This document shows, in pieces, positions 1-64,000 of a stretch of DNA of 64,000 bases (its first letter is position 1; each line of letters begins with the position of its first letter). Below the pieces are notes generated by a model. That model saw nothing but the letters and a program-made list of their open reading frames with translations. It did not search any database and had not been told where the DNA came from. Position numbers and translations under genes: made by a program. The stretch is taken from positions 1,116,001-1,180,000 of the forward strand of contig OY986949.1 in NCBI GenBank assembly GCA_963920595.1, given 5' to 3'. Origin of the DNA: Eimeria praecox (taxonomy: Eukaryota).

Positions 1-45
1 CCTAAGAGACCCGAAGAAGTACAACCTAAAAAATCTGCCTGGGCT

Positions 46-395
46 TTGCTAGATTCTCAGAGCTCCCTAGACACCCCATGCCCCACAAATTGCAGGGGGT
101 GTCTCAACTATGGAGACGAAAGGCCTTACGACGCAGACAGTTCCGGCATCTCCTCTCAAGAAAGCATTCAAGTAGGGCCTTCCCCTTGTCTCTTTGTAAG
201 GGGGGCACCGTTGGCCCAGCAACAAATGCAGCAACTGCGACAACAGCAACAGCAACAGCAACAGCAGCAGCAGCAAACTAGGGTCCGCGTTGCCGGGCCT
301 GCAGAAGCCAACGGAAGACTTCCTTTCCTTCTTGACGGCTCCGTGCCCACGGAGGAGCCAGAGTCTTCACAGGGCGTTGAAAGCAGCAGGCCTCC

Positions 396-428
<33 letters not shown>

Positions 429-543
429 ACAACAGCAGCAGCAGACTCAGCCTCCCACTGCAACTTCAGCGGGAGAACGGACTGGTGGGGGCCGAAGAAA
501 GCACCGTGGTGGCCGGCGTCGCTCAGGTCGCCGTGGCAACTGA
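46..543 (+). CDS. Probable 3' end of a poly-Q hypothetical protein (gene starts upstream of the window)
   Basis: Open frame with CAG/CAA-encoded poly-Q tracts and a basic GGRR tail ending at TGA 541-543. No ATG start and no recognisable domain. Confidence 0.4.
217..443. repeat. CAG/CAA trinucleotide microsatellites
   Basis: (CAG/CAA)n tracts at about 217-275 and 397-443, typical of eimeriid genomes. Confidence 0.9.
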
Positions 544-3435
544 GAAGCCCTGTAAGCCCCTTAGCAGCAGATTTGTATTCTTTTCTGCTGGTGCTGCAGT
601 TGTGTATCCTCCCTCTTATGTCAGTTGTTCTCTGTCTTTTGGGGGGTTTCTGTGTGGTCCCCTTATACTGCGTCTCTCTGTTCCACACAAAGAAGCAGCA
701 TCAGCTGCCGCTGCTGCTGGTGCAGCACATATTTCTGTGGGCATGATATTTGCTGCTGCAGGAGTGTTGGAGAGCCGCGTTCATATTGCCTCATTACATC
801 ACCGATAAGTGAAGGGATTGCGCTGCGTTAAGGGGGTAGAGGTGTCTGTACACAGTGGCTTCTCGCGGCATTCTTTCCGGGAGGCATGCAGCCCCCTCCG
901 AAGTGGATTGCTAATCCACTGCAAGGTTCTTCTCCTCATCATCGCAGCAATTGCTGCTTTGGTTTTTTATAGCGCTTTTGTTTGTGTGCTCCGTGAGCAC
1001 AGCACCGTGCGCCTGCAGGCGAGTCAGGAGGCCCATAAATATGACATAGGCAATTGACAGTTGAGAGGACATTAGAGAGAAGTCCTTAGCCGGTTGTTGT
1101 TACGGCTATTAAAGGGATGTATGTATACAGCGCTGTGGAGGACTTGAATACGAACATCTTCTTTCACGGACCTCAACTGACTTTCGGTGTCTTGAGCCCT
1201 GGGAGCGAGCCCCATCGATGACTAGCTGCACCTGCAGCTGGCTTGTAAGCAGCTAGCTACGAATAGCTAGCTGAGGAAGAGGTAGGAATAATCTGGAGGC
1301 CTTCCAGCAGGCATTAAGTGCTACAGCGAGGAGAACCCCCTCATGTCTAGCTGGCATGAAGCAGTCAGAGGCTTTCCGCCGAATGGCTGTTCTTGCTGAC
1401 GAGAAGCCCCTGCATAGTTATATGCTTCAAATATTCTAATCTAAGAAAAGATAAACACCTATATGTTAGAGTGTCGCATGAAAGCAAAGTTTCTTTCTCT
1501 CTCATTTACATCCCCCAATCATCCACTTGTTCCTCCTGCGTGTGGGCAGTAATACACATGAAATACTATCATGATCTGGGTTATTTATTGCATGTACAGT
1601 GTAGTTTTTATGGGCTGCTCTTCTTAACACTGCCTGCACATGCAGATTATTGCTGTACACTGTTAAACTAAAGTTGAACGAACGAATGTAGCATCAACAA
1701 GCAACAAGATCTCATCACAACTAAGCAGTGTTTTGTAAACTAGACATGACAGAATCAATCTGCCCCACCGAAGCCTTTTAATGGCTCTGTAGTGCTTTTC
1801 GGGTATTATTAACCCATGGCGGCATCTCTTTAAGAAGCATCCAACCCTGTACACTCCCAAACTCCCCCATTGCCTCCCTCACGTGAACTGATGTAAAACC
1901 TAAAAATTATTGCTGGAAACCAACAAATGCTTCCAAGTTAAAGGAACACAAAGGCCAATGCACAAGAAAGAAAAAAGGAGCTTCTGTGCATGCAAGGACC
2001 AGCGGCTCTCCCCCAAGACTCGAGAACAGGATTTGTGAATAGTGAAGCATAGACCGGACTCAGCCTCATTAGCAACCACCATCGGCTGCCTTGATTGCAG
2101 CTTCGATTCAACAACAGTACAGACGCTTTACTTTTTTGAATCGTTTAAACTTTACCAAAGTTTTCAGATGCAATGACAGACCCTGGCCTCTTTTCAGCTA
2201 TCATGAGCTCCTTGAGCTGCATAGCCGCTAGAGAATAAAACGCCGCAGGCCTTACAGCTGCTACCTTCGCTACCTCCCAAGATCCCTATCTTTTGCCTAA
2301 ATCCACGCTCCTAGGGTAGATGGAAGGCACTTCAGCTATGTGCGTGGAGCTCTAAACACCCCCTTCTTACCGCTTGCCCCCCCCCCACCTGCAACTCTTA
2401 ACACTATGCTAAGTCCCCTGCTAGTATAGCCACAGTCGTCTACAGTGGTATATAAGGATAGGCCATATAATTGGGGCTGCAAGTAGAATGCTCACAGACA
2501 CGCGAATATTCAAAACCTGCAACGTGCAGGGATAAAGAAGCGCAGGTCCACGCATGCATGCAACTACACCACAACTGCAACAGCAGGCAGTCAGAAAGCG
2601 TTCTTTCCTCAGATTCGGTACTTAGATTAGAATTATTAGCATATTCACCCCCGGGATCCAGTATAGTATATGCTTGTAAGTGTATCTATAAGCGATTGGC
2701 CAGCCGACTGGTGAGTTGTATACCTCGAAAGGAGGAGTAGGATACACTAAAAAAACCCAGGTTATGGTGTGAAGGTTAAGAGCCAGAAACACCTTCCTAG
2801 TATATAGCGCGGACCCTTAGAGGGAGGGCCCCCCAGTAAGCGGTTTGTAGGCAGGAGCGATAGGTATCATCATCTCACTTTGGGAGGGATTCGCACAGTG
2901 GAAAATGGACGAAAGCACACAGTAAATTTGCATACGAATCTAAATAAATGAGTAAGATTAACAATTGTTTTGTCGCCTACTTGTGTGTGGCCATATGGTG
3001 TGGGCTGTAAGCGTTGCATGGGCATACACAGCGACCGGTTGCAGATACGGGCCCTGTGGTGTCGTGAGAAGTTGTTTGTCCCCGGCTTTGCTGGATTGGT
3101 GCTCTTGAAGTTCTGAAAAAGAAAAACAAAGTATTCATATAGTTGGCTTATTGGTTTCATTCATAAGACCTGGGGTTTAGGAGCGGCGGCTCCTTCCCTC
3201 ATCCGCTCCGCTGCCGCACCTCGTCTGTATCCTTTCAGCCATTTTCTGCTCCGTAGCGTTTCTTTTTTTCTTTTTGTTTCTTTTCTTCCACAGTATTTCG
3301 CACGCCCACGAGCATACACTCTCATCGCGCAGCCCTAGGGGCCTCCACGCGGTCGGTGCGGCTCGTCTTCTGGATGTTCTCAACATCTGACCACCGCCGC
3401 CCGTCTGCTTCGTCTGCATAATTCCTTTTTGGGAA

Positions 3436-5283
3436 ATGGCGGGGACCTCGAGAGCGTGTTGGGGGCCCTCCTGGGGCCCCAGGAGTCTGTGCGGGTTAAA
3501 AGCAGCGCCTCAGTTGTTGTTTCTATTGGCTTTGTCGTTGGTCATGGCTGCGCATCGAGGGGTCGTGAGCGCCTCCGATGCAGAGGAGGGTGTACAGGCG
3601 GACCGTCGGGTGTATTCGGAGGAACAGAAAGCAAGGGCGGCTGCGGATCAAAAGACAGTCATGGATAGCGGTCCAGTGTCGCTTTCTGATGCCACCTACA
3701 ACGATTTCATGGCGGCACATCCTCTGGCTTTAGTTATGTTCTATGCACCGTGGTGCTACTGGTCGCGTTCTGCTTTGCCTGAACTAGAGGCAGCAGCGAA
3801 GCTGCTGTCTCACCACGTGCCCCCGGTGGTGAGTGCGAAGGTTGATTGTACAGAAAACGAAGACCTTTGCAACCAGGAGTATATCCGGGAGTATCCTACG
3901 ATTCGGCTGTACATTGAAGGGGTGGGGCATTTGTATGAAGGGAGGCGCTATAGAAGCCACATCTTACACTGGGTAGACCTGAAGGTAGATCGCGACAAAC
4001 AACTTGTTTCTGCAGCGCATTTGGATGAGCTCATCAGTACCAGTAACAGTGATGGCAAAAGCAGCAGCTCTGAAGACGGCCACGTTGTTGTTGTTGCAGC
4101 TTTCCCTCCTAACTACAGCCGAGGGGGCTTTCAGGCGGTGGCGCGGGCCTTCGGTGAGGAGGTTTTGTTTGGGGATACTTCTGACCCCGAGTTGACAACT
4201 AGGTTGATAGATAAGCACGTTTTGCCGCGCCTTCCGGAGAAGGAACGTAGCAGCAGCGAGGTGTCTAGACAGCTGAAACCGCCCTTTGTTGTAGTGTTTG
4301 CTCCACACAAGGACGAGCCCGGCGTACATATCTACAAGGGCCCCGTAGGCGAAGTGAAGGAACTGCGTGCATTCGTGCGGCAGTGGCTGTTTCCTGTGGT
4401 TTCTCTGTTTGATGCGGAAAGCATCGGCAGCAGCTTTTTCAGTGACTCGAGACCCAAGCTGCTGCTGCTGCTAGACTCGAGCAAGCAGGATGGACGGCTG
4501 AAGGAGGTAGAAAGCGCAAACCCAACAGATCCTCTTCTTGCTGCCTTTCGGGCGGTGGCCGAGAAAAACCGCGTGTCAGTTGCTGCAGCTGTTTCAGGAA
4601 ACAGCAAAAACTATGAAAAACAGTTACTGAATCTCCTTGGAATAGAAGACGAATCGCTCCCTCAAGTACGAATCATGCAAGTCAGCCGTAACCCTGATGG
4701 CCCCCAGCATCCAGCAAAAAAATTTAGACCGTCTTCTCCTTTACCATCAGTAGATCAAGGGAGGGAGGCGTTGGAGGAAATGATGAATGCGTTTGTTTCA
4801 GGGGTGTTGTCGCACAGCGTACCCCCATATTTTAGGTCTGAGACCCCTCCTGACACCCCTGAACCCAGGGGCCGGGTTCGAACCTTGGTGGCTTCTACCT
4901 TTGCCACTGAGGTGCGGAAAGAGCCCAATGTTCTTGTTGAATTCTATGCTCCATGGTGCGGCTTCTGCCGGAAGATGGAGCCCGCGTACAAGGAGCTTGC
5001 AATGCGAGTCGCTGGGGTGTCTGGACTGCTGATTGCACGCATCGACGCAACGCGAAATGAAGTTGATGGCGTGGCTGTTGCTGGATATCCAACTCTTTAT
5101 TTGTACAGGAAAGGCGACAAGGAGCCTCTTCTGTATGCGGGAGACAGAAGCACTCGAGATATGCTGAAGTGGCTTAGCCTTCGCGTACGGGGCACATCTC
5201 CCTTCGATCCAGAAGAACTTATGAGCAGAGATATTGGAAATTCCAACGATAAAGCTGCTGCGTCGGTCCTCGAGGAGCTCTAA
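3436..5283 (+). CDS. Protein disulfide isomerase family protein (single exon, 615 aa)
   Basis: Hydrophobic signal-like segment. Two thioredoxin domains, FYAPWCYWS (CxxS) and FYAPWCGFC (CxxC), each followed by a YPT cis-Pro motif. C-terminal VLEEL resembles an ER-retention signal. Confidence 0.92.
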   Translation: MAGTSRACWGPSWGPRSLCGLKAAPQLLFLLALSLVMAAHRGVVSASDAEEGVQADRRVYSEEQKARAAADQKTVMDSGPVSLSDATYNDFMAAHPLALVMFYAPWCYWSRSALPELEAAAKLLSHHVPPVVSAKVDCTENEDLCNQEYIREYPTIRLYIEGVGHLYEGRRYRSHILHWVDLKVDRDKQLVSAAHLDELISTSNSDGKSSSSEDGHVVVVAAFPPNYSRGGFQAVARAFGEEVLFGDTSDPELTTRLIDKHVLPRLPEKERSSSEVSRQLKPPFVVVFAPHKDEPGVHIYKGPVGEVKELRAFVRQWLFPVVSLFDAESIGSSFFSDSRPKLLLLLDSSKQDGRLKEVESANPTDPLLAAFRAVAEKNRVSVAAAVSGNSKNYEKQLLNLLGIEDESLPQVRIMQVSRNPDGPQHPAKKFRPSSPLPSVDQGREALEEMMNAFVSGVLSHSVPPYFRSETPPDTPEPRGRVRTLVASTFATEVRKEPNVLVEFYAPWCGFCRKMEPAYKELAMRVAGVSGLLIARIDATRNEVDGVAVAGYPTLYLYRKGDKEPLLYAGDRSTRDMLKWLSLRVRGTSPFDPEELMSRDIGNSNDKAAASVLEEL

Positions 5284-6238
5284 TCAGGGGTCCGCCAAGC
5301 GACCTTAGTACAACCTTACTGCTGTTGCTGCTGCTGTTGCGGCTGCAGTCGCACATGCAGCAAACCGCGCACTGGCAACTGCTTCTGCTGGAGGGAGAGA
5401 TAAAACACCTCCGCAGTTGGGTGTGCTGCTGCCGGTGATGCGGGTTGTGCTTCCCTTGCCGCTAGGGGGTGAGTAGGGGAAGCCGTTTCACCACTTGAGT
5501 ACTGCGTCGCTTTTGGCGCTCGAGCTTGCGTTTGGCAGGATGGTGGTTGGAGTGTCTGTACAGCTTAGTGAGTGCCTCCGCAGCCAAAACAGCCTGTCCC
5601 TTGAGACGACCTGCCCTCAGGCATATGCGATTGGCTAGTTGGCTGTCTTGTCAGACGAACGGATCCCCCCTTTAAGTTCGTGTGGATGGGGAAGGGCCCT
5701 GGAGGGTATGGTCGGAAACCTTCCGGCAAACTGCGGCATTTGCCGGCTGCCTAGTAGGGCTTGCTAGGGGCCCTTCGTAAGGATTCTGTTTGCGTGTTGG
5801 GTGGGTGCAACTGCTAAGAATTGCCTCTTTGTGTCCACTTCTCTCTTTCGTAGCTAAACTATTTCAGGTGTATGCATACGTTCCTACGCAACGTTCACTA
5901 GATAGCAGAAACCTCAATCATAACAGTACGGCAGCAGCGAAGCCACTGGTGACTAGTATTCTTTTGTTTCAGCGCTTCTGACTTCAGTCAGGGCTGTCAC
6001 AGTTTATGTCTAGAACCGGCAACGCCACTGCGAGCGGTTTCTGTCTTTGGCATAGAGAGGAAAAGCACATTCTATTATCTATTATCTGGCATCGAGCACA
6101 TGCCAGAAGGGACTGAACGCTCAAAGAGGTTAGCTCTACTACACGCGCACAAGTAGACAACGTGGTGTATGCTGCATGCAGCAGACAGCACAGGGTTATA
6201 TCGCCTGTCTGTGTACACCTCATTTCTTGGGGGTCCAG

Positions 6239-7921
6239 TCAGGCATTTACTGGCGTCGTTGCTGCAATAGTATGACAGCCCCCACATGCCGCTAAAACAA
6301 CTTTTTCTCCCTTTCCGACAGTCACCTCAACGGGGGTATCACGGGACGCTGCTGGGCTCTCGACGAGCCCCCCTCTTCCAAGCTGGCCTTCTCGACCGCG
6401 GCCCCATACAAAGATTTTCCCCTCTCCACACAGCGCAAGGCTGTGCCCCTCCCCTCCACTGATCTGGGTGCAGCGGCCAGCTGAGGGCATTCCAGAGGTG
6501 CCCCCAAAGTCCACTTGAAGGGGGAGGGGGACATCAAGGTGGGTTGGCTCTGCGCACTGGCCATCCTTGCCGTAGCCCCACACAAAGACCTTCCCGTCTT
6601 GAGTTAAACATAAACTGTGTTGAGCCCCGCAAGCGATGGCAGCCACGTGTTGGTCTTTCAGAGCTGATACAAACTGGGGCCCCTCCACATTGAGAAGGCC
6701 CCCTCCAAGGCCAAGCTGCCCATAGAAGTTGCTGCCCCAAGTGTACACGCAACCCCTTTCACTAAGCGCCAAACAGTGGCTCTCTCCGCATGCAACAGCG
6801 ACAGCCCGTGCAGGGCCCCCTTCCTCTGGTGGCAGAGGTAACGGGCGTGGCTCATGAGGTGGGGCCTCCTTCCCCCCTTTGTCACCACCACCTTGGGGGC
6901 CTGTTGCCCGCACGTCCCCCCAGACAAAGACCTCCCCTTCTGCTGTAACTGCAGCACACATCCGGTCCCCGCAGGAGGCCCCTACGACCTTCTGCGTGGC
7001 CAAAGGGCCCCCCACCTTCCCAGGAGACAGACAAGAAGACCGTTGCTTCCGGCCCCCAAAGACATCCCGATTACCAGAGCCTTGAAGAAACAACTTGCCT
7101 CTGTTGGGAGGCGAATCCTGCTCGCCAGAAGCCTCGTGGGGAGGCCGGCCACACTGGCCGTGGGTGTTGTTGCCCCAGGTGTACAGACACCCCATCTCCG
7201 TAACCACGAGAGAGAAGCCGTTGCCACAAGACACCGAAACAGGCCTGTCTCCCTTCTGTAGCGGCAGCATAACCTCTTTCGGGCCCCCAGCAGCTGCAGC
7301 CCCCCCGACGTCTCCTGTAGCTCCAATCCCCCATGAAAAAACCCGGCCCTCCGACGTCACGCACGCAGAATGGCGAGGCCCCCCTGCAACACTAATGACG
7401 GTTTCGTGGGGCCTCAGCGGTAGGGAAGAAAGCACAACAGGAAACGGAGCAGACAGGGCTGAGCCGACTCCCACCTGCCCGTCGATGTTGGAGCCCCACA
7501 CGTATACATGAGACCCTCTAGGAGTTGCAGGCGTTGCGCAATGGGCAATTCTAGCGCCACTCCTGCGGCTGTTGCCGCCTCTCCCTTGCCAGTCAAGGGC
7601 ACAAAATGATAACCCTGCTGCAGCGAAGGCCAAGACAGCCCCCCCTCGTGAGGCGGGTAGGGGGTGAATATGCGCGCTGGTGCTCTGGCCGCTGCCACTG
7701 CTGCTCTTCGCGCTGCTGCTGCTGCTAATGCTGCTAATGCTGCTGGCGGTACTCTGCAGGCGACTGTGGGCTGCTCGAAACGCGGCTGCTGCAATTGCTG
7801 CGCCGGCGCCCCTGCCTGACTGAGAGAGCGGCAATGAGTTCCAGGCCATCATATGTAGCCGAGGTAGACTCCTGCGGCCCACAAAGTACCTTGATTGTTT
7901 TGCTACGGCGGGAATTGCCAT
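6239..7921 (-). CDS. RCC1-repeat (regulator of chromosome condensation) beta-propeller protein, 560 aa
   Basis: Repeated VYVWGSNxxGQxG and CGxxHSLxLT motifs. The Arg/Ser/Ala-rich N-terminus followed by a short hydrophobic segment resembles a mitochondrial targeting sequence (inference). Confidence 0.9.
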   Translation of the reverse strand: MAIPAVAKQSRYFVGRRSLPRLHMMAWNSLPLSQSGRGAGAAIAAAAFRAAHSRLQSTASSISSISSSSSAKSSSGSGQSTSAHIHPLPASRGGAVLAFAAAGLSFCALDWQGRGGNSRRSGARIAHCATPATPRGSHVYVWGSNIDGQVGVGSALSAPFPVVLSSLPLRPHETVISVAGGPRHSACVTSEGRVFSWGIGATGDVGGAAAAGGPKEVMLPLQKGDRPVSVSCGNGFSLVVTEMGCLYTWGNNTHGQCGRPPHEASGEQDSPPNRGKLFLQGSGNRDVFGGRKQRSSCLSPGKVGGPLATQKVVGASCGDRMCAAVTAEGEVFVWGDVRATGPQGGGDKGGKEAPPHEPRPLPLPPEEGGPARAVAVACGESHCLALSERGCVYTWGSNFYGQLGLGGGLLNVEGPQFVSALKDQHVAAIACGAQHSLCLTQDGKVFVWGYGKDGQCAEPTHLDVPLPLQVDFGGTSGMPSAGRCTQISGGEGHSLALCGEGKIFVWGRGREGQLGRGGLVESPAASRDTPVEVTVGKGEKVVLAACGGCHTIAATTPVNA

Positions 7922-9099
7922 GGTGCCCCTCTCATTTAAACAATGAGAGTAAAATTAATAAGGGAGTGAACAGAATCTAGGGTGATATCTAATAGGGAGA
8001 AAAAGAATGATCAGAGCTAAGCAGGGGCCCCTCTACACAAGAAGACGCCGTGCTCGGTAGTACCTCCTGAACCGGGGCCACCTGGCATCTCGTCGATGTC
8101 TCATAAATAGAATTGCAAATTTCGACAGATAAAGGGAAGCACGTATTACACCGAGTAACTTCAGGAGAAGGACAGTCGAGTGGCAGCTCGGATCTTGGGG
8201 CTGGATGCAAGCTTTCGTTATGCTATCTAGTGTGCCGCATTCTTTGCGTATTATCTTAAGGTACAGAGTTTCATAATCTGCAGCGTTGGCAATTAACTGT
8301 TCAATCCCGACATGATAACAAAGGACGAAGGCGGGAGCATGTGCTTGGCTTCACGATTTGCTTGCCTGTTTAATATGGCGCGTGCATTGCAGTACCAGTC
8401 TTCTAGCTAGGTTCACTGCACCCTGCAAATGCTGCACATATGCAGGGAATGTGTGTATTCATGACCGTCCAGAGGGCCAAGAAGGTCCCTTATTGCCTCA
8501 CCGGTCAATATTGAACACTCGATGCTCGATTCTGAGGATTCGGCATTCTTGTGGTGCCACGCGTGTTGCAGAGTCTGTCCGTTCCCAGTTGGCATATGGA
8601 TGTTTGCGTGTCTACTTGATGGGGAAAGCCAAGTGTGAGCTTAACAGTTGCGTGCGTTTTAGTGCATGGATGAGAGGGGGGGGGGTTGCTTGGATTGCTT
8701 ATGGGGTTGCCTTGCGGGGAAAATGCAGTGTATCAGGGTAGAGCATGATCTGCATGAGGTTGGAATGTGCATTTCTTCTTGTGTGCGGGCTGCCTGGTGA
8801 GGACCACGTAGGTGCTCAAGCATTGTCTGCAGTTTAAAGTGCACTAAAGTACATTTACGGGATGAAGGCTTGTTTGTACTTGCACGCGGGGTTATCTTGT
8901 AGAAGTATGTGCAGGAATATGGCTTGCACCTCCTACCAGGTGTCACCATTTCCTTAGTACTGCTAGGCGTATGGGCCGCGGTGTCTCTGTACGCTTCAGG
9001 ACTGGCGGTCTAAAGCGATACCTTGAACGTATGCAACGACTGTCGAGAGTTGTAATAGGGTTGAAAATTTAAGTAAAGAATTCCCGAAAAGCAGCTGGC

Positions 9100-12000
9100 T
9101 TTCCCTCTAGCCTCTAGGCGTCTTGGACACAGCTGCTAAAGGGCCTGCGGTGGTAGGGGAACGGGCGAGGCTGTAATGGGCTGCAACGCACCTTGGTGAA
9201 GGTAGAGCTGCAAGCCACCCGCGCATGCACAGTGATTGCCTCTTTGCTGCATGTGCTAGGATTGCAGAATGTAGTGTACAGTGTCCTCAAGTACTTACTT
9301 GACCCTCCATGGTGAGCTGTCGAGCAAGCAGAGGTAAGAGTACCATGATTAATGTTGCATCTGACCCCGTTACTTCCCTCCGCCAAGCGCAACACGTCTT
9401 CATGCGCTTTGCCCGTCCACGAGGAAGTAGAAGAAAAAGAATGAGGAAGCGGGGTGGTCGGTATCCAGGGAGATGTTGCTTCCGTGTGCTGCTGCCGCTG
9501 CCCTACAGCTCACGATAGTGGGATGGCCCAGTGAAGTGCCCACTTCCTAATAATGTCATTTCCTGCCGTTTGTGCGGGTCAGGAACCGCTTTTAGTGCGG
9601 GCATGCGAACGAAGATGAAAATGTAGGATGGTGCTGCCAAAGTGCAGCATTCAAAAGAGTACGAACGGTGCGGGCCACCCCAAAAGCCGAAAGGCCCAAC
9701 CCCAAAATACCGAGGGGAAATAAAAGGGTATGCAGCGGCGGCGCTGGGAGAAAAATATATAGGTAGACGTGCAGATCATCAAGGAAAAATAATTAGGGAA
9801 GAAACCATGAGCATTCACAATCTGCAGCAACCACCGCAAGGAGGATTAAAACACATATTTTAGCAGCGCTGGGAATACATACGTCTGCAGTCACCTCGAC
9901 GGAAAGGAGGAGGGCTCTTAGGTGGTTGATCCAGGGCATTTTCCTCCTCCATTTGTGCTCTCTCGCCCTGACGCTGTTGCGATTTTGTGTCTAAAAATTC
10001 GAGCGAAACACGGCAATTCCTTGAGCCTTTTGAGGCGACCGACACTGTGCATGATGAAATCTCCACTTTTGTGGAAGTCCGCACTGCACGCTAACGCGCT
10101 AACCCGTGAACGAACAGAGGAAGACGCTATTCAAAGTACAGCGAATATCTTGTGCTGCTCTCCCTACTGCGTGCTTTGGAAAACTTGAGATTCCATTAGA
10201 ACCAAGGTGCATAGCCTGGAAGTGACTGCTGAACCCTGTCTGCCGTGAGTTATAGCCTGACGTCCCTATAATTTTATCATGCATTCCTGTTCTACACCAA
10301 ACTGGGTCTGCATGTAGGAGGCTCCGGTGGTACGGGGCTGAATTATAACAGCCAGGCCTAATGCCGTATCAAACAAAGGAATTTCGGCGTAAGCGAGAGA
10401 TGACGCAGAGAAACGAGTCGAAGAGTGAACTTTTTTAATAGAACCATTTTTGCATTCTGCACACAAGATGGCATCACACAATTTGGGTGAAACTTGGTGG
10501 AGTTGGTCCAGATTCGTCTGAGAAACCGAAAGGTCAGCAAGAATCGGGTTTTAGGGTACTGTGGGTCTTCTTCTGTTAGCATTCCAGGCAAGTGAAGACA
10601 TACCCTTCAGCTGAGGGCCGCATCCTAGGCCACCAGAAGGACCTAACAACCGGCTCTATCCCCGTATTGATACCCCCGTGACCCGGTAAAACATTAGCGT
10701 GTGGGAAGCTAAGCTGGAACGTATAATCCAGTGAGTCCACGCCTCGTCTAGTATCACAGTAAATCAGTGTCGACCCTGTACTGCTCAAGTCGTTGCCCGT
10801 AACTGATCTTAGCCAGAACTGCAGTTACAAGAGTATCTAGGGAGTCAGTAGGAAGCATCTTAGAGAGGAAACGAGAACTACCACAGAAAAACGCAGTTAC
10901 AGAACACAAAGACTGACCGACAGGGCGACGGGGAGATATTGCTTCACATGATGAAGCGGTATGAGTAGCAAACGATTATCTTGTGCTCTTGGGAGTCAGT
11001 TGCCTTCTGAGAGAGCATCATCCCAACTGCTCTGTCACTGGCATCCGCCGCCACCTGTCGTTGGGAGAAATGGTTGTCGAATTCGGGGAAAGTGAAAACT
11101 GGGGACGATGTCACGCGTCTGATACGGCTTCTGGCGGCTTCGGCCTCCCTCTTCAAGCGAGTTATTTGCCCTTCTTATATAATAGATCCATTAGAGGAGT
11201 GAAAATGAGAGAGAACCCAGGAACGCTGCTGCCGTAGGACGATGCGAGACCCAAAAACTCCTGGACGTCCGTGCGAATTTAAAGGGGATCGCATACAAAT
11301 CGCCTCTATCTTCGAAGGAATTGGGTCAAATCCAGCCGCTTAGACACAGAAACCTAAAACACAAATTGCTTGCAAGAAAAAGAAACATTTCTGTTTCGCA
11401 TGCCACTGCTTCTCGAACAGTAGTTGCAGAGGAAGCTGCAGGCGCTGTAGAAGTTCCTGTGCATGCAAGCTGAATACAACCCAGCCGCCAATGCCTCAGA
11501 ACATCCATCCCTCATTGGTTTGCCCCCGAGAATCGTGATTGAGCAGTCTCAGGCGCATTCACTAGCGTACATGGCATCTAGCTGAACATTAGCATGCTTG
11601 CATTCGGAGATTGAATGCAGTCTTGCTTCGATTTTCCTAATGCATCGGAATTTGCAAAAGTGCTTCAGCGAAGTCACAGCAGGAATGCACTGCTGAATTG
11701 TGCAATCGATCAAATAGGTCGTTGAATCCAGGCATCGGGAACTTCACCGTGATTTTTTTGAGGGGATTGAAGCCGATGCACGCGCGTCACCTACCGTCCT
11801 TTCCCTTCACCTACACTTTATTCTGCCCAAGCACGCTAGTTAGCGGTTCGACCGTCTCATTATTTTAAATTTAAAGAGTTCCTGTCCTTGCTGCTCGACA
11901 TCCTCTTCAAGATGTGCGGGTAAGCGTTGCTGTGGAACAAAGCTTATGCTGCTCCAGGAATGCATTCGGTGCAGACTGCTGTGCGCACATTGTGTAGCCG

Positions 12001-13400
12001 GCCCACTAGAAGCTCTTTCTTTTTTAGTTTCTCTGAGAACTCTTCTTCAGTTTGGGTTGTTTCTGCCTTTCCCTGGATAATAATTGGGTCGAATCCTCCC
12101 AAACTGATGGCTTCCTACTATCTTTATGATGGAGTGCATGCGCTTCTTCGTCGTTTCGTGCATTCCCGCTGCACCGAGTACCAGCTGCCTGGCTTCTCTT
12201 CCCTGGAGACGATTGTGACTCGTGTTGCTGTAGATTATGCAAAAGCGGTTGGAAGTGCTGAGCATTGCACACTGTCACTGCTTCCGGAACATACCCCCAA
12301 TAGTGTCCACTGGGGGGCCCATAAGCGCTCTCAACCCCCCCAACATGTAGGATTCTCTCATGTTTAATTGGCCCAACATAGACGTTCCGTGCCACAGTAA
12401 TATGACCCGTTTCTGAATAGAATCTGGTTCCAAAGCTTTGCCGAACCTCGTGCCGTGTCGGCCGTCCGCAAAGCATAGCCGAAGAGGCTGCTCCCGTCAT
12501 ATCTGGATGGTCAGAAGAAATGAAAGAATTCTCGATGAAGTGGGAAGTAGACGTTCTGCCAGATGCGATGAGCAGAGTGAGCTTGTTTCTCTTCGGTGAT
12601 GCCCCCTATCTGTTGTTGCCTCCACACCCGACTGCAGATCCTGATTTATCTGCATTGTACAGGAGGAAAAGGCTGACATTTTGGAATGTACTCTTTAAAA
12701 CGTTGTTAGATGCCTTTTTTCTCTTTTATTTACCACAATGGTGGGGAGGGAACTGTTGCTTGCACATTTCATGGCTTCACAGTTCATGGTTCGCGAGGAA
12801 CCATGAACCATGCGGTGCTACCAAGCATAGCAGGAGTACTCGATCTGAGTCCTCTCGCAAGAGGCAATAGAACCAAATATTCAAAGAAAGACTTCGCAAA
12901 CGGAAGATGACCTCCTCCAGCCCCCAAGGTGCTGGGCACACCGACACGAAGGCCTCGGCTTGTGGGGCATGGCCCGGCCGTTACTGTAGTGAACGACTCT
13001 CTATGCTGCCGCTACTAGCATGTCCTGTAAATACCTGCTCAGGTGCAGTCATGCGATATATGCGCCACACTCAGCGTGCTAGGCGCAAAATAAATTTAAA
13101 ATATTATACAGCACTCTGCTAATCATATTCCGGATCCTACTCCGCTGAAGGAAGAAGTAGCCTCCTTCGGATGCTCACAATGACCTGTTGGGGATCATCA
13201 TCTCTGCTAGATCGTCACAACTATACCCATATCGTGGCTTTCTGCAAAGCATGCTTTGTTTGATAGTGCTGTAAGGCAGCCCTACAGAAGCGCACGACCA
13301 ATCGTGCAACTACATACGCTAAACTTGTAGAATACACTGTATACGGCAGTTAAACACTTGCTGAGCCCTGCATAGTAAGCCTGTGAGTAAGGGGAGATGT
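9100..13400 (-). mobile_element. Degenerate Ty3/gypsy (chromovirus-like) LTR retrotransposon relic
   Basis: Minus-strand fragments in pol order: RNase H-like VTSSPVFTFPEF...ADASDRAVGMMLSQ (10944-11156), integrase Zn-finger-like PGHGG...RSFWWPRMRPSAEGYVFTCLEC (10576-10788) and a chromodomain-like relic near 9650-9800. Many stops and frameshifts; boundaries approximate. Confidence 0.75.
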
Positions 13401-13899
13401 AAGGGCTAGTACTGAACACGTAATGTTGCACACATACCAAATAAAGAGCAGAGTTATAGCTAAACCCGGAAGCGGGCATCTTTGAACGCTTGGATTTAAT
13501 GTATTTATAGACTATCCAATGCATCCTAAAACGAAAAATATGGTCTCTCCCGATGGAGTGCCGATGATCTCCTGCAAGCATCGTGCCCGTCCAAGTTGGA
13601 CAGCATGATTGGAAGTAGGCCTGTTCGGCTGCAGTAGTGTTTGGAGGAGGCCGAAATGAAAAATTCTAAAAGCTAAGCTGGCTTATTATCCGATAACTTT
13701 TTAACGCTTTGGCAGAGAATTATTCACACGACAACCCCAGGCATGCGGGGCTTCGGCCCATGGGGCTTGCCTGGGACGACGGGGCAAAGGGGCAGCAGCC
13801 ACTTCGCCATGTCCTAGTCCTTCATCGCGACTCCTGTGAAGCTGTGAATGTCTGCCCACAGCGCACTTTGTTGCCCTTTGGAAGCTTCGGTACAGGAAG

Positions 13900-15865
13900 A
13901 TGGCGTTCGTTAAAGCAATAAAGAACAAAGCCTACTTCAAGCGCTTCCAGGTCAAGTACCGCAGGCGCAGGGGTAAGCCTCAGCTGCTGTGACAATTGAG
14001 AGCAATCAGTCACGGCGTGTGGGCCACATGAAGCTCAATCCGCAGTGAAAATTACATGTAATCGTTTTTCTTGAGGTGTAGAGGCGCCTTTGCCCCCCTT
14101 TGTTCCGTACTTCTTTCATCGACACCATGCCGGGACAACCTCAGTTGTGGGGAGGCGGCGCTGGGATGTTTTTCTTCTGTGAATTGCTTGCTTGCAGAAA
14201 TCCATTTGAATTTTCACGGTGTTTGATGCCCCTTTTGCGTACTTCTTACATATTTGAGTGCGAATGTTGGTGCCCTGCGTCTCCATGCTGGGTGCATCAT
14301 GCATTTCGGTTCTTCTTGACATGATGCGCTTCCGTATTGACAACTGCTGGATTCTGGGGGTTTGCCACTACCTAGAGTGGGGTTCTGGCTGCACGCAGTT
14401 GCTTTCCGAAAGACATGGCGCGCGTCTGGCTTTCTAAGTGTCAGCGCTCTGCTGCGCTTAGTCCTACGGGCGCATAGAAGTCCTTCGGCAGAATCACTGT
14501 GGCGACTTAAACCGACGCTCGATCAGAGGCGATGATTTCTGGTCATTTCGTAGACGAGCGCCGACCTGTCTACGCCAACATTCCAGCTTTTGGAGGTAGT
14601 GCCTTTTTTTTAGAGCTTGATAGTAGGCAACTTATGCGTCAATGGATTTTACTTGTTCATGTCTGTTTTGCAGAGGGGAAGACGGATTATGCTGCGCGGA
14701 GGCGATTGACTCTTCAGGATAAGAACAAGTACAATGCGCCTAAGTATCGCTTTGTTGTGCGCGTGACCAACACGCGCGTGCTCTGCCAGGTGATGTACGC
14801 TACAATGCAAGGAGACAGGCTTGTATGCAGCGCCGACTCTAAGGAGCTTACTCGTTACGGAATTAAGGTCGGGCTAACGAACTATTCGGCAGCCTATGCA
14901 ACCGGTCTTCTACTTGCACGGAGACTCTTAAAGCAGGTAAATTATGGGGTGGTAAATGCGCAGCCATAAAGGGAAAAAGGGGGGTGTTTTGCTGGAAACG
15001 AGTTATTCCTCTTGTGTGTGTGGCGTTCACTACTGGCTTATTCAGAAGGGATTGGCAGACGAGTTTGTTGGCGTTGAGAAGCCCACTGGCGAGGAGTATC
15101 ACATTGAGGAGGTATCCGAGGAGCGTCGCCCATTTAAATGCGTTCTGGATGTAGGGATTGTATCTACTACCGTTGGTACGTTGCACGCATCGTAAAGCCT
15201 TGCATATCAGGGGTTCTGTTTTAAAGGCGCTGCTGCTAACAAACGCCCTGCTCCGCTCAATTTGTGTGATCTTCCAGGTAACCGAGTCTTTGGTGCTATG
15301 AAGGGGGCGTGTGATGGAGGGTTGCACATTCCCCACAGCAACAAACGTTTCCCTGGATTCACAAAGGGCGAAGAAGGCGCTGAGGATTCCTACAATCCTG
15401 AGGTACACCGTGCGCGTATTCACGGGCTGCATGTTGCCGAGTATATGCGCACTCTGAAGGAGGAGGATCCAGAAAGGTACCAGACTCAGTTCTCTGCTTA
15501 CATCCGCAATAAAGTGGATGCTGACAACATCGAGAAGATGTACCAAGAGGCATTCCAGAAGATCCGCGCCAACCCAGATCCAGTCAAGAAGGAGGCGAGA
15601 GAGGTCAAGAGAGTCCGCCAGGGTGCCATGATCAAAACTGCCAAGTCCCAATACGTACGCAACGTCAAGCTTGACAAGGAGACAAGGAAGGAGCGCGTTC
15701 TGAAGAAGGTAAGGGTAGTGTGGGACATCGACTGCATCAGTCAGTGGTATTCTGGTTTTCGCCCGTTCTTCCCTTTTGGGGTATGTATCCTGATGCGCTG
15801 TTGCGTGTTGTGGTGTGTCTTCTCAGATTCAAATGGTGGCGGAAAAGATGGCAGAGGATGCGTAA
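13900..15865 (+). CDS. RPL5: 60S ribosomal protein L5 (uL18); exons 13900-13972, 14674-14936, 15046-15175, 15278-15708, 15827-15865
   Basis: Spliced translation [36 protein letters not shown]...[18 protein letters not shown]...[21 protein letters not shown]...[13 protein letters not shown]. All introns are GT-AG with consistent phase. Confidence 0.96.
14420..14583 (+). ncRNA. Intronic box H/ACA snoRNA in RPL5 intron 1 (predicted guide for the LSU site equivalent to yeast Psi2975; snR42/ACA27-like)
   Basis: Hairpin 1 (GCGTCTG/CGGGCGC), H box ATAGAA at 14474-14479, hairpin 2 (TGGCG/CGCCA, CGCTCG/CGAGCG), ACA at 14578-14580. Pocket arms ACCTGTCT and AAAC pair around LSU AGACAGGU-U-A-GUUU, 14 nt from ACA. 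Identical copy at 28534-28697. Confidence 0.8.
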
Positions 15866-16394
15866 TCGCTTCCGACACTGGCAACTGTGCTATAATTATA
15901 CGCGAGTTGCTGGGAGACTGTTCTGTATTTTGGGCAATTGGCCGACCGCTAGGCTATAGTTTTGCACCACCGGCCCGATTGCAATGTTTTCCAAACTAAT
16001 TTCAACTCCATAAGTCTTTGATACGATGCAAACAGCACTGGTGGGGCTGACCAAGCATTATTTTTTTTCTGCTGTGCATTAGCATTTGTCTGTGGTGAAT
16101 GCTGCTGCGCAGCTAGGACAAATATTGTCTTCGAGCTAAGCTACTTCGCTCGCGAGTGGATCTGCGTGAACTTTCGTGCTCCAAGGGTGTGTTTTTCTTG
16201 ACACCTCCAGTATCTCCTCCACGTGCTGTTTTTGTGCCGTGGGCGGTCGTGTGGTAGGTGAGATGAAAGCTTCACGGACGATGCATAGTTGAATGCAAGC
16301 ACAGCTGTCAAAGCAATATGCTTGGATTCTGGAACGCGCCGTGCATATTCTTTAAAGCGTGATCAGATGCCAGCAACTTCCACATATGCAGCGT

Positions 16395-16474
16395 ATGATG
16401 ATTGTTGAGCTCTTGACACCTCTTGATAGCACTTCCAAAGTGCACTGTTCGGTAACCTCAACTTTCTCTACTGA
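16395..16474 (+). ncRNA. Box C/D snoRNA, U60/snR48-like variant 1 (guide to LSU GAGGUGUCA)
   Basis: C box ATGATGA, guide TGACACCTC, internal stem GTTGAG/CTCAAC, D box CTGA at 16471-16474. Copy at 30226-30305. Confidence 0.7.
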
Positions 16475-16614
16475 TCCACGCTGCCACCCTAACATTTCCG
16501 ATGGGGTGTTGAACGGGAGGACAAACCTGCTTACCCTAGTCCGCCGCTGGCAACTGATATGCATTGCCGTGGTTGAAGATGGTTCTTGCTGCCTTAAACT
16601 TATCCTATCCAGCC

Positions 16615-16694
16615 GTGATGATAAACTTCTTTCCCCATCGGAAGCGCCTTAACGCTAGAAAGGAGATGGCGAACGAATTCGAAACTGTTTCTGA
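16615..16694 (+). ncRNA. Box C/D snoRNA, SNORD12/snR190-like (guide to LSU GGGGAAAGAAG)
   Basis: C box GTGATGA, guide CTTCTTTCCCC, D' CGGA, D box CTGA at 16691-16694. Copies at 21182-21261, 24476-24555, 27770-27849 (C box AAGATGA) and 30446-30525. Confidence 0.85.
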
Positions 16695-16754
16695 CTGGCC
16701 TTACATGTTGAAGGGATGTGTAACCATGCTTTTGCTCTGCTCGTTGCCTATTGG

Positions 16755-16819
16755 AAGATGAGATGCGTTTTCCACAGACCTGTTCTGAATACAACTAAAT
16801 GTGGATGCGAAAACTCTGA
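16755..16819 (+). ncRNA. Box C/D snoRNA, U25/snR56-like (SSU Gm1428-equivalent)
   Basis: C box AAGATGA. The 12-nt guide CACAGACCTGTT is complementary to SSU AACAGGUCUGUG and lies directly before D' CTGA (16785-16788); the D+5 rule selects the G of AACAG. D box at 16816-16819. Copies at 18028-18092, 21322-21386, 24616-24680, 27907-27971, 30586-30650. Confidence 0.9.
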
Positions 16820-16878
16820 CTTGAATAGGTTATGATCAAGTTGCTGCAGTGTGCAGTCGTTGCTATCTGTGTGCCTTA

Positions 16879-16963
16879 AGGATGAACTAAGTTCTACAAT
16901 CACGACGGTCTGCGGAAGGCTTGGGTCTTAACCTGAGCAGTGTCGAGAGTAGAACGATTCTGA
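16879..16963 (+). ncRNA. Box C/D snoRNA, U35/snR73-like (LSU Cm2959-equivalent)
   Basis: C box AGGATGA, guide TCACGACGGTCT (16900-16911) complementary to LSU AGACCGUCGUGA, D' CGGA, internal stem GTTCTAC/GTAGAAC, D box CTGA at 16960-16963. Copies at 18152-18236, 21446-21530, 24740-24824, 30710-30794; truncated copy at 28031-28109. Confidence 0.88.
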
Positions 16964-17057
16964 AGAGAAGCGTACATAGTTGTTGTGCGAGTTGTTCGTC
17001 GTGTAGGCGACCGGATTGTGCAAATTCAGTTGCCGAGCTCATAGTCTGAATTCACAC

Positions 17058-17209
17058 TCAGCGTGTAGCTGTTGCCTTCCCTATGTGGGTTGGTCTGTGT
17101 GCATTCAAGCGTCCACGCTCGGAAAAAAGAGCCTTTCCTCTCGTTCGCAGCGCATTAGGTGTCGCTTGACACTAACGTTGTGCGTTGCATCCATAAGGTC
17201 AGGACAACC
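17058..17209 (+). ncRNA. Box H/ACA snoRNA (3' pocket guides LSU AUGGA-U-UAACGAGA; human 28S Psi3801/ACA54-like site)
   Basis: 5' hairpin AGCGTG/CACGCT, H box AAAAAA at 17123-17128. The 3' hairpin has upper stem GCAGCGCA/TGCGTTGC and pocket arms TCTCGTT and TCCAT, 14 nt from ACA at 17204-17206. Copies at 18331-18482, 21625-21776, 24919-25070, 30889-31040. 5' end approximate. Confidence 0.78.
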
Positions 17210-17285
17210 TCCAGAAGCAGACTAGTAGTGTATGTTGTGGGTGTAGACCTTTGTTTTCGTGTGATTGTACTGCGGAGATGCTTTA

Positions 17286-17363
17286 GTGATGACCTATTAG
17301 ACCATCAAATTCCGAGGGTCTACGGATCCGTGGGGAGAATATTTAACTGCTTACCAAATCTGA
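17286..17363 (+). ncRNA. Box C/D snoRNA with a guide to LSU UUUGGUAAGCAG
   Basis: C box GTGATGA; 12-nt guide CTGCTTACCAAA one nt before D box CTGA at 17360-17363. Copies at 18559-18636, 21853-21930, 25147-25224, 31117-31194. Confidence 0.82.
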
Positions 17364-17884
17364 CGTAGAGTAGAGCGAATGAGCATGTAGAGGCTTATGT
17401 AGATATGTGCCAATGACGATATACTCAGCGCAGCACGTTACAAATTCATGAGCAGTGCGTGCGGTAATATCCGTTCGCTGCGCGTGTCAGTAGGCGTGCA
17501 ATATCGCGTACGAGGGATTTAGTTGGAGCCTGGGTTACCAGACTGCGAAGTCTGGTGTTTTCTTTTCAGTGTTCCCGTTCCCCCCTTGCAAACTAGCAAA
17601 GCTGATAAGGTATTATCGGATAGACTTCTTACCAGAGAATAAATGGTAGCAAGGTAGTGCCCGTTTACCAAGAGCCCACGTTTTATTCTTTGCACACTGT
17701 GCGTGGGTGTTTCATTGGCCTCGGGCGGAGATTGCCAGCATGCCTTTTGCTTATCGTGGACTTCCGCAAACAACGATGAGCTTCGCTGCATGCTTAAAGC
17801 TGATTGCGTAGCTGAGGATGCTGGGTATGCTTGTGTGCTGGCGAACGGTTTGTTATAATAGATGTGCGTTGCTTTTTAGGGTTG

Positions 17885-17957
17885 TTGATGAAATCTTTTG
17901 GTAACCTATGAGCTCTAGTACAGCTTCATGAGGTCTGTGTCAACATGAGATTGCTGA
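17885..17957 (+). ncRNA. Single-copy orphan box C/D snoRNA candidate
   Basis: C box TTGATGA, D'-like ATGA, C'-like ATGAGG, D box CTGA at 17954-17957, flanked by a GGGT/ACCC terminal stem. No guide target recognised. Confidence 0.5.
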
Positions 17958-18688
17958 TACCCATGTTCATGGAAATATAACCTACATGTTTGCGTAGGCA
18001 ACACTCCTTTCGCCGACTACCTGTTGGAAGATGAGATGCGTTTTCCACAGACCTGTTCTGAATACAACTAAATGTGGATGCGAAAACTCTGACTTGAATA
18101 GGTTATGATCAAGTTGCTGCAGTGTGCAGTCGTTGCTATCTGTGTGCCTTAAGGATGAACTAAGTTCTACAATCACGACGGTCTGCGGAAGGCTTGGGTC
18201 TTAACCTGAGCAGTGTCGAGAGTAGAACGATTCTGAAGAGAAGCGTACATAGTTGTTGTGCGAGTTGTTTTTCGTGTAGGCGACCGGATTGTGCAAATTC
18301 AGTTGCCGAGCTCATAGTCTGAATTCACACTCAGCGTGTAGCTGTTGCCTTCTCTATGTGGGTTGGTCTGTGTGCATTCAAGCGTCCACGCTCGGAAAAA
18401 AGAGCCTTTCCTCTCGTTCGCAGCGCATTAGGTGTCGCTTGACACTAACGTTGTGCGTTGCATCCATAAGGTCAGGACAACCTCCAGAAGCAGACTAGTA
18501 GTGCATGTTGTGGGTGTAGACCTTTGTTTTCGTGTGATTGTACTGCGGAGATGCTTTAGTGATGACCTATTAGACCATCAAATTCCGAGGGTCTACGGTT
18601 CCGTGGGGAGAATATTTAACTGCTTACCAAATCTGACGCAGAGTAGAGTGGATGAGCATGTAGAGGCTTATGTAGGTGGGTGCCCAGG

Positions 18689-18756
18689 ATGATGAAACCT
18701 TTGTTCTACCATCTTTCGGGGCATAATTATATTTGCTGAGGACGTAAAGTTTCTGA
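18689..18756 (+). ncRNA. Box C/D snoRNA, snR39B/SNORD2-like (LSU Gm805-equivalent)
   Basis: C box ATGATGA, 13-nt guide ACCATCTTTCGGG (18708-18720) complementary to LSU CCCGAAAGAUGGU, degenerate D' CATA, C'-like CTGAGGA, D box CTGA at 18753-18756. Copies at 21983-22050, 25277-25344, 31247-31314. Confidence 0.85.
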
Positions 18757-18806
18757 AAGCTGGGCCTACCACATATCTATTTGCTTTCTAATTTCTTAGC
18801 AAAGCC

Positions 18807-18914
18807 TTGATGAAACTGAGTATCTAGGAAGTGCCGTCTGAATGCGATTTGCCATGGGCAGTTCTTGCTTATGCGCGAACTTGCCTATTGGCGCATGCGG
18901 ATTGATATCTCTGA
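18807..18914 (+). ncRNA. Box C/D snoRNA, U49 (SNORD49)-like
   Basis: C box TTGATGA. Element TAGGAAGTGCCG (18825-18836) is complementary with one mismatch to LSU CGGCUCUUCCUA and matches the element I recall in U49. D' CTGA, internal hairpin GGGCAG/TTGCCT, D box at 18911-18914. Copies at 22101-22208, 25395-25502, 31365-31472. Confidence 0.82.
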
Positions 18915-19184
18915 GCAGGCTGCATTGCTTTCCGTGAATGCATTTAATTATGCTCTCAGTGTAGCACGTTGCAAATTCATGCGCAGTGCCTGCGGTAGTC
19001 TCCGTTCGCTGCGCGTGTCAGTAGGCGTGCAATATCGCGTACGAGGGATTTAGTTGGAGCCTGGGTTATCAGACTCCCAAGTCTGGTGCTTTCTTTTCAG
19101 TGTTCCCGTTCCCCCCTTGGAAATTAAAAAGATCATCGTGTTTGTGAAGGAGCACATGTGAATGTCTTCAACGCTGTGTGCGCG

Positions 19185-19260
19185 AGGATGAAACTGTACT
19201 GCCACCGCTGAATCTTGTGGTGAAGAGACAGTGAAAATAATCCATCAAATAAACTGCTGA
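19185..19260 (+). ncRNA. Box C/D snoRNA with a guide to LSU GGUGGUAGUA (U24 target region)
   Basis: C box AGGATGA, guide TACTGCCACC (one G-U pair) before D' CTGA at 19208-19211, C'-like GTGAAGA, D box CTGA at 19257-19260. Copies at 22479-22554, 25773-25848, 31743-31818. Confidence 0.72.
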
Positions 19261-19499
19261 ATGCCGCAAACATACTACGGACGATTGAGCAAATGATTTA
19301 TATTTATACATTGGGTAGCATGTGGTAGCCGCGAAGATGGTCAGGCAGCCGCAGATTGCCTTTTGGCTACGATTGCGCCCGCCTATTACCCATTCGCGGC
19401 AGATGAATGTCGCCTTTGGTGTATGCTTTGGTTGGACAGTCATTGGGCTTGTCGCAAGAGCCAGAGCATTTTCTGAAGTCGCACATGTTTTGAGCGTCG

Positions 19500-19579
19500 G
19501 CCCTTCATGTTCACTTTATATGCGAGGACATCGGAGATGGTGGAGTTGCATTTATAGACAAGAGAGGGCAAGGACAAAT
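19500..19579 (+). ncRNA. H/ACA-type hairpin candidate (pocket complementary to SSU 5' end CUUGUCUCAAAG; human Psi34/Psi36 region)
   Basis: Lower stem GCCCTT/GAGGGC, upper stem ATATGC/GCATTTAT, arms CTTT and GACAAG, ACA at 19574-19576. No canonical upstream H box seen. Confidence 0.5.
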
Positions 19580-19592
19580 GAGTCTGGCAAAT

Positions 19593-19669
19593 ATGATGAC
19601 TATCTTAGGACACCCATGACGCTTGCCTGGCGCTGCGTATGAATTCCCAAGCATATTCGTACTGCCTGA
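19593..19669 (+). ncRNA. Double-guide box C/D snoRNA: U58-like guide plus U41/snR51-like guide
   Basis: C box ATGATGA. Guide 1 ATCTTAGGACACC (19602-19614) before D' ATGA pairs with LSU GGUGUCCUAAG. Guide 2 TATTCGTACTG (19654-19664) before D box CTGA pairs with LSU CAGUACGAAUA. Copies at 22887-22963, 26181-26257, 32151-32227. Confidence 0.9.
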
Positions 19670-19734
19670 AGAGCCACGCTTTTAGGGTTTGTGTTTTCTG
19701 TAGTTGTCTTTTTCACATGGTCCGCCGCATTCGT

Positions 19735-19795
19735 AGGATGATCTTCACTTTGGTCTGTGTTTCTGAAAACAATTTGAAGTTACTTACTTTTCTGA
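19735..19795 (+). ncRNA. Box C/D snoRNA candidate (possible guide to LSU GAAUACAGACC)
   Basis: C box AGGATGA, GGTCTGTGTT before D' CTGA at 19763-19766, C'-like TTGAAG, D box CTGA at 19792-19795, terminal stem GCATT/AATGC. Copies at 23029-23089, 26323-26383, 32293-32353. Confidence 0.68.
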
Positions 19796-19853
19796 GAAAT
19801 GCTGCGGCATGCATTGCTTTCGTATACAGCGAGTTTCTCTCTTATGGAATAAG

Positions 19854-20000
19854 TGCCCTTCTCTGGGTATGGCGGCGCCGTCTGTGTAGTCGGTGCTGTA
19901 GCCAAATCACGGGGGGCTAAAGAGAGCTGTGGCCTTCGCGTTAATCGCAGCGAACCCGAAAGGTTGTGGGTGATAGCTGTTTCATGCCGCGTTGACAGTT
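19854..20000 (+). ncRNA. Box H/ACA snoRNA candidate (5' pocket: LSU Psi2191-equivalent, snR32-like; 3' pocket: SSU GUGAAAC-U-GCGAA)
   Basis: Hairpin 1 GCCCTT/GGGGGC has arms CTGGGTA and AATCAC pairing around GUGAUU-U-C-UGCCCAG. The hinge AAAGAGA is a non-canonical H box. Hairpin 2 TGTGGC/GCCGCG has arms TTCG and GTTTCA; ACA at 19995-19997. Copies at 23148-23294, 26442-26588 and about 32410-32556. Confidence 0.65.
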
Positions 20001-20759
20001 TCCACTTTCTAATGCTGTTGGGGGCTGGGGCATGCGGTGCCTGGTCTTGAACAAGGACTTGTAAGTCTTCCGGCATGTCCCGTGGCGTTCCTTGCCATAG
20101 TCTCGCCATACCTGTATGTGTGAATGACCACAGTTAGCCTAGCTTGGTCAGAAGCGGTTTGCGTTATTTCCGCATTTGTCGCTCTTGTAGTGCTAGGGAT
20201 AGCATTTCCGCATGCCTTCCCGTCTGTCCTTTTGATTGGGCCTTTTTCTGACGCCCTGGACAGCCCGGCAGCTCGGTACAGCTATTCGCTTTCAAGCATG
20301 TGAATATGATAATTGCTGTACTTCCTTCCCTGCGAACACAACTATTGTTGTTCGAGGGCAACTCCTGCTTAATCCATAGCTGTAGGATCTGTAGTATTAT
20401 GGTGCTGTCTTTAGGGAAACAGGAAGAATGATTTTGCTTGTTAGTGCTGAATGCTTGTTATAGTTCCGTAGTTTTTGTAGTCTACATTGAAGTGCCTTTT
20501 ACTGCAGCCTTGTGCTGAACAGTTGTCCTGAACAAGCTCGAGCTCATTTCTACTTAGTGGCGGCGTGTGTAGTGAATGAGCGGTGATTCGAATATTCCCC
20601 CACTTCAGCGCATGATGCAGTCGTTTGAAGACCGCTTTTGCAAGACATGCACCAGCGTATGCGAGGCTGCAGTACTTATGGTGGGTGGAGGAGGTAGAGG
20701 AAGTGGTGAACGTACAATGCTGGTCATGATTCGCTTGTTGAACGAAGCTTCGCATGCTA

Positions 20760-20824
20760 GGGATGATTGCAATGCTACTTCGGGTAATTTGCATCTGAAT
20801 AACTGATGTCAGCATTGTGTCTGA
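20760..20824 (+). ncRNA. Box C/D snoRNA, U16/snR87-like (SSU Am436-equivalent)
   Basis: C box GGGATGA, guide GGGTAATTTGC (20782-20792) complementary to SSU GCAAAUUACCC, D' CTGA at 20795-20798 (D+5 selects the first A), internal stem CAATGCT/AGCATTG, D box at 20821-20824. Copies at 24054-24118, 27348-27412. Confidence 0.86.
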
Positions 20825-20964
20825 ATGCACACGCGCTTCGAAGCTTTTGACTGTCCATATTTACGCGCCCATATAGTTGTGTTCCAGTGGGGAGTTGGCA
20901 AATGTATAGAGCGCAGTGGAGCATTCCTTTGTGCGGCATCAAAGTTTGCATGCTGCCAGCCAGC

Positions 20965-21035
20965 GGGATGAAAGAAGCACCTGACACCTCTAAGGTGAAG
21001 TAACTCTAATGATCAGGAAATGCTTCTTCTACTGA
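20965..21035 (+). ncRNA. Box C/D snoRNA, U60/snR48-like variant 2
   Basis: C box GGGATGA, guide CTGACACCTCTA (20981-20992) complementary to LSU UAGAGGUGUCAG, internal stem AGAAGCA/TGCTTCT, D box CTGA at 21032-21035. Copies at 24259-24329, 27553-27623. Confidence 0.82.
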
Positions 21036-24000
21036 GGCTATATATCGAGGGTACTTTGCAGCGTGGTAATCGCTTGTGTAAGCTGCTTTTTGCCTCCCCA
21101 AATGCTGGCAGTGCGCTGGATGCGCCTGGAAGTGTATGCAGTCAGAAAGCGAGGAGACTGCTCAGTGCGTGTCGGCTCTGTAAGATGACAACTTTCTTTC
21201 CCCATCGGAAGCGCCTTAACGCTAGAAAGGAGATGGCGAACGAATTCGAAACTGTTTCTGACTGGCCCTAAATGCTGATGGGATATGTAATCATGCTTTT
21301 GCTCTGCTCGTTGCCTATTGGAAGATGAGATGCGTTTTCCACAGACCTGTTCTGAATACAACTAAATGTGGATGCGAAAACTCTGACTTGAATAGGTTAT
21401 GATCAAGTTGCTGCAGTGTGCAGTCGTTGCTATCTGTGTGCCTTAAGGATGAACTAAGTTCTACAATCACGACGGTCTGCGGAAGGCTTGGGTCTTAACC
21501 TGAGCAGTGTCGAGAGTAGAACGATTCTGAAGAGAAGCGTACATAGTTGTTGTGCGAGTTGTTCGTCTTGTAGGCGACCGGATTGTGCAAATTCAGTTGC
21601 CGAGCTCATAGTCTGAATTCACACTCAGCGTGTAGCTGTTGCCTCCCCTATGTAGGTTGGTCTGTGTGCATTCAAGCGTCCACGCTCGGAAAAAAGAGCC
21701 TTTCCTCTCGTTCGCAGCGCATTAGGTGTCGCTTGACACTAACGTTGTGCGTTGCATCCATAAGGTCAGGACAACCTCCAGAAGCAGACTAGTAGTGCAT
21801 GTTGTGGGTGTAGACCTTTGTTTTCGTGTGATTGTACTGCGGAGATGCTTTAGTGATGACCTATTAGACCATCAAATTCCGAGGGTCTACGGATCCGTGG
21901 GGAGAATATTTAACTGCTTACCAAATCTGACGCAGAGTAGAGTGGATGAGCATGTAGAGGCTTATGTAGGTGGGTGCCCAGGATGATGAAACCTTTGTTC
22001 TACCATCTTTCGGGGCATAATTATATTTGCTGAGGACGTAAAGTTTCTGAAAGCTGGGCCTACCACATATCTATTTGCTTTCTAATTTCTTAGCAAAGCC
22101 TTGATGAAACTGAGTATCTAGGAAGTGCCGTCTGAATGCGATTTGCCATGGGCAGTTCTTGCTTATGCGCGAACTTGCCTATTGGCGCATGCGGATTGAT
22201 ATCTCTGAGCAGGCTGCATTGCTTTCCGTGAATGCATTTAATTATGCTCTCAGTGTAGCACGTTGCAAATTCATGCGCAGTGCCTGCGGTAGTCTCCGTT
22301 CGCTGCGCGTGTCAGTAGGCGTGCAATATCGCGTACGAGGGATTTAGTTGGAGCCTGGGTTATCAGACTCCCAAGTCTGGTGCTTTCTTTTCAGTGTTCC
22401 CGTTCCCCCCTTGGAAATTAAAAAGATCATCGTGTTTGTGAAGGAGCACATGTGAATGTCTTCAACGCTGTGTGCGCGAGGATGAAACTGTACTGCCACC
22501 GCTGAATCTTGTGGTGAAGAGACAGTGAAAATAATCCATCAAATAAACTGCTGAATGCCGCAAACATACTACGGACGATTGAGCAAATGATTTATATTTA
22601 TACATTGGGTAGCATGTGGTAGCCGCGAAGATGGTCAGGCAGCCGCAGATTGCCTTTTGGCTACGATTGCGCCCGCCTATTACCCACTCGCGGCAGATGA
22701 ATGTCGCCTTTGGTGTATGCTTTGGTTGGACAGTCATTGGGCTTGTCGCAAGAGCCAGAGCATTTTCTGAAGTCGCACATGTTTTGAGCGTCGGCCCTTC
22801 ATGTTCACTTTATATGCGAGGACATCGGAGATGGTGGAGTTGCATTTATAGACAAGAGAGGGCAAGGACAAATGAGTCTGGCAAATATGATGACTATCTT
22901 AGGACACCCATGACGCTTGCCTGGCGCTGCGTATGAATTCCCAAGCATATTCGTACTGCCTGAAGAGCCACGCTTTTAGGGTTTGTGTTTTCTGTAGTTG
23001 TCTTTTTCACATGGTCCGCCGCATTCGTAGGATGATCTTCACTTTGGTCTGTGTTTCTGAAAACAATTTGAAGTTACTTACTTTTCTGAGAAATGCTGCG
23101 GCATGCATTGCTTTCGTATACAGCGAGTTTCTCTCTTATGGAATAAGTGCCCTTCTCTGGGTATGGCGGTGCCGTCTGTGTAGTCGGTGCTGTAGCCAAA
23201 TCACGGGGGGCTAAAGAGAGCTGTGGCCTTCGCGTTAATCGCAGCGAACCCGAAAGGTTGTGGGTGATAGCTGTTTCATGCCGCGTTGACAGTTTCCACT
23301 TTCTAATGCTGTTGGGGGCTGGGGCATGCGGTGCCTGGTCTTGAACAAGGACTTGTAAGTCTTCCGGCATGTCCCGTGGCGTTCCTTGCCATAGTCTCGC
23401 CATACCTGTATGTGTGAATGACCACAGTTAGCCTAGCTTGGTCAGAAGCGGTTTGCGTTATTTCCGCATTTGTCGCTCTTGTAGTGCTAGGGATAGCATT
23501 TCCGCATGCCTTCCCGTCTGTCCTTTTGATTGGGCCTTTTTCTGACGCCCTGGACAGCCCGGCAGCTCGGTACAGCTATTCGCTTTCAAGCATGTGAATA
23601 TGATAATTGCTGTACTTCCTTCCCTGCGAACACAACTATTGTTGTTCGAGGGCAACTCCTGCTTAATCCATAGCTGTAGGATCTGTAGTATTATGGTGCT
23701 GTCTTTAGGGAAACAGGAAGAATGATTTTGCTTGTTAGTGCTGAATGCTTGTTATAGTTCCGTAGTTTTTGTAGTCTACATTGAAGTGCCTTTTACTGCA
23801 GCCTTGTGCTGAACAGTTGTCCTGAACAAGCTCGAGCTCATTTCTACTTAGTGGCGGCGTGTGTAGTGAATGAGCGGTGATTCGAATATTCCCCCACTTC
23901 AGCGCATGATGCAGTCGTTTGAAGACCGCTTTTGCAAGACATGCACCAGCGTATGCGAGGCTGCAGTACTTATGGTGGGTGGAGGAGGTAGAGGAAGTGG

Positions 24001-27000
24001 TGAACGTACAATGCTGGTCATGATTCGCTTGTTGAACGAAGCTTCGCATGCTAGGGATGATTGCAATGCTACTTCGGGTAATTTGCATCTGAATAACTGA
24101 TGTCAGCATTGTGTCTGAATGCACACGCGCTTCGAAGCTTTTGACTGTCCATATTTACGCGCCCATATAGTTGTGTTCCAGTGGGGAGTTGGCAAATGTA
24201 TAGAGCGCAGTGGAGCATTCCTTTGTGCGGCATCAAAGTTTGCATGCTGCCAGCCAGCGGGATGAAAGAAGCACCTGACACCTCTAAGGTGAAGTAACTC
24301 TAATGATCAGGAAATGCTTCTTCTACTGAGGCTATATATCGAGGGTACTTTGCAGCGTGGTAATCGCTTGTGTAAGCTGCTTTTTGCCTCCCCAAATGCT
24401 GGCAGTGCGCTGGATGCGCCTGGAAGTGTATGCAGTCAGAAAGCGAGGAGACTGCTCAGTGCGTGTCGGCTCTGTAAGATGACAACTTTCTTTCCCCATC
24501 GGAAGCGCCTTAACGCTAGAAAGGAGATGGCGAACGAATTCGAAACTGTTTCTGACTGGCCCTAAATGCTGATGGGATATGTAATCATGCTTTTGCTCTG
24601 CTCGTTGCCTATTGGAAGATGAGATGCGTTTTCCACAGACCTGTTCTGAATACAACTAAATGTGGATGCGAAAACTCTGACTTGAATAGGTTATGATCAA
24701 GTTGCTGCAGTGTGCAGTCGTTGCTATCTGTGTGCCTTAAGGATGAACTAAGTTCTACAATCACGACGGTCTGCGGAAGGCTTGGGTCTTAACCTGAGCA
24801 GTGTCGAAAGTAGAACGATTCTGAAGAGAAGCGTACATAGTTGTTGTGCGAGTTGTTTTTCGTGTAGGCGACCGGATTGTGCAAATTCAGTTGCCGAGCT
24901 CATAGTCTGAATTCACACTCAGCGTGTAGCTGTTGCCTCCCCTATGTAGGTTGGTCTGTGTGCATTCAAGCGTCCACGCTCGGAAAAAAGAGCCTTTCCT
25001 CTCGTTCGCAGCGCATTAGGTGTCGCTTGACACTAACGTTGTGCGTTGCATCCATAAGGTCAGGACAACCTCCAGAAGCAGACTAGTAGTGCATGTTGTG
25101 GGTGTAGACCTTTGTTTTCGTGTGATTGTACTGCGGAGATGCTTTAGTGATGACCTATTAGACCATCAAATTCCGAGGGTCTACGGATCCGTGGGGAGAA
25201 TATTTAACTGCTTACCAAATCTGACGCAGAGTAGAGTGGATGAGCATGTAGAGGCTTATGTAGGTGGGTGCCCAGGATGATGAAACCTTTGTTCTACCAT
25301 CTTTCGGGGCATAATTATATTTGCTGAGGACGTAAAGTTTCTGAAAGCTGGGCCTACCACATATCTATTTGCTTTCTAATTTCTTAGCAAAGCCTTGATG
25401 AAACTGAGTATCTAGGAAGTGCCGTCTGAATGCGATTTGCCATGGGCAGTTCTTGCTTATGCGCGAACTTGCCTATTGGCGCATGCGGATTGATATCTCT
25501 GAGCAGGCTGCATTGCTTTCCGTGAATGCATTTAATTATGCTCTCAGTGTAGCACGTTGCAAATTCATGCGCAGTGCCTGCGGTAGTCTCCGTTCGCTGC
25601 GCGTGTCAGTAGGCGTGCAATATCGCGTACGAGGGATTTAGTTGGAGCCTGGGTTATCAGACTCCCAAGTCTGGTGCTTTCTTTTCAGTGTTCCCGTTCC
25701 CCCCTTGGAAATTAAAAAGGTCATCGTGTTTGTGAAGGAGCACATGTGAATGTCTTCAACGCTGTGTGCGCGAGGATGAAACTGTACTGCCACCGCTGAA
25801 TCTTGTGGTGAAGAGACAGTGAAAATAATCCATCAAATAAACTGCTGAATGCCGCAAACATACTACGGACGATTGAGCAAATGATTTATATTTATACATT
25901 GGGTAGCATGTGGTAGCCGCGAAGATGGTCAGGCAGCCGCAGATTGCCTTTTGGCTACGATTGCGCCCGCCTATTACCCACTCGCGGCAGATGAATGTCG
26001 CCTTTGGTGTATGCTTTGGTTGGACAGTCATTGGGCTTGTCGCAAGAGCCAGAGCATTTTCTGAAGTCGCACATGTTTTGAGCGTCGGCCCTTCATGTTC
26101 ACTTTATATGCGAGGACATCGGAGATGGTGGAGTTGCATTTATAGACAAGAGAGGGCAAGGACAAATGAGTCTGGCAAATATGATGACTATCTTAGGACA
26201 CCCATGACGCTTGCCTGGCGCTGCGTATGAATTCCCAAGCATATTCGTACTGCCTGAAGAGCCACACTTTTAGGGTTTGTGTTTTCTGTAGTTGTCTTTT
26301 TCACATGGTCCGCCGCATTCGTAGGATGATCTTCACTTTGGTCTGTGTTTCTGAAAACAATTTGAAGTTACTTACTTTTCTGAGAAATGCTGCGGCATGC
26401 ATTGCTTTCGTATACAGCGAGTTTCTCTCTTATGGAATAAGTGCCCTTCTCTGGGTATGGCGGTGCCGTCTGTGTAGTCGGTGCTGTAGCCAAATCACGG
26501 GGGGCTAAAGAGAGCTGTGGCCTTCGCGTTAATCGCAGCGAACCCGAAAGGTTGTGGGTGATAGCTGTTTCATGCCGCGTTGACAGTTTCCACTTTCTAA
26601 TGCTGTTGGGGGCTGGGGCATGCGGTGCCTGGTCTTGAACAAGGACTTGTAAGTCTTCCGGCATGTCCCGTGGCGTTCCTTGCCATAGTCTCGCCATACC
26701 TGTATGTGTGAATGACCACAGTTAGCCTAGCTTGGTCAGAAGCGGTTTGCGTTATTTCCGCATTTGTCGCTCTTGTAGTGCTAGGGATAGCATTTCCGCA
26801 TGCCTTCCCGTCTGTCCTTTTGATTGGGCCTTTTTCTGACGCCCTGGACAGCCCGGCAGCTCGGTACAGCTATTCGCTTTCAAGCATGTGAATATGATAA
26901 TTGCTGTACTTCCTTCCCTGCGAACACAACTATTGTTGTTCGAGGGCAACTCCTGCTTAATCCATAGCTGTAGGATCTGTAGTATTATGGTGCTGTCTTT

Positions 27001-28117
27001 AGGGAAACAGGAAGAATGATTTTGCTTGTTAGTGCTGAATGCTTGTTATAGTTCCGTAGTTTTTGTAGTCTACATTGAAGTGCCTTTTACTGCAGCCTTG
27101 TGCTGAACAGTTGTCCTGAACAAGCTCGAGCTCATTTCTACTTAGTGGCGGCGTGTGTAGTGAGTGAGCGGTGATTCGAATATTCCCCCACTTCAGCGCA
27201 TGATGCAGTCGTTTGAAGACCGCTTTTGCAAGACATGCACCAGCGTATGCGAGGCTGCAGTACTTATGGTGGGTGGAGGAGGTAGAGGAAGTGGTGAACG
27301 TACAATGCTGGTCATGATTCGCTTGTTGAACGAAGCTTCGCATGCTAGGGATGATTGCAATGCTACTTCGGGTAATTTGCATCTGAATAACTGATGTCAG
27401 CATTGTGTCTGAATGCACACGCGCTTCGAAGCTTTTGACTGTCCATATTTACGCGCCCATATAGTTGTGTTCCAGTGGGGAGTTGGCAAATGTATAGAGC
27501 GCAGTGGAGCATTCCTTTGTGCGGCATCAAAGTTTGCATGCTGCCAGCCAGCGGGATGAAAGAAGCACCTGACACCTCTAAGGTGAGGTAACTCTAATGA
27601 TCAGGAAATGCTTCTTCTACTGAGGCTATATATCGAGGGTACTTTGCAGCGTGGTAATCGCTTGTGTCAGCTGCTTTTTGCCTCCCCAAATGCTGGCAGT
27701 GCGCTGGATGCGCCTGGAAGTGTATGCAGTCAGAAAGCGAGGAGACTGCTCAGTGCGTGTCGGCTCTGTAAGATGACAACTTTCTTTCCCCATCGGAAGC
27801 GCCTTAACGCTAGAAAGGAGATGGCGAACGAATTCGAAACTGTTTCTGACTGGCCCTAAATGCTGATGGGATATGTAATCATGCTTTTGCTCGGTGTGCC
27901 TACTGAAAGATGAGATGCGTTTTCCACAGACCTGTTCTGAATACAACTAAATGTGGATGCGAAAACTCTGACTTGAATAGGTTATGATCAAGTTGCTGCA
28001 GTGTGCAGTCGTTGCTATCTGTGTGCCTTAAGGATGAACTAAGTTCTACAATCACGACGGTCTGCGGAAGGCTTGGGTCTTAACCTGAGCAGTGTCGAAA
28101 GTAGAACGACTCAGGGG

Positions 28118-29696
28118 ATGGTGTTTGGCAAATGAATAGGGTTGCTTCAAGTGCTTAGAAGACAAGTATCGGAAGCGAAGAGTAAGCGGCCGCTGGCGTT
28201 TCAATAGAGGGTGTTCAATCACGACGTGCGGGTCGCATGGAGTTCTATCCGCAGAGAAAAATATGGTTGGTGGTTTTACTCTGGGTGGTGCTGACTTGGC
28301 ACCCCTTTGCTCGGTAGTCCTGTAATTTTATGTGTGGTTGATGCTCCCTCTGCGTGCTTCTCACGTATTTGGGTGCGAATGCTGATGCCCTTCGTTTCCA
28401 TGCGCGGTGCATATGCATTTCGGTTTTTCTTGGCGTAATGCACTTCCTTATGGACAACTGCTGGATTCTGGGGGTTTGCCACTACCTAAAGTGAGGTTTT
28501 GGCTGCATGCAGTTGCTTTCCGAAAGACATGGCGCGCGTCTGGCTTTCTAAGTGTCAGCGCTCTGCTGCGCTTAGTCCTACGGGCGCATAGAAGTCCTTC
28601 GGCAGAATCACTGTGGCGACTTAAACCGACGCTCGATCAGAGGCGATGATTTCTGGTCATTTCGTAGACGAGCGCCGACCTGTCTACGCCAACATTCCAG
28701 CTTTTGGAGGTAGTGCCTTTTTTTTAGAGCTTGATAGTGGGCAACTTATGCGTCAATGGATTTTACTTGTTCATGTCTGTTTTGCAGAGGGGAAGACGGA
28801 TTATGCTGCGCGGAGGCGATTGACTCTTCAGGATAAGAACAAGTACAATGCGCCTAAGTATCGCTTTGTTGTGCGCGTGACCAACGCGCGCGTGCTCTGC
28901 CAGGTGATGCACGCTCCAATGCAATGAGAGAGGCTTGTATGCAGCGCCGACTCTAAGGAGCTTACTCCCTAAGGAAAGCCCACGGGCGAGGAGTACCACA
29001 TTGAGGAGGTATCCGAGGAGCGTTCTGGATGTAGGGATTGTATCTACTACCGCTGGTACGTTGCGCCTATCGTAATGCCTCGCATTTTCAGGGGTTCTGT
29101 TTTAGAGGCGCTGCTGCTAACAAACGGCCTGCTACGCGCATTTTGTGTGATCTTCCAGGTAACCGAGTCTTAGGTGCTATGAAGGGGGCGTGTGATGGAG
29201 GGTTGCACATTCCCCACAGCAACAAACGATTCCCTGGATTCACAAAGGGCGAAGAAGGCGCTGAGGTTTCCTACAGTCCTGAGGTGCACCGTGCGCGTAT
29301 TCACGGGCTGCATGTTGCCGAGTATATGCGCACTCTGAAGGAGGAGGATCCAGAAAGGTACCAGACTCAGTTCTCTGCTTGCATCCGCAATAGAGTGGAT
29401 GCTGACAACATCGAGAAGATGTACCAAGAGGCATTCCAGAAGATCCGCGCCAACCCAGGTTCAGCCAAGTAGGAGGTCAAGAGAGTCCGCCAGGGTTCCA
29501 TGATCAAAACTGCCACGGAAGGAGCGCGTTTTGAAGAAGGTAAGGATAGTGTGGGGCATCGACTGCATCAGTCAATGGTATTCTGGTTTTCGCCCGTTCT
29601 TCCCTTTTGGGATATGTATCCTGATGCGCTGTTGCGTGTTGTGGTGTGTCTTCTCAGATTCAAATGGTGGCGGAAAAGATGGCAGAGGATGCGTAA
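28118..29696 (+). pseudogene. RPL5: RPL5 pseudogene (duplicated, introns retained)
   Basis: Eroded exon 1 relic at 28118-28181. Exon 2 from 28788 has GGA>TGA at 28925-28927. A deletion joins exon 2 to exon 3; there is an in-frame TAG at 29470-29472 and a deletion in exon 4. The last exon is intact to TAA 29696. Confidence 0.93.
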
Positions 29697-32600
29697 TCGC
29701 TTCCGACACTGGCAACTGTGCTATAATTATACGCGAGTTGCTGGGAGACTGTTCTGTATTTTGGGCAATTGGCCGACCGCTAGGCTATAGTTTTGCACCA
29801 CCGGCCCGATTGCAATGTTTTCCAAACTAATCTCGACTCCATAAGTCTTTGATACGATGCAAACAGCACTGGTGGGGCTGACCAAGCATTATTTTTTTTC
29901 TGCTGTGCATCAGCATTTGTCTGTGGTGAATGCTGCTGCGCAGCTAGGACAAATATTGTCTTCGAGCTAAGCTACTTCGCTCGCGAGTGGATCTGCGTGA
30001 ACTTTCGTGCTCCAAGGGTGTGTTTTTCTTGACACCTCCAGTATCTCCTCCACGTGCTGCTTTTGTGCCGTGGGCGGTCGTGTGGTAGGTGAGATGAAAG
30101 CTTCCCGGACGATGCATAGTTGAATGCAAGCACAGCTGTCAAAGCAATATGCTTGGATTCTGGAACGCGCCGTGCATATTCTTTAAAGCGTGATCAGATG
30201 CCAGCAACTTCCACATATGCAGCGTATGATGATTGTTGAGCTCTTGACACCTCTTGATAGCACTTCCAAAGTGCACTGTTCGGTAACCTCAACTTTCTCT
30301 ACTGATCCACGCTGCCACCCTAACATTTCCGATGGGGTGTTGAACGGGAGGACAAACCTGCTTACCCTAGTCCGCCGCTGGCAACTGATATGCATTGCTG
30401 TGGTTGAAGATGGTCCTTGCTGCCTTAAACTTATCCTATCCAGCCGTGATGATAAACTTCTTTCCCCATCGGAAGTGCCTTAACGCTAGAAAGGAGATGG
30501 CGAACGAATTCGAAACTGTTTCTGACTGGCCTTACATGCTGATGGGATGTGTAACCATGCTTTTGCTCTGCTCGTTGCCTATTGGAAGATGAGATGCGTT
30601 TTCCACAGACCTGTTCTGAATACAACTAAATGTGGATGCGAAAACTCTGACTTGAATAGGTTATGGTCAAGTTGCTGCAATGTGCAGTCGTTGCTATCTG
30701 TGTGCCTTAAGGATGAACTAAGTTCTACAATCACGACGGTCTGCGGAAGGCTTGGGTCTTAACCTGAGCAGTGTCGAGAGTAGAACGATTCTGAAGAGAA
30801 GCGTACATAGTTGTTGTGCGAGTTGTTCGTCGTGTAGGCGACCGGATTGTGCAAATTCAGTTGCCGAGCTCATAGTCTGAATTCACACTCAGCGTGTAGC
30901 TGTTGCCTTCCCTATGTGGGTTGGTCTGTGTGCATTCAAGCGTCCACGCTCGGAAAAAAGAGCCTTTCCTCTCGTTCGCAGCGCATTAGGTGTCGCTTGA
31001 CACTAACGTTGTGCGTTGCATCCATAAGGTCAGGACAACCTCCAGAAGCAGACTAGTAGTGCATGTTGTGGGTGTAGACCTTTGTTTTCGTGTGATTGTA
31101 CTGCGGAGATGCTTTAGTGATGACCTATTAGACCATCAAATTCCGAGGGTCTACGGATCCGTGGGGAGAATATTTAACTGCTTACCAAATCTGACGCAGA
31201 GTAGAGTGGATGAGCATGTAGAGGCTTATGTAGGTGGGTGCCCAGGATGATGAAACCTTTGTTCTACCATCTTTCGGGGCATAATTATATTTGCTGAGGA
31301 CGTAAAGTTTCTGAAAGCTGGGCCTACCACATATCTATTTGCTTTCTAATTTCTTAGCAAAGCCTTGATGAAACTGAGTATCTAGGAAGTGCCGTCTGAA
31401 TGCGATTTGCCATGGGCAGTTCTTGCTTATGCGCGAACTTGCCTATTGGCGCATGCGGATTGATATCTCTGAGCAGGCTGCATTGCTTTCCGTGAATGCA
31501 TTTAATTATGCTCTCAGTGTAGCACGTTGCAAATTCATGCGCAGTGCCTGCGGTAGTCTCCGTTCGCTGCGCGTGTCAGTAGGCGTGCAATATCGCGTAC
31601 GAGGGATTTAGTTGGAGCCTGGGTTATCAGACTCCCAAGTCTGGTGCTTTCTTTTCAGTGTTCCCGTTCCCCCCTTGGAAATTAAAAAGATCATCGTGTT
31701 TGTGAAGGAGCACATGTGAATGTCTTCAACGCTGTGTGCGCGAGGATGAAACTGTACTGCCACCGCTGAATCTTGTGGTGAAGAGACAGTGAAAATAATC
31801 CATCAAATAAACTGCTGAATGCCGCAAACATACTACGGACGATTGAGCAAATGCTTTATATTTATACATTGGGTAGCATGTGGTAGCCGCGAAGATGGTC
31901 AGGCAGCCGCAGATTGCCTTTTGGCTACGATTGCGCCCGCCTATTACCCACTCGCGGCAGATGAATGTCGCCTTTGGTGTATGCTTTGGTTGGACAGTCA
32001 TTGGGCTTGTCGCAAGAGCCAGAGCATTTTCTGAAGTCGCACATGTTTTGAGCTTCGGCCCTTCATGTTCACTTTACATGCGAGGACATCGGAGATGGTG
32101 GAGTTGCATTTATAGACAAGAGAGGGCAAGGACAAATGAGCCTGGCAAATATGATGACTATCTTAGGACACCCATGACGCTTGCCTGGCGCTGCGTATGA
32201 ATTCCCAAGCATATTCGTACTGCCTGAAGAGCCACGCTTTTAGGGTTTGTGTTTTCTGTAGTTGTCTTTTTCACATGGTCCGCCGCATTCGTAGGATGAT
32301 CTTCACTTTGGTCTGTGTTTCTGAAAACAATTTGAAGTTACTTACTTTTCTGAGAAATGCTGCGGCATGCATTGCTTTCGTATACAGCGAGTTTCTCTTG
32401 TGGAATAAGTGCCCTTCTCTGGGTATGGCGGCGCCGTCTGTGTAGTCGGTGCTGTAGCCAAATCACGGGGGGCTAAAGAGAGCTGTGGCCTTCGCGTTAA
32501 TCGCAGCGAACCCGAAAGGTTGTGGGTGATAGCTGTTTCATGCCGCGTTGACAGTTTCCACGTTCAAATGCTGTTGGGGGCTGGGGCATGTGGTGCCTGG

Positions 32601-33300
32601 TCTTCAACAAGGACTTGTAATTCTTCCAGCATGTCCCGTGGCGTTCCTTGCCATAGTCTCGCCATACCTGTATGTGTGAATGACCACAGTTAGCCTAGCT
32701 TGGTCAGAAGCGGTTTGCGTTATTTCCGCATTTGTCGCTCTTGTAGTGCTAGGGATAGCATTTCCGCATGCCTTCCCGTCTGTCCTTTTGATTGGGCCTT
32801 TTTCTGACGCCCTGGACAGCCCGGCAGCTCGGTACAGCTATTCGCTTTCAAGCATGTGAATATGATAATTGCTGTACTTCCTTCCCTGCGAACACAACTA
32901 TTGTTGTTCGAGGGCAACTTTTGCTTAATCCATAGCTGTAGGATCTGTAGTATTATGGTGCTGTCTTTAGGGAAACAGGAAGAATGATTTTGCTTGTTAG
33001 TGCTGAATGCTTGTTATAGTTCCGTAGTTTTTGTAGTCTACATTGAAGTGCCTTTTACTGCAGCCTTGTCCTGAATAGTTGTCCTGAACAAGCTCGAGCT
33101 CATTTCTACTTAGTGGCGGCGTTTGTAGTGAGTGGGCAGTGATTCGAATATTCCCCCACTTCAGCGCACGATGCAGTCGTTTGAAGACCGCTTTTGCAAG
33201 ACATGCATCAGCGTATGCGAGGCTGCAGTACTTATGGTGGGTGGAGGAGGTACGGGAAGTGAAGTTTCTAAGCTGGTCATGATTCCCTTGCTGAACGAAG
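28450..33300 (+). repeat. Segmental duplicate of RPL5 (intron 1 to 3' flank) plus the snoRNA cluster
   Basis: Matches about 14340-17400 (offset 14114 to 13831) and then about 18660-20745 (offset about 12558). Similarity ends near 33300. Confidence 0.93.
28534..28697 (+). ncRNA. Intronic H/ACA snoRNA copy in the RPL5 pseudogene
   Basis: Identical by eye to 14420-14583 (offset 14114). Confidence 0.78.
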
Positions 33301-34066
33301 CACTGGCAGCTCGAAAGTGCTGTTGCGCGGTCGAATCTATGCCAGTTTAGGCTACTCGTTATACCAGTCACCTGTTCATGCTTGGTTAGCTGCGTATGCA
33401 GTTCAGCGTTCGACGAAGGCTATAGACAGCGAAGTGTTTCAAGAACAACGCTGTAGCGCTCCAACATGATGGCTATCAAGGTTCCTGTCTTTGCTGTTAT
33501 GCGACAACTGGGCTCTGGCTGTGCTACTGTGGCAGTCGCGTGAGTAGTGTTCACGAAATTCGGTGCATACGGCAATATACTTATACGGACATTGGAATAT
33601 CTTGACGTGAGAAGAATGTCCCGTAACGCTCCAGGTACAGCATTCTGATTGCTAAAACCCTGCTTGTGCATTATCAAATGCTACCCGCGAATCTCCCAGT
33701 ATCCTATTCCTTGGATCCACGATCGCTGAGCTACACCAAAATGGGAGAGATCACGTGAAGAAGGCTGCCTCCTATGGCTGTTCTCTATCCACACACAATG
33801 CTGATGGTGACTGCTGTTCTCTCTGCTGACTCAAGAACACGCAAGCCGTCTTAAGGGATCGCTCGGTATTCTCTAGTTGCGCTTCGCGTCACTTGCGGCT
33901 TACAATCGTGGATAGCTTCTGCACGCGTCCCAATAGAGAATCCCTCTCCGCTTCTGCAAGATGGGCATACACAAGCTATGCAGCTTTGGGCGATGCATAC
34001 TGTGCGGTTCCATGGCAGCCAAAGCAATGGCAGAACATCTAAATATCTGCAGTCGCTGCCTGACAC

Positions 34067-35497
34067 TCAAAAAGCAGTGGCGCGCTGACCTAGTTTCATC
34101 ACTGTAGTTTGGACAGCCTTCAACAGTTGCTGTTGTTGTTTCTGTTGCTGATGCAAAAGTCTTGTGAAGTCAGCTCGCACCAACTGCTGTTTTCCTTGAA
34201 GAAGGCGCACCCGAAGCAGGATTTCTAGGATCAGAGCCTGAAACCCCCTACAGCTGGAGTCTGAAATCTTCATAAAGTCGTTGGTTTTCTCAGTGGCGTT
34301 GTATGCTGAGTACAAGGCAGCACGCCCTGCGGCGTTCTGGGGTGCAACTGACTGTGGGGTCGAGACTGATGGAGATTCTTCGACTGCTGAAGCGCTGTTG
34401 GTACTCAGAAGCTGCAATAACATGAGCGCTTTGCAGACGGAGAGCTCGTATTCTAGCTTCCCTTGGGTTTGCGCACCTGTTGTTGGTTCGTGGCATGCAG
34501 AATGCATGCCACGAACCACAGGTGGCTCTGGCAAATGTTTCAGTTTTCCACCTTGGGTTAGTCCACTGCAGCTTGAGGGCGTTACAGTCTGTCGTCCTGG
34601 AGAAATATAAGCGGCAGCTCCTTGCAAAACTGGGTTCGGAAGTCCCTTTTGAGTTGCGGTTGAGCCGTCCTCAGATACTAGTTGTGAAGGAGCATGAGAT
34701 AGCTTTTGAGAAGCGTAGCTAGGCTGCGTTAGTAAGTGATCATATGCAGCCTCGTCAGCAACGAATGATTCCTGATGAGATAAAACGTCTGCAGCAACTG
34801 AACAGCTCCCAGCATGGAACCTCTGCGGAGATTCGTTGTTTTGGGGGTTCTGCCCCGTATATCCAATATCTGCACAGCCCGATTGCAGGCGTAGCATCCC
34901 CCTGAGGCAACGGACTACGCATAATGATGCATGAAAAGCGTCGGCAAGGGACGTGAATGCGCAAGGTCTTAAGTCGAGCTTCTTCAGTTGAACGATATCG
35001 TCCAAATATTCCGCTGAAGCATGGGTTTCCCAATTAGCCTCTCCTTCACGATCACGTTGAGCCTTCTGCTTGAATTCATCCGGAGTAGTGAGAACGCTAC
35101 GCAGCTGCTCGTCGCCTATAGTACCCACCACAGGCCCTTCCGTGCTGGTGTTGAAAGAAGAGGGGAGATGTGCAGAAGGAAGGTGCCGCCCATCAGCTAC
35201 TGGCTGATCCGCATGCGTGCCTTCTACAGTCAATATTTCATTAGGAGTCTCCTTGCCTTGTACCGGGATGGATGGTGTATGGTGGCCTGCTGGATCGCTC
35301 GAGCCGTTGGTAGGATCCATCATTGGACGGACCGACGGTATCGGAAATTCGCCGTCGTGACAAATCAAAAAGGAAACAAAACTGAATGGCCTGCCGGGTT
35401 CTAAATGGGCGCTGAATGTCTTGATTAGACAAGTGTAGGGTATTTCGAGACCCGGAGAGCCCTCAAGTGTGCTGTGTGACCAGGCCAATCGCAGCAA
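34067..35497 (-). CDS. Hypothetical protein (long open frame, true start uncertain)
   Basis: 476-codon ORF, low-complexity and Q-rich at the C-terminus; no recognised domain. Confidence 0.5.
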   Translation of the reverse strand: MLRLAWSHSTLEGSPGLEIPYTCLIKTFSAHLEPGRPFSFVSFLICHDGEFPIPSVRPMMDPTNGSSDPAGHHTPSIPVQGKETPNEILTVEGTHADQPVADGRHLPSAHLPSSFNTSTEGPVVGTIGDEQLRSVLTTPDEFKQKAQRDREGEANWETHASAEYLDDIVQLKKLDLRPCAFTSLADAFHASLCVVRCLRGMLRLQSGCADIGYTGQNPQNNESPQRFHAGSCSVAADVLSHQESFVADEAAYDHLLTQPSYASQKLSHAPSQLVSEDGSTATQKGLPNPVLQGAAAYISPGRQTVTPSSCSGLTQGGKLKHLPEPPVVRGMHSACHEPTTGAQTQGKLEYELSVCKALMLLQLLSTNSASAVEESPSVSTPQSVAPQNAAGRAALYSAYNATEKTNDFMKISDSSCRGFQALILEILLRVRLLQGKQQLVRADFTRLLHQQQKQQQQLLKAVQTTVMKLGQRATAF

Positions 35498-36899
35498 TGG
35501 GCCAACAATGCTTGTAGCCAGTTATCATGAGCCATGACACACATTCCTTTAAACTCTTCCAAACAACTAATAACCACACGCGTTTCACTTGTCAGTGTGA
35601 AGCAGCACACTGGAGTCAGCCCGGCGCGTCGCCGCATGCTCGCTGCCATTGCCGGCTGTGCTACACGGAAATTGTGTTCCAGAAGGCTATTTTAGCATCG
35701 GATATCCATGCATATTGTTCAGCATGAGCTTTAACTGGGTATTAAATGCTTTACGGTTGTCTAAGCTCTTGGTTTCACCTTGAGCATGCCAATTAAACGG
35801 CGGCTGTGGCAAGACCTTGTAGTGTTGCCGACTGGCCAGGGTGAGAGCACCGCATGCAGCTGACGGATACACTGTCCATTCTTGGCTAAATCAAGAACAA
35901 TATAAACTTCTATCGGTTGAGGACAGTGGACTCTGGTGCCCCGGGCTTCACTGAGAATATCGCTAATGAAGAGGGGTGAAGGGGAAGGCTCCGACATTTG
36001 CGCGGAAGTGTACGTGGGTTGTACTGCAGTTAAAGTATACATCAGGGCAACAAAAACAGGTGAATATCCTTTCGGCCAACAAGCGTCCTGAGCAGAGTGG
36101 CCTAAGGGCCTGGGGTAGAAAGGTCCTCCTGGAGTTGGCACGGTTGCTTCTACTTGTATGTAGGCTGGCTGTTGAGGGCCTAGTAGGTGCTTAACCACAA
36201 TTGTCTACAGCTTTAGTGCATGCACCAAGAGGTTGTAGGGGTCTTACGCTTGCATGTTTGGTTGGCTTGCAGCAGGTTTTGTAGGAAGGTCTGCTGTGTG
36301 GTGAGATCCCTCGTTCTTCGTTGAGAACCATTGCGAGCTATAACAGAGTCAGGTGCTTAATCAGAGAGCCCCTAAATTGCAGCTAATCTCTTCTCCAGCC
36401 ATCAGGCGCCCTGGGAACAGCAGCCCATGTGCTTGGGGTTGGTTGGGGTACTGACCGAACATGGTTGCAGTGAAGCAAGGCAAGCCCGCATGCATCCACT
36501 GCCAATTCCTTTGATGCATGCGCTTGCATTGTGTACTGCAGCGCATACAGCCGTTAACACAGTTACTTGGCCCTCCGTAGTTAGCATGCGTGCAGCGAGG
36601 GTCTTCCAGGCTTCTGGCCTCCTCGGCACAGCGACCCAATGGCGTGGGCTGGTAAGGACGCGGGCAGGCCCGACACAGGCTGCAACACACCTTGCTGCAT
36701 TTAGTGCTGCATGGAAGCCCCACATGCGCATGCAGTCAATACCCGTTTGGAACCGTAGCGAGCTGCAACAAAGTCGAAGGCGTCAAGGAAGAGTTTACAA
36801 TGGCCAATAGAACTCCGCTCCATCGCGCGGCACGTCGAGCCCAATGCCTGGACAGGAAAGGACTTGGGCAGGCTGTCACGGGCTGCAATGCATCTTGTT

Positions 36900-39800
36900 G
36901 TAGCTAGTGCTGCATGGCCGCCCCACGCGCACGCACAAACCATACCCTCTTGCTTCATGCGCTATCATTGTAGACTGAAACGCAGATCGTCTTTGAGCGC
37001 TCTTCATTGTCCGGAGTATGCATGCGAGCAAGTACGGGCACGAGTACCAAAATCTTACAGAGCGTGTTACATATGCCTACTCCCTCATCCACGCTACACA
37101 CGTCGCACAGTAGCATAGGCCCTGGTCAAAACAGGCATTTTCCGCTGTCTGCATGTGTTGGAAGGCGTTTTGTGCCGGGATCCCAACGATGGTAAAAATG
37201 TGTAGGGTGATGCCGCTAGACCTCAGCATTCCCAAAGGCATGAACAGGGCCCACCGAACCCAAATGTGCGATTCCCCAGCCCAACAATATGGAAAAAGAA
37301 ACAAGAGTGCAGGTGGCGTCGCCGCTAGTTTAGCTGTAGATAGATGGGGTCGTGATATCATCAAAGAAAAATAATGAGACCAGAAAATAGATCGCTTATA
37401 TATAGGGGAATATGGACCAAATTCGGCCCTGCAATCGCCACCGAAAAGTGAATTGAAGAGCACATTCAGGCAGCGTTGCATATGCCCACGCGAGCAGTCA
37501 TATCGGCTAAATGAAGGAGGGGCTTAGACGATCATAAAAAATTGCTAACGACACATAATCCTAAAAACTGCACTCATGTCATCGGTCCCCTTGCTGTTTA
37601 ATGTAAAATTCACGTGAAATTCACGTTTGATATGGCTTCGCTGATTTGATGCACGTATCTACAGGATGTCTGTCTATCTCGGTTTCCTGGATTTGCTCCC
37701 TCTCGCTCTGGCTTGTTGCGGTTTTTTGCTGAGAGTTAGAAGAAATGTCGGTGATTCGCTGAGCCTTTTGAGGAAACCAACACTGGTATTATGATGAAAT
37801 ATCGGCGTCATCGGCAGCTCCACTGTGTACACCAGCGTGTTAAGTGAAGAACGAACAGAGAAGAGCCCTACCTGAAACCCGTCGTTTCCCTGTAGACTTC
37901 GAAGAGCACGCGCAGTCGTCTAGGTTAGCAGTTACTGCTGGGTGTCCTTTGGCATAGTTTCTTGTGTGACGTTCTTGTGACTTCTTCCATTCTCGCGCTA
38001 GTGCAAGCTGTTGGGAAATCAGCGACTGCAGGCCTACGGAATTGGTTACCTACAGCCAGTTCTAATTTGGGGTCACAGAAGGGCGTTTCAGGGGAGACCA
38101 GGGGCGCTTGGCAATGGCAAGTCAAAAAACATATTCTTGTGCGACAAAACCATTCTGCACGGGGAACCAATTCGATGAATTTTGCTGGGGTAGAGTCGGA
38201 AAGACTGCAACGTTGCAGTTAGTGAGTTCAGATTGGCCGCTTCCCTTCCGATGATCTGCGGTGGTCGTGATCGTCGATACTACGCAATTTCATGAACTCA
38301 CGGCAGAAAGCGCTATAGCATTTCGGGTCTTTGTCAGCGGCTATGTTTTTTCGGTGAACTGTGGAGCATCCAGATCTTGTTAATGAGTAGTTAGGCCACT
38401 TCTTCTGCTGTAGAACGATCTTGGTGTGTCTGCTCAATCCGCGCACAACAACGTAGAGGCTATCGCAACCTCTAGGTCCTGGTAAAACCACTATGAAAGC
38501 CATAAAGATGCCCGCCTAGATCCTTCTGGGGATCAGAAGATTCTGCAAGAGTCCAGATTTGAGAGTACTCCACTACTTAGGCTGTTGACACTCCGGGAAA
38601 GTAAGAAGATAGCCCTCGGCTGAGCGGCGCATCCCAGGCTACCCAAAGGAGCTAGCATTCCACTCCACCGTTGTTCTGGCACCTCCATGACCCGCTAAAA
38701 CGTGGTCGTGCATTTTGCTCAAAACGTTTATGGGAAGGGGCACTGGAACGTGTAAGTGTTAGAGTCTACAATTCGTCAGGCACCACACGACGCCGTTGTC
38801 GACCCTGTAGGGTTTAACCCGTCCCCATCATCTATCGAGGACTGCACCTGCATGAGTACATGGGGAATAAGAAAAGCCTAATTGAGTGAATAAAAGGGAA
38901 TCACCGCAAATAATACACAAGCACCGCTGCAGAGCACTGTGCCTGATCTGTAGAACGTGGAAAGGGTGCGTCAACGGCCACTTTGGTAAAACCTTGGGTA
39001 TACCTGATAATGAAGTCGTATTGCACAACCAGTCAAAGCCACCTAACGACTTTCTCATCATTATAGTCTTGAGAACTTTTCTTCAGCCGTATCAGGGATT
39101 TATGGGCGGTTTGAACAGTGGAATAGCTGCCATATAGGTAATGTTGGCATTGGTTGACTTCTCATAAGACCTCACGTACCGGTTACTTGTGCTCCCCTTG
39201 AAACGTTTTGACTAACGGGCGGTTGCTTGGTGTTTTTCTACTCAGTGCCATGTTGTGGGAACATCATCCAACTAGTGTTCCGCTGGCGTCCGTCGTTAAG
39301 AAGAGATGCTTCTCGTAATCGGGGGAAAGGAATCCTGTTGACGACGTCAGACGCTCGATGCGGCTTCTGGCGGCTTCGTCATCTCTCTCCTTCCAAGCAA
39401 GCTGCTTGCTCTTCTAAGTTTAAGGGAAACAGATGCGAATAAATCCAGAAATGAACTTGCAGTTGTACAGCGTGAGACTAAGGAACTTCTGGACGCCTAT
39501 GAGTGTGTACAAGGGTAGCGGCCACCTCTGAATCGTCCCCATCTTCGCTGTACCTGCTTCAACTCCGGCAGAGACACGAAAACCCCGGAAACTAATTATC
39601 TGTATGAAAAACGAAAACGTACGTCAATTCATAAGCCATCGCTCCTTGCCTAGCAGTTGCAAAACACGCTGCAGTTTTTGCAAATCCTCTTTTACATTCC
39701 TGCTGAGCACAAGCACATCATCCACGTATATTACAATATCCATCCCTCAGAGTGCCCGCAAAATGTCGCGATTGACCCGCCGCTGCAGTTCGGGTGGCGC

Positions 39801-41500
39801 ACTCACGAGCCTAGATGACTAACGGGTGTACCTGGTTTATGCATACAGGTATGGAATGCTGTCTTGTGAATGTCAAATGATGAGCACTCCTCAATGCAGC
39901 AGGCGGCCAAGTAGATCCTCGCTCTGAAGCAGTGGCAATTTTTGTTTCGCCCTGATTTCGTTTAGTAGCTTGAAATCGACACGCATGCGCCACCTCCCAT
40001 CCTTTTCCTTCTTCAACACTGGATTGCACCCGAAGGCGCTAGTTGACGGTTAAACCTTGCCTATTTAAAGAAGTGATTCTGCTTGCTGCTCGCTTTTCTC
40101 TTCAAGATATGGCGGTAGCAGGTACCTTGGCGCAAAACTTGGGGCCGAAAATGAGTTGGGTGAGGTGCATTGAGCATCCAGCAGATGGGCACTTCGCTGG
40201 AAGCTGCTTGTTTTTGAGTGTATCTGGAAACTCTTCTTTGAAATTAACTCACGCCTCCTTTCCCTCGGGTGTTATCGAGATCAAATTCCCCAAAACTTCT
40301 TTGTTGGTGGGCCCATCGCGGCGGATTGCTTGAATTCCTCCGTTACTCCCTGCATTGCCTGTGCACTTGCGTATCATAGAGGACATAAATTGTGTTCGAA
40401 ACGCTGACGGGTGCACTCTTTCATCGATTCCCCGCATGCACATCTTAGCAGTGTCGTCTAGGGGTGGCTGGTGCTCTCTCCCCTGAGCCATCCACGTCAT
40501 GCCTAGCATTAAGCCGTGGTGAAGTGGTCCAAACTGCATGTCCCGTGTTCTAATCATATAAGCAACTTCTGGATAGACCTCGCATTTAATCCTATATTTT
40601 TGCCGATTGTAGCACCCTTTCCTCCATCCGTAAATCGTAGTCGCAGAAACTGCGCCAACGAATGAACTGGTAGGCTCTACTTTCTTGCCGTAGCACAGAT
40701 ATCAGATCCTCTTCGCACCGTGTGTTAACTAGCGCTACCAGCTCCCGTTCATTAACATAAAGTTTGATAAAAACATAATTAACTCGCGGAGGACCTTCCG
40801 CCGCGACTTTCATCTCTTCCGGTCCTATTGCTGCGCCACGAGGTGCGTAGGGGCCCTACTTCCCTAGTCAATTTTTTTTGCTCGCCTGGCGGCGATGGTT
40901 GAAGTTCTGCTTATCTGGTCCCTTACCACTTTTAATGCACCTGGAGTCTTTGATTACGTGACATTAGGAGCGGGTACGCTGCTTGACACGTTCTGCCGGG
41001 TTTGTGGGTGCCGACCCTGCTGGCTATGTGACCATGCTTATTCACATGAAACATATACGCTGCCCGGGGCCTGCTGCCGGTTACTGCTTATCTCTTTCTT
41101 GGACAGACTGGCATTCACAGCCCCAATATCCATACGCTTTAAATCTGGCTAGGTTGCTAACCTGCTTCCTTCCTTCTTGGCTAGGGCTATGGAAGCGGTT
41201 TTTATGCGAAGGTGCACCATCACTTTTGCGAGCTCAACTATTCCTTTCCGGAATTCCCCTTCGGAGGCCCAGCAGATTACCAGTTGCTTCTCTCTTGGCT
41301 GGGTGGGGGGGGTGGGGGGCGGGGGGTGGCGGGGGGTGGCGGGGCTTCAACGCACGGTGCTGCAACTAGTTATCCAAGGTGGCCTCGCGTGCATGCACAG
41401 CTGTTCACTTTGCTGCATGCGCGAACCTTGTATGTTGTAGTGTAGATAGTCGTTAAACACTTGCTGGCCTTGTATAGCCAGCCTGCGACTAAGTAGGGAC
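36900..41500 (-). mobile_element. Second degenerate Ty3/gypsy (chromovirus-like) retrotransposon relic
   Basis: Minus strand: protease-like VFIKLYVNERELVALVNT (40592-40813), RT motif IVIYVDDVLV (about 39709-39738), integrase Zn-finger-like WLPGMRRSAEGY (about 38610-38645) and a chromodomain-like relic near 37260-37400. Collinear with the 9-13 kb relic; boundaries approximate. Confidence 0.8.
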
Positions 41501-42371
41501 AAGAGTACCGAAATCACATAGGCCATGCTTTACGCCAAATTAGGCATTTCACAGCATGCCGAAAACCGTTTGATGGAGCCTCCAGATCAGGTCCCGCTGC
41601 TGTCTGGGATTTCCTCTAGTGCCACGCCTCAAGGAGTAAGCCTGCTATATGTATGATATATGGAAGCCTTCTTGTGCCTGCGCTTGCCACTCAAACCGGC
41701 AATGCCAACGACGGGGCCGAAAGTATTGTGGTGCAAGCATCTCAGCTGAAGTTAGGGCTCCCCCTACATGGCCAGCTGGAATACTTTTCAATGGCTGGAA
41801 CTAGAGCTCCCTTCGTCGCCTGCCGAGGCAAGGTCAAGTGAGTTCCTACGGCGTACCTAGCCAGCTGCCATAAACTTAAGGTGAAATCTGCTCTAAGTAA
41901 AGATTCAGAGCAAGAAGGAATATAAACAAACAGTAAACGTTGCACAAAATTTCAAAAGGCGAACTTGCAGTAGATCTTCAAGGGCTCCCCATGGACAGGG
42001 TACGTGCAAGTATCGGCAGCAGGCGCCAATCGGCCCACAGTCGGTAACAACCTGCTTATCCAATCGTCCCCGCTGAAGGATTGCTTATTGCAGGAACTAT
42101 AGTAGATAATGTATTTGATTTTTATCAGTGCTAGGGAGATCCTGAAGGCATTTGAGGCCCTAGGACGGCAGGCACTCGGTCTTGTCTGGGGGCTCATTGA
42201 GGACGCGGCAAGCCATTGATCTAAGTAATTTAGAGTCATCCCAGTTGGTGAAATTGAAGCTTAGCCTTCGCCATTCAACTTTCTCATTTTAGGGAGGTGG
42301 CGAAGGAACTGTGCAGCGAGCCACCCGCGGAAGGCTGGGTAATCTCAAGGCTGGGGAGATATCCTTCTGGG

Positions 42372-45300
42372 ATGCACTGCGCGACCTCTGAAAGCCCTAC
42401 CTCCAAGGGCACGAAGTTGCAAGAATCCGTAACGGACGAGCAGCGTCTGCGTGAGGGTGAATCTGACGATCCCACGGGTTGTGAGTACTTGGCAAGCTCG
42501 TGCGCGACAAACGGGCATGCCGAACTCGTCCAGCCAGCCAACCAAGCTCCTATGATCGGACTGGGCAGAAGCACTAGCACGGTCGAATGCTCAGGTAGAG
42601 AATTTGAGCCTTCTAAAAATGTATCAAATGGCACGCAGGGTCAGGATCACTGCCTGCGAAAGCGGGGCGCTTCACATACCACAGAATCAGAAGGTATTGC
42701 TGACGAGATTGCTAATGGAGGAGAAGCAGCAGACACACTCCCTGGTGGAGGCATGAGCAACTCTGAGTTGCATCCAAGGCCATTGAAGTTCCCCAGACCA
42801 GCCCCGCAATCGGTGTGCGGTGAGGGGGCCGTCACAGAAGCAGTGAAGACTGCCGATCAGCTAAACGAAGAACCTCATTTGGGGAAAACAAAAGAGTTCT
42901 CGGCGTTGCAGGAGATGGCCCGTGAAACTGACTCAGCTGAAAATGTGCTCGATGGGTTTGTCCCTGGCGAACTCCCCAACGAGCAGCGACAGTCTGGCTC
43001 CGTAAACGCTTCTGAATTGTATCAGTCTGCCTGGATCCTCGCCCCCATGGTGCGGATAAGTACCTTGCCATTCCGTTTAGAGTGCCTCAAGTACGGTGCA
43101 GGTGAGGTTGGGACCGTAAATCTCGTAAAGCGCAGACGGGAGTAGCATGCAGGTGCATCCAAAGGTTGGGGGGATAGCGTACAAGGGTCATCCTGAGTGT
43201 GCGCCCGGCAGACATCGTCTACTCTGAAGAAATAGTGGACAGGAAGCTCATAGATTCCAAACGGTACATTAACAAGGACTTTGGCACAATCGGTAAGAGC
43301 ACAGCATACTGGTCACACGCAACTTATATATGCTGTTTTTCCACCCCTTTTTTGCTTGCGCCACGTGGCGCAATGAGGGAGAATCTCCAGAAACGCTTGG
43401 CTCATTTTTGCCATTGTAAAGAAGTCTTAACTCCAGGCTATGGACGACTATGAGTGCTGCTTCAGAGTATATCCACAAGAGCGATAGACGATGCGTTTTC
43501 TCCACGTGCGATCTCGAGAAAGGTAAAGTAGTACTGCAGCTCGGGACCGCAGATGCGGCGCGCGCCCTGCAGGCTGCAACTATTGCCATGCAGGTCCGTG
43601 CCGACTACATGCTTCCCCTTATACACCTTTCAATGAGTGACCCCAAAACGCACTTTTTAATACAGGCCCTGGACCTTGCTTCCGCACAGAGCACCGCGTG
43701 AAGGGATGCCTTGTTTTCGCTTCTCACAGGACATTGCGGCGGTAGACATAAATATGGGATGCCCTAAGAGCTTTTCGTACGCCGGGCCAAGCCACTTGGT
43801 AGTTAACCCTCACCAGCAGGAACAATCGCTTCAAGTATCAGCATTTGTCCGGATAGCTGCTAACAAAGCAAAGGATATCCTTCCTGCCCAGGCCTTGTGT
43901 ACTTCGTCGTTAGTCCTAGGATTCCGTAGCTCGCCTGTCTCTATATCATTTTCGTTGTTTGCATCTTTATCATTTTCGTTGTTTGCATCTTTTGCTTGAC
44001 AGGGTCAAAGGCGGCATGGGGGCAGCGTTGCTGCAAGCCCCCGACGTGGCAATGGATATTCTGAAGACACTGACTCGAAATNNNNNNNNNNNNNNNNNNN
44101 NNNNNNNNNNNNNNNNNNNNNNNNNNNNNNNNNNNNNNNNNNNNNNNNNNNNNNNNNNNNNNNNNNNNNNNNNNNNNNNNNNNNNNNNNNNNNNNNNNNN
44201 NNNNNNNNNNNNNNNNNNNNNNNNNNNNNNNNNNNNNNNNNNNNNNNNNNNNNNNNNNNNNNNNNNNNNNNNNNNNNNNNNCGAAATGTTACTTGCCCGG
44301 TGACGTGTAAAATCCGCCTGCTGGAAACAATGGAAGAGGTACGAACTTGAAATAGCTCTATTGCTGGGGCCTAGCAGGCCACCTTGCGATTGCAGGCTGT
44401 GGTTAGCCCCCAAAATTACGAACTACATATTGCCATGCAGCCAAAAGCAACTTTAGCTCGCTTGTCAGCATGCGCAACGCACCTCTACTGCAGTACCCTA
44501 CTGGCTGTGATGTGCGGATTCAGACAGTCGACTTCGCACGAAAATGCGAAAGCACTGGGATAGCAGCGATTGCAGTTCATGCCAGAGTATGCTGAAATCA
44601 TTGCGCCTTAGCATCAGCCCTAGCCCTGCACTGTTGTAAGCTCACTACTAATATCCTAGGTGACAGCCTTACTTAGTTCCTTAGCGGCTTCGACGCTTCA
44701 TTTGCTTCTACAGAAACGCCACGAACGACCGGCGCATAGAGCAAACTGGCAAGCCTTTCCGGTAAAGCTCCCTTACACCTTAATCTGTAGTAGTGAAGTC
44801 AGGAACTCCGCAGCTGGCTGCAACTGTATAGCTCTCGTCCACCAATGCTTCTTCCGCCACTAGTAGATAAGCAGCCCTCACATAGGACATAAGCCAAGTG
44901 CGAGCTGGTGCTCTTGAAAGTTTCATCGAAACCGACGCAGATTTTTCTTGCCCCTCACAAGGAACAATTCTACATTGTCATTAGAAATGCCTCCCGTGCA
45001 TGGTGCGTAAACCTCCGACGTTTTTTCCATTCAGCACGATATCTGTGTTATCACACGTTTTCTCCCTTGTGCCAACGCAGGTACTGGAAAGTGCGCTTAG
45101 AATTCCTCTAATCGCCAATGGTGACTTCTTATCCGCTGAAGATGCACTTCGTTTTCAAGTATGTGCAGCTTGCAGTTACTTGTTTTCTATCGAAGTAGAG
45201 GAACTTCATGCTCCTGAGTACTAACTGCTGGTATTAGAGCTTCTAGAAAGCTTTCTGGCACTGGCCTTTTCGGTGTGACGGTGCAGGAGGCCTATGGCAT

Positions 45301-45958
45301 CAGGAGTTTGATGTTTGCTAGAGGAGCCATGTGGGACCCGTCGTTATTTGCTCACAAGAAAGCATATGATGCTGCCGCTGCAGCAACATGCTCTTTCTCT
45401 CGTAGAACCGTTATTCAGGACTACATTAAGCGTGTACGCTGCGTTAAAAAGCATCACTGCAGATGCAGTCCACACGGTCTCAGCGAATACCTGCAGAACG
45501 CTGCAGTTGGACGAAGCCTCAGGGCCCATGTGGACTGCTTATGCATGATAATACGTAGTAGCTGAGCTTTGGCAGTTTCCCCCGTAACATTTTTGTGTAT
45601 GCAGGCAGTGCTGTGCGGATCGCCTTATCAATCGATAAAGTTTACCCTTCAGGAAATGACTGCGCGGGTATATTCATTTCACGTACATTGCCAGCTCCGA
45701 CGCTCACCTTGGCAGTCTTCATAGTTGAGCACCGCCTTTCTGTGATATGCAGCAGTGTGTAATGGTGGTCTTGCCTTTTCATTTTTCCCTCTTCTCTTCT
45801 CGCAGGACAGTGATAAGAATCTCAAGCTCGATTTAGTTGCGGCGAATTCGACTGCAAAAGTTTGCACTGTGTTCGGATTGGACCACTTCTACAACGGCAT
45901 CGAGCATGTGCCCTATGCTAATACACTCAACTACTACAAGTATATAGAACTCAAATGA
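42372..45958 (+). CDS. DUS2: tRNA-dihydrouridine synthase, DUS2-like (multi-exon)
   Basis: Exon peptides ILAPMVRISTLPFRL, DIVYSEEIVDRKL, VVLQLGTAD, DINMGCPKSFS, GGMGAALL, PVTCKIRLL, AIAVHAR, IPLIANGD, MFARGAMWDPS; stop at 45956-45958. Start taken as the first ATG of the long first exon (uncertain). Confidence 0.9.
44082..44281. other. Assembly gap (200 N)
   Basis: Run of N; both flanks carry CGAAAT. Confidence 0.99.
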
Positions 45959-46224
45959 AACACTGTTTCTTTGTGCAACAGTTTTAACCTGCCATCGTTT
46001 GCCATCATCTGTCGAGCTTTGTTGAGACTAAAGGTGGATCTGAGGATCGGCCTACGATGGCTCGCCGCTTTTTTCTGGCACGCCAGATAAGTTAATAAGA
46101 TCTTCTACACGTTGTACTTGCCATTGATTTGTACAACAAAATTTTATTGGGAGTCCACGCATGTGCTGTCCAGGTAAGCTCAGTCGTAGCTGAGGATACT
46201 ACGTACGTAGTGTTTAGAGTAGGC

Positions 46225-46274
46225 AGGACTGAACCCACACCCTGATATGTATATCAGGGAGTGGGTTCAGTCCT
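46225..46274. repeat. 50-bp near-perfect inverted repeat (hairpin)
   Basis: AGGACTGAACCCAC-A-CCCTGATAT-GT-ATATCAGGG-A-GTGGGTTCAGTCCT: 23 paired positions with one A/A mismatch. Confidence 0.95.
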
Positions 46275-46476
46275 ATAAATGCAACAATTCAAACGTGTTA
46301 ACTGGAATTTAGGAGCTAACACGGCGTATTGTGGATTACGGTAGTAGTTGTGTGCTAAATCAACAGGGTGGGCAGCAGGTGACGATGATTTTTAGATGCC
46401 AATAACCGTAGTGACGCAGGGGCATAATAAATGTAACTGAGCATTTTCCCCTGCGTATTCAGAAAGCGTTGCGGGC

Positions 46477-49400
46477 TTAAGATTGTCCTCGCATGTCGCC
46501 ATTTACATAGCGCTCGCAGTCCCTTGGATTCCCAACATCCAAGTCAGCACTGCCTGCTCCGTCTTTATCCCGTTCACTAACAGCCTCACTAAGCGACGTT
46601 GTTAAGAAAGCACTGATTGAGCCTTGGTTAAGTGGCAGGTCGTCAACCTTTGTTAACGCTTGGCCTCTGCCTTTCATCAATAGGTTGTCAACCACGTTTA
46701 TTCGAATTAAAGTCCGTTCTGCTGCATGTGGCATTTCCCGCATCTGTACTTCTACTGCCAGAGGTACGCACCCTAACACACAAATAAAAGCGGAGCAGAT
46801 TGGTCGGAACCCCACATGGTTTCGCTGATACCATATGTGGTAACCTGCAATAGCCGCAATAGCCACACTCCAGAATCGACTGCTATTCCTGAATACCCAG
46901 GCTAAATAGGCTGCATACCTTTAGTTATTTCAACTGGGGTCCCAAATATTGCACCTGTGCGCGAGTCAATCGCCACGCCGGCAGGCAATTTCCTGAATTC
47001 CACCCCGCAAAGACGTAAGTGCCGTAGTGACCGGCCAAACACCACATGCGTATTCAACACAGCAAAGCAACTTCAAGAGCCCGATAGTGGCACTTCTGTT
47101 GTGATACGAGTGATCCTTAATATGTCCCAATAACTCACGAAATGGGCTTAAAGTAAAGGTGTTGAGGCCCGTCCACTAGGGCTGGAATGGCAAAAAACCT
47201 CCCCTTTAGGACGGTGATATTCGAATTGGAAGCGTATGAAAAACGATTAGGGTACCGCAGCCGGTTCCGCTCTGTGTCGGGATATTCGCAATTCCTCCCG
47301 AAAGTGCCAGGCTTGCAAAGGCAGCTTCAGCACAGGACAGTGCATATGCTGTCGCTAAGCTCACTTCCCACGTTAACAATCTGTTAAGAAATAAGGGTTA
47401 TAGGGGTGAGGGGATAGGGTGAGTGCACCATGAACATTTTGGTGTGTTTCAGTAGTCCTCACATTCCATATTTTGGAACGCCCCCGTTCCTGCAGGGTCT
47501 GCCGTAGCAGACGAGATCTACGTCGGGGCACTGAATCACTCCAAGGGGCAACCCTGGCACTTGCTTTTTCTTGCCCTTTTCACCCCTCATGCACACTGTC
47601 GTCTTCTCAGTGCCATTTGGCAGCCTGCTTATTACTTGGGCGGCAACCCACTTAACAGGCTTTGACGTCGGCAGCATCATGGGCGCTTCTACTCGATCGT
47701 CGTCAGAAATGCACATGATTCTGCTGCATGCGCCTTTGTGATCGTCTGCCCGAGAGTGCCTCATCATCGCTTTTACGCATCTGCTCCAGTTACGCAACCC
47801 ATTGCACACGGAAGCACAATTAGGTAAGTCCCCTTCCAAGTAAAACAAGCTGCATCAGGGCTGGAATGCTCTACGGCCAACTGACACCAAAGAGCCCATC
47901 AGATACCCCCAAATATGCGGTGCCAACGGATTAATCCCCTCACTTTTCGTATTCGGCGTTGTTTACAAAAGGCCCCTGCAGTGCTGCTGGACTTGTGTCA
48001 GCCACTCCCCTGATGGGCCACCCCTTTTCTGAGACACCGAAATGCGTGGGAAAGTGCATTTCTTCCATATAGTTTGAATTGTAAACCGAAGAAGGCGGAC
48101 GCGTGATCCCAGCACGGAGGCGGCATCCATATGTGTCTTGTCCTTTTAGTTTTGTGCTGAGAGCACGCTTTCCGCAACAAACATATTCGCCCGGAAGGGT
48201 CTCGAGTTGCTAACGAATTTATTTACATCGGATATGGGATAGCCGGAAATCGTCTAGAAAAGTCTGACGCATCGCAGGCCTTACCCAGCAGTGTTCGTTG
48301 ACCAAACAGCATCAGTCAAATACCACCCTGTATCCTCCACTGCGGCTAGTAACAGTTCCATGGAAAGGTTTTCTGAGAGAAAACACAATTTACAGCGTTT
48401 TACCAGTACACGGTACCCAACGTCGGCTTTGTTGTTCGTTACGCTTGATGGATGAATCGTTTATGCTTTGGGCTGACCTTCCCAACGATAGCCGGCGTTC
48501 ACTCTTCCATGCGCATATAGAGGCTCAAAAACTGCAGAGCACAGGTTAGAATGAAAAACGAGGTGAATAACCAGCAACTGAGCATGCAGACATTTGTGAC
48601 TTAATTTAAGCTATCCCAAACCCAGCGTGTGCAAGACTATGAAGGTTATAGAGAACGTTAAGGTCTTCTAGGAAGAGAGGCAGTTCAGCCTAAATTAGCG
48701 GCACGATCTTCCCCTGATATGTGTGCGCACTGCAACAGCAGCCAAGCTCTAGGTTCTGCCACGCCTGCCCTTTCCAAACAACGTACTTACAGCTTGGGCC
48801 TGACTTATTTAGAGCGAGTTCCAAGCCCGTCACGTCGTTGTAGCCGCAGTGACGATGAATGACATTCATTATTCCAGGGGTTGTAAGAAAAAAACGGTGG
48901 TGCGTGCGCTTTTTCGTCCATGTTAGCGGGGAATCTGCCTTTGCTTGCAAAGCTCCATTCCTGTTTTGGGTATCTGTAGTGTCCGTTGTTGGTGTCGACA
49001 CTTGTGTTAGAGCATGAAAAGAAGCACTTGACACTGGGCCATCGGCATTACGAAGCCTTCTGTAAGAGGGAGCAGCGCAGCCGACCACACCCACCATGAT
49101 CTCCTTTTCCTAGGTTCCATTCAGGAGCCTGTGCTCTGCGCGTAGAGAGACAGTTCTCCCGCAAGTCTCAGCCTAAAGTCAACCTTTCAAATGGATACTA
49201 GAACAGAACACTTGGGCCTTTAAGAAGCTTGCCTTAGTGCCTCTTGCCTCCATATTGGGTCCCATGTTAGGAAATAGCGCAGTGTTTGTATGTTGACAGC
49301 AATCGCACTGATAATGTACATAAGAACTCTCTCCACGGCTTGAGAGAAGGAGTCATTCCTTCTAGCATAAAACCATTCGACCTCAGCTATCGGGATCGAT

Positions 49401-50995
49401 ATGCAAGCGAGAATTGGGCGGTAGGCCTCGTCAACTTGGCAAACATCTGCAAGCACACGGCCTATCATAATTAACAGCTGCAGCAGTTGCGCAGCTGAGC
49501 TTGCCGTTCTCGTTCATTTTGAATGGGTGTTCCAACCTGTAACTTCCCGGTGCATCATATGAAAGTATGAGAATACTTTGCTGCTTAATTTTTTTCTAGA
49601 GTGGAAAGCCAGCATTCACAAGCTACAATGGCTGCTTTTCAATAGATGCCTTCATTTGAGTTGGCCTACGGCTGCTCCCTTCTGAAATGCTTGCAGTACG
49701 GAACAACAACAGAACGTCAGTGCTTTCAATTATCCCAAGTGAAGGACTCCCCTTCGTGGTCTGCAGACGCCGAAGCTTTGGTAGTTGGCACATGCCACAC
49801 TGGTCTACTTTGCGCATCCTGCACAGCAAAATCCCCAAGATTATTCGTGCTGTATAAATATACAGAAGTCTTCAATGCAATAGTACTGGGCATGATCCAA
49901 TGTGTAGGAGTTTAGCACTCAGATATAACCAGCTAGCTCTGCCTTGGCCTGTCTGGTGCCATACTTTTCGTTTTTTTCCTCGGGAAGTTTGATTATCAAT
50001 GGTCCAGCCAACCGGTCTACAGCGACAAGTCGCTGAAGCCACCATATGGCAGAGGGTACGACTTCAACTTGGAGGAAACGGCGCACCTCACCAAGCCACT
50101 CAGCAGTGTGGTGCCCTTCATTGGCTCCACTGCTGCCGTCACTGGTATACATAGAGAGAGCGGCTGGTTGCTCTTCAAGTGAGGAATTGCCTGCAGCAGC
50201 GAAGTGCCTCCCCCCTATATGCCTTTCTGCCAATGTGTGCAACCGTCGAATGCTCAAACTGTGCGAGAGATTATCCTCCAGTGAGTGAGGAAAGTCAGAA
50301 AAGAACGCTTGGATCCGTAGGGGAAGGAAGACTCCGCCACGCCCGCTCCTTTGAGGCACCTGAGTGAAGTTGGGGATCTTGATAGTGAGGTTTTCACCTA
50401 AAACTGGCGTACTTGTCTTCGTCGCGCCAGGTTGCCCGCGGGGATTCTGCGCATTAGCTGACTCCCTCTCTAGTTGCTTAGGTATCTTGAAGGGGATGAT
50501 TGCTAGCCGCCGGAATCTAAGGGAGGATCGACGGTGGCTAAATGAGTTTCTCTCTACCACTTCTTGAAAACTGTTTTGCCTGTTGTTTTGTGTAGCAGCA
50601 TCGCGACGGCGATCTGGCGGAGCGCCGTGCAACGTGTAAATTTGGCAGAGGTACTTAGACTGGGAGCAAACGGGCATCGGTTCTTGCTCCAAGTGATTCG
50701 TCTGTTTTTCGACAGCGCCTAAGGCGCGGACTGTCGGCGAAGCAGGATTTAGCAGTTTCACTGTATGGGCCAAAGCTCTTGATGCTGTGGGCCTCACTCT
50801 CTCAGGAACAGGAACTGCTACTGATACGGCAGCTGCGCCCTGGGCATGTAGTTCCGCCACATTCCCCCAATGCCACTCACTAAATATAAAATTGCCAAAC
50901 AATATAAGAAGCATACACCAAACAGAGCTCCGCCACTGTCGTACCATTGCCACAGCGGCGGCCGCATAGGGAGTCCACCTCGTACAGCCCCCCAT
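46477..50995 (-). pseudogene. Leishmanolysin/GP63 (peptidase M8)-like gene, catalytically dead or pseudogenised
   Basis: Collinear M8-like segments: VVPSAIWWLQRLVAVDRLAGPLII, GIIESTDVLLLF, VLADVCQVDEAYRPILACISIP...VERVLMYIISAIA (HExxH position), FLTTPGIMNVIHRHCGYNDVTGLEL, LFLEDLNVLYN, GVIQCPDVDLVC. There is an N-terminal hydrophobic signal, a possible C-terminal TM segment and an apparent in-frame TAG at 48690-48692. Exon structure not fully resolved. Confidence 0.7.
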
Positions 50996-52399
50996 TTGTG
51001 GAACCGAAGCAGGCTAGTAACTTGCAAGGCCGTCAGCTGACGAGCAAATCGCCAACAAGTGCAAGCGCACTCTTTCCATGGAGTTTATACTGCTTAGGCA
51101 TATCCGTATCCTTGTAGCGCACAAACCAGGCGACGCCCCTACGCCGTAACTGGCGTCCGCGTTAATCAGTCATATTGCAGGTGATCCATACCTCAGTAAA
51201 AAAAAAGTCACAAGGTGCCTATAAGGCTGGGAAATAGCCGCCACTATATCTGTTTGGAGCTCCACTACAGACTGAAGTACCGGAAGTTGACGGCGTCTGT
51301 TCTGACGGGCCAGCAGCAACCTCCTTCGCAACAAGTTTCAGGGATAAGCAGTGAGAGCGCTTAGCGTCTCGTTAATTCAGCCATTTGGAGCTATGGGAAC
51401 CCTTGTTCACAGCGCTGGTAGTTTAAGTGGAATGCTTTTTTAGACAGACGCAAGAAAGCCTCAACGTAAGCTCAGTTACCAGGGCAAGAATCAGTTAGTT
51501 GGCTTCCATCGTTATTCAACCCCGGTCAAGCACTTTTGCTTTTAGACCTGCTTTTTGCATAGAACGTAATGGCCCGAGAGGCAATTTAGTCACGGACAAG
51601 CTTGAAGCCTTGCAGGTGTTCATCAGTGCTTTATTTTCAATTCCTCTGCATGCCGCAGAGAAACATACAATAGCAAGCTATTATAAGGTTTAGGATATTT
51701 GCTGAGCTGCTGTGAAAGCCGGTGTACAACCCCTCCACAGGTTGGGGCTTTGGGGCTGTGGACCGTGGGGCTTTGGGGCTTCGCTGCTAGTAGAGGCGTT
51801 ACTTTGGAGCAAGGGGTGATAGACATGTAGTTTATATAAGCTCCTATGCCCATTTTAACAAGGAACCAGCCTACTGGAACCCCTCAAATTTCCGACGAGC
51901 TGCAATAACCCCCATCCCCAGTGGGCAGGCGGGCGGGGCCGGTCCAGAGGCTGCTGCTATACGAGGGGCGGCCGGGGAAGTCGAATGACCAGGGCTGCTA
52001 CGCAGCGCGTGTTCGCTTCTAAAACTTAGGATTTAGTGTAGAAGCAATATATTCTGCACTTCAGTTAGCTCAGTGATGCCCGTAGCCCACCAAGAATATA
52101 GTCCGAGAGTGAGGACCGGAGACGTTAACGCGGCGTTAAGGATGCTCTGTACATCCTGGGAAACGCAACATTGCAAAATGAGTGAAAGACAGATACACTG
52201 TGGGACTGTTGTAGAGATTGCCGCTGTTTGCTGTGTGTGCGTTTTTGCTGCTGCCGACACGCACCGTATGGATGGTTCGATAGCGACGCTTGTCAATCGT
52301 AGCTGAGGACCGTTGCGGGCTAAACTATAGTACTTAGGCCTAGGACCTAAAGAAAGATTCTCAGAATTCAGGTGAACTCCCCTCTGAGCTCCATGCGCC

Positions 52400-54700
52400 C
52401 TGTGCAACTCGGACCAGCCGGGAAATGGCTGAGGTGGCTTCTCTCTCCTTAGCTGCTACGCATCTTAACTGCAACTAGAGCTCCAAGGGAACGGCACATA
52501 GCGTACCACTGACTTGTTTTGTTGCATGTGGCAACAATGTAGGCTGAAGTGCTGAGAGTTGTTGAACACTTGGCTTTCCGTAGCCAGACTGTGAACAGGT
52601 GAAGATAAGTGTACAAACAGTAAGCAAATCATCCTACAGGTTCAGGCCCAGATAATGGTGTGGGCTACTCCTCAAGTAAATTCATGAGATCAGCGTGTGT
52701 GGTTGGGGATCCGCTCTTTTCTGCGTGCAACCCACCTGTGAGCAAAGTACAAGGAAGGCGTGACCGCGGCAAAGCTTCACGGCGCAAAGTGGTGGGCTTG
52801 CTCCACTGGAAGCACTGCTATGAAATGTGCAAACAATGGGCCATCAGGAGCAGGGTTGAGCTAGCTAGGTGGTGAATGAGTGACAAAGTGGAGCAGACCC
52901 TGGTGTAAGGCCATAAGCATACATGCATGTAGATAGGATACGTATCGCTCCATACATCTGGCAAAGAAGCAATCTACATAAGTTATAGGCATCACAAAGC
53001 TGGCTAGGCTGTTCATATCGATGGTTTGGTTCGCACGCGCCGTATCAACGAGAGCCCGTAGGGTCTCCTGATGAAAGGCTTAGCTCAAGCCATCCGCATG
53101 AACCTACATGAGTTGTCCTCTCACTCATCGATGGATTGAATATTCCTTTGTGCAATCTCCTCGCTTCATTTCACTTGTGTCCAGGACCTCACCTTCCTGT
53201 GCATTGTCCTAAATTGCGTTGCTGCCGTTTTCGGAGAGATTTCGAGGGTATTTTGGTGATTGCTTGAATTCTCTTAGAAGACAACCCTAATGATGCAGTC
53301 ATATAACCACATTGTGGTTAAATCTATAATGCAAACCAATGCGCCGATCGAAGCACAAGCAGCAGAGCGAGCTCACTTGACGAAGCTTTCGGATGCACCA
53401 GCAATAGCTCTCCTGGGTAAAACATGACTGCCTAGCCTATTATGTGTAGAACCGTTCCCATAGGCTGCTTATGTACACCATCCGCTGGAGGCCAGCAAAG
53501 CTGGTTGCCTGTAGCCAGGTCCAGCACTGCGCTAGCCAAGGGAAGTTCGATGGAAAAGGAGAGGGAGCGAGTGAAAGAGTCCACTGTTGAACTATGGCTC
53601 CCCTCACCCCAGGGAAGGAAGCCAAGGGACTTTGATGAATCGTCCTCAGTGTAGAGCGGAAAACCCTGGCTCAGCGTTCGACTTGACAGTCACACCCCCT
53701 GTGCTACGAGGTGGTTAGGCTAGATGCTGAGACTGGCAATGAGTTAGCAGCAAAAGGCGCTAATACACTCCGGGTCCTCGCCAGTTGTGCTACTGTTGTG
53801 GAACACGCGGACGCCCCCTAAACTGTGATTCATGGGTGTATGGGCCGCTTGTTTTGGTGAAGCTGAACTCGAGCAGGGAGTGATGTGGATATCTTTGCTG
53901 AGCCTGCCTACAAGAGCGCCTACGGGGTGAAATTCTCACTGGTGGTGAACTCTATGAAGCCCACTGGGGTGCTCTTCACAATCTCCCAAGGGATAAGGAA
54001 ATTCCGAAATATTCGCGTCTGGCATTGTTCGGACGCGTCAACGGCTGGCAGGCCTGAGGAGCGTGTAGCGAATGAAGCATCAACCGCAGCGGAATGCTAC
54101 AATAGAGGCCCTGTCAGATATGACCAAGCTCTAGAAACTCTACATCAACTGGGAATTATAGCGTGGATTGTATCACAACTAGGCCGCACACTGCAGTAAT
54201 TCAGGACTACCTTAACAGTAACAGAACGGAGAAAGTTCTCCGTGGGCATTTCTGCTCTTCCTACTGAGGACGGGGCACAGTGAAGTCGAATGAGCAAATT
54301 TCAGAGTTAGTAAACGATGTAACAACCGATATAACACCCCAATTTTGGGCAGAACTACGGGAGTAAGAAATGGGGGGATGCTATGATCACCATAGACGTT
54401 GCGCGGCGGGACTATTCTTTAGGAAAGCCTAGAGCGATTCAGGCCTGTCAGTTGTCAAACGGAATTGTAGATACACGGTTTGATTAAAAGAATGTAGAAG
54501 CTACATGAAGTCCCTGAAGCGAGGGGTGGAAGCGGGGTGCAGTTACTGCAGAAAGTCTCGAGTTATAGGGCGCCGCGGAGGGAGAGAACCCAAAAGTTGA
54601 ACTCGCTAATGCGGGATTGTAACACAGCGTGGCCTTCAGACGGAGACTTAACTTTTACGAGTGCATCTTTAAGAAGAACGAAAGCACCCCACTAACCCTT
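52400..54700 (+). mobile_element. Possible highly decayed retrotransposon relic
   Basis: Weak pol-like fragments only: RNase H end-like AIALLG...VHHPL near 53400-53490 and integrase-like MDIFAEP...FSLVVNSMK at 53885-54199. No intact catalytic motif. Confidence 0.3.
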
Positions 54701-56685
54701 TTTCCAACCCATATCAAGATTGCTGGGGTTGCGGTCTGAAAGCAAGGAGCCCTAAAGTGACCTTTGCCTGCGCGACAGACGGTAGAACCACTAGAGACGA
54801 TTCATATATTTTACAAGGAGTATTTCCCATTTTCACCCTTTTGTTAGCAAAAACGATCCCCTGTTCGGTCGCTTTTGTGTGCTGTGCATGCCCCTTAACC
54901 ATTGGACCATTCTACCTCGTTTCTCGCCTCGGTGTATGCGATTCGCCTCACGTTAGAATACTCGTGGCCTACGCATTTGATCAGGTTCAGTTCCAACATC
55001 AATATACATGGGAACTTTTCAATACTTTTAGCCGGGAAAATTGAAGCCCTTTTTCCGAGGCAGATTGGAGGTGACCTAGCAACGCGAGTGAGCGGTGCTG
55101 CACAGCGATAGTGCCGTGGGACCGGACCTGCTGCAGGAGTGGTGGGAAATAAGCAACGAAGATATGTATGTTCTAGGCCTGTTCTCACCTACCAATCGCT
55201 GGCAACGCACACATGCGAGACTTGCAGGCTGCAGTTGCTGGCTCCTTGCTCTCTAATCGAGATATTCCGCTCTTGAGGAAGTAGTGTCTTCCTGGTTTTC
55301 CAGTTCTCTTTTTGTGGCAGTAATAAAGGCTTTGCGTGCTTCTATGTCAATCTTTTCTTGAGTACGGTCCCAACTGACTCCATCTTCGAAACGCCCTCAC
55401 AAAGCATTCCTGCGAAAATGTGTGCGCCTGCAGGTGTTTACCTGCACATACACCCTTCTTGGCATTCCACCTGCGGCATCAGCGTGCTCTTAATTTACGG
55501 AGAATCGGGGAAACCCCTTATCCGCAGCTTGTCCTATTGCCACAATGACGGCCTCATCTGCTGTAATCCGCTCCTACAGAGGCTATTTCCTTTGGCTCAC
55601 ACTGCAGTACTTGGCTTGCTTGGCTGTGAGCAACGATAATTTCTACGGGGAAGAGTGGCCTGTGGTGGCGTTGGTGGCCATTTGGCTGATGTCGGAGCTT
55701 GTGGCAAGATTCTCTTGGAAATCCAGCAGGAGGTCAAACGGCCCCCTGGCTCAAAGCCTGGAGATTTGCTACGTTCTGGCCGGCCTTGCGTTCCAAAAGG
55801 CATTTTTTGCGTACGGCAATTTACATTTGCTTTATTGTTGGACCTCCCAGGAAGCCTAGGTCGCTCAGGCACAGCCTGCATCCAGCCAGACAGCTACTCT
55901 GCCCATGTGCCTAACTGGTAGAGGCCTTGAGCTGGAACAACGCATATAAAGATGTGCACTGCACTACTGTGCCTGCGTGCTGCTGTAGGTCCCATGCTGT
56001 TTCACATCCGTTAGAACGCGCCGTATCGCAAGTGATGGCAGGGGCCAGCAAGCTGTCCTTCATTTTCTTCTGCCTTCCTGTAAGTTAAAATGATGCATGT
56101 ACTGACTAGTTCCTGAGGTCTGGTCGTCACTGTGGGTGATATTCAGTTGGAAATGCGACTTTGAGGGGAAGGAGAAGACGAGAGCTGCCAATGCCGCGAA
56201 AAATGCTTTGTTAGGCTTATGTGTCTGCGTCTGCCAACTTTCCAGGCTGGGGAGTTAGTTTTGCTGCTGATGGTAGATTCGTTGCTGCAACTGCTGTTTT
56301 TCAACCAGCGTTCACATCCACAGCGGGATGTGCCCTGCAACACCTCTCTCTTGCTCCTGGCGGATGCTCTCTTCACTGCGTTGCCACTGCTACTGTACTG
56401 CTTTGGGCCCTGGTGTGCCGTGGAAAACCGGGCGGAGACTGGCTCGCACGAAGGAGAAAAGGGACAAGAAGGGGCCCATCCTGCGGGGGGTACGACAATC
56501 CCACTCTCCGCAGCTGCTTCTGGAAGCGCAACAGGAGGTGTGTGCAGGGGCTGCGGACACGAAGCACGTCGGCACCTCACGTGAGCTCTTGCCCTCCACT
56601 GCTGCCTGTCTTGCAGTTGGATTTCTTGGGTTGACTCTCTTCACAGATGGACTGGATCAGTAGAAGACGCATTGAAGAATAGTTA

Positions 56686-59583
56686 GTGAGTCTTCGGGTG
56701 ACAAAGAAGTTCATTGTTAACAGAGGAAGCTGTCTTTTGTGCGTCAGGTGCCCCTCTGAGTCCCCCGACGATCGGCGTTTAGAATCGCATGAAGTCCTAG
56801 GACGCCGGAAAACAGTAGATACCTACGATATAGTGGGAAAGGACAGGCCCCGCCTCGGACCCGAGCACTCCATAGAGCGGCTGTTACTTTCTCTAGTTGT
56901 GTTGCTGTCCAAACGAAATGACGGAAACCTCGGAGAACAGCACAATGTCTTTGATGAAGCTGCTGCACCTGCCCAGGCGGAGGGTCTGCGCAAAGATGTC
57001 GAAATTTGCCGCGGAAGCCATCATCCTTGCAGAGAAAAAGGAGCCGACAGAAGCAATCCAAGCTGCAGAATCGACACGCTAAATGACGGCAGATTTGCTT
57101 CTCACCCCAACTCTCTTGAGAGGGGTCCCACGCCAAAGCCGCAGGGGCCCAAACCTCCGGCAGTTTCTCCTTCTCAGAGAGTCATTATACGTCCAGAAGC
57201 AAGGAACGAGGCTGCCGGATGGATTGGTCCAGCTGCTTGCAGCGCCTTTAGCCAGGCCTCGCGACCGCTGCCCTTCCACCACATACACATTCCAAGCGCT
57301 GCAGGACACGGCATTTACGCTGTTGATACGCCTCAGGCTGAAATATTTGACGCTCCAAAGCACGCCTACGCACAGGTGGCCTCCTGGATGACCGGCAGCA
57401 AGCCACAAGCAGCGACAGGTTCTGCAAGGAGCGAGGACCCGGCAGGCTCCAGCCCTGTTCGCCACTCGCATCGGGCAGAGAGAGTCAGCCACAATCTCCT
57501 CTCCTCCTTGAAAGAGCAACTTTCCAAGAAGAATCAAGAACACCAACAATCTACGGCTGTGGTGCAACCTGCTGTTCCCATAGCACCCGGTGATTCGCGT
57601 CCTATGCGGGCTGCTGCAGCGCCTATCTTTGTGATAAGGCCCAGAGCTAGTAGCCAGCCGCCACCAGACAAGGCCGTTCGCGAGACTTTGTTGCTCGGCT
57701 CAGATGTAGCCCCGCAGAACCTGCAGAATGCCCCCCTCTTGCTGGGGCGACAAAGACTGAGCTGTGACGGCAACATGGTGCCTATTGCCATTGAAGGCAG
57801 TAAGTGCTACCACGAGGGCAGCGGCCTGACCATAATGAAGACACTCCATCAACCCAAACAAGGCAACACAGACGGGATGGTGATTGTAGGGTGTCCTCGA
57901 GGCGCAGGCAGCCTAGAAGGCACAGTTGGTGCAGCTCTGGCCAGTGCGATGGGGCCTCATGCTTTGGCCAGCCAGCTCCGTCCCCGGGAAGAAGACCACG
58001 TCAGCAGCAGCAGGCCTGCCGGTGACCCACATGGAATCCCTCAAGATTACATTGGCAACATGATTTTCCAACGAGAGCAAGAACCACCCTTAGCCAGAAG
58101 CGGCTACTACTCTCAGCACGGGAGCTCGGGGCCCCAAAGAGAGGACCAGCAGCACCAAAAGCAGCAGCAGCAGCATCCAGTGCAGCCCCAGAAGCACCAG
58201 CCTGGGTTGCCAGCATCAATGAAAGGAAGTAGTTCACGGGAGGACAAGAACCAAGGGGGGAAAGCCCTTCCTTGCCAGCCCCCGGTGAAGGTTCCGCAGC
58301 CCCCGATATGCCCGGGTGTTCTCATTGTGCTGCGGCAGACAACGCCTCCGGGAGAACGTGGGGAGGGGAAGCGCGATGCAACGCCTATTGATGCCAGCAA
58401 GCAGAACTCTACGCCGGATCGGGGAATCGTGAATGCAGACATAGGCGGAGGAACGGCCTTCCCTCTGCACCATACCCTTGTCCTTGACCCCTTTGCAGAC
58501 CCCGACCAGCAGCAGAAACCCCGCCATTCTGTTTTATGGGGCCGGTCGAAGGCCATTGGAGCCAACGGGACACCCATGATAAGCCCCCGCCACAAAACGC
58601 GGACGAGCAGCTTGGGAGCGGGGGGGACAGCAAGCGGCATCGGTGCGGAAAGGCAGTCACCACTGGCCTTTCAGCCCGAGAGACACACCCAGAGGTCCCC
58701 CACCATCGCCGCTAGGCCAACGAAAGGGGAGGGTTCGCGGGGAGAGCCCTCGAAGAAAGACTGGATGGACAGGGGAGAATGCATGCACGCGGGCCCTAAA
58801 CAGTTCTTTGGAATCCCGTCAGTTCCCCTCAGGGACCCGACAACACAGGGAAAGCACGCGGGCAACGATGGAGACGCGGAACAGAAACTGCAAGCGTTTG
58901 CCATGTGGCGCCGAGGGAGGCGTGTGAACAATGCGGGCCAAGAATCTTCAGAAAGAAAACCGTCACTGCTGCCTCCCTCAGCAACGCATATAGGTGAAGC
59001 CCATGCACGCACGCAAGAAGGGCAAGCCAGGGACCGTAGTGAGAGGGGGAATCACTTGTGTGACTCGAGGGATGCAAGCAGCGACAGCGCAAACGGCATG
59101 GGAGAGGGCCTTGGGAGAAGGCTTCCTGCAGCGTCACTAGGGGCCTCGCGGGCTGACGGCCGTTCTGGGCTGGAGTTGAGGTCAGAGAAGGAGTTGAGGT
59201 CAGGGGAGTTGAGGTCAGAGAAGGGCAAACAAGTCCCCTCACCGCAGCCTGCCGGAAGGAGCAGTATCAGCAGCAGCTTGAGACCCATCGACTCGTGCTG
59301 CCCCCGGAGCAGCGCCCCAAGACCAACAGCAGCGACAGCAGGGAGAAGACAACATCCTCCTGTTCGTGGGCCCCAGCAGTTGCTGGACGTCGCGAGCACG
59401 AGCAGCGGCAACTCCTGGGAAAGCTGGGATCCCCTGCTTCCGGGAGACGTTGGGGCCTTCTCCTTGCCTATCTCCCAGGAAGAAGCCTCCCGACTGAGGG
59501 ATGATGCGTCTCACGAAGGAAGCGGGGAAATTCTAAGGGTGGCTACCCTCTTCTGCAGCCCTAGACGGCAGTCCTTAGAATGA
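56686..59583 (+). CDS. Hypothetical protein, large low-complexity terminal exon (likely spliced to hydrophobic exons at 54.7-56.7 kb)
   Basis: 965-codon open frame with a probable acceptor near 56747 (TGCGTCAG/GT). P/S/Q-rich, with an ELRSEK-like tandem repeat near 59173-59223. Upstream exons not resolved. Confidence 0.6.
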   Translation: MSLRVTKKFIVNRGSCLLCVRCPSESPDDRRLESHEVLGRRKTVDTYDIVGKDRPRLGPEHSIERLLLSLVVLLSKRNDGNLGEQHNVFDEAAAPAQAEGLRKDVEICRGSHHPCREKGADRSNPSCRIDTLNDGRFASHPNSLERGPTPKPQGPKPPAVSPSQRVIIRPEARNEAAGWIGPAACSAFSQASRPLPFHHIHIPSAAGHGIYAVDTPQAEIFDAPKHAYAQVASWMTGSKPQAATGSARSEDPAGSSPVRHSHRAERVSHNLLSSLKEQLSKKNQEHQQSTAVVQPAVPIAPGDSRPMRAAAAPIFVIRPRASSQPPPDKAVRETLLLGSDVAPQNLQNAPLLLGRQRLSCDGNMVPIAIEGSKCYHEGSGLTIMKTLHQPKQGNTDGMVIVGCPRGAGSLEGTVGAALASAMGPHALASQLRPREEDHVSSSRPAGDPHGIPQDYIGNMIFQREQEPPLARSGYYSQHGSSGPQREDQQHQKQQQQHPVQPQKHQPGLPASMKGSSSREDKNQGGKALPCQPPVKVPQPPICPGVLIVLRQTTPPGERGEGKRDATPIDASKQNSTPDRGIVNADIGGGTAFPLHHTLVLDPFADPDQQQKPRHSVLWGRSKAIGANGTPMISPRHKTRTSSLGAGGTASGIGAERQSPLAFQPERHTQRSPTIAARPTKGEGSRGEPSKKDWMDRGECMHAGPKQFFGIPSVPLRDPTTQGKHAGNDGDAEQKLQAFAMWRRGRRVNNAGQESSERKPSLLPPSATHIGEAHARTQEGQARDRSERGNHLCDSRDASSDSANGMGEGLGRRLPAASLGASRADGRSGLELRSEKELRSGELRSEKGKQVPSPQPAGRSSISSSLRPIDSCCPRSSAPRPTAATAGRRQHPPVRGPQQLLDVASTSSGNSWESWDPLLPGDVGAFSLPISQEEASRLRDDASHEGSGEILRVATLFCSPRRQSLE

Positions 59584-60539
59584 AAGACAGAGGCAACGGT
59601 TTAGGCAAAGACAACTATAGACAGTTGGCACAGAGAACCAGAACATCTGCTCAGGCGGTGTTGGGGTGCTCCATAGCAATTGCAGATACAGCAGGAAGCA
59701 GCATCATTCATATATTCGCTCGTTAGTTGACATAGATCTTCCAAAGGTTCAAGGCCCCCGCTATGTTCCTTCGCCTGGTCCTGCTGGCCGCGGTGCGGCA
59801 GCAGGCGATGTTGCAGGGGTCTATGGGGCGGATCAAGGGGTATACATTCAGTAAAAGGATTGACGGGAAGCTGCAGCACAGCAGCTCTGAGCATGTGATG
59901 CCTTTGACGGATAAGGTGCTCTGCGGGCTCTAAGGAAGCGCTGGTCTGCTGTATATGCACGGACAGTCTGCTGTATTACATTCACTCTTGCCATTGGCTT
60001 CTATGTCCGACGTGAGGCCAAAGCTCATGAGCCCTTGTTTTGTTTAAACAGCTCTCGTGCAACGAAGAGCAACAACCCCAAATTTGAAAATGAGGGGAGT
60101 AAGACAGTGTTTTGCTGCGACACAGGCGGCCAGCATCTATCACTAATGTACTAGCCAAATGCGGATTCTATTCCTAACGAACTAAGTACCCCTACAGCCC
60201 CGCTCTGCACTCTGTGAGTATGCGAAAACCCCAATCTCGGCAGCCGGGGGCCCTTGAGCCTCGACACCAGTTGTAAAAGAAAGACCCTCTGTGTACTGTC
60301 AGTCAGTTCGCTGCTGGCTTGAGAAAGAAACGACTTGCTTGCCGCTCAGGTGTAGCCGCTATAAAACAAAGAAACGCAGAGGCAAACTTGCTGCTGCTAT
60401 TTGTTCTACTGCGCTGCGTAGTACAGCGCTGCTGTTGCTGCTGCTGCCGCTGCTGCTGGTGCTGCTGCTGGTGCTGCCAGGCATGGGGCAATCCCAAAGT
60501 CTGACCACAGACAACGGGAGAGGGCAGACCTTCACTGTT

Positions 60540-61919
60540 TCAAGAAGGCGGAGGAGACATCCGCTGGAGCTCGATCTTTATGGCGCTGATATTACGCTGT
60601 CTGACGAAAGACTGCATACACAAAGAAAATAGTACAAAGCACACAGAAAGAGCAGGCACCAGATTTTCGCTTTCTCCCCCTTTTTTCCTCTTCCCTTTCT
60701 TTCTCACGGAGCACCGCCACAGAAGCACCCTAACAACAGCGATCAGAGCGACAAGGCTTGTGAGTACAACCACCCTAAGCAAGAGACGCGCAAGCAGCAG
60801 AAGCTACTGCAGCAGAGCGGAGAGCGGAGCAGCAGCAGCAACAATGACAAGAGCAGCAGGATCGCCCGCCACACGAGTAGAAGTAGGACAGATAGCAGCT
60901 ACCGCAGCAAAACGCCCGAAGAGAGCAGCAACAGGACGAAGAGAAGCCGTAAACATCGCAGAACAACCGAAAATAACTACAGCAAGATTAGAAAAGCCCT
61001 TAGTGCACCTGTAAGGACACCAGTGTATGAGCGTGGTTGCTTACGCTCAGCTCCTGTTGTATCCCGGCTGCCTCGAGGGCTTCTTCCTTGTCGCTGTTGT
61101 TTCTATTTCCTAAGGAGAAGACCTCATCGAATGCCTGAACACTCGACGTCTCAGCCGAAAGAGACAAGATAGAGGCGTTGCTGCTGCTGCCCAAGGCTGC
61201 CAATGCGGAAGCAGCAGCAGCGAACACGGCCTCCGCCTTCCCTTTGGTAGCCTCTGCTGCAGTTGGAGCCTCCAGGCCTGTTGCGCCTACTCCCTGTGCC
61301 GCAGCAGCAGCAGCAGCTGATGCTGCTGCTGCACTGTTTGGAGCTGGTTTCGAGTCTGTGGTGGAGCAGCTGTAGGTCACCTGTCCCCCGAACGCCGCCA
61401 CAACGTCCTGTGCAACACAGATGGCTGTCTCGATGCAGCTTCCTGTTCCTCTAATTACAGCTTTCGCATAAGGACCCCTCAGCAACTTAACGCAGCGTTT
61501 AAAATAAACAACAAGGGGCACACGCCTCGTAACAAAGACTTCGTAAGGGCGCAGAGGCGGCCGCGCTAAGGGGTTTCGCGATACTATCTCTGCAGGCAAA
61601 ACACAACAACAAACAAAGACAGTTAAGCAGAGGCCACACAATCAGTTAATGCAACGGAATCAGGAGGGAAGGGGAAACAGGCACTAAGAAAGATACATTC
61701 AGCTTTGTTAATAATCAACTCAAGAATAAACTGTGGACAGCCTGAGGCTTCTGAGCCCCCAGCTGTATCTACAGACACATCTCATTTATACGAAGGCAGA
61801 CCATATGCACGCGTCAGAGGTTTCTGTTATTGCTGCTGCAAAGGAAGGGCCCCCACGAAGACAGGCTCAAGGCAACTGAGTTGGAGTGTGTGAGAAAGCT
61901 TACCTGCTCGGTCTTCCAT
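60540..61919 (-). CDS. POP7: RNase P/MRP subunit POP7/Rpp20 (Alba fold); exons 61919-61904, 61589-61045, 60596-60540
   Basis: Spliced product MEDRAEIVSRNPLARPPLRPYEVFVTRRVPLVVYFKRCVKLL...VIRGTGSCIETAICVA...ETSSVQAFDE...RNISAIKIELQR. GT-AG introns in phase; poly-Ala insertion. Confidence 0.78.
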
Positions 61920-62494
61920 GGCTCCCCAGATATGTCTGGTGGCCAAAACGCCCCAAGATCCCGCGTGGTGTTTGCTGGCTTCTTCTCTTCACCGATGAAG
62001 CTGGGGGCACCCAACAACACCCGATGAGGACAATGCCGGCCGGCCCTCGGGCCCGAAACGCCCGCCTCACCGCTGCAGCGATGTATATACACTGCAGGAT
62101 GAAATACAACAAACCTGAAGAGAAATGAAGAAGCGTAATGCGTTTGAAACCACAAGAAAAGAGAAGGTAACAGCAGCGAGCACAGAGTGGCTCTCTATGC
62201 AGAACAAGGAACAGGGGTACACCGACGTAAGGCTTTTGTTCGTGATTAGGCCAGCAACAAAAACAGAAAAAAATAAAATAGTAAGATTAAAAACCCTTTC
62301 TTTCTTCTTTTCAGTTGCTAGTTTGCTGCAAATGAGAGCGGCAATCGGACTCAGGCGTCCTCGATGCCGGCAGCACAGTGCCCAGAATCGACGATCATTA
62401 TGAGGGGAAAGTTGAATAAGAGTACAATCGAAACAATTAAAACAATTACCCCATAGAGGGGAGAAATATTTAAAATAGCAAAAAATGAGAAAAA

Positions 62495-62567
62495 AGCCGA
62501 CGACGGGGCTCGAACCCGCGACCACGAGGTTAAGAGCCTCGCGCTCTACCGACTGAGCTACATCGGC
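62495..62567 (-). tRNA. tRNA-Lys(CTT)
   Basis: GCCGATG-TAGCTCAGTCGGTAGAGC-GCGAGG-CTCTTAA-CCTCG-TGGTC-GCGGGTTCGAGCCCCGT-CGTCGGC folds as a cloverleaf and is followed by an oligo-T Pol III terminator. Confidence 0.97.
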
Positions 62568-63188
62568 GTTGACCTCCCCGTCACCGACGTGAAGACAAAA
62601 AAATTTTTAATCATAAGTAGAAAATAAGAAGAAAAGGCAGAAAAGTAATAAAAAATAAACTCCATAGATATTTATTTAACGCATGATCTCCCCTTCTTCA
62701 GTTTACCATGAATGAACGACCCCACAGTATCGATCCCGTATCCCCGCCCCCCCTGCTTACAGCAGCCTCTTTCCTTGTGTGTGTCTATGCAACTGCCCCA
62801 CGTACACTCTACTACTCTATATATTCCTTGGCTCATAATACATCTAACTACAGAGTCTCTCTAGAACAGCAACAGGCCCCTTAAGGCCACGGTGTACATA
62901 CTTCCGCTCCCGCGTGTATCTGTATCTATTCAACTGTCTGGAGCTACAGCTGTTCTCTGCCACCGAGAAGGAGTTAAGGTAAAGAGTATAAAAGAGTTTA
63001 TGCCTCAACGGCGGGTGTCTGCTTAAGACATGCAACTCATCAAATCGGCTGGCCACCAGCCCCCTGGCTAGCCAGCTAGCTAGCTAACTAGCTGGCTTGC
63101 TAGCTAGCGAGCTCAGCGATTGTTGAGAGCTTTAAGAGGAGAACAAGAGCCTCAGCTCTCAGCGCATGCATAGATAAGCAGTAATTAT

Positions 63189-63742
63189 TTAATATACGTG
63201 TTCAGGGAAGAGGAAGGCTGCATCTTTGTTCGTGAGGCGTTTATACACCGCAGCAAACGTCCACAGCTTCTCTTCTAAGTTATCTTTCGCTCTGTCCTTG
63301 GGGTCCAGGTGTACCTTCATAAGCTTGGATCCATCAGCCCTGACTCTCCACCTGTCAATACACCGCAAATCTTAACAGCAACAGCATACATATACACCAA
63401 ACCCACAACACCCCACAACCACTACAGCAGCAACACAACAGCAAGAGAGGGAGACAGACAGAGGCGGAGACAGAAAAGAATAGACAAAGACTGAAAAAGA
63501 AACAGAGAGAGAGAGACACAAAGAGAGCGAGAAAGAGAGAGCGAGAGGGAGAGACAGACCAGGATAAAGAGACAGAGACAGACAGACAGAAGAGAGATAA
63601 TATAACCTCCTTACCTCCTTCCTACAACTTCTGAGGGGGCGACAATATCATCAAGCATGGCGTCTTGTACGTTTGTAAGAGTGCGAGATCGAGGTCGCAC
63701 CTTCAGGTTCTTACGCTTGTAATCCAGGCCGATAATGTTCCT
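63189..63742 (-). CDS. RPS7: 40S ribosomal protein S7 (eS7), last two exons 63742-63615 and 63351-63189 (5' exons outside the window)
   Basis: [62 protein letters not shown]...[33 protein letters not shown] intron in phase. Not in the ORF track. Confidence 0.95.
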
Positions 63743-63758
63743 CTGTGGACGTACACAC

Positions 63759-63761
<3 letters not shown>

Positions 63762-63803
<42 letters not shown>
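63762..63803. repeat. (TA)n microsatellite in an RPS7 intron
   Basis: About 20 TA units; further (CT)n and (CCTA)n tracts run to the window end. Confidence 0.9.
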
Positions 63804-63805
<2 letters not shown>

Positions 63806-64000
63806 CGCCTCAGCTCTATCTACGGAGTGTGTTTGAAGAAATTATTAAGGAGCATTAAAGAAAACATAATTAACTAAAAACAAATTAGATTACATTATAT
63901 GAAACTCCATTAATTTATACCTATCTATCTACCTACCTACCTACCTATCTATCTACCTATATATCTATATATCTATATCTCTTTCTCTCTCTCTCTCTCT

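What the first reader, a model, noticed from the sequence alone, without database searches (positions are those of the whole stretch)
16395..33300. Hidden, amplified cluster of about 15 snoRNA families downstream of RPL5
Seen: about 17 kb with no credible ORF carries same-strand C-box...CTGA cassettes and hairpin-H-hairpin-ACA cassettes every 100-300 nt. Established knowledge (recalled): 10-13 nt elements placed just before D/D' boxes are antisense to conserved rRNA motifs. For most, the D+5 rule lands on known 2'-O-methyl sites (U25/snR56, U35/snR73, snR39B, SNORD12/snR190, U58, U41/snR51, U16/snR87, U60/snR48). Inference: a plant- or trypanosome-style polycistronic snoRNA cluster in a coccidian, possibly co-transcribed with a ribosomal protein gene. 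I do not know of such an array being described in this group.
Basis: partly seen in the sequence, partly recalled or inferred. Interest (0 to 1): 0.93.

Follow-up and report, generated by a model that had tools for sequence, protein, structure and literature searches.

The report
Amplified snoRNA cluster behind Eimeria RPL5
Behind a ribosomal protein gene of an Eimeria-type parasite lies a tandemly repeated block of about 16 predicted small-RNA genes whose guide sequences match ribosomal RNA; they are likely made as one long transcript and cut apart, a trypanosome-like layout that enlarges a small cluster already known at the same gene in malaria parasites.

Summary
Confirmed. Downstream of an Eimeria-type RPL5 gene lie 12 well-supported box C/D and 4 H/ACA guide cassettes plus 3-4 weaker ones, all on one strand, median spacer 62 nt. 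Rfam calls none at its threshold, but 7 of 33 CTGA boxes carry a 12-nt or longer rRNA duplex against 0 of 17 on the other strand. The 17 kb is about 4.2 kb of distinct sequence repeated in 3294-bp units, interrupted by a decayed RPL5 copy; DNA-run depths fit real amplification. RPL5 mRNA contigs end about 360 nt before the first cassette, so the cluster is not in the mature mRNA. It is less new than thought: Plasmodium has a proven two-snoRNA transcript behind RPL5, and 5 of its 6 RPL5/RPL7a-linked guides recur here. Expression, precursor and modifications are untested. The scan holds no look-alike sequence; it noted a similar tandem layout in another genome.

The parts
13901..16032 (+). Intact RPL5 gene, 5 exons; mRNA 3' end at about 16024-16032
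   Evidence: Exon 4 is 96% identical to a protein named Eimeria acervulina RPL5; four GT..AG joints and 3' ends in RNA contigs
16033..16390 (+). Gap between RPL5 mRNA end and first snoRNA; candidate promoter or read-through leader
   Evidence: 3 substitutions in 358 nt against the second block, whose RPL5 5' end is decayed; function inferred
16391..16478 (+). c1, box C/D, snR48/U60-type D' guide (LSU); D element without clear target
   Evidence: Rfam snoR1 guide alignment, E 1.3; register; 2 copies
16611..16698 (+). c2, box C/D double guide: SNORD12/snR190-type D' guide; D guide 12/12 to a variable 18S segment (A459 of L001)
   Evidence: Rfam SNORD12 same register, E 0.76; duplexes; 5 copies
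16752..16821 (+). c3, snR56/U25-type guide (SSU Gm1428 equivalent)
   Evidence: Rfam snR56 alignment; 12/12 duplex to L001 1433-1444; 6 copies
16876..16966 (+). c4, U35/snR73-type guide (LSU Cm2959 equivalent)
   Evidence: Rfam plasmodium_snoR20 listed at E 0.58; 13-nt duplex; guide and inner stem match PFS17 by eye; 6 copies
17057..17209 (+). H1, box H/ACA; 3' pocket 7+5 bp to LSU U four nt 3' of the H4 target
   Evidence: label human ACA54 site recalled; 5 copies
17281..17366 (+). c5, box C/D double guide: D' to SSU U121 (Z17/SNORD4-type), D to an LSU G with no counterpart in the part of the Arabidopsis table read
   Evidence: 12/12 and 12/12 duplexes; chicken table lists U121 with a 5' element; 5 copies
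17424..17595 (+). H2a, H/ACA-like with AAA end box; 3' pocket 4+7 bp to the LSU U 15 nt before the U35 site (snR37-type, label recalled); paralogue H2b at 18955-19126
   Evidence: pocket kept in both 92%-identical paralogues, homology ends 3 nt after the box; no canonical H box
17880..17962 (+). c7, C/D-like cassette with terminal stem, no credible target (orphan candidate)
   Evidence: boxes in sequence; stem and failed target search; 1 copy
18020..21313 (+). First 3294-bp repeat unit (c3,c4,H1,c5,c8,c9,H2b,c10,H3,c12,c13,H4,H5,c14,c16,c17,c2)
   Evidence: self-BLAST 99.3-99.6%; map
18682..18759 (+). c8, snR39B-type guide (LSU Gm805 equivalent)
   Evidence: Rfam ceN70 alignment; 14-nt duplex
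18802..18917 (+). c9, U49-type guide (LSU Cm4426 human equivalent), with the family's internal mismatch
   Evidence: Rfam SNORD49 E 0.0013, same register
19181..19263 (+). c10, D guide to SSU U116 (U42-type); D' element unresolved
   Evidence: 15-nt duplex; chicken table lists U116 with a 3' element; no Rfam match
19327..19488 (+). H3, two strong hairpins with H box and ACA, no credible rRNA target (orphan candidate)
   Evidence: no Rfam match
19588..19672 (+). c12, double guide: U58-type D', U41/snR51-type D
   Evidence: Rfam SNORD58 E 0.092; 13- and 11-nt duplexes; U41 label recalled
19731..19798 (+). c13, U18-type guide (LSU Am649 equivalent)
   Evidence: Rfam SNORD18 full-length, 34.5 bits, E 0.0016
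19855..20000 (+). H4, H/ACA; 3' pocket 10+7 bp to LSU (yeast 2314/snR86 label recalled); H box non-canonical
   Evidence: best pocket of all regions scanned, 16.5
20133..20283 (+). H5, H/ACA double guide: pockets 7+4 bp to SSU U307 and U363 of L001
   Evidence: chicken table lists 18S-367 for U71/snoR86, mapping by number only
20295..20456 (+). c14, long C/D-like fold with terminal stem and degenerate C box, no target (weak candidate)
   Evidence: fold; target search failed
20756..20827 (+). c16, U16/snR87-type guide (SSU Am436 equivalent)
   Evidence: Rfam plasmodium_snoR24 and snoZ101 alignments; 11-nt duplex; 3 copies
20961..21038 (+). c17, diverged paralogue of c1 (snR48/U60-type)
   Evidence: boxes and guide kept, middle diverged; same register as c1; 3 copies
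21314..24607 (+). Second repeat unit
   Evidence: 10 differences from unit 1
24608..28112 (+). Third repeat unit plus start of a further one (c3, c4), cut at 28112
28113..29700 (+). Decayed RPL5 copy: exon 1 about 32% substituted, stop codon in exon 2, large deletions
   Evidence: junction bridged by a DNA contig 28069-28482
30222..33301 (+). Second cluster block (c1, c2, then one unit lacking c16, c17)
   Evidence: 98.2-98.4% to units 1-3; 22 of 30 differences fall in spacers, edge excluded

Best explanation
The region is a tandemly amplified block of about 16 to 20 predicted snoRNA genes whose guide elements pair with rRNA, and it is likely transcribed by RNA polymerase II as one precursor that starts behind the RPL5 mRNA end and is cut and trimmed into single guides. 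Shown: boxes, strand bias, guide-rRNA duplexes, shared register with known families, repeat structure, RPL5 mRNA end. Inferred from established snoRNA biology: C/D guides load fibrillarin/Nop56/Nop58/Snu13 and methylate the ribose paired to the fifth base before D or D'; H/ACA guides load Cbf5 and convert the unpaired U. Inferred, untested: one precursor (spacers of median 62 nt leave little room for promoters), its own promoter in the 360-nt gap, endonucleolytic cuts in spacers by an unknown enzyme followed by exonucleolytic trimming. History, inferred: a small RPL5-linked cluster shared with Plasmodium gathered more guides; an old duplication copied gene plus cluster, the gene copy decayed while the guides were kept; unequal crossing-over multiplied a 3294-bp unit. 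Odds: snoRNA genes 0.95, polycistronic 0.85, own promoter rather than RPL5 read-through about 0.7.
For: Box bias. 16 of 16 Rfam sub-threshold hits are + strand C/D families; same-register alignments for SNORD18, snR56, SNORD49, SNORD12, snoR1, plasmodium_snoR24, snoZ101. Duplex enrichment 7 of 33 vs 0 of 17; pockets 10 of 84 vs 1-3 per control. A pattern made of two window guides found one stretch in the metagenome collection, a full eukaryotic 18S. In the most diverged copy 22 of 30 differences lie in spacers, p=5e-4. DNA run X1: flank depth 47-52, unit contig 250, part shared by both unit types 350, two-copy part 105. Five of six Plasmodium RPL5/RPL7a-linked guides recur, against 1 of the 12 others, Fisher p=0.004; PFS11-PFS12 are co-transcribed and not in the RPL5 UTR (PMC2656528).
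Against: No cassette reaches an Rfam gathering score. No small RNA, precursor or modification was observed. LSU targets come from unrelated eukaryotes (L029, L026 and fragments), and L001 is not shown to be this species' 18S. Many C boxes are non-canonical (AGATGA, GGATGA) and H2 and H4 lack a canonical H box. Units 2 and 3 show no spacer bias in their few differences (4 of 10 and 11 of 20). Most H/ACA candidates do not fold better than shuffles (2 of 5 at z below -2). The second block's kept gap may reflect gene conversion, not a promoter. One H/ACA candidate (20560-20650) carries 5 of the 8 in-feature differences and was dropped.
Confidence: 0.6

Rival explanations
1. The same snoRNAs are made from RPL5 transcription: polymerase reads on past the poly(A) site, or a longer RPL5 isoform carries the array in a 3' intron, as Plasmodium RPL7a does for some snoRNAs.
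For: Same strand, 360 nt apart; a donor-like AG|GTGAG sits at 16258 just before c1; Plasmodium PFS9 lies in the RPL7a 3' UTR and two snoRNAs in its 3'-UTR intron (PMC2811010).
Against: RPL5 contigs of three runs end at 16024-16032, one with an A-rich loose end, and no joint leaves 16257; Plasmodium PFS11 gave no RT-PCR product with RPL5; 17 kb of read-through would be needed for the last block.
Confidence: 0.25
2. The snoRNAs are clustered but transcribed singly or in small groups from internal promoters, as suggested for Tetrahymena clusters.
For: Tetrahymena clusters keep upstream elements before inner genes (PMC3273799); a few spacers here are 130-300 nt.
Against: Median spacer 62 nt, against 169-421 nt in Tetrahymena; only 9 runs of 5 or more T in 5.3 kb, not one per cassette.
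Confidence: 0.07
3. One working cluster exists; the extra units are an assembly artefact or silent copies.
For: Units 1-3 are 99.3-99.6% identical; the best DNA holder may be the source of the assembly.
Against: Unit contig depths in X1 are 5 and 7 times the flank, more than the 4 and 5 copies assembled, and array depth is also raised in X3, a second study (the tool warns depth is no copy number); differences in the fourth copy avoid the cassettes.
Confidence: 0.08

Closest known systems
Plasmodium falciparum snoRNAs PFS8-PFS13 at RPL5 (PF14_0230) and RPL7a (PF14_0231) (PMC2656528; parts 1-4 of 6 read)
   Same: Same host gene RPL5, downstream and same strand; guides for Gm1428, Am436, Gm805, Cm4426 and Am649 recur; PFS11-PFS12 shown by RT-PCR to be one transcript outside the RPL5 UTR.
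   Different: There the C/D set is 3 per gene and the paper reports mostly single-copy genes and two clusters of two; here 16-20 mixed guides in 1-6 copies, RPL7a not found in the ORFs scanned nearby, no guide for Am974 found.
Trypanosomatid snoRNA clusters (PMC3273796, passages read; also cited in PMC2656528)
   Same: Interspersed C/D and H/ACA genes, repeated clusters, short spacers, polycistronic Pol II transcription with an unknown cutting enzyme.
   Different: Trypanosome H/ACA-like RNAs are single hairpins (recalled); here they are two-hairpin. Polycistrony is the rule in trypanosomes, not in coccidia. No sequence homology of the cluster is claimed.
Plant and Euglena polycistronic snoRNA clusters (recalled; plant clusters cited in PMC2656528; the Euglena paper was not in my search listing)
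   Same: Many different families in one unit, duplicated.
   Different: Tied here to a ribosomal protein gene and its decayed duplicate; near-identical 3.3-kb tandem units.
Tetrahymena snoRNA clusters (PMC3273799, passages read)
   Same: Alveolate intergenic clusters.
   Different: Nearly all C/D, spacers 169-421 nt, many with own upstream elements, no tandem amplification in the passages read.

Membership tests
Box C/D guide snoRNA | Box C near 5' end and box D at 3' end, 60-120 nt apart | tested here: met
   12 cassettes end in CTGA; C boxes canonical in c1, c2, c5, c8, c12, variant in the rest
Box C/D guide snoRNA | 10-21 nt antisense element to rRNA just before D or D' | tested here: met
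   7 of 33 vs 0 of 17 and shuffles mean 0.23; per-cassette duplexes 9-15 nt
Box C/D guide snoRNA | Fifth-base rule lands on a site known to be methylated elsewhere | tested here: met
   Same register as Rfam consensus for SNORD18, snR56, SNORD49, SNORD12, plasmodium_snoR24; U116, U121 by number; two strong guides (c2 D, c5 D) have no known counterpart in the tables read
Box C/D guide snoRNA | Terminal stem closing the C/D motif | tested here: inconclusive
   Flank duplexes of -5 to -19 kcal/mol for 13 of 13 cassettes, no shuffled control
Box C/D guide snoRNA | Rfam family gathering score | tested here: not met
   Best 34.5 bits vs 41 for SNORD18; so these are filed as functional counterparts, not Rfam members
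Box C/D guide snoRNA | Stable small RNA bound by fibrillarin; target methylated | not testable with these tools
   No small-RNA or modification data held
Box H/ACA guide snoRNA | Hairpin-H-hairpin-ACA architecture | tested here: inconclusive
   Present for H1, H3, H5 but not above controls; H2 and H4 lack a canonical H box
Box H/ACA guide snoRNA | Two-part pocket pairing around a U 14-16 nt from the box | tested here: met
   10 of 84 boxes vs 1-3 in five controls; H4 10+7 bp, H1 7+5, H5 7+4 twice, H2 4+7; H3 has none
Polycistronic snoRNA cluster (plant/trypanosome type) | Different families, one strand, short spacers | tested here: met
   19 cassettes mapped, 25 spacers, median 62 nt
Polycistronic snoRNA cluster (plant/trypanosome type) | One precursor spanning several genes | tested here: inconclusive
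   Only short low-depth RNA contigs, equal to background
Polycistronic snoRNA cluster (plant/trypanosome type) | Cluster repeated in the genome | tested here: met
   77 cassette copies in the window; depth steps in DNA run X1
Plasmodium RPL5-linked snoRNA locus (orthology) | Same host gene and shared guide families | tested here: met
   RPL5; 5 of 6 vs 1 of 12 families, p=0.004; comparison of sequences by eye and Rfam
Plasmodium RPL5-linked snoRNA locus (orthology) | Conserved in intermediate lineages (Toxoplasma, Cyclospora, piroplasms) | not testable with these tools
   No eukaryotic genomes held; no G000

The most novel reading that the evidence does not exclude
An ancestral apicomplexan RPL5-linked snoRNA locus became, in Eimeria, a trypanosome-like polycistron that gathers a large share of the rRNA guides, is amplified in tandem with variable copy number, outlived a duplicate of its host gene, and includes guides for lineage-specific marks such as a methyl group in a variable 18S segment; one locus would then set much of the parasite's rRNA modification.
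Probability: 0.4. Interest if true: 0.65.

Novelty: new variant of a known kind. Interest (0 to 1): 0.5.

Why it matters
Coccidian snoRNAs are almost unannotated: Rfam misses every cassette here. [quoted passage not shown] The components and the layout type are known, so this is a strong annotation and evolution result, not a new mechanism.

Tried and rejected
No whole genome is held, so the species' own rRNA, other clusters and RPL7a could not be searched. No RNA holder is on record. RNA-type run X4 has three low-depth contigs in the cluster (16369-16617, about 18530-18700, 19083-19276; depth 2-4 vs 236 for RPL5 mRNA), but equal depths occur at 41000-47900: no verdict on expression. A coccidian LSU was not found: L002 gave no Rfam match, plasmids held only bacterial/archaeal matches in the rows shown; unrelated eukaryotic LSUs were used. 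A C/D reading of 19401-19476 was dropped because it overlaps H3's H box and hairpin. Candidates c6 (17774), c15 (20575) and H6 (20560-20650) were dropped: weak or no target, H6 collects mutations. Several box coordinates were off by one and were redone. c10 D', c1 D, c17 D, c7, c14 and H3 have no credible target; best hits lie in variable rRNA parts and look like chance. An intron-per-snoRNA host was rejected: few donor- and acceptor-like sites, not flanking cassettes. Rfam found nothing at 19170-19500. Hoeppner and Poole (PMC3511168) has no mention of Toxoplasma, Plasmodium or RPL5 in its main text. Chakrabarti 2007 was not held under the id I recalled.


Full report
Setting. Exon 4 of the gene at 13901-15866 is 96% identical to a protein named Eimeria acervulina RPL5, 90% to E. 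brunetti and 83% to Cyclospora; Pfam agrees. RNA-type contigs show four GT..AG joints, and the mRNA contigs of three runs end at 16024, 16027 and 16032, one with an A-rich loose end. The organism is thus an Eimeria-type coccidian. No whole genome is held.

Observation. RTGATGA occurs 17 times on + and never on - in 16395-33300; GATGA 62 vs 4; the flanks show no bias. All 17 matches mark copies of five cassettes. Rfam reports only a tRNA at gathering level, but all 16 matches up to E 10 in 13000-21400 are C/D snoRNA families on +, the best SNORD49 (E 0.0013) and SNORD18 (E 0.0016). Narrower scans added SNORD12 and snoR1 and plasmodium_snoR24; 19170-19500 gave nothing.

Targets. I needed rRNA from a tool. 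A pattern built from two window guides (c16 D' and c2 D) matched one stretch of the metagenome collection, a full eukaryotic 18S (L001); that it is eimeriid rests on recalled motifs, and it need not be this species. A full eukaryotic LSU and 5.8S came from L029, an unrelated organism. On the non-repeated 4.2 kb, 7 of 33 CTGA boxes have an upstream duplex of 12 nt or more with at most one G-U, against 0 of 17 on -, 2 of 150 and 1 of 150 boxes sampled outside, and mean 0.23, max 2, in 30 rRNA shuffles. With fixed registers the fifth-base rule gives: c3 SSU G1437 (snR56), c16 SSU A441 (U16), c10 SSU U116, c5 SSU U121, c2 SSU A459; and LSU sites for c1/c17 (snR48/U60), c2 (SNORD12/snR190), c4 (U35), c8 (snR39B), c9 (U49), c12 (U58 and U41), c13 (U18), c5 D. 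Family labels rest on Rfam alignments where cited in the parts list, on the chicken table for U42 and Z17 (18S U116 by a 3' element, U121 by a 5' element, the same sides as here; PMC2653536, passages), on name equivalences in PMC2780460 (passages) and PMC2656528, and on recall for U41 and the exact U58 and U60 bases. Two perfect 12-nt guides, c2 D and c5 D, have no counterpart in the part of the Arabidopsis/human/yeast table read (PMC8583080, section 5 part 1 of 2).

H/ACA. The fold alone is no evidence: 4 hits on +, 4 on -, 1-8 per control strand, and only 2 of 5 candidates fold at z below -2. Pockets are enriched: 10 of 84 boxes reach 10 bp, against 3 of 190, 3 of 117, 1 of 120, 2 of 113 and 1 of 144, and mean 2.9, max 5, in 12 shuffles; some of the ten are chance hits inside C/D cassettes, and two are paralogues. 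H4 has a 10+7 bp pocket, H1 7+5 to a U four bases further on, H5 two 7+4 pockets to SSU U307 and U363, H2 4+7 to the U 15 bases before the U35 site. The names snR86, ACA54, snR49 and snR37 for these sites are recalled. H3 folds well but has no target.

Repeat structure. The array is one short variant (16617-18019), three 3294-bp units at 99.3-99.6% identity, a cut at 28112, a decayed RPL5 copy, and a second block to 33301 at about 98.3%: 77 copies of 19 cassettes. The RPL5 copy is 32% substituted in exon 1, has a stop in exon 2 and large deletions, while the 3' UTR, gap and cassettes differ by about 1%. In the fourth copy 35 of 43 differing columns lie in spacers; without the 13 at the ragged end, 22 of 30 (p=5e-4). 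Units 2 and 3 show no such bias. In DNA run X1 flank contigs have depth 47-52, the unit contig 250, the part shared by both unit types 350, the two-copy part 105, the short-variant joints about 100, and one contig bridges the junction at 28112. These steps fit 5 long and 2 short units, one more of each than assembled; the tool warns that depth is no copy number, and X1 may be the assembly's source.

Mechanism. Shown: sequence features above. From established knowledge: C/D and H/ACA RNPs methylate and pseudouridylate the paired rRNA bases. Inferred: one Pol II precursor, since 25 spacers have a median of 62 nt and T-runs do not follow each cassette; a start behind the RPL5 mRNA end, since that mRNA stops 360 nt short and the gap is kept at 99% in front of the second block; cuts in spacers by an unknown nuclease. 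RNA contigs in the cluster are at background depth and decide nothing. Read-through from RPL5 remains the main rival.

Comparison. PMC2656528 (parts 1-4 of 6 read) places PFS10, PFS11 and PFS12 in or behind P. falciparum RPL5 and PFS8, PFS9 and PFS13 behind the neighbouring RPL7a, shows PFS11-PFS12 to be one transcript outside the RPL5 UTR, and calls most parasite snoRNAs single-copy. Five of those six families recur here, against 1 (PFS17) of the other 12 (Fisher p=0.004; matching by eye and by Rfam, chosen after seeing the table). Trypanosome clusters are mixed, repeated and polycistronic (PMC3273796, passages); Tetrahymena clusters are looser (PMC3273799, passages). Cryptosporidium papers list about ten snoRNAs, without a cluster in the passages shown (PMC9465071, PMC12246861). 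Ten searches (listings only) showed no paper on coccidian snoRNA clusters; the library lacks most subscription papers, Chakrabarti 2007 was not held, one supplement of PMC2811010 could not be searched, and ToxoDB annotation was not checked.

Verdict. A real, previously unannotated-looking and unusually large cluster of ordinary guide snoRNAs, in a layout known from trypanosomes and plants and rooted in a locus known from Plasmodium: a new variant of a known kind, interest 0.5.

Noticed in passing
window 14401-14673 (RPL5 intron 1) and its copy near 28515-28790: This intron part differs by 1 base in 273 between the intact and the decayed RPL5 copy, while the part before it differs by 14% and exon 1 by 32%. 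It holds a C-box-like motif and ends near a run of 8 T; no Rfam match, folding not above shuffles (z -0.9). Hidden RNA, splicing element or recent gene conversion.
   Followed up: partly
window 13125-13220, - strand: Canonical C box with hairpins about 700 nt upstream of RPL5, divergent; no credible rRNA guide.
   Followed up: partly
window 10051-10235, + strand: Canonical C box with a CTGA about 180 nt on; no guide of 10 nt or more.
   Followed up: partly
window 19355-19375 (H3, first hairpin tip): The tip resembles U2 snRNA stem-loop I in the sense direction (recalled, not tested); may be chance.
   Followed up: no
window 33594-35564, - strand: A spliced transcript (joint 33953-34090) of an ORF of 484 aa without Pfam family runs towards the array and ends about 290 nt from it.
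   Followed up: no
window 44082-44281: The 200-N gap is skipped by contigs of three runs (joint 44075-44282), so the two sides likely abut.
   Followed up: no
window 41100-41340: Short element with high depth and many loose ends in DNA runs: a dispersed repeat.
   Followed up: no
window 61003-61641 (-) and 62495-62567 (-): ORF with Rpp20/Alba match (RNase P/MRP subunit-like) next to a tRNA gene.
   Followed up: no
window 3391-5283 (+) and 6239-7954 (-): Thioredoxin-domain (PDI-like) and RCC1-repeat genes upstream; no RPL7a among the 25 ORFs scanned.
   Followed up: no
run X4, record 8: A second RPL5 mRNA about 87% alike with the same joints, likely from another coccidian in the sample.
   Followed up: no
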